Assembly (NCBI RefSeq): GCF_000317515.1 | Contig: NC_019738.1 | Coordinates: forward strand, 1,873,623-1,937,622 | Length of the DNA stretch: 64,000 nt | From: Allocoleopsis franciscana PCC 7113 | Lineage (GTDB): Bacteria > Cyanobacteriota > Cyanobacteriia > Cyanobacteriales > Coleofasciculaceae | Direction of reading: 5' to 3' | Notes under the pieces: generated by a model | What the model saw: the letters and a program-made list of their open reading frames with translations, nothing else | Told to the model about the DNA's origin: nothing | Databases searched by the model: none | Made by a program: the position numbers and the translations under genes | Part shown: positions 1-64,000 of the stretch, piece after piece | Position numbering within the stretch: position 1 is the stretch's first letter | Layout of the letters: each line of letters begins with the position of its first letter

Positions 1-327
1 TCCATGAGCTTGCTGTTGTTAGGCTTACCCCTGAGTTTAGTGAATCAGTATGTTGCAAGCATATACTTTATGTTGCCGTCGCCCTCACCTGATGCTGACG
101 GCGTTGGATATGATCTCGCAATGTTCCTAATTCCGAGGGGACTCACTAATGTAGCAGCCAATTACGGGGATTGTCAGAACCGACAACAACGGTTTACCTG
201 ATGAAGGCGTTCTACAAAGCGGTGAACAAGACGGTTGAGGAACTGCCTAATTTCCTATTGCCGTTGAAATCAGAGGCCAATGAGGCACAGGTAAGATAGA
301 TGTGTCAGCCACCCACTTGTATCACTC

Positions 328-885
328 ATGGTTAATACAGGAACCCAACTTACTCTAGAAGAATTTCTAGCTCTCCCCGAAGGAGATGTAAACTATGAGT
401 TTGTCGATGGTCAGGCCGTTCCTAAAGTGTCTCCAAAATATTTCCACTCGACTTTACAGGCAGCTCTATTACTCCTCATACGTAGCTGGTGCAAGGGCAA
501 AGGTAGAGTTGGTTCAGAGTGGGCAATTCTCTTAAAGCGTCAAGGTAAAGATTGGGCACCTGTACCGGATTTGACGTATATATCCTATGAACGTCTACCC
601 AAAAGCTGGAAGCGGAATGAAGCCTGTCCTGCCTTTCCCGAACTGGTTATTGAGATTATCTCTCCCGACCAAACGATGAAAGAATTTGAAGAGAAGGCTA
701 AGGATTATTTGGAAGCAGGTGTATCACGAGTTTGGGTTGTAGACCCTGAAGGTATCAGCATTAGGGTCTTCTTTCCAGATGGGTCTAGTCAGGTTTATAG
801 GGATACTACGTCCATTGTGGATGCACTACTTCCTGGCTTGGAACTAACAACAAGGCAGGTTTTTGAAGAGGCGGATTTGTTATAG
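328..885 (+). CDS. Uma2-family (DUF820) putative restriction-endonuclease-like protein
   Basis: 185-aa ORF with the PD...ELVIEIISP...K..DY..GV..VWVVDP motif pattern typical of cyanobacterial Uma2 proteins. Confidence 0.75.
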   Translation: MVNTGTQLTLEEFLALPEGDVNYEFVDGQAVPKVSPKYFHSTLQAALLLLIRSWCKGKGRVGSEWAILLKRQGKDWAPVPDLTYISYERLPKSWKRNEACPAFPELVIEIISPDQTMKEFEEKAKDYLEAGVSRVWVVDPEGISIRVFFPDGSSQVYRDTTSIVDALLPGLELTTRQVFEEADLL

Positions 886-947
886 CGATCGCATGTTGGG
901 AGAGAACAGCGCATGATAGATGAAGGTATAGCTTTGGGGAACCGTGC

Positions 948-1214
948 ATGAGCAATAACTTTGTCGAGAAGCTACCTAAAGAGAAGATTGCTGAATTCTG
1001 CGATCGCTGGAAGATTACCGAATTGGCACTGTTTGGTTCGATTTTACGGGATGACTTTCGTCCAGATAGCGATGTGGATGTACTGGTGACGTTTGCACCC
1101 GATGCCAAGTGGGGCTTATTCAAGCTAGTTGAAATGCAGCAAAACTTAGAAACTATTGTAGGCCGAGACGTTGATTTAATAGAAAGAAAGGCGATCGAAC
1201 ATAGCCACAATTGA
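948..1214 (+). CDS. mntA: Nucleotidyltransferase-domain antitoxin (MntA-like)
   Basis: 88 aa; GS...D..SDVDVLV motif of minimal nucleotidyltransferases; immediately upstream of a HepT/DUF86 remnant. Confidence 0.7.
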
Positions 1215-1254
1215 CTGCGTCGGAAAGAGATTTTAGGGAGTGCAAAGACATTTT

Positions 1255-1428
1255 ATGTCAAGAGACAACCAGACGCTATTAGACCTGGCGAGGTCAGCAC
1301 GACTGATAATTGAATTTCAACAGGGAATTGATCAAGCGACATTAGCGACTGATATTAAAACTCAATCTGCAATGTTGTATCACTTCTTGATTTTGGGTGA
1401 AGCTGTCAAACGGCTATCTCATCACAAG
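1255..1428 (+). pseudogene. hepT: HepT/DUF86 (HEPN) toxin remnant, C-terminal half missing
   Basis: MSRDNQTLLDL...ILGEAVKRLS matches the N-terminal half of DUF86 proteins. The conserved EF..QHPEIPW...RNILIHEY half is absent. The frame instead runs into the antisense of the caspase gene tail. Confidence 0.55.
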
Positions 1429-3064
1429 CCTCAACCCGATAGAACAAACCCCCACCAAAAAATCCACCCGCCACAAACCCACTGACAAATACCCACCCTG
1501 GAAGATGCCCTTCCGGCGCATCCAGCGAAAACCTCAAATTTCGATAGCCAACCCAGTAGTCGTTCACCCGCCAACCAACCTTATCCCCAAAATATTTCCA
1601 AATATCTACCTTGTCGTCCTGAATCGAATTCTCAATCTCCATCCAAATACGCTTTTGAACACTAAAACCGAAGCGTCCTTTACTGTACTTAACCCATAAT
1701 TCATCAATAGTACGTAGGTCTTGACAAGGAAACATTTCCATGTCTGATTCTGTTAGCCACCCCTCTTGTTCTCGACCCGAAACTTTAAGCATCACCGCCT
1801 CAGTTTCCCGATCCGCTTTTTGCCATTCTCCTGCTGCCAAAAACTCTTGCAATCGGGTGTAATCTACTCCCTTTTTTTCTTCTTTTTTTTCTTCATAATC
1901 TAGCTCACTCGTGAGTTTTCCCAACTGAGCATCAAGCGCAACACGAGCAAGCTGAGTGGGAGATGAATCTGAATCTAAAAAAGCAAATACAGAATCTATT
2001 TGTGTAAGAATTCGCATTTCAATGGGTGCGATATCTTCATCTCTAAGACCCAAAACCTTTTGTAAATCCTGTAACTCACCACGAATGTAATCACTTAACG
2101 GATATTCATGTTCGATCGCCTCTCGTAGTGCCTGCTCGTATTCGTGTACTTTTTTCTTATACTCTCGATAAGGCTTGAGAACTTCCGCCTCAATTACTGT
2201 TGCCTCCTCTCTAGGCAGTCCCAAACTGTCTCGTTTTGCATTTAAGATTCTCCGCCCTACTGGTGAAATCTTACCCCGATAAACATAACGCTCGACTTCT
2301 TTGCGATATTTCAAATTCGGGTTACCAATGGGCACTTTAGCCAGGATAATCTTGTATCCTTCCTTAACTGTATAGATTTCGGGTTTCATGGCGGGAGAGG
2401 CTTTCTGAACTCTGATACTCGCATACTCATGCAACTCATCTGCCGAAATCACCTCATCCTCATCTAAATCTGCTGCACCTGTCTCGATTCCCTCAACCAA
2501 AAAACGAGTATAAATCGAAAGGTCTGAGCCTTCCTGAGCGAAGGAATATTGAGTAGAGGTGGAAGAGGTGAGAATCACTCGCCCCTCCCCACCGAGTTGG
2601 GTTCTGATATCCACAGAACTGTCATCTTTGGCTAACAACCCTTCAGCAAATGCCCCACTAAAGCAACAGTCGAGAATCACCGCCTGTCGCCGAGCACGGC
2701 TATAACTCATGATTTCCTGCACAAATCGGGCGGCGATCGCCGTTGATCGGATTAATCCTCCTCGCTCATTTTTGCGCGTCGCACGAGTGGCTAAATACAG
2801 AGTCCCACTCTCATCCTTGACACCGTGACCAGAAAAATATAAGAGTAAGAGGTCATCCCGGTTGCGATCGCCAAACAAATTCTCAATCGCAATTCCCATC
2901 TCCTGGGGTTCCGGATCGATTAGCGGAATCACCTCATCAAAATCACCCATATCTGGATGCTGCCAAACCCGCTGCATTGCCGCCACATCTTTTGCCGCAG
3001 CAGGAAGCTGATTGAAACCAGCTCCATATTGACTGACTCCAATCAGCAGTGCCATCTTAACCAT
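1406..3064 (-). CDS. Orthocaspase (peptidase C14) fused to a GUN4-like domain
   Basis: N-terminal caspase fold with His (YFSGHGV) and Cys (VILDCCFSGAF) dyad intact. C-terminal TIDELWVKYSKGRFGFSVQKRIW...LDAPEGHLP GUN4-type domain. Low-complexity tail suggests altered C-terminus. Confidence 0.7.
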   Translation of the reverse strand: MVKMALLIGVSQYGAGFNQLPAAAKDVAAMQRVWQHPDMGDFDEVIPLIDPEPQEMGIAIENLFGDRNRDDLLLLYFSGHGVKDESGTLYLATRATRKNERGGLIRSTAIAARFVQEIMSYSRARRQAVILDCCFSGAFAEGLLAKDDSSVDIRTQLGGEGRVILTSSTSTQYSFAQEGSDLSIYTRFLVEGIETGAADLDEDEVISADELHEYASIRVQKASPAMKPEIYTVKEGYKIILAKVPIGNPNLKYRKEVERYVYRGKISPVGRRILNAKRDSLGLPREEATVIEAEVLKPYREYKKKVHEYEQALREAIEHEYPLSDYIRGELQDLQKVLGLRDEDIAPIEMRILTQIDSVFAFLDSDSSPTQLARVALDAQLGKLTSELDYEEKKEEKKGVDYTRLQEFLAAGEWQKADRETEAVMLKVSGREQEGWLTESDMEMFPCQDLRTIDELWVKYSKGRFGFSVQKRIWMEIENSIQDDKVDIWKYFGDKVGWRVNDYWVGYRNLRFSLDAPEGHLPGWVFVSGFVAGGFFGGGLFYRVEACDEIAV

Positions 3065-3074
3065 TGATTATGTC

Positions 3075-3506
3075 CTAACTTCCTGCTGCTAAAAAGTCTT
3101 TAGCTGCCTCAATAGCGGCAGTTAATTCTTGCTGACTATAGGCTTTAATTTCCAGCTTTTTGCCGTCAGCCTCTACCTTTAGTTCAATTGGCTTGCCCGA
3201 CAATCGCTCCCAGATAAATCCCAAAAGTACCTTAATATTGGCTAGATTAACCTCAGCCTGCAACAGCCCAATCAGAAATGCTGCATTGAGTGGCTTGCTG
3301 CCTGCGGGTGGATTTGGCTCTGGTATGCGATGAACTTGCTTCACCTCATCAATGTCCTTCATTTGTTGAAAAAGACGTTGTGTCAAGGCTTCCAGTTCCT
3401 CTGGAGCTAAATCCGGCTCTGTATTTCTCAAATCGATGGTAACGTCTAAATCTGAACCTTTAGGGGCTATTGCGACCTGAATATTGGATGTATTCGCCAT
3501 TTCCAA
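3075..3506 (-). CDS. Hypothetical 143-aa protein co-operonic with caspase and WD40 kinase
   Basis: ORF between kinase and caspase on the same strand with short spacers (164 nt to kinase, 10 nt to caspase); no recognisable motif. Confidence 0.45.
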   Translation of the reverse strand: MEMANTSNIQVAIAPKGSDLDVTIDLRNTEPDLAPEELEALTQRLFQQMKDIDEVKQVHRIPEPNPPAGSKPLNAAFLIGLLQAEVNLANIKVLLGFIWERLSGKPIELKVEADGKKLEIKAYSQQELTAAIEAAKDFLAAGS

Positions 3507-3670
3507 CCTTAAGTATCGTAGCTACAATTTAATACAAGCCCCGTCAAGTCTTCATCGCCCACGAATGGACTTGGCTGTTTTGAATTGTAGCGTCTATTAC
3601 TATTTGAGAACAGGTTAACTAATATTAAACGGGACAGTTTTCAGCACTGCTCATCTGAGCCAAACTGACC

Positions 3671-5671
3671 TTAATTCGGCATTCGCCAAATTTTAATCGT
3701 ACCGTCAGCACTGGCACTCACTAATTTCTTTCCATCGGGCGTTATCAAAAGTGAATTCACTGAGCTAGAATGCCCTTCAATTGTTTGGATTTCTCTCCCG
3801 GTAGAAATATTCCAAATTTTGATTTCATGATCAGCACTGGCACTGACTAATGTATTCCCATCAGGAGTTATCGCTAAGGGCTTCACCGGGCTGGAATGTC
3901 CGGTGAGAGTGAAGAGTTCTTTCCCAGAAGATAAATCCCAAATTTTGATAGTATTGTCTGCACTAGCACTGGCTAACTTCCTACCATCCGGCGTTATAGC
4001 AAGGGAATTAACTGAACCGGAATGTCCGGTGAGAGTGAGGAGTTCTTTCCCAGAAGATAAATCCCAAATTTTGATAGTATTGTCCGCACTAGCACTGGCT
4101 AACTTTTTACCATCTGGTGTAATAGCGATGTAATTTACATAACTCGAATGCTCATTAAGGGTGAGGAGTTCTTTCCCTGTAGAAAAATCCCAAATTTTAA
4201 TGGTATGGTCTGCACTTGCACTCGCTAATTTTTTACCATCTGGGCTGATAACGACATAATTCACATAGCTAGAATGTCCCTTGAGGGTTTTGATTTTTTG
4301 ACCAGAATCAAAATCCCATATTGCGATTGTATTGCCAGTCCCTCCAGTAGCCAGTGTCTGCCAATCTGGACTAAGGGCGAAGTAATTAATCGGGATAGAA
4401 GCTTCAATAAGTGTGCGGATTTCTTTTCCTGTAGAAAAATCCCAGAGTTTAATCTTCTTATCGGCACTACTACTGAGTAAACTCTTTCCATCAGGCGTCA
4501 TGACTAGGTAATTAATATAGCTTCCATCCCCAACAATTGTGTTAACGAGTAAGCTAGCTGGAGGAAGATGGTTTTGGTAAAGTTGCCAAATACCATAACC
4601 TCCTATCATCAGAGTCAGAGCTGCTACTCCTCCCATTAGCCATCTTTTTTTAAAGGCTCTATCTTTGTGTCCAACCCAAGATAAATTATCATAAGATTGA
4701 ATTGAAGTATCCTTGTTCAAATGAGTTCCTAATGGGGGTTGAATGGCGTCTTGGGGAAGCTTATAAATACTGGCAATCTCATCTAAAATTTCCTGAGTAT
4801 TTTTATGGCGTTTAGCGGCGGTGGGAGCCATAAGCTTATCAATTAAATTGGCAAATGGTTCAGAAACATCCAGAGCCAGCTTCCGCCAATGGCAGGTATC
4901 CGTTAAGGGTTCATAGATGGCTGAATCCGTAGCCTGCTTACCTGTCAGTAAATAGACAAAAGTACGACCTAAAGCATAGAAATCCGATTGGGGTACGGCA
5001 TGACCCTTTTCTTGCTCAGGGGGTGTGTATCCAGCCGAACTAATCTTGGTTACACTCCCTGCTCCACCGACATCAGCCAGGTAAGTAAAGGTCAACTCTC
5101 TAGCCGTACCAAAGTCAATTAATACCAATTGACCATTAGGGCGAATCATTATATTTTCTGGTTTTATATCTCGATGGAAATAGTTTTTTTGATGAACCAG
5201 ATGCAAAATTTCGGCTAGCTGTTTTAACCAATTAAATGCTTGTTTTTCGGAAATGGGATGATTTCCTTGCTGCTTCATCCACTGTTTTAAGTTGAGTCCA
5301 TCAATTTTCTCCATGATGATGCAATGCACTGGCTCAGTGCTATTTTTCGGAAAAAACTGAAAGTACCCATCCGGATCAACTCTAGGGGTGCCAGGATGGT
5401 TCAGTTGGCTCAAGACAGCAGCTTCTTGTTGGAATAGCTCGATGATTCTGGGCTTATCGTTATGTTTTTGTTTAAGGACTTTTAGGAGTTTGGGGATTGC
5501 CCCATAGTAAGCTTCATAAACCTTGCCAAAACCGCTGCTGTCACTCAGCAGACGCATAACCTGATAGCGCTCTTGTAGTAACAACTCGGAGCCACAATTG
5601 CGACATACGCGATTGTTAAGATTGGCTGGATCATTGGGCTGAGGACACTTGGGATTAATACAGTAGCTCAT
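3671..5671 (-). CDS. Ser/Thr protein kinase with N-terminal Cys4 zinc-ribbon, TM segment and C-terminal WD40 beta-propeller
   Basis: CINPKCP...CRNCG; HRDIKPENIM; DFG; about 7 WD40 units (GH...WD). Confidence 0.85.
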   Translation of the reverse strand: MSYCINPKCPQPNDPANLNNRVCRNCGSELLLQERYQVMRLLSDSSGFGKVYEAYYGAIPKLLKVLKQKHNDKPRIIELFQQEAAVLSQLNHPGTPRVDPDGYFQFFPKNSTEPVHCIIMEKIDGLNLKQWMKQQGNHPISEKQAFNWLKQLAEILHLVHQKNYFHRDIKPENIMIRPNGQLVLIDFGTARELTFTYLADVGGAGSVTKISSAGYTPPEQEKGHAVPQSDFYALGRTFVYLLTGKQATDSAIYEPLTDTCHWRKLALDVSEPFANLIDKLMAPTAAKRHKNTQEILDEIASIYKLPQDAIQPPLGTHLNKDTSIQSYDNLSWVGHKDRAFKKRWLMGGVAALTLMIGGYGIWQLYQNHLPPASLLVNTIVGDGSYINYLVMTPDGKSLLSSSADKKIKLWDFSTGKEIRTLIEASIPINYFALSPDWQTLATGGTGNTIAIWDFDSGQKIKTLKGHSSYVNYVVISPDGKKLASASADHTIKIWDFSTGKELLTLNEHSSYVNYIAITPDGKKLASASADNTIKIWDLSSGKELLTLTGHSGSVNSLAITPDGRKLASASADNTIKIWDLSSGKELFTLTGHSSPVKPLAITPDGNTLVSASADHEIKIWNISTGREIQTIEGHSSSVNSLLITPDGKKLVSASADGTIKIWRMPN
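3893..4144. repeat. Near-identical tandem 126-nt units (two WD40 blades) inside kinase gene
   Basis: 3893-4018 and 4019-4144 differ by only a few nucleotides. This also creates a spurious + strand ORF at 3903-4133. Confidence 0.6.
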
Positions 5672-6022
5672 GGCTAGCTACCTCGTTGTTGCCTCCCTAA
5701 TCATAGGATGGTCATTGAGAAATCATCTAGTCAAGGCAATATTAATTTTCTTCCCTAGGACAGCAGAAGAACTCTCTGGAAGGGACTGAGAGAAGAAAGG
5801 ACTGGGACACTAATAGAGTTCTCTCTAACGGAGTATCTCCAAAGCGACACCTGTTTCCCCGTCATCCCCCTCTCGTTAAAGGCTCAATCCCCAACGTGGT
5901 CAGCCTTATATATTCCATCGATGAATTTAATACAAAATGTTGAAAAAACTGCATTAAACTTCGTGGTGGAACTGCTAAGGTGTAAAGAAGCATTTCAAAA
6001 GAGCTAAAAAAGATAAAGATAT

Positions 6023-6820
6023 ATGATCGGCGTTGCTACCTCCGACTTGCAACCACCCCAATGCTACCCACGTCACAACCCTGTTCCTCGATCGCATCAT
6101 CTGACCGTTTTTTGCGACTTTGATGGCCCGATCGTTGATGTCTCCCAGCGCTACTACAGCACTTATCAGTTGGCATTGGCGGATACTCAGGAATTCTACC
6201 AGCGTCAAGGTAGAACTCTGCCCATTCAGAGACTCCAGAAACAGCAGTTCTGGCAAATGAAGCAAGATCGGGTTCCCGATGTAGAAATTGCGATGCGCTC
6301 TGGTTTACAGGGGGAGCAAATCGATTTCTTTTTGGGGCGCGTGATTGAGATTGTGAATCAGCCTGCCCTGTTGAACCTTGATCGGCTGCAACCGGGAGTG
6401 AGTTGGGCGTTGGCGTTGCTACATTCTCAGCGTGTTCGCCTGGTGTTAGTCACGCTGCGCTGTCAGGAGCAAGCGACGCAGATTTTAAGAAACCATGGAT
6501 TGACTCGTCTGTTTAGTGGCATTTACGGAACCAATGACCGCGATGCCGCCTATCACAACTATGCTGAAGGGAAAACACAACTTTTAGCCAAGGCAATAGA
6601 GGAACAACCTCTGCTCACTGGGCATCAGATGTCAGCGTGGATGATCGGTGATACAGAAGCCGATCTCTTAGCCGGACAAGCCCTGTCCATCCCTACCATC
6701 GCCCTCACCTGCGGCATTCGTTCTCGGATGTACCTCAAGCAATTTCATCCGACTCGCATCCACACAGACCTACTTTCTGCGGCTCATTACATTTTAGAAA
6801 GTTTGAAGGTTGAAGGCTAA
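6023..6820 (+). CDS. HAD-superfamily hydrolase (phosphatase-like)
   Basis: FCDFDGPIVD motif I near N-terminus, MIGDTEADLLAG motif near C-terminus. Confidence 0.6.
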   Translation: MIGVATSDLQPPQCYPRHNPVPRSHHLTVFCDFDGPIVDVSQRYYSTYQLALADTQEFYQRQGRTLPIQRLQKQQFWQMKQDRVPDVEIAMRSGLQGEQIDFFLGRVIEIVNQPALLNLDRLQPGVSWALALLHSQRVRLVLVTLRCQEQATQILRNHGLTRLFSGIYGTNDRDAAYHNYAEGKTQLLAKAIEEQPLLTGHQMSAWMIGDTEADLLAGQALSIPTIALTCGIRSRMYLKQFHPTRIHTDLLSAAHYILESLKVEG

Positions 6821-6848
6821 AGGATGAAGACGAAAAGGGGTTGAAACT

Positions 6849-7394
6849 TCATGAAGGCTCCAGTACATTGATCCGCTCCCACCAGCGATTGAGCGGATAA
6901 TAAAGAACGGGTGCCCAAAGACTACTGAGAATTGCCGAAGACAGTGCGATACGCTGATGGTCAGCCCAAATTTCAGCCAGGTTGCGATCGCCCATAAAAC
7001 TATACTGAATCGCGGTCACCGTCTCTCCAACAACCGCCATACCAAATACAATTAACGCGACCGAAATAAAATCTTCTTGTATATAACGTTGCTTCTGAAT
7101 CCGAGCTGTCAAGATTCCGACTAAGGCAAGGCTAATAATATGAGTGGGCTGAGGGGAAGTCATGCCATCTTGAATCAACCCCAGCACTAGTCCTGCTAAG
7201 GCTCCCTGTAAAACTGTACGCTTGAGGCTCCAGGCAACGACCCAAATTAATAACCAGTTTGGAGCAATACCCAGTAATTCCATCCCCGGTAAACGTGCCG
7301 GTAACACGAGCAAACAGAGCATGACTGAACCAACAGTCACAACCCAATTAAGAATTTGGCGAGCCCAGGGGGAAAACTGAGAAACGTTGTTCAT
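6849..7394 (-). CDS. mreD: Rod shape-determining protein MreD
   Basis: Small polytopic membrane ORF immediately downstream of mreC in mreBCD order. Confidence 0.6.
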   Translation of the reverse strand: MNNVSQFSPWARQILNWVVTVGSVMLCLLVLPARLPGMELLGIAPNWLLIWVVAWSLKRTVLQGALAGLVLGLIQDGMTSPQPTHIISLALVGILTARIQKQRYIQEDFISVALIVFGMAVVGETVTAIQYSFMGDRNLAEIWADHQRIALSSAILSSLWAPVLYYPLNRWWERINVLEPS

Positions 7395-7447
7395 TGCTCA
7401 TTCATCATTCGTCATGAATAATTAGTCCAAAGACCGGAGTACGCGGA

Positions 7448-8200
7448 CTAATGAGTAAAAGTTGTTCCTTCCGGATAAACCATGACCCACTCCAGGTAAC
7501 TCACGGGTGCCGTCAACTCAATGACAGCTTCGGGAGCCGGACTTTTATCAAGATTGACAGACTCCACACGCCCCAAGGGTAGACCCGGTGGGAAGAGTTG
7601 ACTAACGGGCGAGGTTGACACCACATCACCGCGTTTGACATCTGGCACCTTATCAAAAAACTGTAGTACAGCACGGTTAGAGCCTTGGCCTCGGATAAAA
7701 CCCATGCTCCGACTACGGCTGAGTACAGCCCCCACCCGACTGGTGGCATCGCTGATCAGCAAGACACGACTGCTATTTGGTGTCACACTAGAGATACGAC
7801 CCACTAAGCCACCCGGTGCCATCACAATATAGCCGGCCTTAATGCCATCATTACTGCCTCGACCTAAGGTTACTTGTTGCCACCAATGGTCAGCACTACG
7901 CCCCACAATCGGAGTAACAATTCCTTTTTGTTTCTGAGTTTTAGAATAATCTAACAGCTCTTTGAGCTTTTGGTTCTGGCTTTCAAGTTCGACTAAGCGT
8001 TCTTGTAGTTCCACGACTCGCGCATCAGTAAGGCGCTCTTCTTTTGTTGGACCGACTTGAAAGGGACGAGTTATCAACTGGTAAGTTTCATAGATTGCTG
8101 CCCCTTGGGTCTGGCGAACCACCCAGGCAGCACTCAATGTTAGTCCTCCCAGCACAATGGCTACCCCATGCCGGTCCCACCAACGACGCATTATAAACAT
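7448..8200 (-). CDS. mreC: Rod shape-determining protein MreC
   Basis: N-terminal anchor, coiled-coil (LQERLVELESQNQKLKELL), beta-rich C-terminal domain; downstream of mreB. Confidence 0.75.
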   Translation of the reverse strand: MFIMRRWWDRHGVAIVLGGLTLSAAWVVRQTQGAAIYETYQLITRPFQVGPTKEERLTDARVVELQERLVELESQNQKLKELLDYSKTQKQKGIVTPIVGRSADHWWQQVTLGRGSNDGIKAGYIVMAPGGLVGRISSVTPNSSRVLLISDATSRVGAVLSRSRSMGFIRGQGSNRAVLQFFDKVPDVKRGDVVSTSPVSQLFPPGLPLGRVESVNLDKSPAPEAVIELTAPVSYLEWVMVYPEGTTFTH

Positions 8201-8316
8201 AGCTATCTAGCAACGCTCGGCGTTCAGCCGACGTGTGTATCTTCTAGGGTTGCAGGTATAGGGATTGTGTAGTTAAGAATATAACTCCTCAAAGCGAGAG
8301 ATTCGCTTGCTGAGCC

Positions 8317-9360
8317 TTACATATGGCGAGAACGCCCACTAAACACCCGTTCTAACTGTTTGAAGTTCTCTAGAACTCGACCCGTTCCTAAAACTACGCA
8401 GCTCAAGGGATCGGCTGCTACATGGGTGACAATGCCAGTCTCATGACTGATCAGTGTATCCAGCCCTCTTAATAAAGCGCCGCCCCCCGCCAGCATAATG
8501 CCCCGGTCAATAATATCAGCCGCTAGTTCCGGAGGAGTCCGCTCTAGCGTCCGCTTCACCGCATCCACAATCACGGAAAGCGGTTCTGACATACTTTCAC
8601 GGATTTCTGGCCCTTTGATGGTGACAGTGCGTGGTAAGCCAGAGAGCAAGTGTAAGCCCCGTACTTCCATATTGGCATCATCATCGTGATGAGTCGGGTA
8701 AGCTGAACCGATCTGAATTTTGATTTCTTCAGCGGTGCGCTCCCCAATGACCAAGTTATGAACCTTCTTCATATACTGGGTAATCGAGTCACTCAGTTCA
8801 TCTCCAGCAACCCGCACGGATTCACTCAGAACTGTCCCTTGTAAACTCAGCACAGCGACTTCAGTTGTGCCACCACCAATATCGATGATCATGTTGCCTG
8901 TTGGCTCGGCTACAGGTAGCCCAGCACCAATTGCTGCTGCCACAGGCTCATCTATTAAGTAAACATCTCTTGCGCCCGCCTGAGACGCGGCTTCCATTAC
9001 CGCCCGTCGTTCGACGCCTGTTACACCGCTCGGAATGCCAATCACAATCCGAGGTGAAACCAAGGTTCTGCCTTCATGAACCCGCCGGATAAAATGCTTC
9101 AGCATTAATTCTGCGGTATCAAAATCGGCAATCACGCCATCGCGGAGAGGACGAAGGGCAACCACATTACCTGGGGTTCTGCCCAACATTTTTTTGGCAT
9201 CCTCGCCTACGGCTAGCGGAACTTTTAAGTCCTGGTCCATGGCGACGACGGAAGGCTCTTGAAGAACAATGCCTTTTCCAGATACGTATACTAAAGTATT
9301 AGCAGTACCCAGATCTATACCCATGTCCCGTGATAGGGAAAAGCGACTGAAAAAACCCAC
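8317..9360 (-). CDS. mreB: Rod shape-determining actin homologue MreB
   Basis: [24 protein letters not shown], actin-fold phosphate motifs. Confidence 0.9.
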
Positions 9361-9673
9361 TCGTTTCTACGCCCCCAAAGTCAAATGCTGCTGTATACGA
9401 CCGAAATGTAAATGAACCGTAACCGATGTGGATTCTATTACGTTTCTTGAGCTGAGTCTAGTGAGGTAAAGCAATTCATTATCAGAAATCATCAACAATC
9501 AAGCTGAAACTATCATTCAGGTGAGGTCATACCCTATCCGGGTGAAAGTTAAATTCAGTATATTCCTTCCTTATTTAAAGATTTGGTAAAGTTTCCCCGC
9601 CTCAGTCATTGTTATTGTCTCGCTAAATTCGTTAAAGTAGATCCGCAAGATAAGTACAAGAGTACTAAAAACG

Positions 9674-10039
9674 ATGAGTCTCAATGTTGTCAATCTAGTT
9701 GGTCGGGTGGGTGGAGATCCAGACGTGAAGTATTTCGAGTCTGGCAAGGTTAAGTGTAAGCTAACGCTGGCAGTGGATCGGCGGACACGTAATAATGATC
9801 AGCCTGACTGGTTCAATCTAGAGCTATGGGGTAAGACAGCGGAAGTGGCTGCTAATTATGTTCGCAAGGGAAAATTAATCGGAGTACAAGGCTCTCTGAA
9901 GATCGAACACTGGAGCGATCGCACCACAGGAGTAGATCGTTCAACCCCCATCATCCAAGTGGATCGGCTGGAATTATTAGGTTCCAAACGAGACAATGAA
10001 CCGGGCAGCGTTAATCAATTTAACGATACAGAATTTTGA
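9674..10039 (+). CDS. ssb: Single-stranded DNA-binding protein
   Basis: NLVGRVGGDPDVKYF...G..V.KF.LAV OB-fold start and acidic C-terminal tail (DTEF). Confidence 0.85.
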   Translation: MSLNVVNLVGRVGGDPDVKYFESGKVKCKLTLAVDRRTRNNDQPDWFNLELWGKTAEVAANYVRKGKLIGVQGSLKIEHWSDRTTGVDRSTPIIQVDRLELLGSKRDNEPGSVNQFNDTEF

Positions 10040-10147
10040 GAGATTTGAGTTGTAGAGGTATCGGCTTAACTATAGCCCATACTCGGTGTTAAACAACAAT
10101 CTCCAGAGGCATAACTTCCTTACCCTGCGAGTCTGTGAATCTCAGAA

Positions 10148-10924
10148 CTAGTAGCTGATTTGTAGGGTTACAGAAGCTTGCACCTCTTGCTCGCCCCCAA
10201 CGATCGCCAGAATCGCATCGCCCGATAGCTTAGTCGTGGTAGAAAATTGTTCCCGAAATCGAGGTTCTGGGGGTGGGGTAGCACCATTAATTTGAATACT
10301 GACAATGTCTTTAGGAGTGAGATTGAGAGTGTTCAAGACGGCATCCGCCTGCTGTTGAGCCTCCTGAGTGGCTTCACGCAGAGCTTGTTTTTGCGCTGAC
10401 GCGATCGCCTCATCGGATGCCGTAAAACTAATACCATCAATTCGCGTGGCACCGACTTGAACGGCATCATCCAAGAGCTTACCCGCTTGCTCAGTAGAGG
10501 CGCGAAAACTAACGGTATTCGTACCTGAATAACCGGTGATCTGGGGTGCCTTGTTGTCTTCGGAACGATAAACAGGGTTGAGTCGGATGCCCGTCGTTTC
10601 TAACTTTTCCACATTCCGCGATCGCAGTAACTCCACAACCGCTGATGAGCGACGTGCCACTTCTTGCTGAACCTCTGTCGCCGTCTTTCCCTGAACTTCA
10701 ACACCCAACTGCACCTGAGTCTTCGTGGTGGCAATTGATTCCACGCCTCGCCCTGTTACGGTAAGGGTTCGTAGTAGTTTCTCCTGTGCCAGCGTCGGCT
10801 GAGTCAGTGTTAGAGTCAGGAGTCCCACCATTAAAGAAACCGTCGGCAACCGCTGACTCAAGATATTGCAAGAACGAGAGAGAAAAGTTTGATTCATGTC
10901 CAGGATTCTCCTAATCTGAAACAA
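10148..10924 (-). CDS. SIMPL-domain (DUF541) periplasmic protein
   Basis: Signal peptide, then LTVTGRGVESIATTKTQVQLGVEV...RLNPVY pattern. Confidence 0.6.
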   Translation of the reverse strand: MFQIRRILDMNQTFLSRSCNILSQRLPTVSLMVGLLTLTLTQPTLAQEKLLRTLTVTGRGVESIATTKTQVQLGVEVQGKTATEVQQEVARRSSAVVELLRSRNVEKLETTGIRLNPVYRSEDNKAPQITGYSGTNTVSFRASTEQAGKLLDDAVQVGATRIDGISFTASDEAIASAQKQALREATQEAQQQADAVLNTLNLTPKDIVSIQINGATPPPEPRFREQFSTTTKLSGDAILAIVGGEQEVQASVTLQISY

Positions 10925-11134
10925 GGCTAAATCTTCCTAACCCATACAATTTTTAGGCTTTTGTTAGGGTCGTAGCGTAAGAAATATGACTGGAAAAACA
11001 GGATGACTTGATATCATGAACCTGTCGTTAGCTTCTACTGTGCCACCATAGAGCGTCAAACTTTTCAGTCGTTACCGTTTTAGCAACTCGGCTAAATTTG
11101 CCTTCTTTTAATTTGTAGTTTTTCTCTTCAACCG

Positions 11135-11542
11135 ATGGCCTACTGGCTACTCAAAAGCGAACCCCAAGAATACTCCTACACCAATTTAGAGCAAGCTGGA
11201 TGTGGCATCTGGGATGGTGTCAAAAATCCTCTGGCTCTCAAATATCTCCGTACCATGCAATTAGGGGACAAAGTATTGATTTATCACACAGGTAAAGAGC
11301 GGCAGGTCGTGGGGATTGCTGAAATTATGTCATTGCCTTATCCTGACCCTAAACTCAATGACCCTCGTCGGATGGTGGTGGACATTCGCGCCGTGCGATC
11401 GCTCTCCCGGCCTGTTACCCTAACACAGATTAAGCAAGATTATCACTTCACAAGCTTCGACCTCGTCCGTCTGCCACGGCTTTCCGTCGTCCCCGTTTCT
11501 GCTGAATATTGGCAGCGAATTCTTCAACTGGCAGGAGAGTAA
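11135..11542 (+). CDS. EVE (PUA-like) domain protein
   Basis: MAYWLLKSEPQEYSY...GCGIWDGVKNPLALKYL...GDKVLIYHTG. Confidence 0.7.
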   Translation: MAYWLLKSEPQEYSYTNLEQAGCGIWDGVKNPLALKYLRTMQLGDKVLIYHTGKERQVVGIAEIMSLPYPDPKLNDPRRMVVDIRAVRSLSRPVTLTQIKQDYHFTSFDLVRLPRLSVVPVSAEYWQRILQLAGE

Positions 11543-11625
11543 ACTTTTTGTATCGTACTTAACTGCCCAGCAGAATCAACCAAAGGAAGGCTTGATTTCG
11601 TTAAGAAACTTGTAGAGTAGAAAGA

Positions 11626-13170
11626 ATGATTTTTTCGCAACTACCACGAATGGCTGACATCACTGCCTGGGTGAGTTTCTTCGACCCTACCAACCTGTTT
11701 TCGTCTTTCGGGACTCACTCTCTGCTGATGGCAGAGGCAACTCCCAAGGAATCAGCAAGCGAATCACTGATCTTTGCCGGAGTACTCCTGAGTTTGGTCG
11801 TGATCTACTTTGCCAGCAAACTGGGCGGTGAGATTTGCGCTCGACTTAACTTACCACCCGTATTAGGGGAACTTGTCGGCGGTGTAGCCGTAGGAGTCTC
11901 TGCTCTCCATCTGTTAGTGTTCCCAGAAGGTAGTGCAGATGTCAGCAACTCTTTACTGGTAAGCTTTCTGCAAACAACGGCGGGTTTGAGTCCAGAAGCA
12001 GCCGTTTCCGTCTTTCAAGCTCAGAGCGAGGTAATCTCGATCTTGGCAGAATTAGGGGTCGTGATTCTATTGTTTGAAATTGGACTAGAGTCTGACCTAA
12101 AAGAACTCATCCGCGTTGGTCCGCAAGCGGCTGTTGTCGCCATTATTGGGGTCGTAGTGCCCTTTGCTGCTGGTACGGCTGGATTAATTTATTTATTTCA
12201 TATTCCCCCTGTCCCGGCGATTTTTGCGGGTGCGGCTTTGACCGCCACCAGTATTGGAATTACGGCAAAAGTGCTAGCAGAAATCGGTCGTCTTAGTTCT
12301 CCAGAAGGTCAAATTATCATTGGTGCAGCCGTTCTGGATGACGTACTCGGAATTATCGTCTTGGCGGTTGTTGCGAGTCTGGCGAAGACGGGTGAAATCG
12401 AGATTGGCAACGTCATCTATCTGATTGTTAGTGCGGCTGTTTTCTTGGTTGGGGCTATTTTGTTAGGTCGTTTCTTAAGCCCCTATTTCGTTGCCTTAGT
12501 CAATGAAATGAAAACTCGCGGTCAGCTATTACTGACGGCACTCATTTTTGCCTTTATCCTGTCCTACATTGGCGCTGTTATTCACTTAGAAGCGATTTTG
12601 GGAGCCTTTGCGGCGGGACTTGTTCTAGCAGAAACCGATAAGCGTCGGGAGTTAGAAGAACAGGTGATTCCCGTTGCCGATATGCTTGTCCCGATTTTCT
12701 TTGTTGTCGTCGGGGCAAAAACGGATCTGGGTGTTCTCAATCCCACCGTTCCTGCTAATCGGGAAGGCTTGATTTTGGCGGCTTTCCTGATTGTAGTCGC
12801 GATTCTGGGTAAGGTAGTTACGGGTCTGTTTGTATTCGGTCAACCTGGAATCAACCGCCTAGCCATTGGTGTTGGGATGATTCCTAGAGGCGAAGTGGGA
12901 CTGGTTTTTTTGGGTGTAGGCTCGGCTAGTGGTGTCCTATCACCCGCGATGGAGGCTGCGATTATCATGATGGTCATTTTGACAACTTTTGTCGCCCCTC
13001 CCTTCCTGCGATTTGTGTTTCAGGAATCCGACTTGGAGACTACAGCTTCAGAAATACCAGTCTTAGACGGGGCAAGCACAGAATCGGTGGCTGTAAAACC
13101 AGCCGTCAACCAACAGCAAGAGTCATTCGAGGATGTTGAAACGATTGAGGAGCAAAAGAAAGGTTCGTGA
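11626..13170 (+). CDS. Cation:proton (Na+/H+) antiporter, CPA family
   Basis: About 12 TM segments with characteristic LDDVLGIIVLAV and GMIPRGEVGLVF motifs. Confidence 0.8.
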   Translation: MIFSQLPRMADITAWVSFFDPTNLFSSFGTHSLLMAEATPKESASESLIFAGVLLSLVVIYFASKLGGEICARLNLPPVLGELVGGVAVGVSALHLLVFPEGSADVSNSLLVSFLQTTAGLSPEAAVSVFQAQSEVISILAELGVVILLFEIGLESDLKELIRVGPQAAVVAIIGVVVPFAAGTAGLIYLFHIPPVPAIFAGAALTATSIGITAKVLAEIGRLSSPEGQIIIGAAVLDDVLGIIVLAVVASLAKTGEIEIGNVIYLIVSAAVFLVGAILLGRFLSPYFVALVNEMKTRGQLLLTALIFAFILSYIGAVIHLEAILGAFAAGLVLAETDKRRELEEQVIPVADMLVPIFFVVVGAKTDLGVLNPTVPANREGLILAAFLIVVAILGKVVTGLFVFGQPGINRLAIGVGMIPRGEVGLVFLGVGSASGVLSPAMEAAIIMMVILTTFVAPPFLRFVFQESDLETTASEIPVLDGASTESVAVKPAVNQQQESFEDVETIEEQKKGS

Positions 13171-13528
13171 AAACTGACTGTCATGGATTAATCTTTTCAA
13201 CATTGATCGTCTTTGTACACAACCCAATCTATATTTTTGATTGGGACAATTCTGTGTATACTGTTTTTCCTGAAACTTAAGTTTGCTAGCCTACGTCCCT
13301 TGAAGTTGACTGTCTTGAGCAGACAGATGCCCATTGATATGCATTGAAGAGTGCGGCCAAACGCTGGAGTCAGAGTTGGCACAAACGTGTAGTCAAAACT
13401 CATGAAGATGTCTTGACAAACGGAAAAAAACGTGAATTAAGCTTTCACATCCGCAACTCCCTTGATTTTGGTGAATCACCCAACCCCTGTTTCGATGCAA
13501 CACCGCGCTTTAACGAGGAGCAATAATT

Positions 13529-15007
13529 GTGAAATTTCGCTGGCTACTAGTACTTCCCAGCTTTTTAATAGTTTTTCTTCTTTCATCTGCCGCCCAAGCG
13601 CGTCAACTTCTACAGTGGCGTTTTGATAACAATCAGAACCGATTGGTGTTTATCACCGACAGTGGGGTTCAACCCAAAGCGTTACTGATGACCAATCCAA
13701 CACGGGTAGTCATTGACTTGCCTGGGATTGATTTGGGACGCCCAACCGCAAATCAACGGGTGAGTGGGGCGATTCGAGAAGTTCGCGTGGGACAACTGGA
13801 CAACAATACAACTCGGATCGTAATTGAATTAGCGCCCGGTTACACCTTAGATCCGAAGGCCGTGAAATTCCGAGGGCTTTCGCCACGAGAGTGGACGGTT
13901 CAATTACCGACACCTGAACGGATCGGGCCATCCCCTAATCAACCCCGCGAAAATACGCCTCCCAGGAATCAATCCTCCCAGGTGCCACCCTTGCTGGGAA
14001 CACCCAATCGACCGATTTCTACCTCTGATGCGGGTAAAGTCGCGACAATTGAGTCCGTTGAACTGGCTAACAACCAGACTCAACTTTTAATTCGGGCTGA
14101 CCAACCGGTGAGGGCGATTAGTACTTGGGATGCGATCGCCAAAGCTTATCGTATTACAATTCCCTCGGCTCGATTGGCTCAACGAGTCAGGGGGCCACAA
14201 CTTGATGCCAGGAGTCCTCTGTCGCGGGTACTACTCAGGCAGCAAGATGCCCGCACGGTTGTGCTTTTGGTGCAACCGGCTGGGGATGCCCAGATTGGGG
14301 AACTCAATCAACTCAATAACGAGCTTTTGGCGCTGCAAATCAAGCCCTCCCAACCCGAAACGTCGCCCATCAGCAGTATTCCTGTGCCACTGCCGGAGAG
14401 GAATACGCCAGCGCCACCCCCTGCCATCAATAATCCACCGGTGTCATCTCCCCGCGTACCCAAGGGGCGCGTTGTGGTCATGGTCGATCCGGGACACGGC
14501 GGCAAAGACCCAGGTGCGATCGGCATTGGTGGATTGCGAGAAAAAGATGTTATCCTGCCGATCGCCCAACAAGTGGCCTCGCTTTTGGAGCAACAAGGTA
14601 TCCAAGCCGTGATGACGCGAACGTCGGATTACTTTGTGGATCTGGCACCACGAGTCACCATGGCTGAACGAGCAAATGCCGACTTATTTGTCAGTATCCA
14701 TGCTAATGCCATCAGTCTGAACCGCTCCGATGTGAGTGGCTTAGAGACGTATTATTACTCAAGCGGTCAGCGTCTAGCTCAGACCATCCACAACAGCATT
14801 TTGCAGAGTCTTGATGTTAAAGACCGAGGTGTCCGGCGGGCGAGATTTTACGTACTCAGAAAGAGTTCTATGCCCTCGGTTTTAGTAGAAGTGGGTTTTG
14901 TCACGGGAAGAGAAGATGCTGCCAAACTGTCTAACTCAGCTTACCGCAGCCAGATGGCACAAGCGATCGCTCGTGGTATTCTCCAGTACATTCAGCAAAA
15001 TAGTTAA
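13529..15007 (+). CDS. amiC: N-acetylmuramoyl-L-alanine amidase with two AMIN domains (AmiC-type)
   Basis: GTG start, signal peptide, AMIN repeats, Pro-rich linker, VVMVDPGHGGKDPGA...SIHANA amidase_3 motifs; followed by murI as in Nostocales amiC-murI. Confidence 0.8.
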   Translation: MKFRWLLVLPSFLIVFLLSSAAQARQLLQWRFDNNQNRLVFITDSGVQPKALLMTNPTRVVIDLPGIDLGRPTANQRVSGAIREVRVGQLDNNTTRIVIELAPGYTLDPKAVKFRGLSPREWTVQLPTPERIGPSPNQPRENTPPRNQSSQVPPLLGTPNRPISTSDAGKVATIESVELANNQTQLLIRADQPVRAISTWDAIAKAYRITIPSARLAQRVRGPQLDARSPLSRVLLRQQDARTVVLLVQPAGDAQIGELNQLNNELLALQIKPSQPETSPISSIPVPLPERNTPAPPPAINNPPVSSPRVPKGRVVVMVDPGHGGKDPGAIGIGGLREKDVILPIAQQVASLLEQQGIQAVMTRTSDYFVDLAPRVTMAERANADLFVSIHANAISLNRSDVSGLETYYYSSGQRLAQTIHNSILQSLDVKDRGVRRARFYVLRKSSMPSVLVEVGFVTGREDAAKLSNSAYRSQMAQAIARGILQYIQQNS

Positions 15008-15031
15008 ACATCTTTCTCCTAACAAACATCG

Positions 15032-15979
15032 GTGATCAACTTTTCCACCTCTTCCCTCAATCACTCTCACGGGCAAAATCCCTCTGACTCGGACACACCT
15101 GACTTTCCGCCAAAGGAAACCGATAGTCCTGCTTATCCAGCCCAGGAAGAACCGCAGCAGCGTCGTATCGGTGTTTTCGACAGCGGGGTCGGTGGTCTCA
15201 CCGTTTTGAGAGAACTCTACCGACAACTCCCAAACGAATCGATCCTGTACTTTGCTGACACAGCGCGACTACCCTATGGCACAAGGTCGCGCCATGAAAT
15301 TGTTCAGTTCGGTTTTGAGATCTTGAGCTGGATGGTGCAACAGGACGTCAAAATGGTTGTCCTGGCCTGTAATACAAGTGATGCTCTAGCGTTGGAAACC
15401 TTACGACGCGAGTTTAATTTACCGATTTTGGGGTTAATTTTACCGGGTGCTCGTGCGGCGGTTCAACAAGGTCGGCGCATTGGGGTGATTGCCACCCCAG
15501 CAACGGCTTCTAGCAATGCTTATCGGCGTGCCATATCCGAGATTGAAGCGACAGCACAAGTCTGGCAAGTTGGGTGTCCGGAGTTTGTGCCGTTAGTCGA
15601 GCAAAACCGCCTCCACGACCCCTATACGGCTGAGGTGGCGCGGCAGTACCTAGACCCTTTACTACAGCAGCGAATCGATACCCTGATTTATGGCTGTACT
15701 CATTATCCGCTTCTGGCTCCCGTCTTACGGACAATCCTACCTCCCACCGTCCAACTCATTGACCCTGCTGTACACGTCGTGGCGGCAGCGGCACAAGAAC
15801 TGGACATCCTGGGACTGAGGAATAATCGAGCACCACTGCCGACTAGCTTTTGTGTGAGTGGCTGTCCTCAACAGTTCGCCAAACTCTCCGTACAATGGCT
15901 AGGCTGCACTCCAGTGGCTGAAAAAGTATCTTTGCCAACCGTATCTCCCCCGGTGGCTCCGCTAGAATCAGTCGAGTGA
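15032..15979 (+). CDS. murI: Glutamate racemase
   Basis: IGVFDSGVGGLTVLREL and LACNTSDALALE, GCTHYPLL motifs; ~45-aa N-terminal extension. Confidence 0.85.
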   Translation: MINFSTSSLNHSHGQNPSDSDTPDFPPKETDSPAYPAQEEPQQRRIGVFDSGVGGLTVLRELYRQLPNESILYFADTARLPYGTRSRHEIVQFGFEILSWMVQQDVKMVVLACNTSDALALETLRREFNLPILGLILPGARAAVQQGRRIGVIATPATASSNAYRRAISEIEATAQVWQVGCPEFVPLVEQNRLHDPYTAEVARQYLDPLLQQRIDTLIYGCTHYPLLAPVLRTILPPTVQLIDPAVHVVAAAAQELDILGLRNNRAPLPTSFCVSGCPQQFAKLSVQWLGCTPVAEKVSLPTVSPPVAPLESVE

Positions 15980-16045
15980 TCGCAGATCTAACTCATCGGA
16001 AATCTTCTTCCATGGGTAGGGGTGGTGAGCAAAGAAGCACAAAAA

Positions 16046-16078
16046 AACGCCCACAAGGGGCGGTGTGTTACTTTTTAG
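16046..16078 (+). terminator. Putative intrinsic terminator after murI
   Basis: CGCCC-ACAAG-GGGCG hairpin followed by GTGTGTTACTTTTT. Confidence 0.35.
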
Positions 16079-17030
16079 AGAATAAAAAATTAATCTTGAA
16101 TTATAGGAGAGAGAGACTAAGAACCCGAAAAAAATCTGATTTTAGTTTCTCTCCCAATGCGGAGCCAGTTAAGATAGAGTGCCGGCCTTTTGTACGTTTG
16201 ATGATGGCGCGACAGGAGGTGCTAACTCCTCGGAGGCTAATGAAGCTACACGGCTCATCTGAAATGACCATCCTTCAACCTCATCAGTCTCAGGGGTCTG
16301 ATCTGTTGAGACAAAAGGAGCGTAAGCGTCTGTCAAAGAGTTGTCCACGTAATGCGAATTCTTGATTGTCCGCTGCGCTAGAGTCAATAGCAAATAAATT
16401 GTTAATAGGTAACCAGTCGCCAGAAGAGGAATAATCACAGGCATATCCATATAAATCATAGTGTGGACAAGAGGGAGGGAAAGGAAAATTCAATACAAGT
16501 TCTTCCAACAGCATTCCCAATCCTTATGGACTCAAGACACGGTTGGCATACAAATACTTAGGGAGACAGAGCATTGTTCCCTCCAACTTCACCGTTGGTT
16601 CTCGTAACTCAAGTTCTGAACAAAATGCTCAAACTCGGCTCGGAATCTCGGCCCAGGAGAAGTTTATTATTATTATTTATGTCTGACAGACAACGATCCC
16701 CAGTGATGCCACGGGGGAGTCATCCAGAAACATCAGGTACTCTGTCTACTGAATGCGTATTACACCATCGGTATAGGGGAATACACTCCTCTATCACCTT
16801 GGAATCAATAAATGTATTAATTTTTTGAAACCCTTACTATTTAGATTAACACAACAATCCTGGCGAGTTACACTAATTTTTTCAGGGACTTAATATGTCG
16901 ATACAAACCCTGGTATTACGCTTGGGCACAGCTATTAATCCAACAAAACTTCCCTGTAGGGGACGCTTCGCCTAAAATTAAAAAAAGAAATTGTAAACTT
17001 TCGTAACCTAATCTCTGAGTCGGCTGATCC

Positions 17031-18002
17031 ATGACCTCAGTAACTTCCCTTTTCGCCCCTGTAGAAGCAGACCTGTGTCTGCTGACCGAGAACTTAAAGA
17101 ACCTGGTAGGTGCCCGTCACCCCATACTCTATGCCGCAGCCGAACACTTATTCGGGGCACAGGGAAAGCGAGTTAGACCGGCAATCGTGTTTTTAATTTC
17201 GCGAGCCACCATGCTCGACTCCGACATTACCCCGCGTCATCGTCGTCTAGCAGAAATCACAGAAATGATTCACACGGCGAGTCTGGTTCATGACGATGTC
17301 GTCGATGAGGCAGAGGTACGTCGCAACGTTCCCACCGTCCATAGCTTGTTCAACAACCGTGTGGCTGTACTCGCTGGGGATTTCTTGTTCGGTCAAGCCG
17401 CTTGGTACCTGGCTAATCTTGGCAATTTAGAAGTCGTCAAACTGCTGTCAGAAGTGATTAAAGACATGGCAGAAGGCGAAATTCAACAAGGGCTGACTCG
17501 ATTTGATACCACCCTGACGATGGAAGCCTACCTGGAGAAAACTTATCGTAAAACAGCTTCACTTCTGGCTAATAGTGCCAAAGCCGCTGGGCTACTGAGT
17601 GGTGTCTCGGCGGAGGTGGCAGACAACTTGTATCTCTATGGATATCATTTTGGGTTAGCCTTCCAAATTATCGATGATATATTGGACTTCACTGGTTCGA
17701 CGGAAGCATTAGGCAAACCGGCGGGATCGGATTTAATTAGTGGCAATCTTACCGCACCTGTTTTATATGCCTTGGAAGAAAAACCCTATCTAGAGGTACT
17801 CATTGAGCGAGAATTTGCCCAACCGGATGATATTCCTCAAGCCCTCGCTTTGGTTAAAGAGAGTGAAGGTATCGAACGTTCCCGCGCTTTAGCTGCACAC
17901 CACGCTCAAATCGCTGTAGAAAGCTTGGCGGTTCTTAATCCCTCAACATCGGCTCAAACGCTGATTGATTTAGCGGATTATGTCCTGAGTCGTTTGTACT
18001 AA
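17031..18002 (+). CDS. sds: All-trans-nonaprenyl (solanesyl) diphosphate synthase
   Basis: Polyprenyl synthetase motifs LVHDDVVDEAEVRRN and FQIIDDILDFTG; length 323 aa typical of cyanobacterial Sds. Confidence 0.8.
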   Translation: MTSVTSLFAPVEADLCLLTENLKNLVGARHPILYAAAEHLFGAQGKRVRPAIVFLISRATMLDSDITPRHRRLAEITEMIHTASLVHDDVVDEAEVRRNVPTVHSLFNNRVAVLAGDFLFGQAAWYLANLGNLEVVKLLSEVIKDMAEGEIQQGLTRFDTTLTMEAYLEKTYRKTASLLANSAKAAGLLSGVSAEVADNLYLYGYHFGLAFQIIDDILDFTGSTEALGKPAGSDLISGNLTAPVLYALEEKPYLEVLIEREFAQPDDIPQALALVKESEGIERSRALAAHHAQIAVESLAVLNPSTSAQTLIDLADYVLSRLY

Positions 18003-18517
18003 GTAAAGCGAATCATTCGCAACCGCGATTCATTCAGTTCCGACTTGTTTGATCTCCTTATCCGTCCTAACCATGAACAGTTCATTATCGTTTCTTTACA
18101 TAATATTGACAATGCCAAAGAATAATAAGTACCTTTACAGGGATTGCTTAATTTTTCAGGAGTCAATCCCGGTTTTGTGACAAAACTTAAGGATTACATA
18201 GCCAGTTGTGTGAGTATCGAGTCAGAATAACAGTAGGTAAGTACACACGCCATTTCCAAGAGTGCCAGGAGATGATCGCCCGTGGAAGCGTACAGTCAAT
18301 CTCACTCGTAGCGCCTCGCGGCTCATTATCGATGGCTAACTTCTAGAATGGATCAAAGTCACAAAACCAGGGTTCAATCTGCCGCTACGAAGCTCTTAGG
18401 ATGGAGAGGGAGTAATCCTTGCTAGACGCCCTCCGCGTTGGGATAAGGACTAGAACCATCTACCCATCAAGAGAAAGGTTGAATCTACCATCTTTATTAA
18501 CCGTTGGCAAGAGGTAG

Positions 18518-19018
18518 TCAAGCTATATCTGGAGGAAGGTTGCTAGGATATGACCTAGGTACGGACTGGCTGTGTTGCAGTTGCGTTTGAATTAAAGTTT
18601 GTAGCTCATCTCGACGTACCTCTGTCCCAGCAGCTAGATTACCGGGTGTATCGAAGAAAACTATACTTGTAACGGCGTCTAGCGCCAACATCTGGAACAG
18701 AATGTGAGTGACAGGTACAGCCGCAGCGAGGATTTCAGGGTCAGAAACCGACTGAAAATCAGCAGCATCTTTGAGAGTCCCAAAAGCATAAATAACATTT
18801 TTTTGGATCTCAGGTTGAGCGCGATTACTCAGTGTAGTGAGAAGCCAACTTTCGTCGAGAGTTTGGAGAATGTGATACTCCGAATGTTGTAGCTGGGTGG
18901 CAACGAGTTTGAGTACGGGTGCGATCGCTTCCATAATCTTGGGCGTCGTCCCGTCTTGTGGTGCATTATCAATCAGAACTTGAATTTGTAGGTCTAAATT
19001 CATGAGAACTGTCATCAA
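18518..19018 (-). CDS. Conserved hypothetical protein, divergent from hetZ-like gene
   Basis: 166-aa ORF, no motif recognised. Confidence 0.45.
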   Translation of the reverse strand: MMTVLMNLDLQIQVLIDNAPQDGTTPKIMEAIAPVLKLVATQLQHSEYHILQTLDESWLLTTLSNRAQPEIQKNVIYAFGTLKDAADFQSVSDPEILAAAVPVTHILFQMLALDAVTSIVFFDTPGNLAAGTEVRRDELQTLIQTQLQHSQSVPRSYPSNLPPDIA

Positions 19019-19094
19019 TGGTGCTGCTATCTTGAGTCTAAACCCAGATCAAAACAGTCGAGCGTGCGGAAAGTGTTAGGGTCTTTGTTAACAA

Positions 19095-20267
19095 ATGAAA
19101 ATCATGAGGGAAGTCTGCCAGGGCGTGGAGGCAATTTTTCAACTGCTGTATAACGAATTCCGGCAGTCTGTTCGTGCTTCCGATCAGAATTGCCGCGACG
19201 TGGCAGCACGTTTAGCCGATGAAGTCAGTCGAATCTGTAACGAAAGCAGTCGAATACAGACTTCAGGAGATGTTGAGAGTTGGGCGCATACCCTGGCAAC
19301 CCATCGCCTCAAGCAAGTATTAAGTTACTACAAACTGGGGTCACAACGGGGACGAATTGAGCTTCAGAGTACTCTGAGTGCGATCGTCTACCGCTACATT
19401 ACACCCCCTCATGCACCAGCCAGCTACCAGGCGCGGCTGACCTTAATCGAAGATTTCTTACAAGGATTTTACGTAGAAGCCTTGAATGCCTTTCGGCGGG
19501 AGAACTTGATTGATGCCAGTTATCGTCCGCGAAGTCTTTTGGAGTTGGCGGAATACATGGCCTTTACCGAGCGTTATGGGAAGCGGCGTATTCCCTTACC
19601 CGGTCGTCGGTCTCAGCAATTAATCATTTTGCGAGCGCAAACGTTTTCCCAACAGCAACCGCCGGAAACGTCGGTTGATATGGATACCGCCGCTGAAGGC
19701 GCAACGCCAGAGTCCGACACGAACTGGAACGATGCAGCGATCCAGCAAGTAAGGGAGATGATGGTCGCCTCCGAACCCGAACCCCTAGAAGCGAACCTGC
19801 GGGATACGGTGATTGAGGAATTACTCGCCTATTTAGAAGAACGTCAGCAACATGATTGTGCCGAATACTTTGTATTACGCCTGCAAGACCTCCCCACGAG
19901 CGAAATAGAGGAGTTTTTAGGCTTAACCCCTCGACAGAGGGATTATTTGCAGCAACGCTTTAAGTACCATCTCATTCGGTTTGCTCTATCTCACCGATGG
20001 GAACTGGTACATCAGTGGCTAGAAGCCGATCTAGAGCGGAATCTGGGACTGACGCCCTGGGAGTGGCAACGGTTTCAGACTAAGATGAACGCGACTCAGA
20101 AAGAATTACTCGATCTCAAGCAGCAAAGTTGCTCAACAAATGAAATTGCCCAAGCCTTAGGTTGTACGGTTACCCAGGTCGAAAAGCGTTGGTTTAAATT
20201 ACTCGAACTTGCCTGGGATATTCGCAATAGTTCAGTATCCGGATCTGGTGCATCTCAAGATGAATAG
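19095..20267 (+). CDS. hetZ: HetZ-like protein
   Basis: About 390 aa. LSAIVYRYI and LIEDFLQGFY blocks resemble HetZ-family proteins. It is followed by a translationally coupled patU-like gene. Assignment is from memory. Confidence 0.5.
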   Translation: MKIMREVCQGVEAIFQLLYNEFRQSVRASDQNCRDVAARLADEVSRICNESSRIQTSGDVESWAHTLATHRLKQVLSYYKLGSQRGRIELQSTLSAIVYRYITPPHAPASYQARLTLIEDFLQGFYVEALNAFRRENLIDASYRPRSLLELAEYMAFTERYGKRRIPLPGRRSQQLIILRAQTFSQQQPPETSVDMDTAAEGATPESDTNWNDAAIQQVREMMVASEPEPLEANLRDTVIEELLAYLEERQQHDCAEYFVLRLQDLPTSEIEEFLGLTPRQRDYLQQRFKYHLIRFALSHRWELVHQWLEADLERNLGLTPWEWQRFQTKMNATQKELLDLKQQSCSTNEIAQALGCTVTQVEKRWFKLLELAWDIRNSSVSGSGASQDE

Positions 20268-21405
20268 TGACATGTATAACAACTCGGACACCTTATATAG
20301 CCGTTTAATTACCTGGCTACTAGAAGAGTCCGTTCCCGCTGCTTCACCCCCGGCAGAGGGTCAGGCAGACCATGCTGTCTCTCCTACGGAACCCAAAGCA
20401 GCGGATTTTGAATTGGAGCCAATAGACCCAGTTGATTTAGAAGAGTTGAACATTGCATCTTTTAACACCAACGAAGCGGATCAATACCGCGCATGGGCAA
20501 GTTCGGACCCGATCCTTGCTCGTGAGGACGATGTACCGGGCGGTTCAAGCCGCCCTTACGACTTGGGAGAAATGCCGACCGTGCAAAACCGTTTCCAGGC
20601 AATATTAAAACGCCGACTACAAGCTGAAATCGAACGTCATCCCCCCTTATTTCCGTGGGAGACGGAACTTTCTGACTATGAATCCAATACTTCTGACGCT
20701 GTAGAAGATACTTGGGTTCCTCCCGTTCGCTTGTGGATGCCTCAGTTATTTAACCTGACTCTACCAGTTACCCTACCAGAAAATGTTTTAGCACAACTCT
20801 TAGATGCCTGTTCTGAGGCTGTGTATTCCCGACGGCAGCTTGGTGCCAAACTGGTTCATGCGGTGGAAAGTTTATTCCCCGACCAATTCCAGGCACTCAA
20901 CCATTTCGCTGGAATGGTGCTGCTGTCTCCAGCCTTTGGGGGTACCAGTGTTAGAGGCTCTCGCAGCGAAAGTTCCTTTAATACAAGCGCCAACGAACAA
21001 CTGCTATCCTTGCCGAGCAGTTACGAGGCGGCGTCGAATGAACAAAAGATGACGCTGGCACTATTGGCGGCTAAAGAGATTATCAGCGCTCTAACGGTGC
21101 CGATTTCTCAGAATCTAACCCCTGTAGAGCGGCAGTGGCAGACCTCTGTGGGTGTTGTAACGGTTCAGGCCGAATATGAGATGCAAGAGGGAGTGCCGAA
21201 GCTCCGCGTCACTGCTCGCTTGCCTCGCGGTGGCACCTTGACCCTGCGGACTCCTCAGGCATCAGCCAGTGCACAGCGTATCTATCCAGGCTACGTGAGT
21301 GTGGAATCCTTTGATTTGCAAGCGAACCAGACCTATCCGTTAGAAATTCGTTTTCATGATTCGGAACAAACACCCTTAATTTTTGCCATCTGCCCGACAA
21401 TGTAA
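20260..21405 (+). CDS. patU: PatU-like (patU5/patU3-type) protein
   Basis: ATGAATAG overlap with the hetZ-like stop; acidic, Pro-rich; position matches the hetZ-patU arrangement. Confidence 0.35.
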   Translation: MNSDMYNNSDTLYSRLITWLLEESVPAASPPAEGQADHAVSPTEPKAADFELEPIDPVDLEELNIASFNTNEADQYRAWASSDPILAREDDVPGGSSRPYDLGEMPTVQNRFQAILKRRLQAEIERHPPLFPWETELSDYESNTSDAVEDTWVPPVRLWMPQLFNLTLPVTLPENVLAQLLDACSEAVYSRRQLGAKLVHAVESLFPDQFQALNHFAGMVLLSPAFGGTSVRGSRSESSFNTSANEQLLSLPSSYEAASNEQKMTLALLAAKEIISALTVPISQNLTPVERQWQTSVGVVTVQAEYEMQEGVPKLRVTARLPRGGTLTLRTPQASASAQRIYPGYVSVESFDLQANQTYPLEIRFHDSEQTPLIFAICPTM

Positions 21406-21601
21406 GTTAAAAACCCTTTAGGCTAGCATATTGGAAACCTGGTATGTGTCAGTTGTCAGTTCTCACGACTGGCGACTGACGGCTGATACCATTTGGGATT
21501 TTGGAGGCAAGGATTTTGACAAGCTGGCGATTCGGCAGCTTCAGAAATTCAAGCCAGTCTCAACCTCAATGGTATGACCACTGACCACTGACTAATTTGC
21601 T

Positions 21602-23926
21602 ATGTCTAATTTCTCTGGAATGCGGCAAGTCCGTCGTCTACCCCTTTTCGGTCAGTTGTGGCGGCGTATTGAAGCTATGCCGACTCCTGAGACAGAAAAC
21701 TCCATTAGACTGCGGGTGCTGGTGCAGGCGCTGGTGATCGTTGGGATTATTGCTACAGATCTGGCGGCAGAAACGCAGATTAGCCTGTGGGCCGTACCGC
21801 TGAGTCTGCTTGGGGCAACCTGGAGTTGGTACCGCCGTCGAGAGCGCAACATCACCGTCAAGTTCGTGCTGGCGATTGGGATGTTGCTGGCAATGGGGGT
21901 GTTTTTTGCGCGGCTGTTTGGTCAGCTCAATGATACTCGCTTGGTACTGGCAGAGTTATTAATTCAGCTACAAGTCCTGCACAGCTTTGACCTGCCTCGC
22001 CGCAAAGATTTAGGGTATTCGATGGTGATTGGGCTGATTCTGTTAGGTGTAGCGGGTACCCTGAGTCAAACTTTAGCCTTTGCCCCACTGTTGTGCCTAT
22101 TTTTAGCGATCGCACTTCCCACCCTCATCCTTGATTATCAGTCGCGCTTGGGGCTATTGCGAACCCCAAAACGCCGAACCGCCTCACCTGTGATCCCAAA
22201 TGCCTCACCCCTCTCACTTCGACAGCTGGGTGTATTTCTCCTGGCAATCCTGGGCTTGGGACTGATGATTTTTGCCCTAATGCCGCGCTTTCCAGGCTAT
22301 CAACTCCAAACATTTCCTGTGAGTGCACCGGGAAATTTTGCTGACCAGAATTTTGACGAGAATCGACAAGGTGGCATTATCAATCCCGGTTATGTGCGCG
22401 AAGGCAGCCAAGGCAATGGCGAGAGTGGGCAAGGGGGAAGCGGCGACTCTGGGGAGATGGATGATACCTTTTACTATGGCTTTAACAGCAAAATGAACCA
22501 AAACCTCCGGGGTACACTCAAGCCTAAGGTCGTATTACGGGTACGTTCTCAGGCACCGGGGTTTTGGCGGGTACTCGCCTTTGACCGTTATACAGGTCAG
22601 GGATGGGAAATCTCTCGTGACGACAAAGTGGTTAGGGTTGATCGACCGGAGTGGTCGTATCGATTTTTCCTGCCGATCCCCTTTGCCGCCGAGCGAACCG
22701 AACAGGTGGTGCAAAGTTACACTGTAGTCTCAGACTTGCCGAATCTGCTTCCCGCTCTGGCTTATCCGCAGCAACTTTACTTCCCGTCACGGGAAATTGA
22801 GGTAGACCCGGAAGGGAGTTTGAGAGCGCCTGGTAGTTTAACAGAGGGACTCACCTACACGGTGATTTCGCAAGTGCCGTATCGCGATCGCTCTCGGTTG
22901 CAACAGGCAACGAGTAACTATCCCACGTCGGTTAAAAAATACTATTTGGATGTTCCCCCCGAAATTGCTGATAAAGTCCGACAACAAACTGAAGCTCTGT
23001 TAGCCACCTCACCCAAGCCCATCACTTCCCCTTATGAGAAAGCACTGTATTTAGCTCAGGCACTTAAACAGCGCTACTCACTCCCCACAGACCCCTTTAA
23101 TTTACCCACATTCGAGGAAAAGGAAGACTTGGTGGAAGCCTTCCTGTTCAAGTACAAAGGAGGGTACCCAGACCACTTTTCTACCGTGCTGACTATGATG
23201 TTGCGCTCCATTGGCATTCCAGCGCGACTTGTCGTTGGGTTTGGTACGGGTGAGTTCAATCCTTTCACGGGTTTTTATATTGTTAAAAACACTGATGCCT
23301 ATGCGATGACCGAAGTGTATTTTCCACAACATGGCTGGTTTGCTTTTGACCCGATTCCCGGTCACGAACTGATTCCCCAAAGTGTTGAGGAGACTGAAAC
23401 ATTTGGAGTTTTACGCCAGTTTTGGCAATGGATAGCGGGTTGGTTGCCCACCCCAGTGAAGAGTTATTTGGGCGAGATTTGGAGTTGGCTAATTGGTGGG
23501 ATAGGCCGAATTATTGGTTGGGTGTGGGGGATTATCTCTAAAGGTTGGGTTGGCTTTTTCATCGGTTTAATTTTAGCGATCGCCCTTGCTTTTTTGGGTT
23601 GGTTGAGTTGGAGTCAATGGCGAACTTGGCGCTATCGTCGATGGCTAGCGGGTTTGCCTCCGATGGAAAATCTCTATCAGCAAATGCTGAAGCTTTTAAG
23701 TACTAACGGCTACACCAAGCACCCAGCACAGACACCATTAGAATATGCTAGAGGATCGCGTCAACACCATGCCCCTTCCTCTGCTGATGTGATTGATGAA
23801 ATCTCCCAAGCTTATGTGAGCTGGCGTTATGGCAACCAAACACCAAATCTTAAACACCTGCGACAGCGATTGCGTGATTTAATCAAGAGTACTCAGCAAC
23901 TGAAGATTACTAATAGGGGGAAATAA
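21602..23926 (+). CDS. Transglutaminase-like membrane protein (TgpA architecture: DUF3488 TM region, TGase-core, DUF4129), catalytically degenerate
   Basis: IGIPARLVVGF and GWFAFDP core motifs present. Expected Cys is Pro (GGYPDHFS) and expected His is Tyr (AYAMTEVY). Confidence 0.65.
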   Translation: MSNFSGMRQVRRLPLFGQLWRRIEAMPTPETENSIRLRVLVQALVIVGIIATDLAAETQISLWAVPLSLLGATWSWYRRRERNITVKFVLAIGMLLAMGVFFARLFGQLNDTRLVLAELLIQLQVLHSFDLPRRKDLGYSMVIGLILLGVAGTLSQTLAFAPLLCLFLAIALPTLILDYQSRLGLLRTPKRRTASPVIPNASPLSLRQLGVFLLAILGLGLMIFALMPRFPGYQLQTFPVSAPGNFADQNFDENRQGGIINPGYVREGSQGNGESGQGGSGDSGEMDDTFYYGFNSKMNQNLRGTLKPKVVLRVRSQAPGFWRVLAFDRYTGQGWEISRDDKVVRVDRPEWSYRFFLPIPFAAERTEQVVQSYTVVSDLPNLLPALAYPQQLYFPSREIEVDPEGSLRAPGSLTEGLTYTVISQVPYRDRSRLQQATSNYPTSVKKYYLDVPPEIADKVRQQTEALLATSPKPITSPYEKALYLAQALKQRYSLPTDPFNLPTFEEKEDLVEAFLFKYKGGYPDHFSTVLTMMLRSIGIPARLVVGFGTGEFNPFTGFYIVKNTDAYAMTEVYFPQHGWFAFDPIPGHELIPQSVEETETFGVLRQFWQWIAGWLPTPVKSYLGEIWSWLIGGIGRIIGWVWGIISKGWVGFFIGLILAIALAFLGWLSWSQWRTWRYRRWLAGLPPMENLYQQMLKLLSTNGYTKHPAQTPLEYARGSRQHHAPSSADVIDEISQAYVSWRYGNQTPNLKHLRQRLRDLIKSTQQLKITNRGK

Positions 23927-24032
23927 ACCCAAGTCAATGGGGGATGGGTGATGCAACAGCCGTAAGAACCATTATTTTTTGACCAAGATGTATTGAATAG
24001 GGAGTGGATTGCAGTATTCAATCCAGTTGAGT

Positions 24033-24404
24033 TTATGACTTAATGAGCTGATTTAATGTTACCGTTTCAGTCACACTCAACTGAAGGCAAGGAACAACAA
24101 CGCTTAGGGTCTGATTGGACTGAATTTCTAGTTGAGCTTCTGGCACGGCTTCAAACATCAGACGCTCACCCGGAAAAATGACTCGCTCCAAATGCAAACC
24201 AGGAATATTTTTAAGCCGAATAATCTCAATGTGACGGGTGATATTGGTATAAGAGCAGAGAAAGCGAGCGGAAGAATTAATATTGATAGATTTTCCTGAG
24301 GAAGTAATTGTTTGCATCAGTATTATCAATGGGAGTGAAGAAAAGCCTGAGAGCCTGACCCGAAAAGTAGCTAGCCGTTCCGGTGTAAAGAGGTCAAGCA
24401 CCAT
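24033..24404 (-). CDS. DUF1830-like cyanobacterial hypothetical protein
   Basis: 123-aa ORF; weak recollection of the DUF1830 family. Confidence 0.4.
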   Translation of the reverse strand: MVLDLFTPERLATFRVRLSGFSSLPLIILMQTITSSGKSININSSARFLCSYTNITRHIEIIRLKNIPGLHLERVIFPGERLMFEAVPEAQLEIQSNQTLSVVVPCLQLSVTETVTLNQLIKS

Positions 24405-25346
24405 TTCTTTTGGCTATCGCCACCTTTGCAGAACTCCCAGGTAATTGCTCTTGCGAATTGCAGCTAATCTGAAGCATATCGATTATGAGCGCCGCGTGAC
24501 TTCTGCCTAAGGAACAAGGTTCTTGTTAAGTTTTTATGTATCGGAGTACACACAAACCCGAATACAGTTTGAGATATTAACCATGACTTTTGATCTAACC
24601 ATACTTATTTTTAAAAAACGATATTTCCTGATTAAAAGCTATAGCCTGAGAAGGTTGATATAACTATAAATTTGTAGGTGATAAAAAGAAAGCGAAATCG
24701 ATGATTCCTGAAACTCCAGGCATTTTCTTAATCAATCGTTGTAATGGTAATTTAGCTGATAACCTCTGTAAAATCCTAAAATTTGGCTTATTTTTCCTTA
24801 ATCAAAGTGGCATTATAGGCAGCAGAGCGTGTACACTAAGACATGTCTTACGCTGTGCAGCTACCAACACATTACCTGTAAAGTTCAAAAGTGAATTTGA
24901 ACTTGCTCTGTAAGGTTCATGCGTAAGCCCTCTAGGTACTCAAAAAAAGAGCAAGCATCTGCGCTTTTAGGAACAGGGTGTCAGCCGATGAGGCTGCGGC
25001 AGTAAGATTCGCCTCTGACCCGGCATGGGAGAGATCATCGTCTCTAAGGGGGTGTAATCGAGGGTGTTCGGGGGAAATTTTAGCCGTTAGTGCCAATCCT
25101 CTAGGTCATCCCATGGAACTTAACAACAAAACACAAGCGCGTCCTGTGTTTTGAGGGTTGTTTTATATCAACACCCTGATTAGGTGCAAATCATCCCATG
25201 AGCCAACTTCCCTAGCCGTTAATTGAAGCTTTTGTGAAGCGTGAAACTTTTGGCAACAGGCTTGGAAGTAAATCCGGCATGATCTGAATCTGTCTAAAAA
25301 AAAATTACCTCGGTTCTAAACACAGTGGTGAGGTACGGGACTAAGA

Positions 25347-28300
25347 GTGTTTATGTTGAACTGCGTTGAAACTCTGTTATCTGACGGAGTACTGATGATC
25401 CAACAGCCTTGGGTTTTCTGGACACCAAAGCTGAGTTGGCTCCAGATTTCTTCTCATTCATTAATTGTCTTATTTTACTACTCGATTTCCATCCTAGTAT
25501 TCTACTTTTTGTTCCAGCGCAAGGCTCTGTTTTATGCCGGAAGTTGGATGCTGTTTGGGACTTTTACCCTGACGAGCGGCACCGTTGAATTAATGAATGG
25601 ATGGACAGTAGGGTACCTTCATCCTTGGCTAGCATCGCTAAGCGAAGCCATCGCCGTAGCCATGCTATTGTCCACCGTACTCCTCGTGGCGCTGTTACTC
25701 TCCAAAGTCCTAGCAAAGCCTGACTCTGCTCACCCCCAAGCCTCGCTACAAAATCAACTTGACGTGAATACTACTCACGCCGCCGCTTCAGAGACTCCAG
25801 CCGTAGCCGTAACAGAAGAGTCAGCACTTGTGGCAGAAAATAGTATGTTGCAACAAAATCAAACTCAACCCCTGAACATTGATTGGGAACAACAAATCAA
25901 CGAGCAGATCGCACAGTTGCAGCGAAACCATCCCCAATTAAACGGTGACATTCCTGGGCGAGTCCGTTGGTTAGAAGAACTCGGTCTGTTACAGTCACTC
26001 AGTACCCTGATCAGCGACGCTCCCGATTTTCATTCAGCACTGTGTATGGCGCTGCGCTTAGTGTGTGAAGTCACAAACTGGGACTATGGCGAAGCGTGGC
26101 TCCCTCGCCCCGACGACCGTGTTTTAGAATGTACTCCGGCTTGGTATAGCAAAACCCCAACACTAGAACCGTTCAGATTCTCCAGCCAAAAGCTGACGTT
26201 GCCCCCCAATATGGGTTTGCCAGGACGAGTATGGACTTCACGGCGACCTCTTTGGATTGAAGATATTTCGGCCTTAACCGATACGTCGATGGTTCGCCCC
26301 CAGGCTCAAGTGGCGGGACTGAAGGCGGGGTTTGGAGTCCCCATCCTGATGGGCGATCGCGTCTTGGCGGTTCTCACCTTTTTCATCACCCAATCTCGTG
26401 CGGAAGATGACCAATTGGTGGAACTGGTGTCGGCTGTAGCAACCCAATTAGGGTTAGTGATGCAGCGCAAGCAGTTAGAAGAAGAACTGCGCCAAGAACG
26501 AGACTTTAGCAAAACCCTGATTGAAACCAGTTCTGCCTTTTTTGTAGCGGTGGATGCTCAAGGCAGAATACTCATGATGAATCAAGCCTTCCTCAATGCC
26601 GTGGGTTATACCTTGGTTGAGGTTTTGGGGGCTGATTATTTATTGACGTTTGCACGCCAGTGCGATCGCAAGTTGCTCTACAAAAACTTTAAGCAACTGG
26701 TGAAATCGAGGCAACCCATCCTGAAAGAAAACTACGTCCTCACCAAGGATGGACGAGAGCTTTTAGTGGAGTGGCGGGGGAAATCCATCTTCAGGCATTC
26801 CCCGGCAGAGGCAGGGAACGAGGAGGAACTGGATTTATTGTTTGGTGTCGGCATTGATATCACCGAACGCAAGCAATTAGAGCAGGAACTCCGCCACAGT
26901 GAGGAGCGATATCGTGCGGTTGTGGAAGACCAAACCGATCTCATCTGTCGATTTATCGCGGATGGCACCATTACCTTCGTCAACGACGCCTATTGCCGTT
27001 ATTTTGGCAAAACCCGCGAGGAACTCCTCGGCAGCAATTTGTTGCAAATGATTCCCGGTTCGTATCGGCAAAAGACCCAAAAGCACATCGCCAGCCTGAG
27101 TTTGAAAAACCCAGTCGCCACCAGAGAATACCAAATTCTCATGCCTGACGGCGAAACTCACTGCCTACAGTGGACAGATCGGGTGATTGTTGACCCAGAA
27201 GCCAAAAAACGCGGAGAATTGCACTTATCCGGTTCATCCCAGTGTTCCTCAACACCGGGATATGACCCCATCGTTGAGTTTCAATCCGTGGGACGGGATG
27301 TGACAGAACGCCGCCGCTCAGAACACGAAACCGCACGGCTGGCATCAATCGCACTCCTCAGCCCTAACCCCATTGTGGAAACGGATTTAGCCGGTAACGT
27401 TCGTTATCTGAATCCAGAAGCCATGCGATTGTTACCCGATTTACAAGAAATGGGTGCAGAACATCCGTTTCTCACCGGAGTCCCCTCAATGACTACGGTA
27501 CTGCAACGCAAAGGTTCCATGCGGCGGGAACTCAAAATCGGTGAGATTTATTATGAACAAGTCCTGCATTATTTAGAAGAAATTGAGTGCTTTCGCATCT
27601 ATGCCTTTGATATTAGCGATCGCAAACAGGCCGAACAACAATTAATTCATAATGCCTTTTACGACCAACTCACAGGGCTACCAAACCGGGCTTTATTTAT
27701 GGATCGCTTGAAGCAAGCGATGCGACGTGCCAGACAGAGTCGTAGGAGTGACTCACGCGGCGTGCCTTATTTGTTTGCTGTCCTGTTTCTCAACCTGAAT
27801 CGCTTTAAGTTAGTCAACGACAGCTTAGGAAACGAGGTGGGGGATCAGGTGCTCCAGGAATTTGCCCAGCGTCTCCAGATGTGCCTGCGGGCTACAGATA
27901 CTGTAGCCCGCCTCGGAGCAGATGAGTTTACGATTCTTTTGGAAGGGATTCAGGATGTCAATGACGCTACACGGGTGGCAGAGTTGATTCATGAAACGCT
28001 GAGTACACCCTTTGAGCTTAATGATTGCTCTAACCAAAACTCCTCCGAGGACACCGCCAGTGGCAATCGCGAAGTGTTCATGACACTCAGCATGGGAATT
28101 GCTCTTAATACGAATCATGACGAGCAACCGGAAGACCTGCTCCGCAATGCTAACCTGGCGATGTATCGGGCGCGATCGCCTGTAGCACTGCGCGGAACGC
28201 AATCGCAAGGCAAAGCTCACTATGAAGTCTTTGACGCTGCCATGCACGAGATTGCTGTCGAGCGATTGCAGATTGAAACTGACTTGCGGCGAGCGATTGA

Positions 28301-29066
28301 ACGGGAAGAATTTCGAGTTTACTATCAACCCATTGTGTCTCTCTCCACCGGCAGCATTATTGGATTTGAAGCTTTGTTACGCTGGCAGCATCCACAACGC
28401 GGCTTAATTTCTCCCAATGGATTCATCTCCACCGCCGAAGAAACGGGACTGATTAGCCCTATTGGTTGGTGGACGTTGCGGGAAGCTTGTCATCAACTCA
28501 AACAGTGGCAGGAGCAATTTCCGTCTGCCAAGCCATTAACAATGAACGTCAATCTTTCTTGCAAGCAGTTTACTCAATCGGATTTACTCGAACAAATTGA
28601 CACCATACTTCAGGAGGCTCAACCCGCCGTCGGTAGTTTAAAGCTGGAGATTACAGAAAGTGTGGTTATGGAAAATCCGGATTGGGTGAAAGATGTCTTA
28701 CTCGAACTCAAAAAAAGGATGATTCCGCTGTGCATTGATGACTTTGGTACAGGCTATTCTTCCTTAAGTCGGTTACATCATTTTCCAATTAGTACCCTAA
28801 AAATTGACCGTTCATTTATTAGCCGGATTGGGGCATTAGGAGAAAATTCAGAAATTGTCCAAGCGATCGTAACGTTGGCTCAAACTCTGAGTATGGATGT
28901 TGTAGCAGAGGGAATTGAGGTTTCAGAACAGGTGTCACCTCTGCTGGCATTGCAATGTGAATATGGGCAGGGATATTTCTTCTCTAAACCGGTGGATAGT
29001 GAGGCGGCGAGAGCACTTTTGATGGCGGAATGGGAGCAACGGAAGGAAGAAGTGGGTAATGGGTAA
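25347..29066 (+). CDS. Membrane sensor with GAF, PAS/PAC, GGDEF (degenerate GADEF) and EAL domains
   Basis: N-terminal TM helices, GAF, two or more PAS domains, RATD I-site + RLGADEF, then EALLRW...DDFGTGYSSL EAL motifs. Confidence 0.85.
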   Translation: MFMLNCVETLLSDGVLMIQQPWVFWTPKLSWLQISSHSLIVLFYYSISILVFYFLFQRKALFYAGSWMLFGTFTLTSGTVELMNGWTVGYLHPWLASLSEAIAVAMLLSTVLLVALLLSKVLAKPDSAHPQASLQNQLDVNTTHAAASETPAVAVTEESALVAENSMLQQNQTQPLNIDWEQQINEQIAQLQRNHPQLNGDIPGRVRWLEELGLLQSLSTLISDAPDFHSALCMALRLVCEVTNWDYGEAWLPRPDDRVLECTPAWYSKTPTLEPFRFSSQKLTLPPNMGLPGRVWTSRRPLWIEDISALTDTSMVRPQAQVAGLKAGFGVPILMGDRVLAVLTFFITQSRAEDDQLVELVSAVATQLGLVMQRKQLEEELRQERDFSKTLIETSSAFFVAVDAQGRILMMNQAFLNAVGYTLVEVLGADYLLTFARQCDRKLLYKNFKQLVKSRQPILKENYVLTKDGRELLVEWRGKSIFRHSPAEAGNEEELDLLFGVGIDITERKQLEQELRHSEERYRAVVEDQTDLICRFIADGTITFVNDAYCRYFGKTREELLGSNLLQMIPGSYRQKTQKHIASLSLKNPVATREYQILMPDGETHCLQWTDRVIVDPEAKKRGELHLSGSSQCSSTPGYDPIVEFQSVGRDVTERRRSEHETARLASIALLSPNPIVETDLAGNVRYLNPEAMRLLPDLQEMGAEHPFLTGVPSMTTVLQRKGSMRRELKIGEIYYEQVLHYLEEIECFRIYAFDISDRKQAEQQLIHNAFYDQLTGLPNRALFMDRLKQAMRRARQSRRSDSRGVPYLFAVLFLNLNRFKLVNDSLGNEVGDQVLQEFAQRLQMCLRATDTVARLGADEFTILLEGIQDVNDATRVAELIHETLSTPFELNDCSNQNSSEDTASGNREVFMTLSMGIALNTNHDEQPEDLLRNANLAMYRARSPVALRGTQSQGKAHYEVFDAAMHEIAVERLQIETDLRRAIEREEFRVYYQPIVSLSTGSIIGFEALLRWQHPQRGLISPNGFISTAEETGLISPIGWWTLREACHQLKQWQEQFPSAKPLTMNVNLSCKQFTQSDLLEQIDTILQEAQPAVGSLKLEITESVVMENPDWVKDVLLELKKRMIPLCIDDFGTGYSSLSRLHHFPISTLKIDRSFISRIGALGENSEIVQAIVTLAQTLSMDVVAEGIEVSEQVSPLLALQCEYGQGYFFSKPVDSEAARALLMAEWEQRKEEVGNG

Positions 29067-29093
29067 TGGGTCATGGTATCGCAGTATTACCTA

Positions 29094-29750
29094 TTATTTT
29101 TTCTTCATTGCTAAAGGTAATACAGAAAGAAGAGCCAAAAAACTTAGCGCGATGAAAAAAGGGAGGCGATCGCCTCCCCGCAAAGCCTCTTTCCCAGCTA
29201 CTCCCAGCCATGCATAAGCCAAGGTTCCAGGGATAATGCCCAAGAACGTACCAACGGCATAATAAACCCAAGGGATAGAGGTCAGACCAAATAGGAAATT
29301 GACGACATTAAATGGAGAAATGGGAGCAAAGCGCACTGATAAGACAAAAGCCAAAGGTTTGTCAATTACCGCTTGATTGAACCGTACCAATGCCTTGTGA
29401 TGTCCAAAGCGGCGAACCGCCCAATTCCGCAGCAAGTAACGCGCCACCCCAAAGGCTCCAATCGCTCCCAGCGTGGCACCTACTACCGACAAAAAAGTCC
29501 CCCAGACTAAACCAAAAACGACGCTACCAGCAATGGTGAGAACCGTCCCCGGAACTCCTAAAACTGTGGCTAGAGTGTAAATGAGTACGAATAAATAGAC
29601 AGCCCAGTTACCGCATCGGTGCAACTGCTGCACGAGGAATTGCTGATTAAACAAGCCTTTTAAAGGCGTGAAGCAACACAACAGGCACAGTACCAAAAAG
29701 GCGATCGCTAGCCACAATCGAGGAGTTTTCAGCCGTCTGCTCAGAGTCAT
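29094..29750 (-). CDS. TVP38/TMEM64 (DedA-related) membrane protein
   Basis: 218 aa, polytopic; G..G..L.Y motif-like region; last gene of the ars-linked operon. Confidence 0.65.
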   Translation of the reverse strand: MTLSRRLKTPRLWLAIAFLVLCLLCCFTPLKGLFNQQFLVQQLHRCGNWAVYLFVLIYTLATVLGVPGTVLTIAGSVVFGLVWGTFLSVVGATLGAIGAFGVARYLLRNWAVRRFGHHKALVRFNQAVIDKPLAFVLSVRFAPISPFNVVNFLFGLTSIPWVYYAVGTFLGIIPGTLAYAWLGVAGKEALRGGDRLPFFIALSFLALLSVLPLAMKKK

Positions 29751-29787
29751 CGGTATTTAAATCTTATATCCACTTTCCAGTTTGGAT

Positions 29788-30783
29788 CTAAACCAAAGCA
29801 CCCCCACAACTCGAACCACAACCCGCTGTGCAACCATAGCAATAGGAAGCCGTGCGAATCTGATCAATTAAGTCTAAACTACCCGCTTCTAAGAGCTTCC
29901 CCACCGTCAATGTTTCCCCAGTGCGAGACTTCGCTCCTAGATTTTCCATTTGGTTAAAGTCGCAATCGTAGACATTGCCCAGATAATCAATCGAGAGTTC
30001 ATCACGACACATCAAATGTTCTATTGTACTTGCATTGTAATTGTCCTCTAGAAACCTGAGATAAGGAGAATATAACTTGGTTCGTTGCAAATGAAACTTA
30101 CTTCTACCCACAGGTAGATTTGTAATTGTAAATAGCTGGTTAAATTGAATATCAAAATGTTCTTTCAAGAACTTTTTGTAATCCTGTTCTAACTTAACCT
30201 GATTGGGAGTTAAAGAAAATTTATCACTCAATGGGAGTGGCGGATTATACACCAAATCAATAATTAAATTGGGGTCTTTCCCATAGCCTAACTGATTGAG
30301 CCATTGAATAGCACGAATAGAATCATTATAGACACCATTCCCTCGCATTTTATCCACATTGTCTTCTAAATAGCAAGGCAATGATGCCACTACTTTTAAT
30401 TGATTTTCGGCAAAATATTCAGGAAGATAGTCGAATCCGGGTTCAAAATAAATCGTCAAATTGGAGCGGACAATGACTTCCTTGCCCGTTTCCCGTGCTG
30501 CCTCAACAATTGGTTTAAATCCATAGTTCATCTCCGGTGCGCCACCCGTCAGGTCAACTATCTTAATTTGAGGAAAGCGATGAATCAGGTCAATGATTTG
30601 ATGGCAAATTTCCGGTGAAAGTTCTTCGGTGCGTTTGGGGCCAGCGTCTACGTGGCAGTGAGTACAAGCCAAATTACAACGCTTGCCTAAATTAATCTGT
30701 AAAACAGTAATTCTGTTTTTAGTTAAGGGTGAATTCAGTTTGGTTCTAAATGGCGTTACTGCTGGCGCTTCTATCTGAGTCAT
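29788..30783 (-). CDS. arsS: Radical SAM / Cys-rich domain protein, ArsS-like (arsenosugar-type)
   Basis: CNLACTHCHVDAGP radical-SAM cluster motif; C-terminal CYGCTAGCGSSCGG Cys-rich tail characteristic of the ArsS family. Confidence 0.6.
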   Translation of the reverse strand: MTQIEAPAVTPFRTKLNSPLTKNRITVLQINLGKRCNLACTHCHVDAGPKRTEELSPEICHQIIDLIHRFPQIKIVDLTGGAPEMNYGFKPIVEAARETGKEVIVRSNLTIYFEPGFDYLPEYFAENQLKVVASLPCYLEDNVDKMRGNGVYNDSIRAIQWLNQLGYGKDPNLIIDLVYNPPLPLSDKFSLTPNQVKLEQDYKKFLKEHFDIQFNQLFTITNLPVGRSKFHLQRTKLYSPYLRFLEDNYNASTIEHLMCRDELSIDYLGNVYDCDFNQMENLGAKSRTGETLTVGKLLEAGSLDLIDQIRTASYCYGCTAGCGSSCGGALV

Positions 30784-30831
30784 TTCTTAATACCTAACCA
30801 GTAAATTTTTGACTTTTGACTTTTGACTTTG

Positions 30832-33447
30832 TTAAGCTTTCCTCACCCGGCAAGCAAAGCATTTGTAGGCTTGCTGACCGGAAAGATTGTCGTAATATTG
30901 GTCATCTACCAGGGTATTGGCGGCTTCATAGTAGGGAGTTCCGAGTTCTTCAGCCATTTTTTGCATCGGGCCAAACGTATGAGGAACGAAGATGGTATCC
31001 TCACGAATACCCTCCCAAATTTGCGCGGTTCCGGTAATCGAACCTCTAGGACTTTCTACGGCGATCGCATCCCCATTCTTAATCCCCACCCTCTGCGCCA
31101 CTTTAGGATGAATTTGAACTAGCCGAATGCCGTTCATTTGCTTACCCGTGTACGTCCACTGAGTTACGGTGTGAAAATGCACCACACTCGGCCTACCAAT
31201 CATCCCCATCAGTGGATACTCTTGGTGTACTTCCCCAGAGGAAATTCCGCCTAACTTTACCTTTTGGGTTAGTGCTTGCGGATTTATTGGGTTTTGGACA
31301 AATTCTTTGCTGTACTCGATCGTTGGATTTTTGCCCGTTACTTCGGGATGGGTGTAAAAGATGGGTAAGGCTGCGTGTCCGGCAACGGCCAACTTTTTCT
31401 CTAATTCTGAGGTATAGATTTCTACTTTGCCACTGGGGGTCAAAAAGCGCTTGCCCTGGTTTCCAGAAGTCGCTGTAACCCCTCTGTTCGCGTCACTATC
31501 CTGACTCGCTGTATCAGCGTTCCTGATACCAAGCCCTTTCACCACCTGATACCAGGAGGGATGATCTAAGTAGAGGGTGCTGACGCCAGGATGATCCAGA
31601 GAAGGACAAGGCCAGCGCAGGGGTTCCGCCCGCTTTTCCATGCGTTCCTGGGTCATACCTCCCATACCAGGGGTATTCTTGACAAAGGTTGCCCAGAGAT
31701 TGCGGTAGTCTTTCCATTCCAGGGGGAAATTCTCTGTCCAGTAGGCGGGTGGATTTTTCTTGTCCAACTTAGCCATAGCGTGTGCCAAGTCGATCCAAAT
31801 TTCCCAATCGGGTTTGGACTCTCCCACGCGAGGAACCGCCTGCTTTTGCCAGCGAATTGCCCTGTCGTCCCGCCGCATATAGACGGTTTCCATCTCAAAG
31901 CCGCTGCACACGGGTAGGATGATATCGGCGTAATAGGCAGATTCTTCCATAAACAAGCCAGTGTAGACATAGAACTCTAGCTGGCGGTAAGCCTCTTTTA
32001 CCTGACGCGTGTTGGCACTGGAGACAAGGGGATTGCCCGCCGTTGCGATCGCCTTCAAGCGATAAGGCTTCCCAGTTAGGATAGATTCGGCAAAATAGTC
32101 TGGGCCAACGGGTAACGCCACATCTTTCTTGGGAGGATTGCCCTCGATTGCCGGAAGATTTAACCCACCAGGCCAAGTATTGTGCATGAAATTGCAGCCG
32201 CCACCATTTACGCCAATGTTGCCCGTAACAGCAGCTAAAAATGCCAGGGTTCGGTAAGTATCGAAGGCGTTTAGTTGATGGGAGATGCCAGCATTGCAGA
32301 AAATTGCGGCCGGTTTTGTCCTAGCGTACTCCTCAGCAATTTGTCTGATTTTACCTGCTGGAACCCCTGTAATAGTTTCTGCCCATTCCGGCGTGTAGCC
32401 TTGCTTAACCAGGTGAGTTTTCAACTCCTCGAAACCAAGCACCCATTTTTGCACAAAGGCGGCATCGTGCAGGTTCTTGTCCAGAATATGATGCAACATT
32501 GCGAGAACCAAAGCTTGGTCGGTATGCGGCTTCGGTGCAATCCACTCATCTGCCTGTGCACCAGTTGGCGTTAGTCGAGGGTCAATTACTATCAGCTTTG
32601 CCTTAGTTTGGGCGCGACTTCTCAGCAGGTAAGCAAAGGTTACGGGGTGAGTTTCCGCTTGATTGGTACCCAAAAATAAGAAGTATTTCGCTGCACCTAA
32701 ATCTTCTTTCCCTGTTGCGCCATCCTTACCGTAGCCGTTGGTGAAATTCCCCAAGCCAAACGTCCATGCTAAAGCGTTTCCTCCAGCATCGTTACAGACT
32801 GGGCCAACATCTGTGTCGTTAGGACTTCCCAAGAGGGTGAAGAAGCGTCCAATTACCGAACCTGTGCCTCGTGGCATTCTACCAGAGGTTTTGTTTGCGA
32901 TAGCGAAGCGCTGCTGCGAAGCGCAGATCGCGCGTACCTCTCCCGCATCCCGAAGCGCTAAGAATTTCGTAGCGATAGTTCCCAACGCTTCATCCCAAGA
33001 AATCGGCTCAAACTTGGAATCCGGAGAACCCTTCTCGCCGGAAACCCGCTTCATCGGACTTTTCAGGCGGAAGCGATTGTAAACCAGTTGTGTCATCATC
33101 GGTCCTTTGACACAAAAGCCCCCCGATTGAACTGGATCGTCCGGTTCACCCAGAACATCAATAATGCGCCCATCTTTGACATGAACTTTTAGGCGGCACA
33201 GGGAGTTACAGAATTGACAAGCACTATCGATGATTGCATCTGGTTGTAGCGCCCCAGATTTCTGAGTAAAGTCAAATTCTGCACTGGGGGAAGTGGTAGC
33301 GGGATAGTACCCATCTTCCTTTGCCTCAGCCTGTCCTTTGAGCAAATCAGCCCCAGTTACGGCAGCAGCACCAATCGCAGCACCTTTCAAAAAGCCCCGA
33401 CGCGAAACACCCTGACGCGATACTTTCTTTTTATCTTTTGATTTCAT
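30832..33447 (-). CDS. TAT-exported molybdopterin oxidoreductase, DMSO-reductase family catalytic subunit, substrate unknown
   Basis: SRRGFLKGAAIGAAAV twin-arginine signal; CQFCNSLC-X27-CVKG = CX2CX3CX27C [4Fe-4S] motif; 871 aa; no adjacent Fe-S or cytochrome subunit gene. Confidence 0.8.
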   Translation of the reverse strand: MKSKDKKKVSRQGVSRRGFLKGAAIGAAAVTGADLLKGQAEAKEDGYYPATTSPSAEFDFTQKSGALQPDAIIDSACQFCNSLCRLKVHVKDGRIIDVLGEPDDPVQSGGFCVKGPMMTQLVYNRFRLKSPMKRVSGEKGSPDSKFEPISWDEALGTIATKFLALRDAGEVRAICASQQRFAIANKTSGRMPRGTGSVIGRFFTLLGSPNDTDVGPVCNDAGGNALAWTFGLGNFTNGYGKDGATGKEDLGAAKYFLFLGTNQAETHPVTFAYLLRSRAQTKAKLIVIDPRLTPTGAQADEWIAPKPHTDQALVLAMLHHILDKNLHDAAFVQKWVLGFEELKTHLVKQGYTPEWAETITGVPAGKIRQIAEEYARTKPAAIFCNAGISHQLNAFDTYRTLAFLAAVTGNIGVNGGGCNFMHNTWPGGLNLPAIEGNPPKKDVALPVGPDYFAESILTGKPYRLKAIATAGNPLVSSANTRQVKEAYRQLEFYVYTGLFMEESAYYADIILPVCSGFEMETVYMRRDDRAIRWQKQAVPRVGESKPDWEIWIDLAHAMAKLDKKNPPAYWTENFPLEWKDYRNLWATFVKNTPGMGGMTQERMEKRAEPLRWPCPSLDHPGVSTLYLDHPSWYQVVKGLGIRNADTASQDSDANRGVTATSGNQGKRFLTPSGKVEIYTSELEKKLAVAGHAALPIFYTHPEVTGKNPTIEYSKEFVQNPINPQALTQKVKLGGISSGEVHQEYPLMGMIGRPSVVHFHTVTQWTYTGKQMNGIRLVQIHPKVAQRVGIKNGDAIAVESPRGSITGTAQIWEGIREDTIFVPHTFGPMQKMAEELGTPYYEAANTLVDDQYYDNLSGQQAYKCFACRVRKA

Positions 33448-33486
33448 GAAATCTCTCGGTAGATTTTCCCTGTTTCAAGTGGAGAA

Positions 33487-34377
33487 TTAACCTCTTATCC
33501 CGTTCACATAAGCTGCTGTTAAAGCTTCCTGCGGTGCTTCAAACATCTGCTGAACACATCCATATTCAATCAATCGCCCAACCCCATCTTGAACCCAAAA
33601 GAGGGCAGCATAGTCCGCAATTCTACGCGCTTGGGCTAAGTTATGGGTAACAATGAGTTGGGTGTAACGTCCCCGCAAACGGGCAATCAAATCCTCCACT
33701 ACACCGCTGGAAATCGGATCGAGAGCACTACAAGGTTCATCTAATAACAAGACTTCAGGTTTCAAGACCAAAGCCCTGGCAATACACAATCGCTGTTGCT
33801 GTCCGCCGGAGAGGGCGAGGGCAGGGGCATTCAGTCGGTCTTTTACCTCGTCCCACAAGCCCACATCTTCTAGAGTTGATTCTATAATTTGATCGACTTG
33901 TTCGCGGTTTTTAATGCCGTGCTCTCGTAGCGGTAATGCCAGATTCTTCCAAATTGATAGGGGGAAGGGGTTGGGCTTTTGGAAGATCATACCGACACGG
34001 CGACGGAGTGCGATCGCATCTATCTTGGCATCGAGTACATTCAGTAAACCCATCCGAATGTGTCCCGATACACGGCATCGGGGAATCAAGTCAGTCAGGC
34101 GATTGAGGCAGCTTAAAAAACTAGTTTTACCACAGCCAGAAGGCCCAACCAACGCCGTAATGCAACCCTCATGAATCGGTAACGTTACATCTGCGAAGAT
34201 CGGTTTCTCCCCATAGTGCAAACTTAATTGCTCAGTCTGAATCAAGGGGTGAGGCAAGTCGGAAAATTGGGGAGATTCATGTATGCCATTGGCGTTGCCG
34301 TTGGGTATTGTCTCTATGGGTTCAGGTGTATTCAAAGTAGTGTAATCCTCCGATGTAACCAATGCTGAGCCATCCAT
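33487..34377 (-). CDS. PstB-like ABC ATPase with ~45-aa N-terminal extension
   Basis: GPSGCGKTS Walker A; VGMIFQKPNPFP PstB signature; LSGGQQQRLCIARAL; LLLDEP. Confidence 0.8.
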   Translation of the reverse strand: MDGSALVTSEDYTTLNTPEPIETIPNGNANGIHESPQFSDLPHPLIQTEQLSLHYGEKPIFADVTLPIHEGCITALVGPSGCGKTSFLSCLNRLTDLIPRCRVSGHIRMGLLNVLDAKIDAIALRRRVGMIFQKPNPFPLSIWKNLALPLREHGIKNREQVDQIIESTLEDVGLWDEVKDRLNAPALALSGGQQQRLCIARALVLKPEVLLLDEPCSALDPISSGVVEDLIARLRGRYTQLIVTHNLAQARRIADYAALFWVQDGVGRLIEYGCVQQMFEAPQEALTAAYVNGIRG

Positions 34378-35258
34378 GCTGCTGTGCCATTAATCAGCAG
34401 CAACACAACCAGCAGCACTAAAGCTGATGCATAGGCATTTTTATCCCCTCCAGCAACATTCATCGAAAGATCGAAAATGTGAATGGAAAGGGCACGTCCA
34501 GAATCGAGTAGAGACTCCGGCATCCGATCTACGTAGCCACTGGTGAAGATGAGGGCGGCTGTTTCTGCGATCGCACGGCCCATTCCTAGCACCAATCCCA
34601 CCATAAGTCCCGGAACCGCCGCAGGTAAAAGCAAGTGCCACAACGTCGTCGTGCGCGAAAAGCCTAAAGCCGCTGCTGAGAGCCGATAATGGTTAGGAAC
34701 AGCACGAAACCCCTCTTCTGTCGCACGAATTAGAATCGGCAGCACCATACACGCCAGCGTTAATCCACCGGACAAAATCGAGAACCCTAGTCCTAGCACG
34801 TTGCAGAAGAAGGCATTCCCAAACAACCCAAAGACAATCGACGGCACACCTGCCAGAACATCCAAACTGCGACGTACCAGACGCCCGAAAAAACTTTCCT
34901 CCGAGGTGAATTCCGCTAGCAGTACAGCCGTACCTATCCCAATGGGAACGGAAACCGCCATGCAAACACCCAGAATTAGAAGAGTGGAGACAAGAATGGG
35001 ACCAATACCTCCCCGGCGTCCCGCATTCTCCGGTGCAGCTGTGAGAAACTCCCAGGAAAGTTGTCCCGCACCATGCCAAATAATGTCACTCAGTATCCAG
35101 AGGAAGACGGCGGTTACTAAAATAGCGATCGCCCAAACCACAACTGTAGGCAGTAAAGAGTAGACAGTGGCAAGACGACTCTTTTGTCTCCCGATTCCTG
35201 ACTCTAGGGCGGGCACGGAGGCACCGCCCCTACGACTCCTGACTCCCGTTTCAGTCAT
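34332..35258 (-). CDS. PstA-like ABC permease
   Basis: 6-TM permease; start chosen at internal Met giving an 8-nt overlap with the upstream permease. Confidence 0.7.
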   Translation of the reverse strand: MTETGVRSRRGGASVPALESGIGRQKSRLATVYSLLPTVVVWAIAILVTAVFLWILSDIIWHGAGQLSWEFLTAAPENAGRRGGIGPILVSTLLILGVCMAVSVPIGIGTAVLLAEFTSEESFFGRLVRRSLDVLAGVPSIVFGLFGNAFFCNVLGLGFSILSGGLTLACMVLPILIRATEEGFRAVPNHYRLSAAALGFSRTTTLWHLLLPAAVPGLMVGLVLGMGRAIAETAALIFTSGYVDRMPESLLDSGRALSIHIFDLSMNVAGGDKNAYASALVLLVVLLLINGTAAWMAQHWLHRRITLL

Positions 35259-36159
35259 AAATTCTCCCCTTGCTGATTCCCTCAGCCGCAACAACCAGTG
35301 CCACAATCAGCGCCATCAGCACCAATCCACTGACAAAGAGTGCTGAACGATGATTACCTGTTGCATAAGCCATTTCTAGGGCAATATTGGCGGTGAGTGT
35401 CCGCATCGGTTCAAATAGACTCTTAGGAGTTTGCACGACATTGCCGCAAACCATCAAAATTGCCATTGTTTCACCAATAGCGCGACCTGTTTCTAGAATC
35501 ACCCCCGTGAACAGTCCCGATTTGGCAGCAGGAAAAACAACCCCCCAAATCATTCCCCACCGGGAGAATCCCAGCGCCGACGCACCCCGCAGGTATTCTG
35601 GAGGAACCTTGGCGAGGCTGGCATCTGCCATGAGTGCGACTGTAGGCAAAATCATAATCGTGAGGATAGCAATCCCAGCTAAGAGACTGGTTCCCGGCGG
35701 TTGGATGCGTCCAATAATCGGCACCAATACGACCAAACCCCAGAATCCGTAAACGACGGAGGGAATTCCCGCCAGTAACTCGATCAGCCGTCGATAGAGT
35801 CCGGCAATCGTGGGAGGAGCATAGTAGTGGCAGAAGACAGCAGATAAAATCCCCAATGGTGTCGCTACCAGCACTGAACCCGCCATTGCCAAGAGGGTGC
35901 CCCAAAGCATGGGGGTGAGGTTGTAGAGTCCTTCTGCGGGATTCCAGGATGCATCAGTGAAGAAGCGCAATAGTCCGACGTTTTGCAAAACTGGCAGCGC
36001 TTCCAACCCTAGAAACACCACAATCAAAATGACGATCGCACCCGCAACAACCGCACATCCCCGCAGCGTCCAGATGAGGATTTGGTCACTTTGATAGGGA
36101 GACAAAATTCTGCTCTTTGACAATGTTCTGTACCTTTGGCGATCGTGCGAAATCAACAA
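35251..36159 (-). CDS. PstC-like ABC permease
   Basis: 6-TM permease with EAA-like loop (RGASALGFSRWGMIW); the annotated start overlaps the pstS-like 3' end, so the real start is probably downstream. Confidence 0.7.
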   Translation of the reverse strand: MLISHDRQRYRTLSKSRILSPYQSDQILIWTLRGCAVVAGAIVILIVVFLGLEALPVLQNVGLLRFFTDASWNPAEGLYNLTPMLWGTLLAMAGSVLVATPLGILSAVFCHYYAPPTIAGLYRRLIELLAGIPSVVYGFWGLVVLVPIIGRIQPPGTSLLAGIAILTIMILPTVALMADASLAKVPPEYLRGASALGFSRWGMIWGVVFPAAKSGLFTGVILETGRAIGETMAILMVCGNVVQTPKSLFEPMRTLTANIALEMAYATGNHRSALFVSGLVLMALIVALVVAAEGISKGRIYD

Positions 36160-36940
36160 ATTCCTTCTCCAACCCTTGAGGTTGAGTTTTCATCACCAAG
36201 TTGAGGGGACGGGAAATAGGAAACGTCTCGTTTTGCACATTTGCTGTAGTAGCGGCTACTCCATTAACAGGCAGTAGCTTGATAGGAACACCGTTGCTAG
36301 AGCCATATTCCGCTGTCCCAATCGACACGTATCCGATCGCGTTGGGATTACCCGCAACTGTCTTAATTCCCTGCTCATTGTCACCAATCACCACTTGAGC
36401 TTTGATGTCACTATTCTTGAGCTTGAAGTAGTTCGTAAACAGTTCTAGCGTGGAGCGTCCCTCAGCTTTATTGACTACAGTGATAGGAGCATCCTTGCCT
36501 CCTACCTGCTTCCAGTTGCCAATCTTGCCTGTGTAAATATCAACAACTTGGCGATCGCTCAGGGACTGTACTGGATTATCTTTGTGAAGGATGATTGTCA
36601 CACCATCACGAGCGATCGTAAACGCTTGAAGGTCTTTTTCGTCCTCCTTGAGAGCGCGAGAAACCATACCAATGTTAGCTAGTCCTTTGCGAGCATCCGT
36701 AATGCCGCGAGAGGAACCACCACTCTGCACATCCACCCGTACAGCGGAATGTTCAGCCTCAAAGCGCTTGCCAATTTCGGAGGCTAGAGGTGCAACTGTG
36801 CTGGAGCCGGTTAATACTAGCTTGCCCTGTAATTTATCACTGGACTGTGTTGATGCTTCTGGGGGCTTAGTACAGGATTGTAACCCCATACAAACCGCCA
36901 AACTCATGGAAAGCGATGCCAGTATTCGGAAGTTTTTCAT
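36086..36940 (-). CDS. PstS-family periplasmic phosphate/oxyanion-binding lipoprotein
   Basis: Lipobox LQSC; LTGSSTVAPLA and SGGSSRGI...GMVSRAL motifs of the short PstS family. Confidence 0.75.
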   Translation of the reverse strand: MKNFRILASLSMSLAVCMGLQSCTKPPEASTQSSDKLQGKLVLTGSSTVAPLASEIGKRFEAEHSAVRVDVQSGGSSRGITDARKGLANIGMVSRALKEDEKDLQAFTIARDGVTIILHKDNPVQSLSDRQVVDIYTGKIGNWKQVGGKDAPITVVNKAEGRSTLELFTNYFKLKNSDIKAQVVIGDNEQGIKTVAGNPNAIGYVSIGTAEYGSSNGVPIKLLPVNGVAATTANVQNETFPISRPLNLVMKTQPQGLEKEFVDFARSPKVQNIVKEQNFVSLSK

Positions 36941-37104
36941 AAGTGATGCACTGAAATTATCCTGTCGGAATTAATCAAAGGAGAGGAGGCAGCAACCAAG
37001 GTCAATTGTCCTACCAGGGAATGAGGGCGCAATACTCCCATCTCCTCGTAGCCGGAGCTTTAGGGGGGAAGGGGTTGGGGGAGAGGTATCCCTTGCAGTA
37101 TTTG

Positions 37105-37240
37105 AGACGAGTGGTGTCTGGCAGAACCTTCAGCTTGCGGACACAAAACGACTGGGGTAACTCGTTTTTCTGGTTTATGGCTCACTGCCTGCCTGGATTG
37201 AACCGTGATTGATATGAAATTATATTCATATTTTAATTAA
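37105..37240 (-). promoter_or_regulatory. Duplicated arsR promoter/operator plus dead 5' fragment of arsR, upstream of the pstS-like operon
   Basis: ~85% identical to 57012-57140 (arsR start region). Contains the imperfect palindrome TTGATATGAAATTATATTCATAT. The start codon is mutated to ATA in this copy. Confidence 0.55.
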
Positions 37241-37384
37241 AAAAACGCAACCTAACGTTGAGGAACTCTCCCCGTTTAGGACGCAAAAAATAGCTAATTG
37301 ACAAGTCTATTGAGAATGGACTTTTGAGCCACCCTTCTCAGGAATTCATTCCCTGGCAACTGAGTCACTTATCAAAAATCTGTA

Positions 37385-37639
37385 TTGGTAGGGATGCCTG
37401 CCAACGCAGATGTCGTAAAAGTGACAGACGTGCAGCTCAAACCAACCGCCGATGGTCTAGAGGTGATTTTAGAGACGGCTTCACGAGCATCACCCCAACC
37501 TAAAACCTCCAGCGAGAACCAGACCTTGTTGATTGACTTGAGCAATGCTCAGTTGAACTTACGAGGCGGTGGGGAGTTTCACTCCGAAAACCCAGTTGAG
37601 GGCATCACTTTCTGTAACAGTAACTTCCCTGTCTGCTAA
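37385..37639 (+). pseudogene. AMIN-domain fragment, possible remnant of a TBDR/secretin N-terminus
   Basis: VKVTDVQLKPTADGLEVILET...LLIDLSNAQL pattern, 84 aa, no signal peptide. Confidence 0.3.
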
Positions 37640-37655
37640 CAGCATCCGCATTTTC

Positions 37656-38075
37656 TTAACCCCTACCAAAGAACCGTTTAAAGGGATTTGAGGCAACTTG
37701 CCCAAACCTTCCAGGCAGATTTCGTTGAGCCGCTTGAACCGGGTCTGGATCTGTGAAAATTTGGGCGGCGCGATCGCGAAGCATCCCGTTAGGGTTATCG
37801 CGAAGTTGAGAGCTGTGATCCTGAGAAGTGGAAACAAGCCTTGCGCCTTGTTCACCTTCATCCATTTGGGCATCAGCTAGAGCGGTCTGATAGGCTTGAT
37901 TTAAGGAAGGGAGGCTAGCTGCGATCGTAGGCAGTTCCACAATTCGAGCTTCCAGATTCTGACCAATAGCATGAAGCTGTTGTTGCAGTCCCGATGGCAA
38001 AGATTCATCCTGACGACCAAGGGCGGTCATAAAAGCCACAAGAATTTTTTCGTTTTGAGAGTTTAAAGAAGTCAT
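37656..38075 (-). CDS. Hypothetical protein
   Basis: 139-aa ORF, Gln/Ala-rich, no motif. Confidence 0.3.
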   Translation of the reverse strand: MTSLNSQNEKILVAFMTALGRQDESLPSGLQQQLHAIGQNLEARIVELPTIAASLPSLNQAYQTALADAQMDEGEQGARLVSTSQDHSSQLRDNPNGMLRDRAAQIFTDPDPVQAAQRNLPGRFGQVASNPFKRFFGRG

Positions 38076-38549
38076 GATTTAAAAAATTTTGCCAATACAA
38101 AAATACTGAAAGTCTATTTACTTAATAGTAGGAAAATTTGTGAGCTTTGAACTCAGAGAGTGACAGAAATCTAACTTTGGGCAGAGCCGTTATTTCCCGC
38201 TTCTAGTGGTAAGCCAATACTGTTTTGCGTATTTCCTCACTCAATCAGTAGTGCTATTGGTTCAGAATGACAAACTGATTTTTAATGGTGTAGCCTGCTG
38301 CTTCATTAACAGTAAGCACATCATGACCTGCGGTTTGAAGCAAATTGACGAGATATTTTGCCTGAGAATCTACCCTTCGGGAAGCCACCTACGGTGTCTA
38401 CGTCAAGGAGCAGTCGTAGTCCCGACATGAAGGTACTCCAACCTATGCTGGTGTTTGAATTCTAGTATGAGCGATCAGCTTCGCTGGTGTTCTTATGTGA
38501 TCGCATCACGTACCATAGGCTAGTCATTTGGCTTATAACCCATTAAGTC

Positions 38550-39014
38550 ATGCCTCAGCGAGACGCGATTCATAACATCATCAAGCAAGCTCTCATCAAG
38601 GAGGGTTGGGAAATCACGGACGATCCCTATGTCATATCGTATGGTGAGCGATTTCTCTTTATCGACTTGGCAGCAAGGTTAGATGCGCTCAATGGTATTG
38701 CAGGACGCTTTATCGGTGCTAGACGCGGTAGCAGTCGAATTGCCGTTGAAATTAAGGAGTTTCGAGGCAACTCGGCAATTGCTGATTTGGAGCAAGCGAT
38801 TGGTCAATATGTTCTTTATCGATTACTCCTCGAACAGGTTGATCGAGAGCGTGAGTTGTATCTCGCTGTTGCAGACACAACCTTTGACGGGATTTTCAGC
38901 GAACCGATTGGTGATTTGGTGATGCGTGAGTTACCAATGAAATTGCTTATTGTAGATGTAGAGGCGGTAGAGGTGAAGCGATGGATACCAGCACGAGAGA
39001 GCGGGACATTGTAA
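38550..39014 (+). CDS. xisH: XisH family protein (PD-(D/E)xK-like)
   Basis: MPQRDAIHNIIKQALIKEGWEITDDPY...ERFLFIDLAA...IAVEIK. Confidence 0.8.
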   Translation: MPQRDAIHNIIKQALIKEGWEITDDPYVISYGERFLFIDLAARLDALNGIAGRFIGARRGSSRIAVEIKEFRGNSAIADLEQAIGQYVLYRLLLEQVDRERELYLAVADTTFDGIFSEPIGDLVMRELPMKLLIVDVEAVEVKRWIPARESGTL

Positions 39015-39304
39015 AGCAGGTGATTCAACGATACGCCCAGTTCAAACCTTCTCATGGCCATATTCGACTCGACACGGTATTTGACGACACGCAAAACCGC
39101 TATGCACTAATGCAAGTGGGTTGGGATAGAGGACGACGGGTTAGGGGAAATTTGATTTATGTGACTTTGAGTGAGGGTAAGGTTTGGGTGGAATATGACG
39201 GGATGGAACAGGGAATTACTAAAGATCTAATTGCCGCAGGTATCCCTCCAGAGCGAATTGTTCTTGCATTTCTCCCTGAAGAGCAAACTGCTGCAACTGC
39301 CTAA
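38981..39304 (+). CDS. xisI: XisI family protein
   Basis: Overlaps xisH 3' end; ...RYALMQVGWD...GKVWVEYDG. Confidence 0.8.
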   Translation: MDTSTRERDIVKQVIQRYAQFKPSHGHIRLDTVFDDTQNRYALMQVGWDRGRRVRGNLIYVTLSEGKVWVEYDGMEQGITKDLIAAGIPPERIVLAFLPEEQTAATA

Positions 39305-39324
39305 ACTCAAATTATGATGAGCTA

Positions 39325-39377
39325 GCGATCGCACCTGTACATATATACAGTCAAAACCCACCTACACGAACGAGCGC
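39325..39377 (+). repeat. Left copy of ~50-bp imperfect direct repeat flanking the nuclease scrap island
   Basis: GATCGCACCTGTACATATATACAGTCAAAACCCACCTACACGAACGAGCGC vs the copy at 41536-41584, about 80% identical. Confidence 0.45.
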
Positions 39378-39459
39378 TCTGTTCGTTCATTCTTACATTC
39401 AAGTAGCAGATAAAAGCTATCATACCATCTAATATAAACAAAAAGGTAATGGCACCTTA

Positions 39460-40599
39460 TCAAACACGAATAGGGCTTCCAGCAATGCACCAATTCATAA
39501 CAACTTGTCCAATCTTTTCCCAATCAGAATGCATGGATTTATCAACTATTTTTGCAATCTCATGAGGATTTTTATGTTTAAGATATTCAACGGTATTGCT
39601 GAGCGTATTTTCTCCAAATCCCAGTGATATTTTACATTTACATTCTCCACTATTATTACTGCATTGCCAGTTAGCTTGACACCAATCATCTATAGAACTT
39701 GATATATTGGGAATTAAAGAAGTTTTTACTTCCCAAAAAGATTTAATTTTAGGATTACTTGCATTAATAATTTCCTTCATCCGAGTTCCTTTTTTTATAT
39801 CTAAAAAACGCCTAATCTCGAATGCCGTACTACTAATATTTTCAAAGATTTTTAAAACTTTGAGTCTTTCCTGGTTTCTTGAACACAGTTCAGATAAAAT
39901 TGAGTTAGGTATTAAGTTTTCAATTTCACGGCAATCAAGAATAAAAGTTTGCGTATTTATACAATTTGAATCGCTCTGAGTTTGGATGAGAGATGCTGTG
40001 GAGCCAAAGTTTCCATCAGGAGCAATTTTATCGCTATCTACAATACAAAGACAAAAACGTTTTTTTAATTCTTGAATATTAATATATTCAAGAGAAATTG
40101 TATTGCCGCCACCTCCTCTACCTTCGCATACTATTTTGATATTAATGTTGTTCCATACAAGATAAATTTTTGCTATGGTTTCGTATAGAATAGTATCATG
40201 AATATTTTCACACAGAAGTATGGTTTTCTGTACTAACTCTGAATCATTAAAAAAACGTGGAGCAACTTTAATAATTTGCTTACCTGAATTAGACACCACT
40301 TCTGGTTCATAACAAGAATTAACAAGTTCAATATATCTGGTTACCGCAGAAAGGTAAGATTCTAATTGTGTAGATTCTAATTGTGTAGATTGGTTAAATA
40401 ACTTGTTGTAAGTATTCCTGGCAAATTGAGATAAACGACGGCATTGAGCAATCTTTTTGAAAATTTCTCTCTTAGCCATTACTAAAGGCTTACCTTCCCG
40501 ACGAGCAGATGCAAGATTTTCTAAAGCCAAAACAGTTTCATCGTCCCAACTATTTTCATCTCCATTATCTACTACAGAGCTATTGATAAAAATCAGCAT
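39460..40599 (-). CDS. DUF4435/Toprim-like (AriB/OLD-type) putative nuclease, AT-rich
   Basis: KIVCEGRGGG (E), CIVDSDK (DxD), DCREIENLIP (RExEN) in Toprim order; Cys-rich C-terminus; GC content far below surroundings. Confidence 0.45.
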   Translation of the reverse strand: MLIFINSSVVDNGDENSWDDETVLALENLASARREGKPLVMAKREIFKKIAQCRRLSQFARNTYNKLFNQSTQLESTQLESYLSAVTRYIELVNSCYEPEVVSNSGKQIIKVAPRFFNDSELVQKTILLCENIHDTILYETIAKIYLVWNNINIKIVCEGRGGGGNTISLEYINIQELKKRFCLCIVDSDKIAPDGNFGSTASLIQTQSDSNCINTQTFILDCREIENLIPNSILSELCSRNQERLKVLKIFENISSTAFEIRRFLDIKKGTRMKEIINASNPKIKSFWEVKTSLIPNISSSIDDWCQANWQCSNNSGECKCKISLGFGENTLSNTVEYLKHKNPHEIAKIVDKSMHSDWEKIGQVVMNWCIAGSPIRV

Positions 40600-41235
40600 T
40601 TATACAAGTTCCATCTCGAAAAAACCTAGCGGCCAGTTTAAAAGATACCCATCTGAATTGAATTGAGAGTTTCTTATTGTTACTCCTCCTAGTTTATCGG
40701 ATGGTTCAAATAAAACAATGTTGATTTCATCAGGAGATATTTTACCTTCAGAAACTAATTGTCCTAGGCGATTTACCAATATTTCACTATGGGTTTCAAT
40801 CATTACCTGAATCCGTTGACTTCCCTGCTCTGCAATGGCATAGGCGAGAATTTGGGTATTTTGCACATCTACCACCCAATACTCAGCCACACCCAACTCT
40901 TCATACAGTGCCCGTTTAGTTCCTATATCATCCAGCAACGACGTTTTAGCAACCTCAATAACTAAATTTGGTGCTGGATTCTGATCAAGATTAACAATCC
41001 CCGTACTTGATGGGATAGCCTGAACGCGATCTGCGCTTCGCAGCAGCGCTTCGTTATCGCCAACGTAATAAGACACATCCGGCTGACATTCCCTAACACC
41101 TGGTTTACGAAGAGTAGTGGTGTCTAAACCTCTTAACGGAATACCTTTAATTGCTGCAAACAAATTAACTGCCAGAATAATTACAACATGATCTTGTCCA
41201 TGATCAAAACTAACTGGCAACATCTCAATCCTCAT
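40600..41235 (-). pseudogene. Chimeric ORF: nearly complete Uma2 (DUF820) fused in frame to the C-terminal ~65 aa of an ABC/AAA_15-type ATPase
   Basis: PDVSYY...NLVIEVAKTS...EYWVVDV Uma2 core, then VMIETHSEILVNRL (H-loop THS motif). GC content drops sharply at ~40830. Confidence 0.5.
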
Positions 41236-41535
41236 GTGACCCTTGTAGTAGTAGCCCTTTGCCTTCTCATAAATTGGGTCTTCAATCGTGCGGACATACT
41301 CCTCTCATGAGGCTGTTAACCATATATCTGTGCGGGGTCTGGTTTGTAACTCACTCATGGTCTATATCGGTTGGTAGTTTGGCTTGTAGTTGGCTCATAA
41401 CCACCCTTTTAGCTACCGCTCACCCACATCTTAACGTAGGGGCGATCGCCCTTGGCGCTACGCTGCGCGTAATCGCACACTCTGAATGTGGAGGATGAAC
41501 AGTGAGACTGATAGCGAAGCGCTGCCGCCAAAGGC

Positions 41536-41584
41536 AGATCGCACCCATACCTACATACAGCCAAAACCAACTTACGCGATCGCT
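41536..41584 (+). repeat. Right copy of ~50-bp imperfect direct repeat
   Basis: AGATCGCACCCATACCTACATACAGCCAAAACCAACTTACGCGATCGC. Confidence 0.45.
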
Positions 41585-42333
41585 CCCTCAAAATAAATTC
41601 TAAAGGGTTCAGCGAGAATCCCTAATATTTGATTCAGCTGAGTAATGAAATATTCAGTCAAATCGATTTTGACAACCCGATCTTCTAACCTTATAAATTT
41701 CCAGTTAGTCCCTGTTGAAACTGCACCATACACCACTTGCTGTTCCAGCCCCTTACGAGCATTAAATATTTGAGCAGCAACCATTTGAGCTACACATTGT
41801 CCTAACCCAATGCGGATATCATTATCTTTCGCTTCAACCAAAGTTAAGACAGGCGCAGTCACTAGCGATTGATTGCTTGATGCACTTAAGATAAAATCAC
41901 AGGCTCCCGTTAAACCTTTTGATTCATCAACATTAAACGTATTACCCGAAAAATAACCGATTTTATTCTGAAATATACGTCTTACTTCCAATAAAATCGG
42001 AGTAATAATTAATTCAGATCGAGCTTTTTCTGTACTAATGCTTGCCGCTAAATCTAACGTTTCATCCAGCATTTCCTTAAGCCGTTGAGAAGGTTCAATG
42101 GGTGTCACCTGGCTAAAGAAATGAGGAATATCCTCGACTGTTAAATCGAGGGTAGAAACGGCTTGGTCAATCGTTTTGAAATCACTGTATGACATATTCT
42201 CAGAGTCAGCAGCACTTACAACGCTACCATAACCATTCTGCCAAACCGACATCTTGCACCATGCCCTCAGAATGGAAAATGAAGCTCTGCTCACAAGAAT
42301 TAAACCAGTAATTTTATAAATTGAAGACGCCAA
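41572..42333 (-). CDS. Hypothetical PD-(D/E)xK-like protein
   Basis: CDFIL ... LTLVEAKDND (D...EAK) motif; start codon uncertain. Confidence 0.35.
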   Translation of the reverse strand: MASSIYKITGLILVSRASFSILRAWCKMSVWQNGYGSVVSAADSENMSYSDFKTIDQAVSTLDLTVEDIPHFFSQVTPIEPSQRLKEMLDETLDLAASISTEKARSELIITPILLEVRRIFQNKIGYFSGNTFNVDESKGLTGACDFILSASSNQSLVTAPVLTLVEAKDNDIRIGLGQCVAQMVAAQIFNARKGLEQQVVYGAVSTGTNWKFIRLEDRVVKIDLTEYFITQLNQILGILAEPFRIYFEGAIA

Positions 42334-42410
42334 ATTGAGAGTCGATTACGATCGCCTCCGATACCAGCTTGAGCGATTGCCTCTGCCACTAGCGAAGCCG
42401 ATCGCTCTTA

Positions 42411-42815
42411 CTATCTTTGAGCAGCGATCGCCAGTTTAGCGCCCTTAACTCGACGCAAACGATCCATCACACTCACCACCCGACCATGATCGACTTTTTC
42501 ATCTGCATTGACAATCACCAGTGATTCAGAATTCGTCTCTACCAAAGAGCGTACCGAGTCTTCAAGAGCCTCCAACTGAATCGGTTTACGGTTGAGAGCC
42601 AACACTCCATCTGGCTGAATCGTCACCGTAATTTTGGTACTCGGCTGAGATTTTGCAGTTGAGGCACTGGGTAAATTCACGGGTAACCCTTCCGAACGGG
42701 TTAAATACAGTGTTGAAATAATGAAAAATGCCAGTATCGAGAAAATCACATCAATCATCGGCACAATGTTGATTTCTCCTGGCCTGTCTACCTCATCGGG
42801 AAGCCGCATAGACAT
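42411..42815 (-). CDS. exbD: Biopolymer transport protein ExbD/TolR
   Basis: 134 aa, N-terminal TM, INIVPMIDVIF motif. Confidence 0.8.
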   Translation of the reverse strand: MSMRLPDEVDRPGEINIVPMIDVIFSILAFFIISTLYLTRSEGLPVNLPSASTAKSQPSTKITVTIQPDGVLALNRKPIQLEALEDSVRSLVETNSESLVIVNADEKVDHGRVVSVMDRLRRVKGAKLAIAAQR

Positions 42816-43443
42816 CTCTCCCTTGTTCGTATTGACGACGATAAAGCAGTTCTAACTGACCACCGTACTCCTGAATTAACGCTAGCTGTCGCTGATAAAA
42901 AGAACGGAACATATTGGCGAAAAACAGGGTGAAGATTGCCACAACCAACCCCATCACCGTTGAGACGAGAGCCTCACTAATTCCTCCAGTAACTCCCGTC
43001 GTGCGGCTACCCCCAACATCACCAATCTTCAAGGAAGAAAAAGCCGTCATCAAGCCCAAAATCGTGCCTAAAAGACCCAATAATGGCGAAATTCCAACAA
43101 TCGTATCAAAAACGCTGTTAAAACGCTTTAATGTTGGCAGTTCAGCTTGTGCCGCACTTTCTAAGGCAATGCGAAATTCCTCAGGATTGGGGCGGTCTAG
43201 TTCTAAGGCTTCCAAGAAAATCTTGGCAATGGGCAAGTCAGCATTCTGCTGTAGGTAGTTAATCGCATTTCTTGGGTTCTGTTGGTACATCTTCAGCGCA
43301 TCTCTGACAACTCGACGCTGCCGACGATTCACCCGAAACCAAAACAGCAATCGCTCAGCAATCAGGGCAACAGACGCCAGGGAAAAGACCAAAAGCGGCC
43401 AAGCGACGATTCCACCCGCCTTAAAAAAATTAACAATTGACAT
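42793..43443 (-). CDS. exbB: MotA/TolQ/ExbB proton channel
   Basis: 3 TM helices, GLLGTILGL... motif. Confidence 0.8.
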   Translation of the reverse strand: MSIVNFFKAGGIVAWPLLVFSLASVALIAERLLFWFRVNRRQRRVVRDALKMYQQNPRNAINYLQQNADLPIAKIFLEALELDRPNPEEFRIALESAAQAELPTLKRFNSVFDTIVGISPLLGLLGTILGLMTAFSSLKIGDVGGSRTTGVTGGISEALVSTVMGLVVAIFTLFFANMFRSFYQRQLALIQEYGGQLELLYRRQYEQGRDVYAASR

Positions 43444-43961
43444 AAATTCTCAGAAATGGTATGTCATAAAACCGAGTCAGCGTTGGCGCATCTCTCAACA
43501 AGAAAAAGCTGATAAATACTTTCAATAGAAATATTGCTAATAGTTCTCATTGTCAAGTATTTCGCTGAAAAAAGCCTCGTATCTGGCGAGTGGGAAGACG
43601 TTTTGTTCTCAAAAAAGACGCCTGAAACCACTGTTATATAAAGATTTCGCCCAATTTTTCTTGTAGAACCCAACCGACCTGGATTCAAATTTCTTACTTG
43701 ACATAGGTAGCTAAGTCGTTTTACTTTGTGATGCTTAAATAAAAATAGTTGCAATAAACCATATTTTCTTGAGAAGTCCCTGAAAGTTTCAGCCTAGTAG
43801 AGCGTCAAGGTAGATTTGAGGGGTAATTTAATAAAACTTCTGTCCCCCTTGTCCTCTACCAACCCTTCAATTCAAGGTTGACAGACTACTAGTACAGCGC
43901 GGCGGAAATAACCCACCAGTTCCAAAAGATTAAAAAGCTTGCTGTACAAGCAATATCCCTT

Positions 43962-43989
43962 CTGCCTCCTGCCTCCTGCCTCCTGCCTT
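43962..43989. repeat. CTGCCTC heptamer x3-4
   Basis: ctgcctcctgcctcctgcctcctgcctt upstream of the TonB-dependent receptor gene. Confidence 0.5.
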
Positions 43990-44155
43990 CTTGCACTAGG
44001 GCGCTAGGAATGAACTTTGACAGCGTGTCTTTTGACGTAGATGACAGCCTCAATCAAACTATCTGTAACTTTTTCGAGCCAGCGCTAACTGTATTCCCTG
44101 AGCGTTTGCCTCAAAAGCCAAATTGGGTGGTATGCGTCATTTTCGTTAAAAAAGC

Positions 44156-46354
44156 ATGAAATTGCATCTTCTTGCGCCTAGCCTTTTCCTACTTAGCTGG
44201 ACTATTGCTCCAATCGCTAGGGCACAGACAAATTCCCTGACAACAACCGATATTATCCAGACAGATACAATTGCCAACGCTCAGCCTGAGCCGTTTATGC
44301 TCAAGTCCGCCCCCAAAGCTTTACCGTCAGAAGCGCCCAACTTAGACATTCCTCGACTCAGCGAGTTCGAGCGTATCCCCACTAGCGCTAAGTTGCTCGT
44401 TCAACAGCCCACCGAATCTAAACCCAGTCTCATCCAAACCCCTCAAGACACTCAGCCAAATTCCCCCATTAACGAAACTACACCCGATGCTTCCGAGGCG
44501 GAAGAAGAAATTGAGATTGTTATAACGGGAGAGCAAGATCTTATCCCGCAAACGTCTGCTCCAGAGTACAGAATCACTGAACAAGAAATCCAAAAGCAAG
44601 GCGCTGATAGTGCAGCAGAAGTATTGAGGGGTTTACCCGGATTTGCCATTAATGATGTGGGTTTTGGAGCCGATATTCATACAGGGACTTACTACCGAGG
44701 AGCTTCTATCAATCAGTCCGTTTTCTTAATCAACGGCAGACCTATCGGCACTAATATCAACACATATCATGGTGCGACTGACCTCAATAGCCTTCCAGTT
44801 GGGGCAATTGAACAGGTGGAATTATCCAGTGGTACGAGTTCCACTTTGTACGGTTCAGAAGCCTTTGGGGGAGTGGTCAATATTGTTACAAAACAAGGTC
44901 AAGAAGTTCCCCAACTCAATCTTGGAGTGCAATATGGCTCTTACGAACAGTTGAATTATCGAGCGAGTTATGGCGGTTCCACGGGTTCGTTAAGGTTCAA
45001 CTTCGGCTACGAGCAAAACCAGGCAGATAACCGCTATCGTGTCCCAGTAGGTGCCGCTAATCGTGATTCAGAGGGGCGTTTGTTTAACGGAGACACGGCT
45101 GTTAGCAATTACTTTGGTAATCTCGCGCTCGATTTAAATCCAAGAAATACTGTTAGTTTGGATGCTTACAAAATTACCAGTCGTCGGGGTTTACTTTATT
45201 TCGGTTTCCCCTTGCAAAGAGACCGATTAGACCACGATGCATTCAACATCGGTCTATCTTGGAAAACCTTACTCGGTGGCGGTGATGATTCTATCCTCAG
45301 AACAACACTCGCGTACAACCAAGATTACTTCAACACCTATGGCCCGACTCAAAACATTTATTACCGTACAGGTACGCTGAATTCACAATCTCTTACCGGG
45401 AGAGTAGAACATCAGTGGCAAATCACCCCGAACTACAAGCTGACTTGGGGAGTTGATTTACAAAATCAAATGTTAAAGGGTGAGACGTTGAGTACAGTTC
45501 CCAACCGAATTGCCTTAAATGAAACTGAAAATAGAGATAGGTTTCATACCGCCCTATTTGCTTTAAATACCTGGAAACTTACCGATGCATTCCAGATAGA
45601 TTTGGGACTGAGACAGAACTTTAATAGTGAGTTTGGTAGTTATTTAAATCCTAGTGTAGGAACGCGATGGGCTGTTACTCCATCTGTTGCCGTGCGTGGG
45701 AGTTGGGTTTCCGTTCAACGCAATCCTGGTTTAGACCAGTTGTATGTCTATGACACGGTTCATAATTGGTTGCCCAACCCTGACTTAGAGTCTGAAACGG
45801 GTTCTTCTTGGACAACTGGAATCGATGTTGCGTTTTCTCCCAGTTTGACAGGGCAGTTTACTTACTTTGGTAACCGATTAAATGACCGCATTGCCATCCA
45901 AGCGGGTCGATGGGCAAACATTGGTCTGGTTAATACGAACGGATTTGAGGCGGCACTTCGCTGGCAAATGACTTCTGAGTTTTCCACCTTTTTTAATTAC
46001 ACGTATACGGATGCGAAGATTGAAACTGGCTCGGAGAAGGGATTACAGTTAGCGATGATTCCTTACTCTGTTGCACAACTCGGCATTGGTTATGCCTCGG
46101 CTGGATGGCAGCTCAATTTGTTTGCAAGTTACAACAGTGGTGCCCGTAGAGCCTTTTTTAATAGACCCGATGAGAGTACTACAGATTTTATTTCCTCGTG
46201 GGTGAATTTAGATTTGAGTGCCCGTATTCCTGTCACTCGGAATATAGGCGTCGTCGTCTATTTAGAAAATTTGGCAGATGTAACTTACGAAAAAGCCAAT
46301 CGGATTTATCAGCCGGGTTTGACATTCCGCATCGGTTTACAGAGCAGTTTTTGA
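44156..46354 (+). CDS. TonB-dependent outer-membrane receptor
   Basis: Signal peptide, plug domain (RGLPGFAINDVGFGAD), 22-strand barrel, C-terminal ...TFRIGLQSSF. Confidence 0.85.
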   Translation: MKLHLLAPSLFLLSWTIAPIARAQTNSLTTTDIIQTDTIANAQPEPFMLKSAPKALPSEAPNLDIPRLSEFERIPTSAKLLVQQPTESKPSLIQTPQDTQPNSPINETTPDASEAEEEIEIVITGEQDLIPQTSAPEYRITEQEIQKQGADSAAEVLRGLPGFAINDVGFGADIHTGTYYRGASINQSVFLINGRPIGTNINTYHGATDLNSLPVGAIEQVELSSGTSSTLYGSEAFGGVVNIVTKQGQEVPQLNLGVQYGSYEQLNYRASYGGSTGSLRFNFGYEQNQADNRYRVPVGAANRDSEGRLFNGDTAVSNYFGNLALDLNPRNTVSLDAYKITSRRGLLYFGFPLQRDRLDHDAFNIGLSWKTLLGGGDDSILRTTLAYNQDYFNTYGPTQNIYYRTGTLNSQSLTGRVEHQWQITPNYKLTWGVDLQNQMLKGETLSTVPNRIALNETENRDRFHTALFALNTWKLTDAFQIDLGLRQNFNSEFGSYLNPSVGTRWAVTPSVAVRGSWVSVQRNPGLDQLYVYDTVHNWLPNPDLESETGSSWTTGIDVAFSPSLTGQFTYFGNRLNDRIAIQAGRWANIGLVNTNGFEAALRWQMTSEFSTFFNYTYTDAKIETGSEKGLQLAMIPYSVAQLGIGYASAGWQLNLFASYNSGARRAFFNRPDESTTDFISSWVNLDLSARIPVTRNIGVVVYLENLADVTYEKANRIYQPGLTFRIGLQSSF

Positions 46355-46794
46355 GAGGGAATGGGTAATGGGTGATATAACAAAAGGCGGAAGGCAGAAG
46401 GCGGAAGGGAAAGGATTGGCGGGTCTTGGTTTCAGTATTTGGCGAGAGTCAAGAGTCGCCTTGGCGGCTGCGATAGCAGCTAGATGTTTCGTGACGTTGT
46501 AAACCTCTATTCATCTTCCGCTCTTAGCATAAAATTGCAATTAATCTCAATTACTTAATCTAAGAATTATCAACAATTCCTAGAAGATGGGGATGATTTT
46601 GTCAAGAGGTAAAAGAGTGAAAGCTTTATGGTTCATGGGTTATCGTTGAACGATAGCTCTGCGATCGCCTAATTTTTTCTTGACAACAGCATCTCAGTCA
46701 TTTTATCGTTTAACTCGTTAATGCAACTTATATGCAATAATTTTTAGCGGTTCAGACGGTATGCGTTCTAGTAAGCAGGGAAAGAGTAGAGGGG

Positions 46795-48441
46795 ATGAGC
46801 ATTTCAAACTTCTGCATTGAGCAACGGGAGAGAGAACAACAGGCTCTCAAAAAGTTTCTCGTCTATAGCCTCGCTGGTTCAGCCGTGTTTCACGTAGCAG
46901 CGGCTTTCGGCGTAAGCTGGCTGTGGCAGAGCCAGCCGGAACTTGCCGATGACCCCATTGAAGTCATATTGGTCGAGAACCCAGACACCGAAGAAAAACC
47001 GCTAACCGATACTCCTAAGCCAGAGCCAAAGCTAGTTAAGCCCCCAACGCCACAGCAACCGCTTAAGGCAGAGGCTCCCAAGCCACCGATCCCAGAACCG
47101 ACAATCCCCACGGTTTCTCTAAAACCACAGGCTCAACCCGCGCCCATCGTTCCTGCGGCACCTGAAAAGTCAGTGGTTGAACCCATCCCTCCAATTCCGC
47201 CAGTGCCTCAAAGAGCACAGACTCAACCCGCGCCTCCTGCCCCTGTTGCACCACCCCAAGCACCGAGAGAACCTGAACCCATTGCTTCACCTCCTCCTTC
47301 ACCGATCGCCACTCAGGAACCGGTAACTCCACCAGCCAATAGCCCAACCCAACCACTTCAGGATGACTCGGCAACAAAGCAACCTCAAGAACGTTTGAGC
47401 GAGCCTATTAACCCGGAATCAGATCTCAACCCTATACCACCGGGTTCCGTGGCAGACAATCGCTTGGCACCCCCACCTCTGAGGAATGCCCCCGAACCGC
47501 TGTCAACAGATTCAAATCCCGACAGGCAAATTAGAACACGTTTGGGTGAGAGTTCTTCTGCACCGACAGCACCACCAAAGGAAGACGATTCTAACCCTGG
47601 TTCCGTATCACCCGGCGCTGTAGCAGCCAATCCTTCAGCCCCCCCACGACCGACAGGCAGTTCTCAGGCGCTTCAAAGTTCTTCCCCCGATTCCCGAAAA
47701 TTTAGACAGAGTTTCGGGAGTGAGAGTTCTCCCAGTACCACCTCGCCCGGAGGAGGCGACTCCATCGGCAACCCCATATCACCAGGGGCAGTAGCCGCGA
47801 ATTCCTCAGCACCCCCACGACCCAGTTCAGGCAACAACCGACAAGGAACAGAGAATCCAGGAGGGAACTCAGAGGGTTCTCCAACTGGCTCTGGAAGAGA
47901 CGGATTGCAGTGCATTAGGAAGTGCACACCTGAATCTCCATCCTCACTCAATGGGGAAGAGGGTAGGGTCGGTGTTCAAATTACAGTAGATGGAAGCGGC
48001 AATGTCGTTAATGCCACAATCGCAGAAAACGGCAAGAGCACACAAATGGATCAAGCTGCCATAGCTGCCGCCAATCAAATGAAATTTAAGGCACCCGGAC
48101 GCCGTGTTATCGCTCAACTCAACATTAACTTTGCAAGAGAGGAAGGCACTGAGTTCGAGCGCCAAGCCCGCGAACGTCAAGCCCAGAACGAACGCGAACG
48201 CCAGCAGAGAGAGCAGGAACGTCAAGCACAGCAGCAACAAGAACGCCAAGAACGGGAACGCCAAGCGCAGCTAGAGCGCGAACAGAAAGGGCAACAGGAA
48301 CGGGAAAACCAACAACAGCTAGAGCGCGAACGTCAGGAACAACAGGAGCGCGATCGCCAAGAACGGGAGCGTCAAGAGCAACAAGAACGCGATCGCCAAC
48401 AACAGCAGGAAAACGTACCACTGACTCCACCTAGTCAGTAA
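46795..48441 (+). CDS. tonB: TonB-family energy transducer with long Pro-rich spacer and C-terminal RQ/ER repeat tail
   Basis: N-terminal TM, about 250 aa Pro-rich, TonB_C-like block (EGRVGVQITVDGSGNV...AAIAAANQMKFKAP), then QERERQ repeats. Confidence 0.65.
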   Translation: MSISNFCIEQREREQQALKKFLVYSLAGSAVFHVAAAFGVSWLWQSQPELADDPIEVILVENPDTEEKPLTDTPKPEPKLVKPPTPQQPLKAEAPKPPIPEPTIPTVSLKPQAQPAPIVPAAPEKSVVEPIPPIPPVPQRAQTQPAPPAPVAPPQAPREPEPIASPPPSPIATQEPVTPPANSPTQPLQDDSATKQPQERLSEPINPESDLNPIPPGSVADNRLAPPPLRNAPEPLSTDSNPDRQIRTRLGESSSAPTAPPKEDDSNPGSVSPGAVAANPSAPPRPTGSSQALQSSSPDSRKFRQSFGSESSPSTTSPGGGDSIGNPISPGAVAANSSAPPRPSSGNNRQGTENPGGNSEGSPTGSGRDGLQCIRKCTPESPSSLNGEEGRVGVQITVDGSGNVVNATIAENGKSTQMDQAAIAAANQMKFKAPGRRVIAQLNINFAREEGTEFERQARERQAQNERERQQREQERQAQQQQERQERERQAQLEREQKGQQERENQQQLERERQEQQERDRQERERQEQQERDRQQQQENVPLTPPSQ

Positions 48442-48478
48442 ACCACATCAAAAAGGAGTTGAGAGGTTTCTTCAGCCT

Positions 48479-49132
48479 ATGTTTTGTACAATCAGGCGAT
48501 TGGGAATAACACTATTGATTGCTTCTAGCTTGAATATTGTCAGCTCAAGTCGTCATCCACTGCTGGCAAGAGCGATTGCGCGAAGTTCAACGCAAAAGGC
48601 GATTGCATTTGCTCATCCACAGAAGCACCTCTCAACTGTAACTGCCCAAGTGCCAACAGACTCTGCTCCGACTCGTCCCCAGAACTCACCCAATTCAAAT
48701 CCAACGGCTGGATTGAGGTGTATTAGCGGGTGTGCCCCCCAATATCCAGCGGCACTAGCTGGTGAAGAAGGGAGTGCACGAGTCAGAGTCGTGGTTGATC
48801 GCAACGGCAATGTAGTTGAGGCACAAGTCCTTGGCGGAAGCGCAGTTACCGAGTTTTTGGTAGCTCCAAATGGCAATGTAGTTCCAAAAGATGGGGAAAC
48901 GACCATCTATAGCAAACTGGCTGAAGCAGCTCTTGCCAGTGCAAAACAGATGAAGTTTACACCATTGGCAAACAAAGAGCAGGCGGCAGTAATTGTGAAT
49001 ATTAAATATACGATCGCAGGCACCGATTTTGATCGCCAATTCCGCCAACGTCAGGAACGAGAGCGCCAACAACAACAAGAACGAGAGCGACAAAAACAGC
49101 AAAAAACAGAACCAATCCCTGCAACCGAATAG
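48479..49132 (+). CDS. TonB C-terminal-domain protein (short paralogue)
   Basis: APQYPAALAGEEGSARVRVVVDRNGNV...ASAKQMKFTP; ERERQ tail; N-terminus resembles that of the following MORN protein. Confidence 0.55.
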   Translation: MFCTIRRLGITLLIASSLNIVSSSRHPLLARAIARSSTQKAIAFAHPQKHLSTVTAQVPTDSAPTRPQNSPNSNPTAGLRCISGCAPQYPAALAGEEGSARVRVVVDRNGNVVEAQVLGGSAVTEFLVAPNGNVVPKDGETTIYSKLAEAALASAKQMKFTPLANKEQAAVIVNIKYTIAGTDFDRQFRQRQERERQQQQERERQKQQKTEPIPATE

Positions 49133-49210
49133 TTAAGTTAATACCTTTTCAAGGTTCTTTCTCTATGCTTCTTACAATTCATTGATTTAGAATCTGGCTG
49201 ATTAATACTG

Positions 49211-50296
49211 TTGTTCACAAGGAGGTTTTTTAGATTCATGCTTCGGACAATTGGGCGATTCGGAATAACGCTTTTAATGGCTGCAAGTTTCAATATTGCT
49301 AGCTCACTCAGCAATCCCCAAGAAGCGATCGCAGCTGTCGTTACATTACCCGATGGGGGTCGTTGCGAAGGGGAAATGAGCAATGGTGTCCTCAATGGTA
49401 AAGTCACTTGCAAATATGCCAATGGAGACAGCTACGAAGGCAATTTCACCAACGGCAAGAAGCAAGGTCAAGGTATCTACACTTTTGCCAAGGGAGGTCG
49501 GTACGAAGGAGAGTTCAGCGAGGATAAGCCCAATGGTAAAGGAGTTCGAGCCTATCCAGATGGCGATCGCTATGAAGGAGAATTCAAGGACGGTCAACCT
49601 AACGGAACGGGAATCTACATTCGAGCCGATGGGGGTCGCTACGAGGGACAGTTTACCGATGGCAATCCCAGTGGCAAAGGAACGTTTACCTATGCCAAGG
49701 GCGATCGCTGTTCTGGAGACATTACCGATGGTCAACTCAACGGTAAAGGAGTCTGTGAATACGCTAACAAAAACCGTTATGAGGGAGAACTCAAGAACGG
49801 TCAGCCCAACGGTCAAGGAATCTACACATTTGCTGAGGGGGGTCGCTACCAAGGAACGTTTAGCAACGGTCAATTCGATGGCAAGGGAGTTCGGGAATAC
49901 GCCAATAAGAACCGCTACGAAGGGGAATTTAAAAACGGCAAACCCAGCGGTCAAGGAACCTATACCTTTGCGGATGGGGGTAGTTACAAAGGGGCGTTCA
50001 GCGATGGCAAATTCAGCGGCGCTGGAGTTTACACCTTTGCCAACGGTAACCGTTATGAAGGTCAGTTCACTGACGGTCAGTTTAATGGTACCGGAGTCTA
50101 CACCTTTGCCAATGGCGATCGCTGTGAGGGACAGTTCAGTGCAGGTCAGTTAAACGGTAAAGGTGCCTGCAAATATGCCAATGGGGACAGCTTTGATGGA
50201 GAATTCCGCAATGGTGAGAAGGACAAGGGTGCTTATATCTTCGCAGACGGAACCCGTGTGGAAGGAACTTGGAAAGATGGCAAATTCCAAAATTAG
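49211..50296 (+). CDS. MORN-repeat protein
   Basis: About 13 tandem YEG.F.(D/N)G...G.G repeats. Confidence 0.8.
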   Translation: MFTRRFFRFMLRTIGRFGITLLMAASFNIASSLSNPQEAIAAVVTLPDGGRCEGEMSNGVLNGKVTCKYANGDSYEGNFTNGKKQGQGIYTFAKGGRYEGEFSEDKPNGKGVRAYPDGDRYEGEFKDGQPNGTGIYIRADGGRYEGQFTDGNPSGKGTFTYAKGDRCSGDITDGQLNGKGVCEYANKNRYEGELKNGQPNGQGIYTFAEGGRYQGTFSNGQFDGKGVREYANKNRYEGEFKNGKPSGQGTYTFADGGSYKGAFSDGKFSGAGVYTFANGNRYEGQFTDGQFNGTGVYTFANGDRCEGQFSAGQLNGKGACKYANGDSFDGEFRNGEKDKGAYIFADGTRVEGTWKDGKFQN

Positions 50297-50348
50297 TTTC
50301 CCTCGTTACCCTTCAACCTGGTAAATCCTGAATTGAGGAAAAAAGCGA

Positions 50349-51383
50349 TTGGTCATTGAAACCGCTACGACAAATCGAATATCGAGGAAGCGATCGCATG
50401 TCTTACTGATTTCAGGTTTGTTAGTCAGCCTGTTCGTTTTGCTCATGAGCTTAGTGGCAAGCCTAATTTACGGTGCAGCCGACATTCCCCTGAGTAAGAT
50501 TTCTGCGGCGTTAATCGCGTTTGATGGTTCTACCGACCACCTGATTATTCGTACTGTACGGTTACCGCGATCGCTGATTGCCACACTTGTCGGTGCCGCG
50601 ATCGCAGTAGCGGGTACACTCATGCAAGGAATAACCCGCAACCCCTTAGCTGACCCTGGAATTCTGGGAATTAATGCTGGTGCCGTGATGGCGGTCGTAA
50701 TGACTAGTTTTATCTTCGGCACGTCCTCCCCAAGTGTCTATGCTTGGTCTGCTTTTCTGGGGGCAGGTGTTGCCGCAGGAACAGTCTACTTGCTTGGCTC
50801 TTTGGGTCGTGGAGGACTGACCCCCCTCAATATTACGATCGCAGGTGCGGCTTTAACGGCTTTCCTGTCATCAATCACCACTGGCATTCTCATCCTCAGT
50901 CAAAAAACACTCGATGAAATCCGGTTCTGGCTGGCGGGTTCAGTTGCGGGTAGCGATTTTACGTTGTTTGTGCAAGTACTACCTTACATGGCGATCGGAC
51001 TAATCGTTGCCTTCGTCATCGGTAAACCCATCACGACTTTATCCTTAGGTGACGATGTTGCCAGAGGTTTGGGTCAACGAACCGCCTGGGTAAAAGTGAC
51101 TGCCGCTATTAGTGTAGTTCTACTGGCAGGCAGTGCAGTTGCCGCCGCCGGCCCGATTGGGTTTATTGGTCTAGTCGTTCCCCACATCGTTCGTTTTTTC
51201 GTGGGGTTTGATTATCGTTGGATTCTGCCGTATTCTGCTGTTTTCGGGGCAATTTTACTACTCGTTGCGGATATAGCGGCTCGTTTACTGCTTAAACCCC
51301 AGGAACTCCCGGTTGGAGTCATGACAGCTTTATTAGGCACCCCTTTCTTTATCTACCTTGCTCGGTGGAAGGTGAAGCGATGA
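50349..51383 (+). CDS. Iron-chelate ABC transporter permease (FecCD family)
   Basis: FecCD motifs LGINAGA, G..GFIGLV.PH. Confidence 0.8.
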   Translation: MVIETATTNRISRKRSHVLLISGLLVSLFVLLMSLVASLIYGAADIPLSKISAALIAFDGSTDHLIIRTVRLPRSLIATLVGAAIAVAGTLMQGITRNPLADPGILGINAGAVMAVVMTSFIFGTSSPSVYAWSAFLGAGVAAGTVYLLGSLGRGGLTPLNITIAGAALTAFLSSITTGILILSQKTLDEIRFWLAGSVAGSDFTLFVQVLPYMAIGLIVAFVIGKPITTLSLGDDVARGLGQRTAWVKVTAAISVVLLAGSAVAAAGPIGFIGLVVPHIVRFFVGFDYRWILPYSAVFGAILLLVADIAARLLLKPQELPVGVMTALLGTPFFIYLARWKVKR

Positions 51384-52426
51384 GAAAAAGTTGGCTGGTT
51401 ATTCGTCCCCAACAGTTGCCAGTATCTTTTCACTTGGATCAGCGCGTACCCACCGTACTTCTGGTGTTAGGATTGGTTACCCTGACGCTAATTGTCCTTA
51501 ACGTCGGACAGGGCGAGTATCCCATTCCTCCCCTAGAAGTTTTGAAAACAATCTTGGGAATGCCGAGCACTAATCCAGATTATCCCTTCATTATTAATAC
51601 CTTACGCCTACCTCGAACATTAGTCGCCTTCGCGGCTGGGGTGGGATTAGCGCTTTCCGGTACAATCCTTCAAGGTTTGACACGCAATCCCTTAGCCGAC
51701 CCTGGCATTATTGGTATCAATGCAGGTGCGGGTTTGGCGGCTGTCAGTCTAATTGTTCTGTTTCCAACTGTTCCTTTATTTCTCTTACCTTTGTCTGCCT
51801 TCGCGGGTGCTTTGACGGTTGCGATTCTGATTTACCTGATGGCTTGGGATAAAGGCAGTTCCCCACTCCGTTTAATTTTAATGGGTGTCGGTTTTGCGGC
51901 TGTCCTCAATGCCTTGACGACGTTAATCATCGCCTTTGGGGAGATCAATAATGTAAGTCAGGCTTTTGTTTGGCTAGCAGGAAGTGTTTATGGACGCAGT
52001 TGGGAACATTTGGGGACAATTTTGCCCTGGTTGGGTGTTTTCGTCCCCCTGTCGTTAATACTTGCAATGTCGCTGAATGCACTCTCTTTGGGCGACGATA
52101 TGGCTAAGGGTTTGGGGGCTAGGGTTGAGTGGCAGCGTGGGTTGCTCTTACTCAGCAGTGCAGCAATGGCAGGTGCATCCGTAGCCGTCGCGGGTACGAT
52201 TGGCTTTGTCGGATTAATAGCACCGCACTTGGGGCGTCAGCTAGTGGGGCCAACTCATGAAGGTTTGTTACCCACGGCGGCACTCACTGGTGGAGTGATT
52301 GTCGTTCTGGCTGACTGGCTGGGGCGAGTTTTATTTGCGCCCATTGAGCTTCCCTGTGGAGTCGTGACAGCCGCGATCGGTACTCCTTATTTTCTCTACT
52401 TGCTAATCCGCAACCGCAAGCGATGA
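51365..52426 (+). CDS. Iron-chelate ABC transporter permease (FecCD family), second subunit
   Basis: Paralogue of the previous gene; overlapping stop/start. Confidence 0.8.
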
Positions 52427-53244
52427 CATCACTAATGCACAAAAAAGAAATTCTGTCAACTCGTAGACTCTGCCTAGCTTATGATGGTGTACCCATCATC
52501 ACAGACCTCGACCTGGCTATTCCTGCGGGGAAAATTACAACATTAGTTGGACCCAACGGCTGTGGTAAGTCAACCTTACTGCGGGGGCTTGCGAGATTGC
52601 TGAAGCCTCGTGCTGGCAACGTTTACCTCAATAGTGCTGACATTTTCAAGTTATCGACAAAAGCAGTAGCTAAGCGACTGGGAATTTTGCCTCAAGGCCC
52701 TGTTGCTCCGGAAGGCTTGACAGTGCGAGACTTGGTGGCGATGGGTCGTTATCCTTATCAAAACTGGTTGCAGCAGTGGTCTAAAGACGATGAACACCTG
52801 GTAGAGCAAGCGTTGGTGACTACGGGGATGAGTCACTTAGCAGACCGAGGACTGGATACCCTCTCCGGTGGGCAACGGCAGCGGGCTTGGATTGCCATGG
52901 CATTAGCGCAGGATACTGAAATTTTACTATTGGATGAACCGACGACATTCTTGGACTTGGCGCATCAAGTTGAGGTGTTGGATTTGCTTTATGAGTTGAA
53001 CCAGAGCAAGGGGCGGACAATTGTGATGGTACTGCATGACCTGAATCAGGCGTGTCGCTATGCTGATCATTTAGTAGCTGTGCGGCAGGGTCAAGTTTAT
53101 GCCCAAGGTGTACCCTTGCAAGTGATGACAGAAGCGATGGTGCGCGAGGTTTTTGGCTTGGAGTCTCATATTATGCAAGACCCTGTGGCGGGAACGCCGA
53201 TGTGCGTTCCGGTCGGTCGCAAGATGAAGGTGAGGCAAGATTGA
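52423..53244 (+). CDS. Iron-chelate ABC transporter ATP-binding protein (FecE/FhuC-like)
   Basis: [29 protein letters not shown]. Confidence 0.85.
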
Positions 53245-53330
53245 ATGTTGGAGTGACACCCTGGGCGACGCTGGCTGATTTGTCGTTATGTTGGAGTGAC
53301 ACCCTAGGCAACGCTGGCTGATTGGTCGTT
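53245..53330. repeat. Tandem 43-nt direct repeat x2 between convergent genes
   Basis: ATGTTGGAGTGACACCCT(G/A)GGC(G/A)ACGCTGGCTGATT(T/G)GTCGTT duplicated head-to-tail. Confidence 0.6.
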
Positions 53331-53355
53331 CCCTGGGCTTGTTTTGGCTTCCTCA

Positions 53356-55239
53356 CTATTCCCATTTCGGACTTGTCAGAGTAGCACGCAGACGCCATTG
53401 ACCTCCAGGAGACAAGACTTCCAACAAACCACTGTCCAAATCTTCCTTGAGGTAGGGGCTTGCCAACACAGGCCAGTTTTTCAGAACTCGCTCTTTGCCA
53501 TTGATGCTGGCGCGACCGATGCCACCGTCCGGTTCGTAAGTCATCTCCAATCGCTCGTTCTGTAGGCTGGTATAAGCAAGCTGACCCAATTTTTCCCACG
53601 AGTGATCGCTCACCTGCGTTTTGTCCAGGGCACTCTTCAAACTCTGAAAATCTGGGTAATCCGCCACTCTAGCTGCATCAGTAATCCAAGCTGTCTGAGT
53701 CCCCATTGCTGCCAAAGCTTGGTAGTCCTTGTCCTTCTCTGATACAGTCGCCTGCCAGCTAATTGTTTCGCCCCAAGGACGGGCACATAACCAGGTTTGT
53801 TCGATCCGCCAGATATACCAGTTCCCATGCCGTTGGGGTCTACCATAACGCGCTGGCAAAACCAAGTGAGAACGCGCTGGCACTCCAGCCGCTTTGTCTT
53901 GGTCGTTGAGTCTCAACTGGTAAATGACCGCACTGCCTTGCTGTACATACTGGTCGCCGGGAGAACGCCCAGTTGCCATCGGAGTGTGAAACGTTCCCCC
54001 CAAACTGACTACGGCGTTACTCACGCCCTTGGGGTCGCGCACCACCAGCTTGTAGATAGCATATTGAGCGTTGATCGTTCCCTTTACTTGGTAGGAGCGT
54101 TGCGGTTCTAGGAGGGTGCCCAAGCTGTAGTCCGGGGTGACATAGAACGTTTCCCAAAATCGGTTTCCCTCGTCATAGCTGAAATAGCCGGGATGGCTGG
54201 CTTGCAACTGGAACGGTAAGGGCACTTCTTTCCTCGCGATCGCTCTGAATGGAACTGGAGGACGGTAGTCACTCAAGGCAGCGAGTAGGGCGACGGGTGC
54301 GTATCGATTGCCAATGCGTTGTGCAGTTTCCGGCCTATCGCCCCACCACATCCAGGCTACAGCACTCAGTTCGCTTCCATCCCAAGTGCCGCGATCGAAA
54401 CCGCGACTCCCTGCACCGCCTGCCGTTCCCCAACTCAGGCGTATAGCCATATTCGCCGCATACCAATCTAAGGCCGCTTTGGCTAGCTGCTTCAGTTGGG
54501 GGGTATGGGCGAAGTTGTAGAGATTGAGCAAGCCAGCGATCGCATATCCGTAATAAGTTGAAGAATGGAACTCACCTTGCCCAATCGTGAGAAATTTATT
54601 GAGTTCTGCCCTGAGCCAAGCCTCATTGGTGGCAGCTACGCCGGGGAGAGCGTTAGGCCAACCACTACCATCCATGAGTGCCAGACCAGACAGGCGTTGC
54701 ATGAACATGTGGTTCTCGGTACCCTGTTCCATCCACTCCAAGACACGCGGGGCATCCAGCATACTCCGGTAAGAAGCTTCTACTTCTTTAGGTAAAATGT
54801 CTCGGAACCGGAAGAAGATGGGGATGTCAAAAACGCTTCGGAAATGGTAAAGGTTGGGTTGGTCTTTGTCCAGCTTCAGCAGCATGTTCCAACTTTGCTG
54901 GGAGTCGTAGCGATTTCCCAAGCTGAGGCGGGCTAAGAGAACTGGGAGTAGGTACTTGTGGGGGTCGTCGAGTTTCTCGCGCCGCCACCAGGCATCCAGT
55001 TCATCTAGGTTTTGCGCGGCTATCTTCTCTCGGATGGCAAGACTGCGAGCTTGAAAAGCCGCTTCTTCTTGAGTATCGTTCGGGATGCTAGCACTGAGAA
55101 TTCCTGCTGAGCGATCGTACTCCTGAGACAGGAGTGTGGCGTGTGTCTGACTTCTCACTGGCAAAACAAATGCCCAATTCGCTATACCAATCAAGGTGAA
55201 GAGAGCTGCGATCGCTAGGAGCAAGAATCTGAGTTTCAT
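53356..55239 (-). CDS. Hypothetical secreted protein (627 aa)
   Basis: Signal peptide/anchor; Trp-rich; no family recognised. Confidence 0.45.
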   Translation of the reverse strand: MKLRFLLLAIAALFTLIGIANWAFVLPVRSQTHATLLSQEYDRSAGILSASIPNDTQEEAAFQARSLAIREKIAAQNLDELDAWWRREKLDDPHKYLLPVLLARLSLGNRYDSQQSWNMLLKLDKDQPNLYHFRSVFDIPIFFRFRDILPKEVEASYRSMLDAPRVLEWMEQGTENHMFMQRLSGLALMDGSGWPNALPGVAATNEAWLRAELNKFLTIGQGEFHSSTYYGYAIAGLLNLYNFAHTPQLKQLAKAALDWYAANMAIRLSWGTAGGAGSRGFDRGTWDGSELSAVAWMWWGDRPETAQRIGNRYAPVALLAALSDYRPPVPFRAIARKEVPLPFQLQASHPGYFSYDEGNRFWETFYVTPDYSLGTLLEPQRSYQVKGTINAQYAIYKLVVRDPKGVSNAVVSLGGTFHTPMATGRSPGDQYVQQGSAVIYQLRLNDQDKAAGVPARSHLVLPARYGRPQRHGNWYIWRIEQTWLCARPWGETISWQATVSEKDKDYQALAAMGTQTAWITDAARVADYPDFQSLKSALDKTQVSDHSWEKLGQLAYTSLQNERLEMTYEPDGGIGRASINGKERVLKNWPVLASPYLKEDLDSGLLEVLSPGGQWRLRATLTSPKWE

Positions 55240-55457
55240 CGTTAATGTCTGAAGAGATTCCCAGTCTATACTCTCTAGGGGATTTAGTCATACAAGACAA
55301 TAGGCGATCGCTCCTGCTTGGGTCAGTTACCTGAAATGAATTGTGAGTAAGCTTGGATAGGAATTCTCTTAACCCCGTGAGCCACTAGCCGCAGAACGTG
55401 GAATGCACGATTTGACATAATTTAGAGCAAGCTTTTACAAACCTTAAATTTATAACT

Positions 55458-56296
55458 GTATGGCTACAATTCTCTTCTGGAATATCAACAAAAAACGATT
55501 GTTTGAAGGGATTATATCTCTTTGTGATGAACATGAAGTTGATATTTTGATTTTAGCGTAAGCAAAACCAGATATATCAGATACAGAGGTACTGATAGCT
55601 TTGAATTCAGACCGTAAAAATGTATATATTTCCCCATTTAATCCGTCTCCACGTTTATCATTCTTCTTTCGATATCCGTCTGAATCAATTGGACTCGTAG
55701 CTGACGAAGGAGGTATTGCGATTAGAAAGATATCTCCACCGATTGGAATGGATATACTTTTAGTGGCGCTTCATCTGCCTAGCAAGCTTTACATGACGGA
55801 GGACGATCAAAAGTTCCAGGCAGTCAGAGTTTCTCAACTTATTCAAGAGGCTGAGAGCAAGGTAGGACACACGAGAACTTTAGTTATTGGCGACTTCAAT
55901 ATGAATCCCTTTGAAGCCGGTATTGTTGGAGCAGATGGTCTTCATGCTGTGATGACTCAGAGTATTGCCCGAAAGCACAGTCGAAAAGTTCAAGGAAAAG
56001 AAAGACCATTCTTTTAGAATCCCATGTGGGGGCGAATGGGCGACTCTTCTGTGGGAGCGCCAGGAACTTATTACTATGCGGGTTCATCCTATGTCAGTTA
56101 CTTCTGGAATACATTTGATCAAGTGCTGTTAAGACCCGCTCTTCTGGATTTTTTCTCGCAAGATGATTTAAAAGTTATTTCCAAAATTGGAGCTAATAAT
56201 TTAATGACGGAAAACGGGATTTTTTCGTCTTATTCAGACCATCTTCCAGTAATAGTTACACTTCAAATCGAAAGGATGAACCAAAATGAGCAGTAA
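55458..56296 (+). pseudogene. Endonuclease/exonuclease/phosphatase (EEP) family gene disrupted by in-frame stop and frameshift, AT-rich
   Basis: MATILFWNIN...EVDILILA then TAA. LVIGDFNMNP in the second piece. SDHLPV in the third piece (56024-56296). Confidence 0.5.
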
Positions 56297-56759
56297 GAAA
56301 AATCTATGGGGTGAGTTACCAAATCCTGAAACTATACGCACTCCTTATGCCATTCTAAAAGAGCAGGCATCTCTACTCAGCGAGATAACAAATGGTTTAC
56401 TTATTGGCGAGGTTATTAACAGCCAAAATGGTAAATTTTTTGTTAAAATTCTTAGAATAAAAGCACCCTCGCTTAATAACTACACTTACTCGGTGGTAGA
56501 GGTACAGCACTTAATCCAACTCTATCCTGTATTTGTTAAAAATTTAACTTCCGATCCCCTTACTAATGCAACAGATTTCATACAATCTTTAATGGGTGAT
56601 TTGAAAGGTTATGGCTTGCTTGAAAAGCAGGGTTACAACAAGTGTTCCTCTGAGGAAGAATTTGAAAATGCTCTTGGTGAAATCTTATCTTCTCAAGAAG
56701 TTAAACAAGTTATCTCAGCTTTACTAGCTCAAATTCATGCAGATATACCAAAGCAGTGA
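56286..56759 (+). CDS. Hypothetical protein, translationally coupled to the EEP pseudogene
   Basis: 157 aa, AT-rich, ATG overlaps the EEP stop. Confidence 0.4.
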   Translation: MSSKKNLWGELPNPETIRTPYAILKEQASLLSEITNGLLIGEVINSQNGKFFVKILRIKAPSLNNYTYSVVEVQHLIQLYPVFVKNLTSDPLTNATDFIQSLMGDLKGYGLLEKQGYNKCSSEEEFENALGEILSSQEVKQVISALLAQIHADIPKQ

Positions 56760-56778
56760 AGCTGTTTTATTGTTAGTT

Positions 56779-57084
56779 TCAGTTAAAGGAAAGCAGGCAA
56801 CAGCCAAGATCAATTGCCCTACCAACCTTTTCCTGCCAGACGGCGGGAGTCAAACTGTAAAGCACCGCCTTGCCATCTCGTGTCGCCTCAACAAACCCCT
56901 CTTCCCGCAGAATTTTGAGGTGGTGCGATAGCAAACTTTGCTCCACATCTAGAACAGCGTTCAACTCCCCAACATGCTTTGGCCCTTCCATCAGGATTTC
57001 CAAAACGGCTAGACGAGTGGTGTCTGCTAAAACTTTCAGCTTGCGGACGCAAAACGACTGAGGTAATTCGCTTTTTGGGTTCAT
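56779..57084 (-). CDS. arsR: ArsR/SmtB-family metalloregulator
   Basis: wHTH LADTTRLAVLEIL...HVGEL...LSHHLKILREEGFV; Cys near N-terminus and C-terminal CC pair. Confidence 0.8.
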   Translation of the reverse strand: MNPKSELPQSFCVRKLKVLADTTRLAVLEILMEGPKHVGELNAVLDVEQSLLSHHLKILREEGFVEATRDGKAVLYSLTPAVWQEKVGRAIDLGCCLLSFN

Positions 57085-57110
57085 AGCTGCCTGCCTGGAT
57101 TGAACCGCGA

Positions 57111-57136
57111 TTGATATAAATATAATTTCATATCAA
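57111..57136. promoter_or_regulatory. Putative ArsR operator (imperfect 26-bp palindrome)
   Basis: TTGATATAAATATAATTTCATATCAA 27 nt upstream of the arsR start; copied upstream of the pst-like operon. Confidence 0.45.
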
Positions 57137-57173
57137 TCGCCAAAAAAACACCCTTATCCTCTCTTTTTCCGAA

Positions 57174-58142
57174 TTAACAGCAACCGCCACCCACGTAGTG
57201 CCACGTTGAATCTGTAATGATCACATCCTCAGGTCGTGACTTCCCTAGCTTTGCGGCTGTCTTATCGCAGACAACGGCGGGTACACCCCGTTGGAGAACA
57301 TGTCCTGCTGAGTCATCAAAAAATTCTTCGCTACCCTTGTAAATCGCTGTTTTTCCCGTGAAAATGCAGGCACCATCTTCAGGAATCGGGACTTTGAAGG
57401 CAACACAATCCAGACTTTCTAACAGCAAATCTTCTTCCAAATAGTAAGTGTGACGATCTAAGAGTCGGTAAGGACGACGGGCGCGAATTTCCACCTGACC
57501 AAATCCAGCATCAATAATCCGTTGAGTATACTGCTCATAAGTCAGAGCACCAGATAGACACATCGCCCTCAATCGTTCATCTTGTTGCAAATGTACTGGG
57601 ATAGGACGAGTGGCAATGGGGTCGCTCATTTGCAGGCGTCCGCCTGGTTTTAATACCCGGTAGGCTTCTTTCAAAGCTTTGGTGAGGTCATCCGGCTCAA
57701 AGATATTAAATAAACAATTTTGTGCCACGACATCCACAGAGGCATCTGGCACAGGCAGGGCGAAGGCGTCTCCATCCCGAATTTCGACAAAACTGGGGTT
57801 AAACCAGGGATTTTCTTGAGCAGCCAGTTCTAGGTTACGGGTAGCTGCTTCCCGCATGGCGCTGACCGGTTCAACAGCAATAACGCTACCAGAACGGCGG
57901 GAAAAATAGGCGAATTGCAACGCTTCCAAGCCGCCACCGACACCGACATACAGTACAGTTGGCTCATTGGTGAGTTCAGCCGGATGAACCGTTGTGCCGC
58001 AACCATAGTTCATTTGCTGCATGGGTTCAGGAATGCTCAGTCCTGGCAGTCTCAGGGGGCTACTTTGGACGCAACATAAACCCACTTGGGGCGTTTGGGC
58101 AACTTCACTGTAAAATTCGGCAGTTGTTTTAAGATAAGTCAT
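57174..58142 (-). CDS. arsM: Arsenite S-adenosylmethionine methyltransferase
   Basis: YSEVAQ...GLCC...YGCG block as in AS3MT/ArsM, SAM-MTase motifs VLYVGVGGG / LKPGGRL, C-terminal Cys pair. Confidence 0.85.
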   Translation of the reverse strand: MTYLKTTAEFYSEVAQTPQVGLCCVQSSPLRLPGLSIPEPMQQMNYGCGTTVHPAELTNEPTVLYVGVGGGLEALQFAYFSRRSGSVIAVEPVSAMREAATRNLELAAQENPWFNPSFVEIRDGDAFALPVPDASVDVVAQNCLFNIFEPDDLTKALKEAYRVLKPGGRLQMSDPIATRPIPVHLQQDERLRAMCLSGALTYEQYTQRIIDAGFGQVEIRARRPYRLLDRHTYYLEEDLLLESLDCVAFKVPIPEDGACIFTGKTAIYKGSEEFFDDSAGHVLQRGVPAVVCDKTAAKLGKSRPEDVIITDSTWHYVGGGCC

Positions 58143-58373
58143 CTGAATCCTCTGTTTGGCAACGATTATGAGGCTACGGTGATCAGGAAAAAACTTAATA
58201 CCTGTATCAGTAAATTCTTTCTGTCAGCTTTGATACTACTGAACAATTACTGGAATTAACTGCGAGTACAAGTTTTTTTCAAGATTTTTCGAGGAGCGAT
58301 AAGCCTAACGTCATGCTGACGCTCGAACAGAGCTGCGCTATCGCATTTTATACCCGCGTTTCTCCGTTCACAG

Positions 58374-58910
58374 CTAAGTATTCCTCAAATCTTTGAGTTT
58401 AGCTCTAATGGTTTCGATTCGTTTACGGTTCGCTCCCAAGTCCGATGTTCCCAGGCGCGAGGCAGATCGAACGTGAATTACCTTGGCGCTTTCATCTAGT
58501 AAAAATTCCACATCATCGACAAAACCCCAAAAGGCGCTCGTGAATTCTATGTAGAGGTAATTCTCAGTTTCTGTGATGATTTTCGCCCTCTCCAGGTTCT
58601 GAATCACTGTTTTGAGGTTAGCCATTACCTGTGTCGGTGTCGAGTTGTAAGTTAAAGGCTTAATTCGATGTATAGAATCAAGGCTTTGACTATTAACACA
58701 GTTGGGTGTGCTAGGGCAAGGCGCTAGTCGTCCTGAGCAAACACCGATATTCGTAGGTCGTTTTCCGGCAAACCTTGTTCCTCGTGTTGCGCTGAGCCAG
58801 CACAGAGCAACTAATAATGTTGAAAATGTTGTGGGCTTTGTCTTGGATAAGGTTGTACAGAAGATTAGGATTAATCTTAGAATTGCTCGTTGTTGAATCT
58901 CTGCTGTCAT
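58374..58910 (-). CDS. DUF1499-like protein
   Basis: C-terminal half resembles DUF1499; start codon probably internal. Confidence 0.4.
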   Translation of the reverse strand: MTAEIQQRAILRLILIFCTTLSKTKPTTFSTLLVALCWLSATRGTRFAGKRPTNIGVCSGRLAPCPSTPNCVNSQSLDSIHRIKPLTYNSTPTQVMANLKTVIQNLERAKIITETENYLYIEFTSAFWGFVDDVEFLLDESAKVIHVRSASRLGTSDLGANRKRIETIRAKLKDLRNT

Positions 58911-58966
58911 TCGGCTTTGGAGTTTCCCTGTTATCGATATGACCTTAGTATGGCTTGCTCAGCCAT

Positions 58967-60337
58967 TTATCTAAGTCTCAACCAATCTTTGATTTCCTGA
59001 ATCAGCCAGAGGCGCTCTACTGTAGCTAAAGGGTTAGTTGTATATTTTCGGCTACCCGTCTCGATCGTTACGCCCTTGGGCGCGGCTGTTCTCTTGATTT
59101 CTTCTTCACCAATAGCGATAATCCTTGACGTTTTAGCACGTCGCCACCAATAAGGAAAACCAAATAATTTTCGTCTAATTTCAAAATGGTTGCGATCAAA
59201 ATATAAATAAGTTTGTGTAAAGGCAGGTAATATTACTGCACTCATCACCACTATCCCTAGGACACCTATCACAGCCGTACCCACCCACGGAGTGATGGTG
59301 TAAGAACTCCAGCTCCAAAACAGGTTGAGGTAGTTTGGCAGCTGAATTAAGAAAGGAACAATGAACCCAAGTAGGTAAAACGATCTAAACGCTTTTTTCC
59401 CACGTCGGGGAATTCTAATCTCTAGCTGACTGGCAGACTTCTTCAGTTGAATTTGGCTACCTGTAGGCTTATAATTGGTAATTGCAGGACTGAGTTTATG
59501 TTTATTTTGAAGTGCTTCTAAAGCTTGTTGAGCTGTGCTAAGCCGTTCTGACAAACTAGGTTCTGTAAGTTTACCAATCCAATTCACAAAACCGCGATCG
59601 ATGCTGACTTTATCAGCAAATTGAATACGTGCATCGTGTTGCGGTAAGTCAGCAGGAGCAACACCTGTTAAAAGATGAATTAAAGTTGCGCCTAAAGCAT
59701 ACAAATCAGATGCAGGAACCGCTCGACCCCCGAATTGTTCCATGGGTACATAACCATAAGTTCCCACTACCGTAAAGGTGGCACCTTCTAGCACCGCTTG
59801 GTCTTGTACGGCTCCAAAATCAACCAAGTAAACTCGTCCATCTTCGCCCCAAATTAGGTTACTGGGTTTGATATCTCGATGGATGATGAGTGGATTTTGT
59901 TCGTGCAGGTAGACCAAAATATTCAATACTTCAACGGCAATTTTTTCGACTTCTGCCTCAGAGAAGTGCTTACCTTCATTGAGTAATTGTTGAACAGAAG
60001 TACCTGGAATATAACTGTGTACCAAGCCAAACCAGGAAAATCTTGAACCGGGTTGGTGGTCGAGTACGAAGTAATTTCGATACTTAGGAATTCGGGGATG
60101 GTCTAGTTGTTGCAAAATTTGAGCCTCACGCTCAAACAACTGGCATTCATTCAGGTGCATCTGCGGATTGAGAGCTAACAGTTTCACAACAACCTGTTCT
60201 TGGGTGTGTGAAGCCAAATCGATTGCCAGCCAAGTTTGACGACTGGCATCCTGTCCTAATATTTCCTTAAGTTGGTAACGCTGAATGAGATTGTGTTCTG
60301 CTAAGCTAGCCTGTAGTACCTGTCCCGCTTGTGGCAT
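58967..60337 (-). CDS. Ser/Thr protein kinase with C-terminal membrane-anchored domain
   Basis: HRDIKPSNLI, DFG, APE-like; two C-terminal TM helices. Confidence 0.8.
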   Translation of the reverse strand: MPQAGQVLQASLAEHNLIQRYQLKEILGQDASRQTWLAIDLASHTQEQVVVKLLALNPQMHLNECQLFEREAQILQQLDHPRIPKYRNYFVLDHQPGSRFSWFGLVHSYIPGTSVQQLLNEGKHFSEAEVEKIAVEVLNILVYLHEQNPLIIHRDIKPSNLIWGEDGRVYLVDFGAVQDQAVLEGATFTVVGTYGYVPMEQFGGRAVPASDLYALGATLIHLLTGVAPADLPQHDARIQFADKVSIDRGFVNWIGKLTEPSLSERLSTAQQALEALQNKHKLSPAITNYKPTGSQIQLKKSASQLEIRIPRRGKKAFRSFYLLGFIVPFLIQLPNYLNLFWSWSSYTITPWVGTAVIGVLGIVVMSAVILPAFTQTYLYFDRNHFEIRRKLFGFPYWWRRAKTSRIIAIGEEEIKRTAAPKGVTIETGSRKYTTNPLATVERLWLIQEIKDWLRLR

Positions 60338-60398
60338 TGTCCAAGCCTCCCTAATTGCTGATATTCAGTGGCATGTGAATCTCACGAATCTTGCTGTT

Positions 60399-61901
60399 TT
60401 ATCGAAGTCCCAACCAGTTTTTGATTTCTTCCATTAACCAGTAGCATTCTGTATGAGTAAGAGGGGGATCGAATCCACCGAATATATATTCTTGAACGCC
60501 AACGGCGAGGGTTACTTCGGGTGATTTTCGGTTGAATAAACCGTGAGTTTCGCTCTTAAAGACTTGGTCAATTGCTAAGGTAGAACCTCGCTGTTGCCGC
60601 AAGCAAAAACCCAATAATCTCCACTCAATCTGAAAAAATTGATGATTGAAATAAATAGTTGTTTCTCCAAAAGCAGGTAGCATCAACCATCCTGCATATA
60701 AAATTCCAAATATTAGCCAAGCTACAAGATAAAGCCCTAACCAATCAAGATTCACATTGATTGTTCGTAAGGCAAAACCACCGCCAAACCAGAGCCAAAA
60801 CCCCAGTCCAACCCCCACAGCGAGTTGTTTAGGGTGAGTTAATGCTCTGCGCCAGCGCACAGGAATTCTAATCTGGAGCTGAGTGGGGGATTTTTTGAGT
60901 TGAATCCGGCTATTAGAGGGCTTTGGATGAGTGATTGCAACACTAGTCATCTGATTTTCCAGCAATGCCTCAAGCGCCTCGTTTGCACTCCTAAATCGTT
61001 GCGAGAGATTCGGTTCAGTTAGCTTCTCAATCCAACGCACAAAACCTGGATTGAGGCGGACTCTATCAGCAAACTGGATGCGACCCTTTTGCTGGGGCAA
61101 ATCAGCGGGAGCCACGCCCGTGAGAAGATGAATTAAAGTGGCTCCAAGGGCATAAAGGTCAGAGGCTGGAGTGGCTCGACCTCCAAGCTGTTCTAACGGT
61201 GCATAGCCATAGGTTCCCACTACTGTAAACGTAGCTCCTTCTGCGGCGGCGCGGTCTTGTACCGCCCCAAAGTCAACGAGATAAACCTCTCCTGTCCCTT
61301 CGTGTTCAGGGAAACCCCCCCCTGCCCCCCCTTGGTAAGGGGGGAATGGGAATTGGTACTCAGTTGGATTTATCGTCTCCGCGTCCCCGCGTCCCCGCGT
61401 CCCCGCGTCTATCTCGACGACGATATTTGAACGCAACTTCGTCTCAGGGGGGGTACCCCAGATTAAGTTGCTGGGTTTGATATCGCGATGGAGTACAGGT
61501 GGGCTTAGACTGTGCAGGTAAACTAGAATATTCAGGACTTGTTGCGCGATCGCACGAACTTCCTGTTCGCTGAAAGTCTTGCCCAGAGCCAATAATTCCT
61601 TCAGAGATGAACCGGGAATGTATTGCTGAACTAACCCAAACCAGAGCATTTGGTCATCGATACAAAAATAGTCGCGATACTGGGGAATTTTAGGATGATT
61701 AAGCTGTTTGAGGACTTGAGCCTCTCGCTCAAACAACCTCACATTGTCCCATTGCACTTGGTCGCAAAAAGTCAGCAGTTTGACGACGACTCTCTCTTGG
61801 ATGCGAATATCTTGTGCTAGCCAGGTTTGACAACTGGCATTGTGTCCTAACGTTTGTCTAAGCTGATAGCGCTTCTGGAGAATCTGTTCGGTTTGCACCA
61901 T
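60399..61901 (-). CDS. Ser/Thr protein kinase paralogue with ~50-aa low-complexity insert between catalytic loop and DFG
   Basis: Same architecture as the previous gene; insert TPPETKLRSNIVVEIDAGTRGRGDAETINPTEYQFPFPPYQGGAGGGFPEHEGTGE. Confidence 0.8.
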   Translation of the reverse strand: MVQTEQILQKRYQLRQTLGHNASCQTWLAQDIRIQERVVVKLLTFCDQVQWDNVRLFEREAQVLKQLNHPKIPQYRDYFCIDDQMLWFGLVQQYIPGSSLKELLALGKTFSEQEVRAIAQQVLNILVYLHSLSPPVLHRDIKPSNLIWGTPPETKLRSNIVVEIDAGTRGRGDAETINPTEYQFPFPPYQGGAGGGFPEHEGTGEVYLVDFGAVQDRAAAEGATFTVVGTYGYAPLEQLGGRATPASDLYALGATLIHLLTGVAPADLPQQKGRIQFADRVRLNPGFVRWIEKLTEPNLSQRFRSANEALEALLENQMTSVAITHPKPSNSRIQLKKSPTQLQIRIPVRWRRALTHPKQLAVGVGLGFWLWFGGGFALRTINVNLDWLGLYLVAWLIFGILYAGWLMLPAFGETTIYFNHQFFQIEWRLLGFCLRQQRGSTLAIDQVFKSETHGLFNRKSPEVTLAVGVQEYIFGGFDPPLTHTECYWLMEEIKNWLGLR

Positions 61902-62082
61902 ATCGTCGCTACTCTTTAGAGTCTGGATGGGCTTTAACTTAGGTTATTAAGCACTTTCCCTCAATTGACCAGACTGTTTCAGGACATTTCAGACAAAATC
62001 TACACAATGAAGGGATTTACGGTGAATCAAAAATCTTAAAAAGCCTGGAGGACAACGTATTTTCTATTTTATAAGTTACCCT

Positions 62083-63450
62083 TCATACTTTTAGGTGAGG
62101 AATCTTGACTGTAAATGTTGTCCCCACCCCAACTTGACTTTCCATGGTAATTTCTCCTTGGTGGAGTTCCACACACTTTTTTACTACAGCTAGTCCCAAA
62201 CCACTCCCCACAAGGTTTTCAACATTTTTACCGCGATAGAAGGGTTCATAAATCTCTGAATAATTTTCCGCTGGAATGCCTATTCCTTCATCTTTGATTT
62301 GAAAAACTGTAGCTTCAGCTTCGCAGTTTAAAATTAGGTATACGTTACCTCCATTGGGTGAATACTTAATGGCATTTAAGAGTAAGTTACTCAAGATAGA
62401 ATATAATAATTTTTCATCCAAATAAACCCGGACACAGCGACCATTGCTGATAAATCTAAGTGAGTGTGATTTTATCCCACAAAAACCCACATCTTCGAGT
62501 AAGTTAAGACAAAATGCCTCCAAATCCAATAATTCGGGCTTATAGTTTAGCTCCCCAGCCTCTGCTCTAGTTAAGGTTAAAATATCAGTTAAAAGCTGAT
62601 TCATTAATTTAGCAGACGATTGAATTCTGTAAAGATTTCTCAACTGATTTTGTTCGACTAAATCTTGAAGAATCTCTCCAAGTAACTGAGAAGATGCCAA
62701 AATTACACTTAAAGGAGTACGAAACTCATGGGAAACCATTGAAAAAAGACGGATTTTGAGTTCTCCTAGTTCTTTCTCTTGAGCTAGGGTGTGTTGGAGT
62801 GATTCAACTTTTTGGCGTTGCACCCACTGGGTATAAAGAAGTAAATATATACCAATAATGACGGTAAAACTTAAAACAGTGCCAATTAATTCTATCAAAA
62901 TTATGTAATGAATAGTAGAACGAGAATTATTAAGTAAAACTCGTAACACTCGTTCTTCTTCGTTTTTAATATCCGCTAAAACTCTCTGAATTTCATCTCG
63001 AATATTAACGCTCTTTTCTGTAATCAAAGCTTGGCTTTGGATGGCTGATGGATCTTGTTGATAAAGTGCGATCGATTTCCTGAACAACCCTAATCTTTGA
63101 GTGACTAGAGAGTTCAACCTGCTCATCCGTTGTTGCCAAGCAAGATTGTTAGTCATCTGCTTGTGAAGCAGGTCTATCTTAGATTGCATGTCATTGACTG
63201 CAATTTGATGACGCTTTAATTCTTGCTGACTACCTGAAATAATGTATCCCCGTCGCCCCGATTCTGCAACAGTCATAGAGGCATAAAAATCAGTCAACGT
63301 ATTCAGGACTTCATAAGTATGTTGCACCCGCTCAGCACTTTCAATTAGCTCTGTTGTGTTGTTGTAAGAAGTAAGGCTGACCAGTCCCATTAGCAGCAGG
63401 GTTAAGCCAAATCCTCCAGCAATCCATTTTCCTTCCAGTGACAACTTCAT
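62083..63450 (-). CDS. Sensor histidine kinase with CHASE3-like extracytoplasmic domain
   Basis: TM-CHASE3-TM, H-box SHEFRTPL, N/G1/G2 boxes. Confidence 0.75.
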   Translation of the reverse strand: MKLSLEGKWIAGGFGLTLLLMGLVSLTSYNNTTELIESAERVQHTYEVLNTLTDFYASMTVAESGRRGYIISGSQQELKRHQIAVNDMQSKIDLLHKQMTNNLAWQQRMSRLNSLVTQRLGLFRKSIALYQQDPSAIQSQALITEKSVNIRDEIQRVLADIKNEEERVLRVLLNNSRSTIHYIILIELIGTVLSFTVIIGIYLLLYTQWVQRQKVESLQHTLAQEKELGELKIRLFSMVSHEFRTPLSVILASSQLLGEILQDLVEQNQLRNLYRIQSSAKLMNQLLTDILTLTRAEAGELNYKPELLDLEAFCLNLLEDVGFCGIKSHSLRFISNGRCVRVYLDEKLLYSILSNLLLNAIKYSPNGGNVYLILNCEAEATVFQIKDEGIGIPAENYSEIYEPFYRGKNVENLVGSGLGLAVVKKCVELHQGEITMESQVGVGTTFTVKIPHLKV

Positions 63451-63554
63451 TGATTAAGGCAAAAGTCAAGGATAATAAAGTTAACTTGCCTCTACTCTAC
63501 CTTCCTCTACCTGAACCGAAATATCCCGACGTTGCGTATTTTTGTAGTTGAATT

Positions 63555-64000
63555 ATGCGTATTTTGGTGGTTGAAGACGATATCCAGTTGTCAGAGGTAC
63601 TGACAGAAGCTCTAACCCGACGCCAGTATGTGGTAGACAGTGCCAAAGATGGAGAGGTTGCCTGGAGTTGGGTGGAGTCAATGAAGTATGACTTAGTGGT
63701 ACTGGATGTGACGCTGCCGAAGCTGGACGGCATTCGATTCTGTCAGAAGTTGCGGGGTTGCGAAGTCACCCATCCCGCTCATCGCAACTCTACCTCACCC
63801 GTACTGATGCTAACCGCCCGTGATACGGTTGCCGACAAGATTACGGGACTGGATGCTGGAGCGGATGATTACGTGGCAAAGCCATTTGACTTGGAAGAGT
63901 TGATGGCTCGAATTCGTGCTCTGTTGCGGCGGGGCAGTTCTTCAAGTACAGCGAGTCTATGCTGGGGGAGTCTGCGCCTAAATCCGAGTACCTTCGAGGC
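63555..64000 (+). CDS. OmpR-family response regulator (3' end beyond window)
   Basis: MRILVVEDD...D51-like LVVLDVTLP...KPFD receiver motifs; divergent from the histidine kinase. Confidence 0.8.
   Translation, partial: MRILVVEDDIQLSEVLTEALTRRQYVVDSAKDGEVAWSWVESMKYDLVVLDVTLPKLDGIRFCQKLRGCEVTHPAHRNSTSPVLMLTARDTVADKITGLDAGADDYVAKPFDLEELMARIRALLRRGSSSSTASLCWGSLRLNPSTFE

Follow-up and report, generated by a model that had tools for sequence, protein, structure and literature searches.

The seven-gene operon in the 29094-36940 region of the window (the whole 64-kb stretch of DNA analysed here) is headed by an ArsR-type operator and, as judged by sequence comparison, forms the distal end of an arsenic cluster that is conserved, though mosaic, among cyanobacteria. 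The element in front of it is, on the same grounds, an arsR pseudogene, once the first gene of this very operon and decayed at its native position. We regard this combination of pseudogene relic and conserved cluster as highly probable. The best explanation overall, which joins the native arsR relic to control by an intact ArsR in trans and to an arsenic-linked exported molybdenum (Mo) enzyme, has in our estimate a probability of about two in three.

ORF analysis of the window identified seven tightly packed genes, all on the minus strand:

36086..36940, minus strand: PstS-family substrate-binding protein, signal sequence probably of lipoprotein type (TIGR02136, 200 against a cutoff of 206.6)
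35251..36159, minus strand: PstC permease (TIGR02138, 248 bits; cutoff 196)
34332..35306, minus strand: PstA permease (TIGR00974, 247 bits; cutoff 193)
33487..34377, minus strand: PstB-like ABC ATPase (TIGR00972, 320 bits; cutoff 343)
30832..33447, minus strand: Cys-ligated Mo/W-bisPGD enzyme with a TAT signal, uncharacterised family (domains and SRRGFLKG motif)
29788..30783, minus strand: ArsS, arsenosugar radical-SAM enzyme (TIGR04167, 417 bits, cutoff 300; Radical_SAM and DUF3641 domains)
29094..29750, minus strand: VTT/TVP38 (DedA-like) membrane protein (VTT domain)

The four pst genes overlap, and spacers of 39 nt (pstB-Mo), 48 nt (Mo-arsS) and 37 nt (arsS-VTT) separate the remainder, in agreement with an earlier note on this DNA that described seven minus-strand genes with spacers below 50 nt or overlaps. 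The identities it gave them (PstSCAB-like transporter, TAT Mo enzyme, ArsS and TVP38) are likewise upheld by the family and domain matches. PstS and PstB score slightly under their curated cutoffs and PstC and PstA above; the best solved relative of PstS is Clostridium perfringens PstS (4GD5, E=1e-43). The N-terminal extension of PstC that overlaps pstS is also kept in L109, the locus closest to the window's pst genes (PstS 89%, PstC 91%), and the true start of pstA is likely the ATG at 35258.

Between pstS and the operator, both ends of an arsR gene can be recognised:

37208..37231, minus strand: operator of the decayed arsR, with a perfect inner palindrome (ATATGAA-TATAAT-TTCATAT)
37105..37178, minus strand: 5' remnant of the arsR pseudogene, codons 1 to ~25, with the start ATG changed to ATA at 37176-37178
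37018..37104, minus strand: filler, not homologous to arsR (49% identity), where ~190 nt from the middle of that gene are missing
36971..37017, minus strand: 3' remnant of the arsR pseudogene, last 14 codons (GRTIDLGCCLLSFD) and stop, 37/47 identical to the intact arsR

The operator and 5' remnant recur at an intact arsR near 57 kb (37105-37191 against 57011-57097, 84%; 37185-37231 against 57087-57133, 87%; one 4-nt indel), forming a repeat of ~127 bp in total with 82-87% identity. The ~135-bp, ~85% identical arsR copy announced in the earlier note is therefore real, and alignment confirms its ATA start codon. By tblastn, ArsR of the related locus L007 matched 37178-37104 with 80% identity over 25 amino acids. 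Neither the rest of the window nor any of 126 related loci contains a second copy of the filler. The 3' remnant is 83% identical to L109, and the 30-nt spacer that follows it is partly alignable to the arsR-pstS spacer of L007. An arsR 3' end with its stop, followed by such a spacer, points to an arsR pseudogene in its native position.

The arrangement in related loci agrees with this. In L007, arsM, arsR, pstSCAB, the Mo gene, arsR2, aqp, arsC, arsS and a VTT gene are contiguous and encode proteins 72-91% identical to those of the window; L124 has the same synteny without pst, and in both the VTT gene lies 3' of arsS. The order of the cluster is arsM - arsR1 - [pstSCAB] - Mo enzyme - [arsR2-aqp-arsC] - arsS - VTT, with arsR1 immediately 5' of pstSCAB or of the Mo gene on the same strand in the relatives. 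At least 11 further metagenome contigs have arsR directly before pstS(CAB), and nearly all arsR-pstS contigs carry ATATGAA-N6-TTCATAT (≤2 mismatches) ~40-60 nt 5' of the arsR start; comparative genomics thus bears out the conservation of the operator, a point raised in the earlier note. Where the window has the pseudogene, L109 carries an arsR of full length with a frameshift, and the GGDEF/EAL gene adjoining the 37-kb locus is an orthologous neighbour, which marks an ancestral syntenic site. The arsR remnants, the synteny and the frameshifted gene together show that this first gene of the operon decayed where it stood, and hence that the palindrome before pstS is a native operator and not a captured one. 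In another locus (L105), operator and arsR are duplicated in tandem, so such duplication occurs in nature.

The intact arsR and its neighbour lie 19.9 kb from the 37-kb locus, beyond an unrelated TonB/FecCD iron-uptake block:

57107..57140, minus strand: operator of the intact arsR, an extended palindrome (GCGATTGATATGAA-ATTATA-TTtATATCAATCGC)
56779..57084, minus strand: intact ArsR, ArsR/SmtB family by family match, 101 aa, presumed trans-acting repressor
57174..58142, minus strand: arsenosugar-type ArsM (NF038099, 580 bits; cutoff 400)

Both genes are where the earlier note had put them, but the cis-regulatory link that it drew from the operator to arsM is wrong in detail: with arsM 5' of arsR and both on one strand, the operator falls in the spacer between them, 3' of arsM, which has its own conserved leader. 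That the seven-gene operon responds to arsenic can reasonably be inferred, since an arsR with the same operator leads the same transcription unit in the relatives. It is fairly probable that the 37-kb operator is controlled in trans by the intact ArsR. ArsR1 would then repress both operators, and since the 37-kb operator overlaps a -10-like TATAAT, the bound repressor would block initiation. Release would follow binding of a trivalent arsenical to the thiols of Cys12 and Cys95-Cys96, either As(III) or, as for the two-Cys SpArsR, MAs(III). These three cysteines (the latter two in an LGCC motif) are invariant in 19 homologues. ArsR1 lacks any proven As(III) Cys triad, and it weakly resembles thiol/persulfide sensors (BigR, 53 bits).

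The earlier note had explained the 37-kb element by promoter capture, in which ~135 bp of arsR promoter, operator and 5' coding sequence were copied from a parent arsM-arsR locus 20 kb away onto an unrelated pst-Mo-arsS operon, bringing it under arsenic control. The similarity of the two copies would fit, as would the fact that by eye only the 5' part of arsR is obvious. However, the 3' end and the spacer, the intermediate state in L109, the syntenic site and the prevalence of arsR-pstS adjacency among relatives all contradict it, and the 37-kb copy is nearer to the lineage of L109 and a further locus, L089 (80-81%), than to its supposed parent (77%), which makes capture very improbable. Still more remote is that the similarity is a generic dispersed repeat. 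The window does hold small elements of this kind (one of 36 nt at 32897, 41025 and 41510), but the arsR segment has only two copies in 64 kb and is homologous to arsR coding sequence. The window has just two sites of the palindrome itself, 37212 without a mismatch and 57114 with one, against 0.23 expected by chance; 1.71 Mb of related loci contain 16 matches (≤1 mismatch), and among those listed most are just 5' of an arsR. A native operator might nonetheless be a dead remnant, with the operon constitutive or under another signal (SphR/PhoB in phosphate starvation, for example) and its promoter in the filler or at some other place. The proximal outer arm of the palindrome (..ATCAATC) is kept but the distal one is lost, and a simple sigma-70 scan found no consensus promoter in the correct orientation at either operator. 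Pho-like neighbourhoods of the Mo gene in Nostoc would also suit this reading, as would the Streptomyces bsn cluster, the induction of which needs low phosphate besides arsenate (PMC4943196). Against it, the inner 7-6-7 palindrome before pstS has no mismatch (the intact copy has one), and its central hexamer is a perfect TATAAT (37219-37224) read toward pstS. L109 and L089 have the same operator variant. Compared with L109, operator/leader and remnant are 83-85% identical, whereas flanking non-coding DNA has fallen to 43-45% and third codon positions of pstS to 67%, although this could instead reflect recent, independent decay and not present function. We consider an inactive operator unlikely, and prefer control of a native operator by the intact ArsR.

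The Mo enzyme combines Molybdop_Fe4S4, Molybdopterin and Molydop_binding domains with a twin-arginine motif (SRRGFLKG), and no NCBIfam model reached its cutoff. To our knowledge, ArrA, ArxA and AioA are the three known arsenic molybdoenzymes. The window enzyme shares the Mo-bisPGD superfamily with all three, and a TAT signal and N-terminal [4Fe-4S] motif with ArrA and ArxA. It differs in its active-site motif and in having no B subunit gene nearby, and it scores far under the cutoffs for ArrA (NF041714, 187 bits against 1600) and AioA (78.6 bits against 359). Its active site reads VGPVCNDAGG, where ArrA reportedly has HSxxC in place of VGPVC, and GCNFMHNTWPGG replaces an RGQxNxQG-type motif. 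Among solved structures, formate dehydrogenases are nearest. In the alignment Cys218 falls on Sec140 of FdhH, but Asn and not His comes next, and the Fdh signature of Sec/Cys-His and Arg is missing. Assignment as Arr, Arx, Aio or Fdh was rejected. A 9-aa in-frame insertion coincides with one copy of the 36-nt repeat (32897-32932). We found 234 genomic relatives (64-84% identity) in at least five phyla; overall, the enzyme is 64-89% identical across Cyanobacteria, Verrucomicrobiota, Planctomycetota, Acidobacteriota and Actinomycetota.

Gene neighbourhoods suggest that this enzyme probably acts on arsenic. Where enough flank was available, 36 of 75 loci had ars-type genes within 10 kb of the Mo gene (Actinomycetota 15/16, Verrucomicrobiota 9/14). 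The low share in Cyanobacteria, 7/34, speaks against an arsenic role. One locus (L122) is a tight arsM-Mo-arsS cassette, two others (L001 and L009) have a similar order, and ArsS was confirmed near the Mo gene in Verrucomicrobiota (436 and 418 bits). Streptomyces has the Mo gene in a bsnMN-type arsonate cluster, where it shares sequence with the beginning of an EPSP-synthase homologue; an iPGM homologue and PstSCAB come next. A PHO4/PiT gene occurs in six Mo neighbourhoods.

None of the loci surveyed has a gene for a partner subunit or redox partner close to the Mo gene. For the direction of the reaction, we tentatively favour an oxidase converting arsenite to arsenate, the form that Pst and PiT carry and that BsnM-type enzymes use (PMC12159101). 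Somewhat less likely is a reductase acting outside the cytoplasm on arsenate, or on MAs(V), DMAs(V) or arsonates, with As=O chemistry analogous to DMSO/TMAO reduction; ArsM and ArsS would receive As(III) or DMAs(III) from it, or toxic trivalent organoarsenicals would be generated. ArsM and ArsS, as families, take trivalent substrates, and because ArsM needs As(III), a reductase would fit more directly than an oxidase. The arsM-Mo-arsS cassettes and the aquaglyceroporin gene (a route for As(III)) within the L007 and L124 clusters point the same way, the Pho-like context in Nostoc would suit removal of arsenate as a competitor at Pst, and in 2015 the search for the gene behind microbial MAs(V) reduction had not ended (PMC4457076). 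Conversely, the host taxa are all aerobes, no quinol dehydrogenase, cytochrome or FeS partner gene is nearby, BsnM-type enzymes require As(V) and the ArrA signature is absent. A role with Pst in phosphorus nutrition, through periplasmic oxidation of a reduced phosphorus compound (such as phosphite) or arsenate-insensitive phosphate uptake, would place the genes in ars clusters only since arsenate stress mimics phosphate starvation. It draws on phytase, alkaline-phosphatase and GDPD neighbours in six Nostoc loci (in many Nostoc genomes the Mo gene lies among phytase/phosphatase genes without an ars gene), on the PiT/Pst linkage, on PstC and PstA scoring as true phosphate permeases and on the formate dehydrogenase relatives (C-H oxidation). 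We think it improbable, because the Fdh signature is missing, spacers of 4-130 nt separate the gene from arsM on one side and arsS on the other in relatives, it is translationally coupled to bsnM-like genes and nearly all actinobacterial loci are ars-linked.

Classical autoregulated ars operons, such as arsRDABC of E. coli R773, have an ArsR/SmtB repressor acting on an imperfect palindrome over the promoter. As in these, the window has a winged-helix ArsR/SmtB protein and a palindromic operator just 5' of arsR, and in its relatives arsR and the structural genes are co-directional. In contrast, the cis arsR here is a pseudogene with the sole intact copy 20 kb off, Cys12 with Cys95-Cys96 matches no proven As(III) triad, and the cargo is an importer, a Mo enzyme and organoarsenical biosynthesis genes instead of an efflux pump. 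Arsenic islands of Proteobacteria, in which the earlier note also mentions Pst copies, join arsenite oxidase (aioBA) with pstSCAB/pho genes. They likewise combine ars regulators with a second Pst system and a periplasmic Mo enzyme at a single locus, but the window enzyme is not AioA, is Cys-ligated, lacks a Rieske subunit and belongs to a cluster that also has arsM and arsS. Both arsenosugar families are present above curated cutoffs (NF038099 and TIGR04167), adjacent or near each other in relatives but 27 kb apart in the window, and the pathway as described (for ArsS by Cheng et al. 2021, as cited in PMC12159101) is without the Mo, Pst and VTT genes that travel here. Known Cys-site types of ArsR are summarised in PMC11868830; AfArsR has Cys95-Cys96-Cys102, and the MAs(III)-selective SpArsR a C-terminal vicinal pair. 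The window ArsR resembles both in its vicinal Cys-Cys, numbered 95-96, near the C-terminus, and SpArsR also in lacking a third C-terminal Cys, but differs in its invariant extra Cys12 near the N-terminus and in ending at residue 101. The Streptomyces bisenarsan (bsn) system (PMC4943196, PMC12159101) is related in that bsnMN-type clusters of other Streptomyces species contain a homologue of the Mo enzyme at 64-66% identity, together with several ArsR genes and a Pst-like ABC transporter; the window lacks EPSP-synthase, iPGM, PPD and PKS homologues, and those two papers do not mention the Mo enzyme. The earlier note knew of no description of the combination in cyanobacteria. This fails for arsR with a PstS-family gene, since Nodularia spumigena has an arsR-sphX-gapdh-arsJ-acr3-arsH cluster (PMC3610870), there with the binding protein alone and no permease/ATPase genes, Mo enzyme or arsS. 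It stands for the link of the Mo enzyme to arsM and arsS, as our literature search found no paper on either the enzyme or the link.

Induction of the operon would thus supply a Pst-type importer of phosphate/arsenate, a stand-alone Mo enzyme that is exported and works outside the cytoplasm on an arsenic oxyanion, ArsS, which with ArsM would make 5'-deoxyadenosyl-dimethylarsenic, the arsenosugar precursor, and a VTT/DedA-type membrane protein, possibly for arsenosugar lipids. The new and most interesting element is the exported Mo enzyme, which has arsenic genes beside it in five or more phyla of bacteria.

The seven minus-strand genes that an earlier note had read as one operon are indeed closely packed. 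They and the other features discussed here are placed as follows.

29094-36940, minus strand: operon of seven genes in the order pstS, pstC, pstA, pstB, molybdoenzyme (Mo enzyme), arsS and VTT
30832-33447, minus strand: Mo enzyme gene within the operon
36971-37231: operator and decayed arsR just upstream of pstS (the 37-kb copy)
37385-56759: block between the two arsR copies
56779-57084, minus strand: intact arsR (arsR1, the 57-kb copy)
57174-58142, minus strand: arsM
58143-58260, minus strand: arsM leader

The pst genes overlap, and the remaining spacers are 39 nt (pstB-Mo), 48 nt (Mo-arsS) and 37 nt (arsS-VTT). Against curated models, PstC (248 bits, cutoff 196) and PstA (247 bits, cutoff 193) scored over the equivalog cutoffs, with the PstS-family protein (200.3 bits, cutoff 206.6) and PstB (320.5 bits, cutoff 343.2) slightly under theirs; the solved proteins closest to the window PstS are phosphate-binding PstS. 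ArsS exceeded its equivalog cutoff (TIGR04167, 417.4 bits versus 300) and has domains PF04055 and PF12345, with both the radical-SAM CxxxCxxC motif and the Cys-rich DUF3641 C-terminal domain that define the family. ArsM matched the arsenosugar-type model NF038099 over its full length (580.5 bits versus a cutoff of 400; residues 2-322 of 322). The arsM and arsS genes are known arsenosugar genes, and their products together presumably yield the adenosylated dimethylarsenic precursor of arsenosugars. The last operon gene encodes a VTT domain protein, which may have a role with membrane lipids; its gene also comes after arsS in two related clusters, L007 and L124. No bsnM (EPSP-synthase homologue) or bsnN (iPGM homologue) was seen at 28-38.5 kb or 37-61 kb, an Rfam search of the whole window gave no match, and a simple terminator scan gave the same counts as shuffled sequences.

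Upstream of the operon, the repeat from which the note had proposed capture of a promoter from the arsM-arsR locus is real: 37105-37191 is 84% identical to 57011-57097 and 37185-37231 is 87% identical to 57087-57133, with a 4-nt indel, and the arsR start codon is changed from ATG to ATA. The core palindrome ATATGAA-N6-TTCATAT occurs in the window only at these two copies, versus 0.23 sites expected by chance. Capture itself, however, did not hold up. In a three-way alignment of the 37-kb region, the intact arsR and L007, the 37-kb locus keeps not only the operator and arsR codons 1 to about 25 but also the arsR 3′ end at 36971-37017 (the last 14 codons, GRTIDLGCCLLSFD, and the stop; 37/47 nt identical to the intact gene). 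In place of the middle of the gene (∼190 nt) stand 87 nt of unrelated sequence (37018-37104), for which no second copy that would mark a mobile or dispersed element was found in the window or in 126 related loci. The L007 ArsR also matches 37178-37104, and the arsR-pstS spacer of L007 aligns with the proximal part of the short spacer before pstS in the window. Furthermore, the GGDEF/EAL neighbour of the operon is the orthologue of that in L007 (63% identity), therefore the block of pseudogene, pst, Mo, arsS and VTT genes sits at its ancestral site. The cis-regulatory link to arsM that the note had proposed needs correction as well: arsM lies upstream of arsR on the same strand, so the operator lies between the two and does not head arsM.

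The ∼19.6-kb block between the arsR copies is an unrelated iron-uptake island, with ExbB/ExbD, a TonB-dependent receptor, two FecCD permeases, an ABC ATPase and two TonB-C proteins with long Q/E/R-rich repeats (48130-49105); XisH, Uma2 and a 10-repeat MORN protein (49211-50296) are also encoded there. A 43-nt tandem duplication (53245-53330, 93% identical) lies just downstream of the ABC ATPase gene. Elsewhere, 3686-4441 consists of six tandem 126-nt units (66-74% identical), and two tandem paralogous Ser/Thr-kinase-like genes (58967-60337 and 60399-61901) share DNA blocks of 68-76% identity, the second having an additional insert, rich in glycine and arginine (…GTRGRGDAETINPTEYQFPFPPYQGGAGGGF…), with the look of a small inserted repeat.

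Relatives show the arrangement from which the window locus derives. In L007, whose Mo enzyme is 85% identical, all cluster genes are co-directional on one contig in the order arsM, arsR, pstS, pstC, pstA, pstB, Mo, second arsR, aquaglyceroporin, LMW-phosphatase-type ArsC, arsS and VTT, ending at a convergent GGDEF/EAL gene, and the window proteins are all 72-91% identical to those of this cluster. In L124 two further genes, one dual-specificity-phosphatase-like and one FMN_red (ArsH-like), lie between arsC and arsS (10552-11778), which shows the cluster to be a mosaic with resistance genes swapped in. A metagenome scan with ArsR as query gave 34 loci, in which arsR is directly followed by pstS (and pstC/A/B where the contig extends) in L094, L095, L098, L101-L104 and L106-L109, and is directly preceded by arsM in L088, L091, L092 and L110; L094 has the order arsM-arsS-arsR-pstSCA. 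Conservation of the operator among relatives, a check that the note had called for, was confirmed, as nearly all of these loci, and L124 too, have the palindrome (≤2 mismatches) some 40-60 nt before the arsR start. Among the 87 loci fetched via the Mo enzyme it lies upstream of arsR in L007 only, with one unrelated 1-mismatch match in L080; in total, 1.71 Mb of related loci held 16 matches with ≤1 mismatch. The conserved operator precedes arsR and co-directional structural genes in L007, L124, L094, L095, L098, L101-L104 and L106-L108. By their gene order, these clusters fit the layout of an autoregulated ars operon; in the window, the arsR at that position is a pseudogene.

The closest relative of the window pst genes, L109 (PstS 89%, PstC 91%), shares the operator variant (…AAAACATGAATATAATTTCATATCAAT…) of the window; behind it come an arsR that is full-length but frameshifted, with Tyr in place of Cys12, and then pstS. 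L109 shows this decay at an earlier stage. From three sequences, the age of the duplication was ambiguous; once more relatives were included, the 37-kb remnant grouped with L109 and L089 (5′ region 81% and 80% identical, versus 77% for the intact arsR of the window), and the intact 57-kb gene with L088 (90%), its nearest relative. L090 is 87% identical to the remnant over a short coding part only, as its contig begins just upstream of arsR. The two copies are thus old paralogues, not a parent and a recent copy. In L105 (2130-2889), two tandem arsR1 paralogues each lie behind their own perfect ATATGAA-N6-TTCATAT palindrome, and such natural tandem operator-arsR duplicates offer a simple origin for the two copies. 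The second L105 paralogue retains none of the three conserved cysteines (C12 and CC are replaced) and may therefore be an arsenic-blind repressor. We conclude that the 37-kb copy is the operon's own arsR, decayed in situ after an old duplication, and that the regulatory layout is that of a classical ars operon headed by arsR, with the cis copy since lost, a tidy natural case of an operon split with its operator retained. Between the window and L109, the operator/leader is 83.5% and the arsR remnants 83-85% identical, compared with 43-45% for nearby non-coding DNA and 67% for pstS third codon positions; this fits a retained cis-function, and would fit recent independent decay as well.

ArsR1 scored above cutoff against NF033788 (78.4 bits, cutoff 55) and PF01022 (54.6 bits, cutoff 22), has an HTH_5 winged helix and, by these matches, is a bona fide ArsR/SmtB protein. 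Its Cys12 and C-terminal LGCC motif (Cys95-Cys96) are invariant in 19 homologues. Proven As(III) sites are of type 1 (CxCxxC in helix 3), type 2 (Cys95-96-102) or type 3 (Cys15-16-55′) (PMC11868830), and ArsR1 fits none of these, having no Cys in the helix-3 region and Cys12 as its single N-terminal Cys. It ends at residue 101 and, unlike AfArsR, has Cys95-Cys96 without the third Cys of the triad; the CgArsR arrangement is likewise absent, and the vicinal pair resembles that of the MAs(III)-selective SpArsR (types per PMC11868830). From these residues, As(III), with Cys12 as the third ligand, or MAs(III) would be a reasonable effector. The palindrome centre at the 37-kb copy reads TATAAT toward pstS (37219-37224), and at the intact copy TATATT lies 2 nt further downstream; a bound repressor would cover the -10 region at both operators. 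A simple consensus scan found no sigma-70 promoter in the right orientation, and no support for a -35 element, at either operator. Arsenic-responsive control of the operon, as the note had suggested, is plausible, and with its cis-encoded repressor decayed the operon probably relies on the paralogue in trans. Separately, a conserved leader of ∼110 nt upstream of arsM (…GTAGCATCAAAGCTGGAGAGAGGAATTTACTGATTCAGG…) is common to six loci (the window, L007, L088, L091, L092 and L094) and contains a small palindrome, CTGATTCAG. It had no Rfam match and no convincing structure (RNAalifold, -1.8 kcal/mol), and may be a promoter or regulator site governing arsM independently of the arsR operator.

The regulatory finding is ordinary, and it is the cargo Mo enzyme that is a good candidate for new arsenic biochemistry. 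The 871-aa protein matches PF04879, PF00384 and PF01568 (Fe4S4, Molybdopterin and Molydop_binding) and has an N-terminal Cys motif (C77-x2-C80-x3-C84 and C112) that is invariant in its family, assigning it by sequence to the Mo/W-bisPGD (DMSO reductase) superfamily. It is predicted to be TAT-exported, with a twin-arginine motif (VSRRGFLKG, in VSRRGFLKGAAIGAAAVTG) that fits S/T-R-R-x-F-L-K plus a hydrophobic stretch and of which S15, R16, R17 and F19 are invariant in 12 homologues. In alignments, Cys218 takes the position of FdhH Sec140 and of the Mo-ligand Cys in polysulfide reductase, and is followed by Asn where Fdh has His; the FdhH Arg333 position falls in an alignment gap, and the Arg-containing RGQxNxQG-type motif is replaced by GCNFMHNTWPGG. 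These differences indicate a Cys-ligated enzyme in a family of its own. It reached no NCBIfam cutoff, the best partial matches being Fdh-alpha (317/666), PhsA (279/694), ArrA (187/1600) and AioA (79/359). An AlphaFold2 model from a 12-sequence alignment was unusable (mean pLDDT 33.6).

Known enzymes were considered and rejected. For ArrA/ArxA, NF041714 gave 187 bits versus 1600 over the N-terminal half only, and an ArrB/ArxB FeS subunit is absent. For AioA, TIGR02693 gave 78.6 bits versus 359 over residues 282-444 only, with no Rieske AioB nearby. Formate dehydrogenase alpha (FdhF/FdhH; TIGR01591, 317 bits versus 666) was discarded since the Sec/Cys-His dyad and active-site Arg are missing, and the candidate 'alternative arsenite oxidase' of Thioalkalivibrio, a Soe-like enzyme of the cytoplasm, is unrelated to this family. 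Each of the three known arsenic molybdoenzymes forms a heterodimer in which the partner is a small FeS or Rieske subunit (PMC6620896). In contrast to the subunit-paired Aio, Arr and Arx, this enzyme stands alone: no FeS, Rieske or cytochrome partner gene lies beside it in the window or the related Mo loci examined, where a search for c-type cytochromes matched CxxCH only in the ArsS radical-SAM motif. The window gene itself contains a ∼36-nt palindromic HIP1-like element (GCGATCTGCGCTTCGCAGCAGCGCTTCGCTATCGC, 32897-32932) as an in-frame 27-nt insertion (9 aa, CASQQRFAI) that is absent from 11/11 aligned homologues; copies at 41025-41060 and 41510-41542 (97% and 88% identical) lie in or near a Uma2-family gene at 41 kb. 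A second insertion of ∼20 aa is located near residues 640-662.

More than 100 close homologues (73-89% identity) carry generic names only. A genome scan gave 234 relatives, and the best 80 of the 234, at 64-84% identity, come from Cyanobacteria, Verrucomicrobiota (Chthoniobacterales), Planctomycetota (Gemmataceae), Acidobacteriota, Actinomycetota and one myxobacterial MAG; conservation across phyla at this level is unusual. An ars-type gene lies within 10 kb of the Mo gene in 36 of the 75 loci whose flanks reach ≥6 kb (Actinomycetota 15/16, Verrucomicrobiota 9/14, Cyanobacteria 7/34), and 15 loci have a full pstSCAB-like set. A PHO4/PiT transporter is near the Mo gene in six loci. The gene directly upstream is arsM, at 4-10 nt, in L001, L006 and L122, arsR1 in L124, and pstB in L007 and the window; arsS is just downstream in L001, L009 and L122. 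Neighbouring genes in Verrucomicrobiota encode, among others, ArsM-like proteins and true ArsS (436 and 418 bits). In L042, L044, L064 and L075 of this phylum, a secreted protein of ∼264 aa, conserved and without a Pfam match (MSKSLFRPLAF…NNIPTADTAPQG…), is encoded directly before the Mo gene and may be an outer-membrane channel or accessory protein. Five Streptomyces loci (L074, L077, L078, L082 and L086; positions about 10001-19900) have a Mo gene that overlaps the beginning of a gene for an EPSP-synthase homologue; next come genes for an iPGM homologue and PstS/PstCA/PstB, and genes for a TPP decarboxylase and ArsR are close by. Judged by gene content, which matches the bsnM/bsnN/bsnJ pathway, these are bsnMN-type arsonate operons. 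The bsn arsonate pathway has As(V) as its starting substrate, and arsenate at low phosphate induces its transporter and ArsR genes (PMC4943196, PMC12159101); ArsR binding within the S. coelicolor bsn cluster is also reported (bioRxiv 10.64898/2026.06.06.730586). None of these three reports mentions the Mo enzyme. L003/L004 (Nostoc sp. DSM 114160) and five other Nostoc loci have the Mo enzyme and no ars gene. Their flanks, with very large secreted phytase-like, alkaline-phosphatase/GDPD and sulfatase/phosphodiesterase genes, look like a phosphorus-scavenging neighbourhood.

Since these contexts share a phosphate/arsenate importer and arsenic-handling enzymes, we favour an exported oxidoreductase acting on the As(III)/As(V) couple. 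That its substrate is an arsenical seems somewhat probable, and a phosphorus-related role is the weaker of the rivals. The direction of the reaction is a more tentative matter. Reduction of As(V) or methylated As(V) is a serious rival because the product would feed ArsM and ArsS directly; our preference for oxidation of arsenite to arsenate, held with considerable doubt, is based on the aerobic lifestyle of all hosts, the absence of a quinol-oxidising partner and the fact that arsenate is what Pst/PiT carry and BsnM uses. An arsenite-oxidising Mo enzyme with Pst would parallel the aio-pst islands of Proteobacteria. Taken as a whole, we give a probability of roughly 0.35 to the reading that the Mo enzyme is a fourth arsenic-specific molybdoenzyme family which, with Pst/PiT, forms a supply module recruited independently by arsM/arsS and bsnMN clusters. 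Acting outside the cytoplasm, this stand-alone, TAT-exported and Cys-ligated enzyme would interconvert inorganic or methylated As(III) and As(V). Paired with a dedicated Pst/PiT importer, it would supply arsenic for organoarsenical biosynthesis in the arsM/arsS arsenosugar clusters of Cyanobacteria and Verrucomicrobiota and the bsnMN arsonate clusters of Actinomycetota.

Published work on Nodularia already describes an ArsR gene adjoining a PstS-family one (PMC3610870). A literature search of limited coverage found no description of the Mo enzyme family, of its close linkage to arsM/arsS and bsnMN-type clusters, or of the full arsM-arsR-pstSCAB-Mo-…-arsS-VTT cluster. The value of the locus lies in its cargo, a very strongly conserved and predicted exported molybdoenzyme. 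Cyanobacteria have it between arsM and arsS, Verrucomicrobiota and other phyla in ars/Pst neighbourhoods, and Streptomyces at the front of bsnMN-type arsonate operons. If our reading is true, it is a candidate for a missing enzyme of the arsenic cycle, e.g. for arsenite oxidation without aio/arx or for reduction of methylated As(V). Should it act on arsenic, the cycle would gain a new enzyme family, the phosphate-type importers in organoarsenical clusters would be accounted for, arsenic biochemists would have a concrete and widely distributed gene to test, and the Mo enzyme would be due for inclusion in the arsenic-gene databases used to annotate metagenomes.

Follow-up and report, generated by a model that had tools for sequence, protein, structure and literature searches.

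A predicted exported molybdoenzyme family in arsenic gene neighbourhoods, candidate arsenite oxidases lacking an adjacent redox-partner gene

The molybdoenzyme operon and its putative operator

The window (the whole 64 kb stretch of Allocoleopsis franciscana DNA that was analysed) contains a seven-gene operon, pstSCAB-Mo-arsS-VTT, in which a molybdoenzyme gene (the Mo gene) is separated by 39 nt from pstB on its upstream side and by 48 nt from arsS on its downstream side (Table 1). A VTT gene is also found downstream of arsS at a related locus, L008. The genes for ArsM and ArsR are located in the same window, 24 kb from the Mo gene.

The region upstream of pstS carries a perfect inverted repeat, the coding-strand spacer of which is TATAAT. 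Two matches to this pattern (ATATGAA-N6-TTCATAT) were found in the 64 kb against 0.23 expected, the other being located in front of arsR. The homology between the two upstream regions extends over approximately 140 nt and includes the 5' end of arsR. The Mo operon is therefore predicted to share an operator with the autoregulated arsR promoter, which would make it part of the ArsR regulon. The ArsR protein possesses Cys12 and a C-terminal vicinal pair, Cys94-Cys95. Elsewhere, the operator pattern was convincing at L064 only, with related palindromes at L022 and L024. In the pstS upstream region, a Pho-box search returned only an AT-rich partial match. At a few Nostoc loci, the putative Pho boxes consisted of a single 8+3+8 pair (CTTAATTG-CAT-ATTAATTA), which was judged too weak.

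Table 1 Features of the operon, of the encoded molybdoenzyme and of the arsR-arsM region in the window
Feature	Coordinates	Strand	Basis
PstS-like periplasmic oxyanion-binding protein, first operon gene	36086..36940	-	TIGR02136 200 bits, just under cut-off 206.6; PBP_like_2
PstC permease	35251..36159	-	TIGR02138 248 bits, cut-off 196
PstA permease	34332..35306	-	TIGR00974 247.5 bits, cut-off 193
PstB ATPase	33487..34377	-	TIGR00972 320.5 bits, cut-off 343
Tat-exported (predicted) Mo/W-bisPGD oxidoreductase, 871 aa	30832..33447	-	ORF, translation, Pfam
Twin-arginine motif S15-R-R-G-F-L-K21	33385..33405	-	Translation; conservation in family
[4Fe-4S] (FS0) motif C77-X2-C80-X3-C84-X27-C112, then invariant K114	33112..33219	-	Translation, alignment
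Cys218, predicted Mo ligand, in invariant D-V-G-P-V-C-N-D	32794..32796	-	Alignment with known structures
Family-specific invariant loop G415-x-G-C-N-F-M-H-N-T-W-P-G427	32167..32205	-	Alignments
ArsS, arsenosugar-biosynthesis radical SAM enzyme	29788..30783	-	TIGR04167 417 bits, cut-off 300; DUF3641
VTT/DedA-type membrane protein, last operon gene	29094..29750	-	PF09335
Perfect inverted repeat ATATGAA-N6-TTCATAT, ArsR/SmtB-type operator candidate	37212..37231	.	Pattern search
Remnant arsR promoter/operator and first ~27 arsR codons (ATG lost), upstream of pstS	37100..37240	-	Alignment with 56890-57175
Second operator copy, 1 mismatch, 30 nt upstream of arsR	57114..57133	.	Pattern search
ArsR/SmtB-family repressor, 101 aa	56779..57084	-	NF033788 78 bits, cut-off 55
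Arsenosugar-type arsenite methyltransferase ArsM	57174..58142	-	NF038099 580 bits, cut-off 400

The protein, its family and known molybdoenzymes

The Mo gene starts with ATG, and its product contains the Pfam domains Molybdop_Fe4S4 (PF04879, 2.9e-14), Molybdopterin (PF00384, 2.4e-48) and Molydop_binding (PF01568, 5.6e-18), in this order. The domain order and fold matches to many members place it in the Mo/W-bisPGD (DMSO reductase) superfamily; the AF2 model of the protein had a pLDDT of 75.8 and a pTM of 0.82. Residues 14-21 (V-S-R-R-G-F-L-K) precede a moderately hydrophobic stretch ending in A-E-A|K, with a predicted signal-peptidase site after A40-E-A42, so that Tat-dependent export can be predicted from the sequence. 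The SRRGFLK signal reported by the first-pass annotation was confirmed in the translation, and the C-X2-C-X3-C-X27-C spacing by direct count. In alignments, Cys218, the predicted Mo ligand, corresponds to Sec140 of E. coli FdhH and to the S-L-C-T-A-P cysteine of PsrA (2vpw), and the G415-G427 loop occupies the place of the FDH/Nap loop bearing Arg333. The product is thus predicted to be a single-subunit Mo-bisPGD enzyme with one [4Fe-4S] cluster and Cys-ligated Mo.

Judged by sequence, the protein and its relatives form a tight, previously unnamed family (57-89% identity). Its hosts are aerobes or oxygenic phototrophs and represent at least several hundred species within the Cyanobacteria, Actinobacteria, Verrucomicrobia, Planctomycetes, Acidobacteria and Myxococcota. 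More than 100 clusters, 73-89% identical, were cyanobacterial (Nostoc, Scytonema, Tolypothrix, Fischerella, Chroococcidiopsis and Microcoleus among them), which contradicts the earlier statement that periplasmic molybdoenzymes of this type are rare in cyanobacteria. In an alignment of 39 sequences, the four FS0 cysteines, K114, Cys218 and Asn219 were invariant and R16/R17 were at least 90% conserved. The RR motif was present in nearly all full-length members among 79 family ORFs, actinomycetes included, and the enzyme is predicted to be secreted in Gram-positives. The X27 spacing was found in 74 of the 75 ORFs with the motif inside the called ORF. Literature searches found no publication naming or testing an enzyme of this family.

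Affinities to known enzymes were judged from the ranks of NCBIfam HMM scores, PDB sequences and folds. No curated NCBIfam family reached its cut-off, and all scores were below half of it. The top matches were Fdh-alpha (TIGR01591, 316.8 bits against a cut-off of 666), PhsA (NF012032, 279 against 694) and NasC (252.5 against 1100); ArrA (NF041714) scored 187.3 bits against 1600, AioA (TIGR02693) 78.6 against 359, TtrA 60 against 1750 and the NapA models 102-114.5 against cut-offs above 900 (904). ArrA ranked 12th by sequence and 21st by fold, AioA was absent from the top 50 fold matches and similarity to the Tor/Dms families was not above background. An E. coli plasmid PhsA was 26% identical to the family enzyme, and acetylene hydratase was among the structural neighbours (TMt 0.78). 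FdhF/FdhH and monomeric NapA were closest by sequence and fold. Because the FdhF-type chains 7qv7, 9t1s and 7bkb align gap-free over the Cys motif and have the same X27 spacing, this spacing is not specific to Arr, Arx or Psr. The Arr/Arx/Psr/Ttr label that had been derived from it is not supported, and the ArrA, PhsA and TtrA scores stay below their cut-offs as well.

FdhF/FdhH (E. coli 1aa6/1fdi; T. kivui 7qv7) gave the best sequence matches (E 3e-58 to 3.5e-49) and FdhH the best fold match (TMt 0.80). The FS0 spacing, the Mo-ligand position (Sec140/Cys) and a 'WPC' motif are common to both. In contrast to these cytoplasmic enzymes, the family enzyme is about 150 residues longer, has a Tat signal and is encoded in an arsenic rather than a hydrogenase or formate context. 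His141 of FdhH is replaced by the invariant Asn219, and the Arg333 loop by the invariant G-G-G-C-N-F-M-H-N-T-W-P-G. A formate dehydrogenase was ruled out on these replacements, although Cys218 matches Sec140.

A redox partner gene was sought among the ORFs within 3 kb of the Mo gene at 90 loci (the window and 89 related loci). The ferredoxin motif CxxCxxCxxxCP was found in no ORF, and CxxCH matched only one unannotated 221-aa ORF (L003) and, by chance, the inside of ArsS at four loci. No cytochrome c, cupredoxin or membrane-anchor partner was found across the 90 loci. The first-pass description of a single subunit with no electron-transfer partner encoded nearby therefore extends from the window to the 89 related loci.

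This sets the family apart from several enzymes that it otherwise resembles. NapA of Desulfovibrio desulfuricans (2nap, 2v45) reaches the periplasm via Tat and was crystallised as a single subunit; this Mo-bisPGD enzyme has a Cys ligand and one [4Fe-4S] cluster (TMt 0.79-0.81 to the family model). Nap operons encode cytochrome or ferredoxin partners, whereas the family enzyme has no such gene beside it. ArrA and ArxA are likewise exported Mo-bisPGD catalytic subunits with a Tat signal, FS0 and an arsenic gene context, and ArrA has a Cys ligand to Mo. Their genes adjoin that of a 4-cluster ferredoxin subunit (ArrB/ArxB) and, as a rule, are accompanied by those of a membrane anchor and a TorD-like chaperone; in contrast, no ArrB/ArxB, ArrC or ArrD/ArxD gene was found near the Mo gene at the 90 loci, and the family hosts are aerobic. 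AioAB shares the proposed reaction and location, and ars and pst genes lie nearby as in aio islands. In AioA, however, the cluster is [3Fe-4S] and Mo lacks a protein ligand; AioA also needs the Rieske subunit AioB, which bears the Tat signal, whereas the family enzyme has four cluster cysteines, a Cys ligand and its own Tat signal, with no Rieske gene near it at the 90 loci. PsrA/PhsA have the same Cys spacing and Cys-ligand position, but PsrA ranked only 50th by fold, and neither PsrB/PsrC partners nor FDH beta/gamma subunits were found near the Mo gene in the same sample. A Thioalkalivibrio candidate for an 'alternative arsenite oxidase' corresponded to SoeABC, unrelated to the family enzyme.

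Three uncharacterised sister clades (P0122, P0124 and P0126), none with a functional annotation, are 37-45% identical to the family. They share with it the G-P-x-C-N-D ligand motif and a (F/Q/Y)-(T/S)-N-G-(Y/F/W)-G motif, but not the CNFMHNTWPG loop. P0122 and P0126 have a Tat signal, as in the family; unlike the family, P0122 has a Fer4_11 beta subunit gene behind it. Genes for a histidine kinase and a sigma-54 regulator precede those of P0122 and P0126, together with a phosphonate-type binding protein gene for P0126. This triad is AioXSR/ArxXSR-like.

Arsenic and importer genes around the family

Genes for ArsR, ArsM, ArsS, Acr3, ArsC or BsnM/N were found within 10 kb of the Mo gene at 47 of the 90 loci: 25/29 in Actinobacteria, 6/8 in non-Nostocales cyanobacteria and 16/34 in other phyla. 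No arsenic gene was found within this distance at the 19 Nostocales loci, some of which sit amid phosphatase and phytase genes; at L006 and L007 of Nostoc, these are giant alkaline-phosphatase, phytase and GDPD genes. Operationally, the Mo gene is an arsenic-island gene by its linkage to ars genes in unrelated lineages, Nostocales being the exception. The arsenic linkage of the family is strong and conserved in at least five phyla. The ars-linked context seen at first in the window was therefore borne out, as opposed to the unconserved association that had been set in advance as evidence against it.

Several gene orders recurred. The Mo gene is located between ArsM and ArsS at L001 and L008, beside ArsM at L025, L032, L034 and L041, and behind ArsR in a two-gene unit at L064 and L033. 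An annotated Streptomyces plasmid has the order ArsR>Acr3>ArsO>Mo, the flavin monooxygenase gene arsO adjoining the Mo gene in Streptomyces. In actinomycetes, the Mo gene lies directly upstream of BsnM, an EPSP-synthase homologue, and most actinomycete loci combine BsnM/N with As(V)-type importers and lack ArsM and ArsS. Importer genes were co-directional with the Mo gene in the orders PstSCAB>Mo (window, L025, L059), PiT>ArsC>Mo (L028, L034) and Mo>PiT (L026, L027). Two non-homologous oxyanion importers, PstSCAB and PiT, thus adjoin the Mo gene on the same strand, which suggests that the product of the enzyme is the transported anion.

Arsenite oxidation and competing readings

The direction of the reaction lies beyond what genomics can fix, and arsenite oxidation is a candidate activity. 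Tentatively, we read the family enzyme as an extracytoplasmic arsenite oxidase working with an As(V)/Pi importer, which is possible but far from assured. Of the arsenic enzymes proposed at first pass, an arsenite oxidase stays the best single candidate. Arsenite would be converted to arsenate at the Mo centre, outside the cytoplasmic membrane, and two electrons would pass from the pterin via Lys114 and FS0 to a generic soluble or membrane-exposed acceptor, which in cyanobacteria could be cytochrome c6 or plastocyanin. Arsenate would be handled by the co-encoded importer, PstSCAB in the window and PiT in other phyla. Inside the cell, ArsC would reduce it for arsenosugar synthesis by ArsM and ArsS, or BsnM would use it directly in actinomycete bisenarsan-type clusters. 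Induction of the operon would depend on the As(III)-sensing ArsR.

This reading is supported by the span of the arsenic linkage across phyla, by the arsR inverted repeat in front of the operon together with the vicinal Cys pair of ArsR, and by the AioXSR/ArxXSR-like triad that the sister-clade genes follow. The invariance of the FS0 cysteines, K114 and Cys218 argues for redox competence, and hosts that are aerobes or oxygenic phototrophs fit an oxidase better than a respiratory reductase. The aioBA arsenite-oxidase islands, of which ars, pst and pho genes are characteristic (PMC3834237), are a precedent for the ars and pst neighbourhood. BsnM has been proposed to use As(V) (PMC12159101), and the bsn cluster is induced by arsenate and low phosphate (PMC4943196); because the Mo gene lies directly upstream of BsnM in actinomycetes, the need for As(V) also supports an oxidase.

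Several observations argue against arsenite oxidation. No acceptor is encoded nearby at the 90 loci, and the secreted Streptomyces enzyme would have no obvious redox partner. External oxidation of As(III) followed by re-reduction by ArsC looks wasteful, all 19 Nostocales loci lack an arsenic gene within 10 kb, and the enzyme has no curated family membership in common with Aio, Arx or Arr. Triads of binding protein, kinase and regulator also govern non-arsenic systems. When a Streptomyces member served as query in a further homology search, no functional name came up among the homologues, and neither S. coelicolor nor S. lividans, the bsn study strains, was among those named. More doubtful is the broader proposal that the family represents a third, partner-less arsenite oxidase lineage independent of Aio and Arx, catalysing the first extracytoplasmic step of a deliberate arsenic assimilation. 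As(III) oxidised outside the cell would then enter as As(V) via dedicated Pst or PiT systems and end in arsenosugars (ArsC, ArsM, ArsS) or arsonate natural products (BsnM/N).

An exported arsenate reductase of Arr-like chemistry lacking ArrB would fit the arsenic synteny just as well. Acting outside the cell, it would turn As(V) into As(III) and either remove phosphate's competitor at Pst/PiT or supply As(III) to ArsM. Cys-ligated Mo and FS0 are as in ArrA, and selective uptake of phosphate could be the role of the nearby Pst. We nevertheless consider this unlikely. Such an enzyme would need a quinol-linked electron donor outside the cell, and none is encoded at the 90 loci; in actinomycete clusters it would deprive BsnM of the As(V) needed there, and ArsR-controlled PiT and ArsC in the Mo operon (L028, L034) imply As(V) entry. 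The aerobic hosts and the low ArrA score (187 bits against 1600) also argue against it.

The position of the Mo gene between ArsM and ArsS, or next to ArsM or ArsO, would be consistent with an organoarsenical substrate. The enzyme could then be an extracytoplasmic MAs(III)/DMAs(III) oxidase, or a reductase of MAs(V), DMAs(V) or trimethylarsine oxide with a chemistry resembling TMAO and DMSO reductases. This too seems improbable, since the importer coupling indicates an inorganic oxyanion, the Tor/Dms similarity is at background level and most actinomycete loci have BsnM/N and As(V)-type importers instead of ArsM or ArsS.

Another oxyanion might be the substrate, its product being taken up by Pst or PiT, as with an FDH-like phosphite oxidase for phosphorus acquisition or an antimonite oxidase. 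The nearest relatives by fold and sequence are FDHs, an importer adjoins the gene, the Nostoc loci L006 and L007 lie amid phosphatase, phytase and GDPD genes with Nostocales lacking ars genes, and the sister-clade sensors come with phosphonate/phosphite-type binding proteins. However, the orders ArsR>Mo, ArsR>Acr3>ArsO>Mo and ArsM>Mo>ArsS are specifically arsenic-related and the window operon has a copy of the putative arsR operator in front of it. The Pho-box matches are weak and the FDH His and Arg are absent, which leaves this reading with a slim chance.

A non-redox, acetylene hydratase-like Mo/W enzyme acting on an arsenic compound would explain the absent redox partner at the 90 loci, and would agree with predicted secretion in Gram-positives and with the structural neighbourhood of acetylene hydratase. 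It is very unlikely, as the FS0 cysteines and the Lys relaying electrons to the pterin are invariant and no candidate reaction is apparent. Automatic annotations ('formate dehydrogenase (coenzyme F420) alpha subunit', 'anaerobic selenocysteine-containing dehydrogenase') and the top NCBIfam (Fdh-alpha, PhsA, NasC), PDB (FdhF, FdhH) and fold (FdhH, NapA) matches would make the protein the catalytic subunit of an ordinary formate dehydrogenase, nitrate reductase or polysulfide/thiosulfate reductase. The chance of this is close to negligible given scores below half of every cut-off, Asn at His141, the CNFMHNTWPG loop in place of Arg333, the missing beta/gamma subunits, a Tat signal unlike FdhF and the arsenic context.

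To our knowledge, the arsenic cycle has no recognised molybdoenzymes besides Arr, Arx and Aio, the marker genes of which serve to gauge arsenic redox potential in environmental surveys. The unnamed, highly conserved family is a further molybdoenzyme family in arsenic islands, and its hosts number hundreds of aerobic species from soil and freshwater, among them Nostoc, Streptomyces, Acidobacteria, Verrucomicrobia and Planctomycetes. If the enzyme acts on arsenic by redox chemistry, a large share of arsenic redox capacity would be invisible to these surveys. For the arsenite oxidation/reduction cycling that has been noted in cyanobacteria but not explained, the family is a candidate that can be tested. 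Should a partner-less arsenite oxidase prove true, it would give a genetic basis to the arsenite oxidation reported in cyanobacteria, where electrons could enter the photosynthetic chain via cytochrome c6 or plastocyanin. For a Mo-bisPGD enzyme that contains FS0 and is predicted to be exported, the lack of a dedicated redox partner is unusual in molybdoenzymology, and the Mo gene is an unassigned member of many actinomycete bisenarsan-type clusters.

Features of the Mo enzyme and its family

The Mo gene encodes 871 residues on the minus strand. In agreement with the first-pass annotation, which had claimed a twin-arginine signal, V-S-R-R-G-F-L-K is found at residues 14-21; a mildly hydrophobic stretch and an A-E-A/K junction come after it. 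The CX2CX3CX27C motif described there corresponds to residues 77-112, C-QF-C-NSL-C-(27 residues)-C. Pfam analysis detected all three domains of the Mo/W-bisPGD (DMSO reductase) superfamily. An alignment of 39 sequences from several phyla revealed that the four cluster cysteines, Lys114, Cys218, Asn219 and the entire C-N-F-M-H-N-T-W-P-G loop are invariant. Judged by its sequence, the Mo enzyme is a predicted exported Mo-bisPGD protein whose electron relay (Cys218-Mo, Lys114 and the [4Fe-4S] cluster FS0) is intact.

The Mo enzyme scored below the cut-off of every curated NCBIfam model (Fdh-alpha, 317 bits for a cut-off of 666; PhsA, 279 for 694; NasC, 252 for 1100; ArrA, 187 for 1600; AioA, 79 for 359; TtrA, 60 for 1750). 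When compared with solved structures, its best sequence matches were FdhF-type formate dehydrogenases, PsrA coming next and ArrA 12th. An AlphaFold2 model (pLDDT 75.8, pTM 0.82) came nearest in fold to FdhH of E. coli and to the monomeric D. desulfuricans NapA (TM ~0.80); ArrA ranked 21st, PsrA 50th, and AioA was not among the top 50 fold matches. The X27 cysteine spacing, previously taken as an Arr/Arx/Psr signature, also occurs in three FdhF-type chains aligned gap-free and is therefore not diagnostic. A formate dehydrogenase identity was rejected: Sec140 of FdhH pairs with Cys218, but its His141 is replaced by Asn219, and its loop G-V-N-P-V-R333-G-Q-N-N-V-Q-G becomes G-G-G-C-N-F-M-H-N-T-W-P-G in the Mo enzyme.

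Homology searches recovered more than 100 clusters of cyanobacterial relatives (73-89% identity) and hundreds more relatives in other phyla (~60-70% identity), all with generic database names. The family is widespread in cyanobacteria, and the earlier view of such enzymes as rare in this group is therefore unsupported. Scanning one genome per species identified at least 574 relatives, in hosts including Cyanobacteria, Verrucomicrobia, Planctomycetes, Acidobacteria, Myxococcota and Actinobacteria (Streptomyces, Amycolatopsis, Kutzneria and Micromonospora). Clustering a library at 50% identity left essentially a single representative of the family (1145 bits). The relatives ranked after it score from 722 to ~400 bits, and scores then level off below 290 bits with ~690-aa FdhF-like proteins. 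Almost every full-length member, those of Gram-positive hosts included, has both the Tat motif and the X27 cluster motif. No description of the Mo enzyme was found in the searchable literature. The family constitutes a new clade within a known superfamily; its exported, partner-less architecture is unusual, and its arsenic context is conserved.

Contigs L003-L005, binned as Planctomycetota, carry a Mo gene 73% identical to that of the window, adjoined by glyoxalase/VOC, pyridine-nucleotide disulfide oxidoreductase, DJ-1/PfpI and Uma2 endonuclease genes. Since Uma2 genes are typical of cyanobacteria, these bins may be mis-assigned.

The operon of the window and its candidate operator

On one strand of the window, pstS, pstC, pstA, pstB, the Mo gene, arsS and a VTT/DedA gene follow each other with gaps of at most 48 nt (39 nt between pstB and the Mo gene, 48 nt between the Mo gene and arsS), and no convincing terminator was found inside this run. 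A perfect inverted repeat, ATATGAA-N6-TTCATAT, with TATAAT as coding-strand spacer, is located ~275 nt upstream of pstS. Its sole other match in the 64-kb window, with 1 mismatch (0.23 expected), lies 30 nt upstream of arsR, a gene following an arsenosugar-type arsM. The regions upstream of pstS and around the start of arsR, ~20 kb apart, align over ~140 nt with ~85-90% identity; the alignment takes in the first ~27 arsR codons, and the ATG is lost in the copy before pstS. A remnant of an arsR promoter/operator is thus kept in front of the operon, suggesting that the operon formerly began with its own arsR or gained its promoter through duplication. The 101-aa ArsR protein contains Cys12 and, at its C-terminus, two neighbouring cysteines; such vicinal pairs are typical of As(III)-binding sites in this protein family. 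At the nucleotide level, the candidate control elements of the pstS-Mo-arsS operon are shared with arsR.

Similar perfect or near-perfect palindromes were found beside Mo-flanking arsR genes in loci L022, L024 and L064, with the forms ATATCAA-N6-TTGATAT in Microcoleus and ATATGAA-N6-TTGATAT in a Planctomycetota MAG. The VTT/DedA-family membrane protein encoded after arsS, also in Chroococcidiopsis, might transport an arsenical. The gene patch directly upstream of the operon has a low GC content (39-41%) and includes ORFs of 379, 211 and 253 aa. It separates the arsenic operon from ExbB/ExbD-like genes and may be an insertion of defence or mobile DNA. A 1239-aa multidomain protein convergent with the operon looks, from its motifs (membrane, GAF/PAS, GGDEF and EAL domains), like a signalling protein.

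Coordinates of features in the window and in related loci
Feature	Location	Position (strand)
Mo gene	window	30832-33447 (-)
VTT/DedA gene	window	29094-29750 (-)
1239-aa protein	window	25347-29066 (+)
pstS-upstream region	window	37100-37240
Perfect inverted repeat	window	37212-37231
Low-GC patch	window	38550-42333
ExbB/ExbD-like genes	window	42411-43443
arsR region	window	56890-57175
arsM	window	57174-58142
Inverted repeat, 1 mismatch	window	57114-57133
VTT/DedA gene	Chroococcidiopsis L008	13756-14289
Palindrome	L022	3427
Palindrome	L024	4052
Palindrome	L064	331-366
Mo gene contigs	L003-L005	1141-4210
Giant secreted proteins	L006/L007	2683-7455, 10934-17482
CobW/G3E GTPase	L047	12530-13720
Sister molybdoenzyme	L091	1513-4751
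Sister molybdoenzyme	L093	631-4399
Sister molybdoenzyme	L094	
Sister molybdoenzyme	L095	284-3321

Gene neighbourhoods and proposed function

All ORFs of 89 related loci and of the window were clustered, then searched with reference proteins. At least one arsenic marker was present within 10 kb of the Mo gene in 47 of the 90 loci, across several phyla, so that the ars-linked context proposed for the window is a conserved association. Markers were found in 25/29 actinobacterial loci, 6/8 loci from non-Nostocales cyanobacteria and 16/34 loci from other phyla, many of the latter on short contigs. The identity of the Mo gene neighbours was confirmed by Pfam. The operon-like gene orders that recurred were ArsM>Mo>ArsS (L001 and Chroococcidiopsis L008), ArsR>Mo (Planctomycetota L064 and Verrucomicrobia L033), PiT>ArsC>Mo (L028, L034), Mo>PiT (L026, L027), PstSCAB>Mo>ArsM (L025), PstS-CA-B>Mo>ArsR>BsnM>BsnN (Streptomyces L059) and Mo>BsnM>BsnN...PstSCAB (L046, L052, L054, L060, L071). 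An annotated Streptomyces plasmid encodes arsR-acr3-arsO-Mo on a single strand, beside arsC-trxB-trxA, pstSCB and aroA/gpmI homologues. Linkage of the Mo gene with arsenic genes, and with oxyanion importers of two non-homologous kinds, is conserved.

The Mo enzyme family is very probably related to arsenic in some way. Based on sequence and context, we tentatively propose that the Mo enzyme is an arsenite oxidase. It would act outside the membrane, converting As(III) to As(V); the importer would take in As(V), or phosphate with the As(V) produced around it; and As(V) would be used in the cytoplasm, either directly by BsnM or through ArsC reduction followed by ArsM and ArsS. In bisenarsan-type clusters, the proposed BsnM reaction is a condensation of As(V) with EPSP (PMC4943196; PMC12159101), and ArsR-family regulators are reported to bind at sites inside the bsn cluster (bioRxiv 10.64898/2026.06.06.730586). 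The oxidation direction is preferred because bsn chemistry needs As(V), because an arsenic-controlled PiT with ArsC implies As(V) entry into the cell, because the hosts are aerobes, because an extracellular reductase needs a quinol-linked donor and none is encoded, and because arsenite-oxidase islands are a known precedent for linked ars, pst and pho genes (PMC3834237).

All of these arguments except the island precedent also count against an arsenate reductase, which we consider unlikely. The main weaknesses of the arsenite oxidase proposal are that no electron acceptor was found, especially for the secreted Streptomyces enzyme, and that Nostocales lack the arsenic context; oxidation followed by re-reduction also looks redundant. 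An organoarsenical oxidoreductase is as unlikely as an arsenate reductase, activity on another oxyanion (phosphite or Sb) is less probable still, a non-redox role is very improbable, and an annotation-level function hardly credible.

Nostocales are the exception, with an arsenic gene within 10 kb in 0/19 loci; two of their loci, L006/L007 of Nostoc sp. DSM 114160, are surrounded by giant phosphatase, phytase and GDPD genes. The giant secreted proteins that flank the Mo gene there have 1179-1820 aa and combine alkaline phosphatase, phytase-like, GDPD and hemolysin-type Ca-binding domains, and this neighbourhood is phosphorus-scavenging rather than arsenic. A CobW/G3E-family GTPase (metallochaperone type) is encoded near the Mo gene in 8 loci from Verrucomicrobia, Planctomycetes, Acidobacteria and Actinobacteria (L047, L030, L027, L031, L037, L038, L062, L076), in two cases within 170 bp.

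Partner subunits and sister clades

No iron-sulfur, cytochrome or membrane-anchor gene surrounds the Mo gene in the window, where the first-pass annotation had noted the lack of a ferredoxin subunit and membrane anchor. A ferredoxin-type ORF within 3 kb was found in 0/90 loci, so the lack of a partner characterises the whole family and is not peculiar to the window.

The nearest relatives outside the family, the uncharacterised proteins P0122, P0124 and P0126 (37-45% identity), have the G-P-x-C-N-D ligand motif in common with it; the CNFMHNTWPG loop is absent from them. The P0122 gene has histidine kinase and sigma-54 regulator genes before it and a gene for a four-cluster ferredoxin subunit after it. 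Upstream of P0126 lie genes for a phosphonate-type periplasmic binding protein, a kinase and a sigma-54 regulator, the same architecture as the AioXSR/ArxXSR triads; P0126 is as distant from ArrA as the Mo enzyme is. A further sister protein, P0129, lies within a binding protein-kinase-regulator cluster with Fer4_11, NrfD and TorD-like genes. None of these four proteins reaches any curated family. Given the partner subunits and sensor triads of its sister clades, the Mo enzyme family thus appears to descend from heteromeric enzymes under the control of oxyanion sensors, the partner subunit having been lost.

Triad-controlled sister molybdoenzymes with 37-44% identity were found in L091, L093, L094 and L095. 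Their triads, made of a phosphonate-type binding protein, a histidine kinase and a response regulator, resemble AioXSR/ArxXSR, and in L091, L093 and L094 the catalytic gene is directly preceded by an ORF of 75-89 aa.

Follow-up and report, generated by a model that had tools for sequence, protein, structure and literature searches.

Duplication and reciprocal loss of arsR in the arsenic and pst gene cluster of Allocoleopsis franciscana PCC 7113: one repressor predicted to act at two operators

A segment of about 130 bp occurs twice in the 64,000-nt stretch of Allocoleopsis franciscana PCC 7113 DNA that we analysed, referred to here as the window. One copy lies at the start of an arsR gene, and the other stands ahead of a different operon. 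The locus raises the questions of how the second copy came to be where it is and whether one ArsR would act at both sites. An earlier note on this DNA had taken the repeat for an arsR operator that was copied within the genome to a new place, and had predicted a small ArsR regulon from it.

The two copies are homologous. By blastn within the window, positions 37105–37231 (copy 1) match 57011–57133 (copy 2) in a 127-nt alignment that has 82.7% identity and a single 4-nt gap (E 3.6e-32), and a repeat search divides the same match into 37105–37191 versus 57011–57097 at 84% and 37185–37231 versus 57087–57133 at 87%. Both copies read on the minus strand. The duplicated segment described in the earlier note is thus real, and the two palindromes quoted there are present letter for letter. 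The outer palindrome of copy 2 (57111–57136, TTGATATAAATATAATTTCATATCAA) has 0 mismatches to TTGATAT-N12-ATATCAA, and that of copy 1 (37209–37234, TTGATATGAAATTATATTCATATTTT) has 3, every one in the distal arm. Copy 2 consists of the 5' end of an intact arsR and the 89-nt spacer that separates arsR from the upstream arsM; the repeated segment is the arsR promoter/operator together with the arsR 5' end. The features of the two regions are as follows.

57174–58142, minus strand: arsM (AFZ17532), for an arsenosugar-type arsenite methyltransferase (NCBIfam NF038099, 580.5 bits, cut-off 400), upstream of opA on the same strand
57111–57136, minus strand: opA, a predicted operator, 26-bp 12-2-12 inverted repeat TTGATATGAAAT-TA-TATTTATATCAA
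57098–57117, minus strand: opA site 2, weaker and overlapping, 16 bp downstream, ATATCAA-TCGCGG-TTCAATC
56779–57084, minus strand: arsR, for ArsR_A (101 aa, AFZ17531 / WP_015181687), with an ArsR/SmtB helix-turn-helix
37235–37268, minus strand: upstream flank of opB, CCTCAACGTTAGGTTGCGTTTTTTT, common to the B copies of relatives
37209–37234, minus strand: opB, a predicted operator, 26-bp 12-2-12 element AAAATATGAATA-TA-ATTTCATATCAA
37196–37215, minus strand: opB site 2, ATATCAA-TCACGG-TTCAATC
37104–37178, minus strand: 5' fragment of an arsR pseudogene (arsR_B codons 1–25), still open, INQKNELPQSFCVRKLKVLPDTTRL, with ATG changed to ATA at 37176–37178
37018–37103, minus strand: filler, about 86 nt of G+C-rich, unrelated sequence
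36971–37017, minus strand: 3' fragment of the same pseudogene, its last 15 codons GRTIDLGCCLLSFD and a stop at 36971–36973

The protein encoded at 56779–57084 is a predicted ArsR/SmtB winged-helix regulator. ArsR_A matches Pfam HTH_5 (PF01022) at 54.6 bits (cut-off 22, E 1e-14) and NCBIfam NF033788 at 78.4 bits (cut-off 55). A phmmer search matched residues 11–93 to Rv0081, HlyU, NmtR, BigR, CgArsR and CzrA in the PDB (E 1e-10 to 1e-7), although the best of these solved-structure relatives score only about 36–42 bits (38 bits for CgArsR, 6j0e, the nearest ArsR with a solved structure). The classical R773 arsenite site (CXCXXC, or ELCVCDL, in helix alpha3) is absent from ArsR_A, whose helix alpha3 reads TRLAVLEILMEGP and which has no Cys between residues 13 and 94. 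Cys12, Cys95 and Cys96 are invariant in 49 of 49 aligned ArsR orthologues, and the recognition-helix region EQSLLSHHLK is nearly invariant among them. With the recognition helix and the three Cys retained by nearly every orthologue, a single ArsR should recognise both operators. AfArsR of Acidithiobacillus ferrooxidans binds through the vicinal Cys pair 95–96 with Cys102 as third ligand, and in CgArsR of Corynebacterium the third As(III) ligand is Cys55. ArsR_A would resemble these two proteins in having its As(III) ligands outside helix alpha3, and would differ from them in using Cys12 as the third. No characterised type of As(III) site is known to have the Cys12/Cys95/Cys96 arrangement, making the inducer of ArsR_A uncertain; from the company of arsM and arsS we infer a trivalent arsenical.

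Copy 1 carries more of arsR than its 5' end. A second homologous block, found by blastn and by pairwise alignment, joins 36977–37016 to 56785–56824 at 85% identity (E 3.4e-7) and corresponds to the arsR 3' end; it remains in frame, ending in GRTIDLGCCLLSFD and a stop at copy 1 and in GRAIDLGCCLLSFN and a stop in the live gene. From the arsR_B stop to the pstS ATG is 30 nt, the same distance as in relatives with an intact arsR. Between the two fragments the filler replaces about 187 nt of arsR, which is the whole helix-turn-helix (approximately codons 26–86). Neither the window nor any related locus offered a source for the filler, the one resemblance being a 16-nt identity to pstB. The start codon is also altered, as the earlier note had reported: CAT at 57082–57084, the minus-strand ATG of copy 2, corresponds to TAT (ATA) at 37176–37178. 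Neither the list of open reading frames nor the alignment leaves an ArsR-like reading frame at copy 1. Read from its sequence, arsR_B (36971–37178) is a pseudogene, a whole arsR that decayed in place. Sequence reading and alignment therefore uphold the view that the segment is an arsR operator of which one copy is dead in its coding part and heads another operon.

The genes that follow opB form a run on the same strand.

36086–36940, minus strand: gene for a pstS-family substrate-binding protein (Pfam PBP_like_2, 7e-42), the first intact gene after opB, 281 nt from the operator centre
35251–36159, minus strand: pstC (TIGR02138, 248 bits, cut-off 196)
34332–35306, minus strand: pstA (TIGR00974, 247 bits, cut-off 193)
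33487–34377, minus strand: pstB (TIGR00972, 320 bits, just under the cut-off of 343)
30832–33447, minus strand: gene for a TAT-exported molybdopterin (bis-PGD) oxidoreductase, 871 aa, with a twin-arginine signal
29788–30783, minus strand: arsS, for an arsenosugar radical SAM protein (TIGR04167, 417 bits, cut-off 300)
29094–29750, minus strand: gene for a VTT/DedA membrane protein (Pfam VTT_dom, 3.7e-23), the last of the run, syntenic in L058, L061 and L020

The limits given for pstC, pstA and pstB are those of the program-listed open reading frames (span 33487–36159), and PstS scores 200.3 bits against TIGR02136, just under the cut-off of 206.6. The Mo-oxidoreductase gene lies between pstB and arsS in PCC 7113 and L058 only. 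Because arsS is among its genes, the downstream operon, called a different one in the earlier note, is itself related to arsenic. Between opB and pstS, sigma-70 and terminator scans gave neither a terminator-like site nor another minus-strand promoter. Pho boxes are tandem repeats of PyTTAAPyPy(T/A) with 11-bp phasing, and no triple repeat matching at 20 or more of 24 positions was present on either strand of 36930–37700. The 286-nt leader contains no Rfam family, and its fold is not unusual (z-score −0.19). The lack of a terminator, promoter, Pho box, Rfam family or unusual fold in the leader argues in favour of uninterrupted transcription from opB.

Relatives place the pseudogene in an old gene order. 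A scan of one genome per species yielded at least 56 loci with relatives of ArsR_A, and gene order was read by tblastn with the proteins of the window. At 42 of 51 listed loci, with ArsR identities of 56–91%, arsR is followed directly by pstS, and by pstSCAB where the contig is long enough. These loci come from four phyla and include Nostocales, Moorena, Symploca, Coleofasciculaceae, Nitrospirota, Verrucomicrobiota and a Phycisphaeraceae MAG; from this distribution the order arsR-pstSCAB reads as ancestral. Single-arsR loci have the order arsM-arsR-pstSCAB(-arsS) in L002, L003 and L010, or arsM-arsS-arsR-pstSCAB in L011–L013, L016, L025, L032–L034 and L037. For the 5' fragment of copy 1, identity reaches 88% with L002 and with L061–L064, 86.5% with L008 and 85% with L003. 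Its 3' fragment, the spacer and the start of pstS are collinear with L002 and L003 (83–84% over 106–116 nt), and the same collinearity with copy 1 holds at the arsR-pstS junction of L061. We also observed that arsR-pstSCAB, conserved from cyanobacteria to Nitrospirota, Verrucomicrobiota and Planctomycetota, is joined by arsM, arsS and the TAT-exported molybdoenzyme in the lineage of PCC 7113.

Closer relatives retain the two-copy layout. Their contigs (L058 and L061–L064) were reached by way of proteins that belong to the same 90% clusters, and they share with the window flanking genes for Ser/Thr kinases, GGDEF/EAL proteins and TgpA. The state of the two copies in these relatives, and the large insertion that sets PCC 7113 apart, are as follows.

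L058, about 90% DNA identity to the window: arsR_A intact; arsR_B reduced to a 3' remnant, codons ~67–98
L061–L064, about 83–85% DNA identity to the window: arsR_A reduced to its first 25 nt; arsR_B intact
37269–55316, no strand assigned: insertion of 18,048 nt in the PCC 7113 lineage, relative to L058 and L061

In all of these contigs arsM-opA precedes arsR_A and opB precedes arsR_B, which is followed by pstSCAB-MoOx-arsS-VTT in L058 and by pstSCAB-arsS-VTT in L061–L064. PCC 7113, L058 and L061–L064 thus each have two operators and one live arsR, and the surviving copy differs among them. The lesions of arsR_B in PCC 7113 and L058 are different deletions, both of which spare the operator and site 2. 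Between the copies, L058 has an acyltransferase gene and then 198 nt matching window positions 55513 down to 55317, and L061–L064 have a convergent orf148 and a gene for an endonuclease/exonuclease/phosphatase (EEP) protein, homologues of window 56286–56759 and 55460–56293. The insertion accounts for the 20 kb between the copies in PCC 7113. It replaces a 36-nt perfect hairpin, which lies in L058 between GACCCAAG and CCTCAACG, and no terminal repeats were found at it.

Identities over the operator and 5' region group the copies by type. Among A-type copies that of the window is 92% identical to L058, 93% to L001 and 85% to L061, and among B-type copies the window is 86% identical to L061 and 82% to L058, with 90% between L058 and L061. 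Identity within a type is 82–93%, versus 66–79% for A against B inside one genome (77% in the window). As the copies cluster by type across three lineages, the duplication of operator and arsR predates the split of those lineages, with no homogenisation since.

The conserved part of the operators lies inside the palindrome that first drew attention. The core of opB (37212–37231) is a perfect ATATGAA-N6-TTCATAT, and that of opA (57114–57133) is ATATGAA-N6-TTtATAT, with 1 mismatch; some 39 nt separate the centre of opA from the arsR ATG downstream of it. An alignment of 55 sites (the window, L058, L061 and 49 loci) gave the consensus aagAtaTGAAa..attTTCATATcAAT..c.aTTCAa, which across the second site reads TTCATATcAAT..c.aTTCAa. 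The invariant part among the 55 is TGAA-N6-TTCATAT, and the full ATATGAA-N6-TTCATAT occurs in most cyanobacteria. Second sites at +16 are present in many related loci. B-type sites of the form ACATGAATATAATTTCATAT stand before pstS in L058 and L061–L064. Further upstream, the T-run within 37235–37268 is similar to the stretch that precedes opA, and it shows where the left edge of the duplicated unit lies. On these features opA and opB appear to be canonical members of the 12-2-12 class of ArsR/SmtB operators with a TGAA-N6-TTCA core.

The TTGATAT and ATATCAA arms, which the earlier note had given as the operator palindrome, consist of the ATAT of each half-site together with its three outermost bases. 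The left outer arm is kept only in the closest A-type copies, and the right one is conserved because it begins the second, weaker site T(C/G)AA-N6-TTCA, 16 bp downstream. The core, rather than these arms, is the conserved element. As a search key the outer palindrome was dropped for the inner core, since it is unspecific: at up to 3 mismatches it gave 6 matches in the window with 3.1 expected, and copy 1 scored no better than chance. The core was counted in the 64-kb window (of a host genome of 7.47 Mb) and in 516 kb of related loci. In the window ATATGAA-N6-TTCATAT has exactly two matches at up to 2 mismatches, opB with 0 and opA with 1, where 0.23 were expected; none lies upstream of arsM. 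The motif was present upstream of arsR in 49 of 50 listed related loci, its centre in most at about −43 from the arsR start. Set against these sites is 1 off-target match in the 516 kb, overlapping second sites aside, so the motif is not abundant away from ars genes; such abundance was what the earlier note had named as refuting its reading. A metagenome-wide scan for ATATGAA-N6-TTCATATCAA returned at least 80 loci, mostly on AT-rich contigs (most below 40% G+C), with an arsR-like gene right after the motif in 4 of the listed loci: L106 (arsM-arsS-arsR-pstS), L067, L108 and L142.

A-type sites have ATTATA as the 6-nt spacer of the core, and every B-type site has the reverse complement, TATAAT, which on the coding strand is a perfect −10 hexamer. 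A small palindrome-mediated inversion may have produced this difference. An inversion suggested by an 11/12 inverted match of the palindrome interior was rejected; the inner palindrome largely explains that match, and only the spacer is truly reversed. AT-rich hexamers resembling −10 elements lie inside both operators. A simple consensus scan detected no sigma-70 promoter on the minus strand at opA or opB. The sole sigma-70 match near opB, TTGAAC-17-TATATT at 37198–37226, is on the plus strand and directed away from pst; we take it to be a side effect of the half-site sequence.

We propose the following history and mechanism. The ancestral cluster would have been arsM-operator-arsR-pstSCAB-arsS, a layout still seen in L002 and L003. 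Duplication of operator and arsR, before PCC 7113, L058 and L061–L064 separated, would have given arsM-opA-arsR_A-(inserted genes)-opB-arsR_B-pstSCAB. One arsR, now redundant, was then lost: arsR_B in PCC 7113 and, separately, in L058, and arsR_A in L061–L064. PCC 7113 later gained the 18 kb between the halves of the cluster. When metalloid is lacking, dimeric ArsR_A would bind both opA and opB. At opA it would repress its own gene, and at opB it would repress in trans a transcript comprising the leader, pstSCAB, the Mo-oxidoreductase gene, arsS and the VTT gene, through the 281-nt pseudogene leader. Release of the repressor would follow binding of As(III), or of a similar trivalent arsenical, to Cys12/Cys95/Cys96. 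We consider it probable that the locus arose by duplication and reciprocal loss and that the surviving ArsR controls its own operator and, in trans, opB. The comparisons establish the homology, the build of the pseudogene, the synteny, how old and how reciprocal the losses are, and the specificity and conservation of the motif, whereas binding, the inducer, the position of the promoters and co-transcription from opB are inferred. With the dead copy fronting another operon, two promoters under one ArsR is a reasonable prediction, and to that extent the small regulon of the earlier note stands. Another ArsR paralogue or further sites may lie elsewhere in the 7.47-Mb genome, beyond the window.

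A different origin, in line with the regulatory-module duplication of that note, would be that a module of about 130 bp was copied recently from arsR to an unrelated operon and gave it new regulation. The presence of two copies in one genome invites this reading, as does the fact that only the 5' part of the similarity is obvious to the eye. The arsR 3' end and the native 30-nt junction with pstS are nevertheless also found at copy 1, the arsR-pstSCAB order is widespread as well as ancestral, and copy 1 is at least as similar to pst-linked arsR genes elsewhere (88%, 86.5%) as it is to copy 2 (82.7%). The same two-copy layout occurs in relatives 10–17% apart in DNA, with the opposite copy dead in L061–L064. 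The duplication is old, copy 1 is not a transplanted operator module, and recent copying is very improbable. Still harder to credit is an origin of the repeat as a mobile or MITE-like dispersed element, or as an artefact of assembly. Small dispersed repeats do exist here, for example a 40-nt repeat at 32893–32932 and 41025–41064 that is also in L058. The segment studied has just two copies in the window, however; both lie in conserved synteny and are homologous to a protein-coding gene with its upstream region, and terminal repeats were not found. Independent assemblies (a Logan SRR610358 contig at 100%, and JGI metagenomes) contain the same sequence.

A more serious alternative, though one we think unlikely, is that opB is a relic, the slowest-decaying part of a dead gene, with pstSCAB through arsS expressed constitutively or driven from the filler or leader. 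Retention of an operator is no proof of function, because a perfect opA persists in L061–L064, where it is followed by just a 25-nt piece of arsR and by a convergent gene and has nothing to regulate. Conservation of opB is not measurably above that of the adjacent pseudogene: the B copies of the window and L061 differ at about 3 positions per 40 nt in opB versus about 7 per 63 nt beside it, counted by eye over too few sites for power. The distal outer arm of opB has diverged, and the missing minus-strand consensus promoter fits a relic also. Against this, the opB core is perfect relative to the family consensus even though the neighbouring gene lost its start and about 60 codons. B-type operators precede pstS in all three lineages, and two independent deletions of arsR_B left the operator and site 2 untouched. 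The 281-nt leader, moreover, yielded no Pho box, no terminator and no other promoter. Repression by ArsR_A in trans at opB is therefore the reading that we prefer.

The proposed system has counterparts among known regulators. Published sites of the 12-2-12 type include AATACCTGAACA-GA-TGTTCAAGTATT and TACAATTGAATA-GT-TGTTCAATTGTT (PMC8790569). The SmtB-smtA, ZiaR-ziaA, AztR-aztA and AzuR-nmtA systems share with ours the winged-HTH family, the 26-bp 12-2-12 repeat and the TGAA-N6-TTCA core (PMC8790569). One or two adjacent repeats near the start of the regulated gene are likewise common to these cyanobacterial systems (PMC8790569). Autoregulation occurs among them, and AzuR-nmtA provides an unlinked target (PMC8790569); for ArsR_A autoregulation is our proposal. 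Unlike these regulators, ArsR_A lacks alpha3N and alpha5 metal ligands and has Cys12, 95 and 96 instead, and it would control a Pst-type transporter and arsenosugar genes where they control a metallothionein or an efflux ATPase. As an element, then, opB is of an ordinary kind, an ArsR/SmtB 12-2-12 operator adjoining a pseudogene, and a two-promoter regulon is plausible.

Among arsenic repressors the closest comparison is with Synechocystis PCC 6803, where mutation of ArsR (Sll1957) changes only arsBHC-rpaB-slr0948, that is, the unlinked arsBHC and read-through genes (PMC4010505), and where arsM is outside ArsR control (PMC4284471). PCC 7113 would be similar in having an arsenic repressor that acts in trans on one operon, and its arsM also has no operator. 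The target in Synechocystis is acr3-arsH-arsC versus the putative pstSCAB-MoOx-arsS-VTT here, and the trans layout of PCC 7113 would have come from decay of the cis copy. Synechocystis arsS is co-transcribed with arsM (bioRxiv 10.1101/2022.09.23.509062). In cyanobacterial ars clusters of the type arsR-pstS-gap3-MFS/arsJ-acr3-arsC, arsR lies upstream of pstS, and arsenic-responsive co-regulation has been suggested (Huertas et al. 2014, PMC4284471); nsp33490–33550 of Nodularia is such an ars cluster with arsR-pstS (PMC3610870). These clusters are like ours in having an ArsR gene directly upstream of a PstS-family gene. They differ in combining a lone pstS or sphX with efflux and reductase genes, where the cluster of PCC 7113 has the full pstSCAB with arsM and arsS and no acr3 or arsC. 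In a literature search of incomplete coverage we found no precedent for a complete pstSCAB that is joined to arsM and arsS and placed under an ArsR operator, for the operator motif, or for duplication with reciprocal loss.

A further and rather doubtful possibility is that arsR-pstSCAB is an uncharacterised arsenic-responsive system with a new sensor of the Cys12/Cys95-96 type, serving a dedicated pathway of arsenic uptake and transformation with the Mo-oxidoreductase and arsS. If so, a trivalent arsenical would turn on a Pst-type importer and a periplasmic arsenic redox step that feed arsenosugar synthesis. The importer would be either an arsenate-proof phosphate pump or an importer of arsenate or organoarsenicals, and the molybdoenzyme would be a new kind of arsenic oxidoreductase.

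Duplication with reciprocal loss leaves established concepts unchanged and represents fairly ordinary regulatory evolution. It would offer a clean and datable natural case in which a cis-autoregulated operon became a trans-regulated one, through duplication and differing loss of the repressor with both operators kept. For an ArsR subfamily that is widespread and experimentally untouched, the analysis provides a well-supported operator motif; this subfamily may couple the sensing of arsenic to a Pst-type transporter and, among these cyanobacteria, to arsenosugar genes as well. The analysis also gives a testable hypothesis on how the cell handles competition between arsenate and phosphate, and a candidate pair of arsenic-responsive promoters in PCC 7113.

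An 18-kb segment was inserted in the PCC 7113 lineage, and the point of insertion is the exact site at which L058, a syntenic relative carrying both predicted ArsR operators, has a 36-nt perfect hairpin (AACTCAGACTGTCCC-TTAAAT-GGGACAGTCTGAGTT). The segment contains genes for XisH/XisI, Uma2, repeat-rich proteins and a 627-aa unknown protein, among others; neither terminal repeats nor an obvious transposase was seen in it.

37269-55316: inserted 18-kb segment
55460-56293, plus strand: homologue of a 277-aa endonuclease/exonuclease/phosphatase gene of L061

The endonuclease/exonuclease/phosphatase homologue aligns with that of L061, a second syntenic relative, in a single frame at 75% identity. 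It is divided between two listed ORFs of the same frame (55601-56017 and 56024-56296), implying an in-frame stop between them, and it is probably a pseudogene.

A molybdopterin oxidoreductase gene and a repeated element lie as follows.

30832-33447, minus strand: molybdopterin (bis-PGD) oxidoreductase, 871 aa, flanked by pstB and arsS
32893-32932 and 41025-41064: 40-nt element GTTTGCGATAGCGAAGCGCTGCTGCGAAGCGCAGATCGCG, an inverted pair with 8 kb between the arms

The oxidoreductase carries a canonical twin-arginine signal (SRRGFLK), and no gene for an Fe-S partner adjoins it. Among the loci compared, it occurs at the pstB/arsS position in PCC 7113 and L058 only, being missing from all 56 genome loci listed as relatives by ArsR homology and likewise from the syntenic relatives L061-L064. 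The protein falls under the cut-off of every NCBIfam model, with top scores to Fdh-alpha (317 bits), PhsA (279) and ArrA (187); among PDB structures the best scores, 140-200 bits, go to FdhF, PhsA-type thiosulfate reductase and ArrA. This protein may be a new redox enzyme linked to arsenic. One arm of the 40-nt element is located within the oxidoreductase ORF and the other within a Uma2 ORF. Because a further copy is found in L058 (18918-18961), the element is a small dispersed repeat that is tolerated within coding sequence.

Other repeats and paralogues are present in the window.

58967-60337 and 60399-61901, minus strand: pair of paralogous Ser/Thr kinase genes in tandem (repeat families D4, D7 and D8)
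3686-4441, 48130-49105 and 49430-50164: coding tandem repeats
53245-53330: 43-nt tandem duplication

The second kinase gene has an additional glycine- and proline-rich insert (…GTRGRGDAETINPTEYQFPFPPYQGGAGGGFPEHEG…) that resembles a small element inserted in frame. The coding tandem repeats comprise a 126-nt period with at least five units in a 666-aa ORF, Q/E/R-rich degenerate repeats and a 69-nt period.

In the filler of the arsR pseudogene, a run of 16 bases (37064-37079, GGGGGGAAGGGGTTGG) recurs exactly in the part of pstB that encodes the PNPFPL motif (33960-33975; E about 0.03 for a search of the window). The match could be due to chance or be a trace of template switching. In L061-L064, the dead arsR A copy is identical to the live B copy over a stretch that starts some 20 nt before the ATG and ends at codon 7 (7996-8073 compared with 9612-9700 in L061), despite differing operators, a pattern that suggests a local gene-conversion tract or recombination junction.

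The distance from operator to arsR is 215 nt in the ArsR-homologue locus L005 (2505-2730), as against the usual ~43 nt; the extra sequence, apparently an insertion, holds short tandem heptamer-like repeats (…gaattacgcattacgaattacgaattt…). The ATATGAA-N6-TTCATATCAA site also occurs, among the operator-core matches listed, in the unrelated low-G+C metagenome contigs L067 (405-427), L108 (4692-4714) and L142 (3717-3739), where it precedes a distant ArsR-family gene (38% identity) by about 65-90 nt. Its position ahead of these genes indicates that the motif would serve additional branches of the ArsR family.
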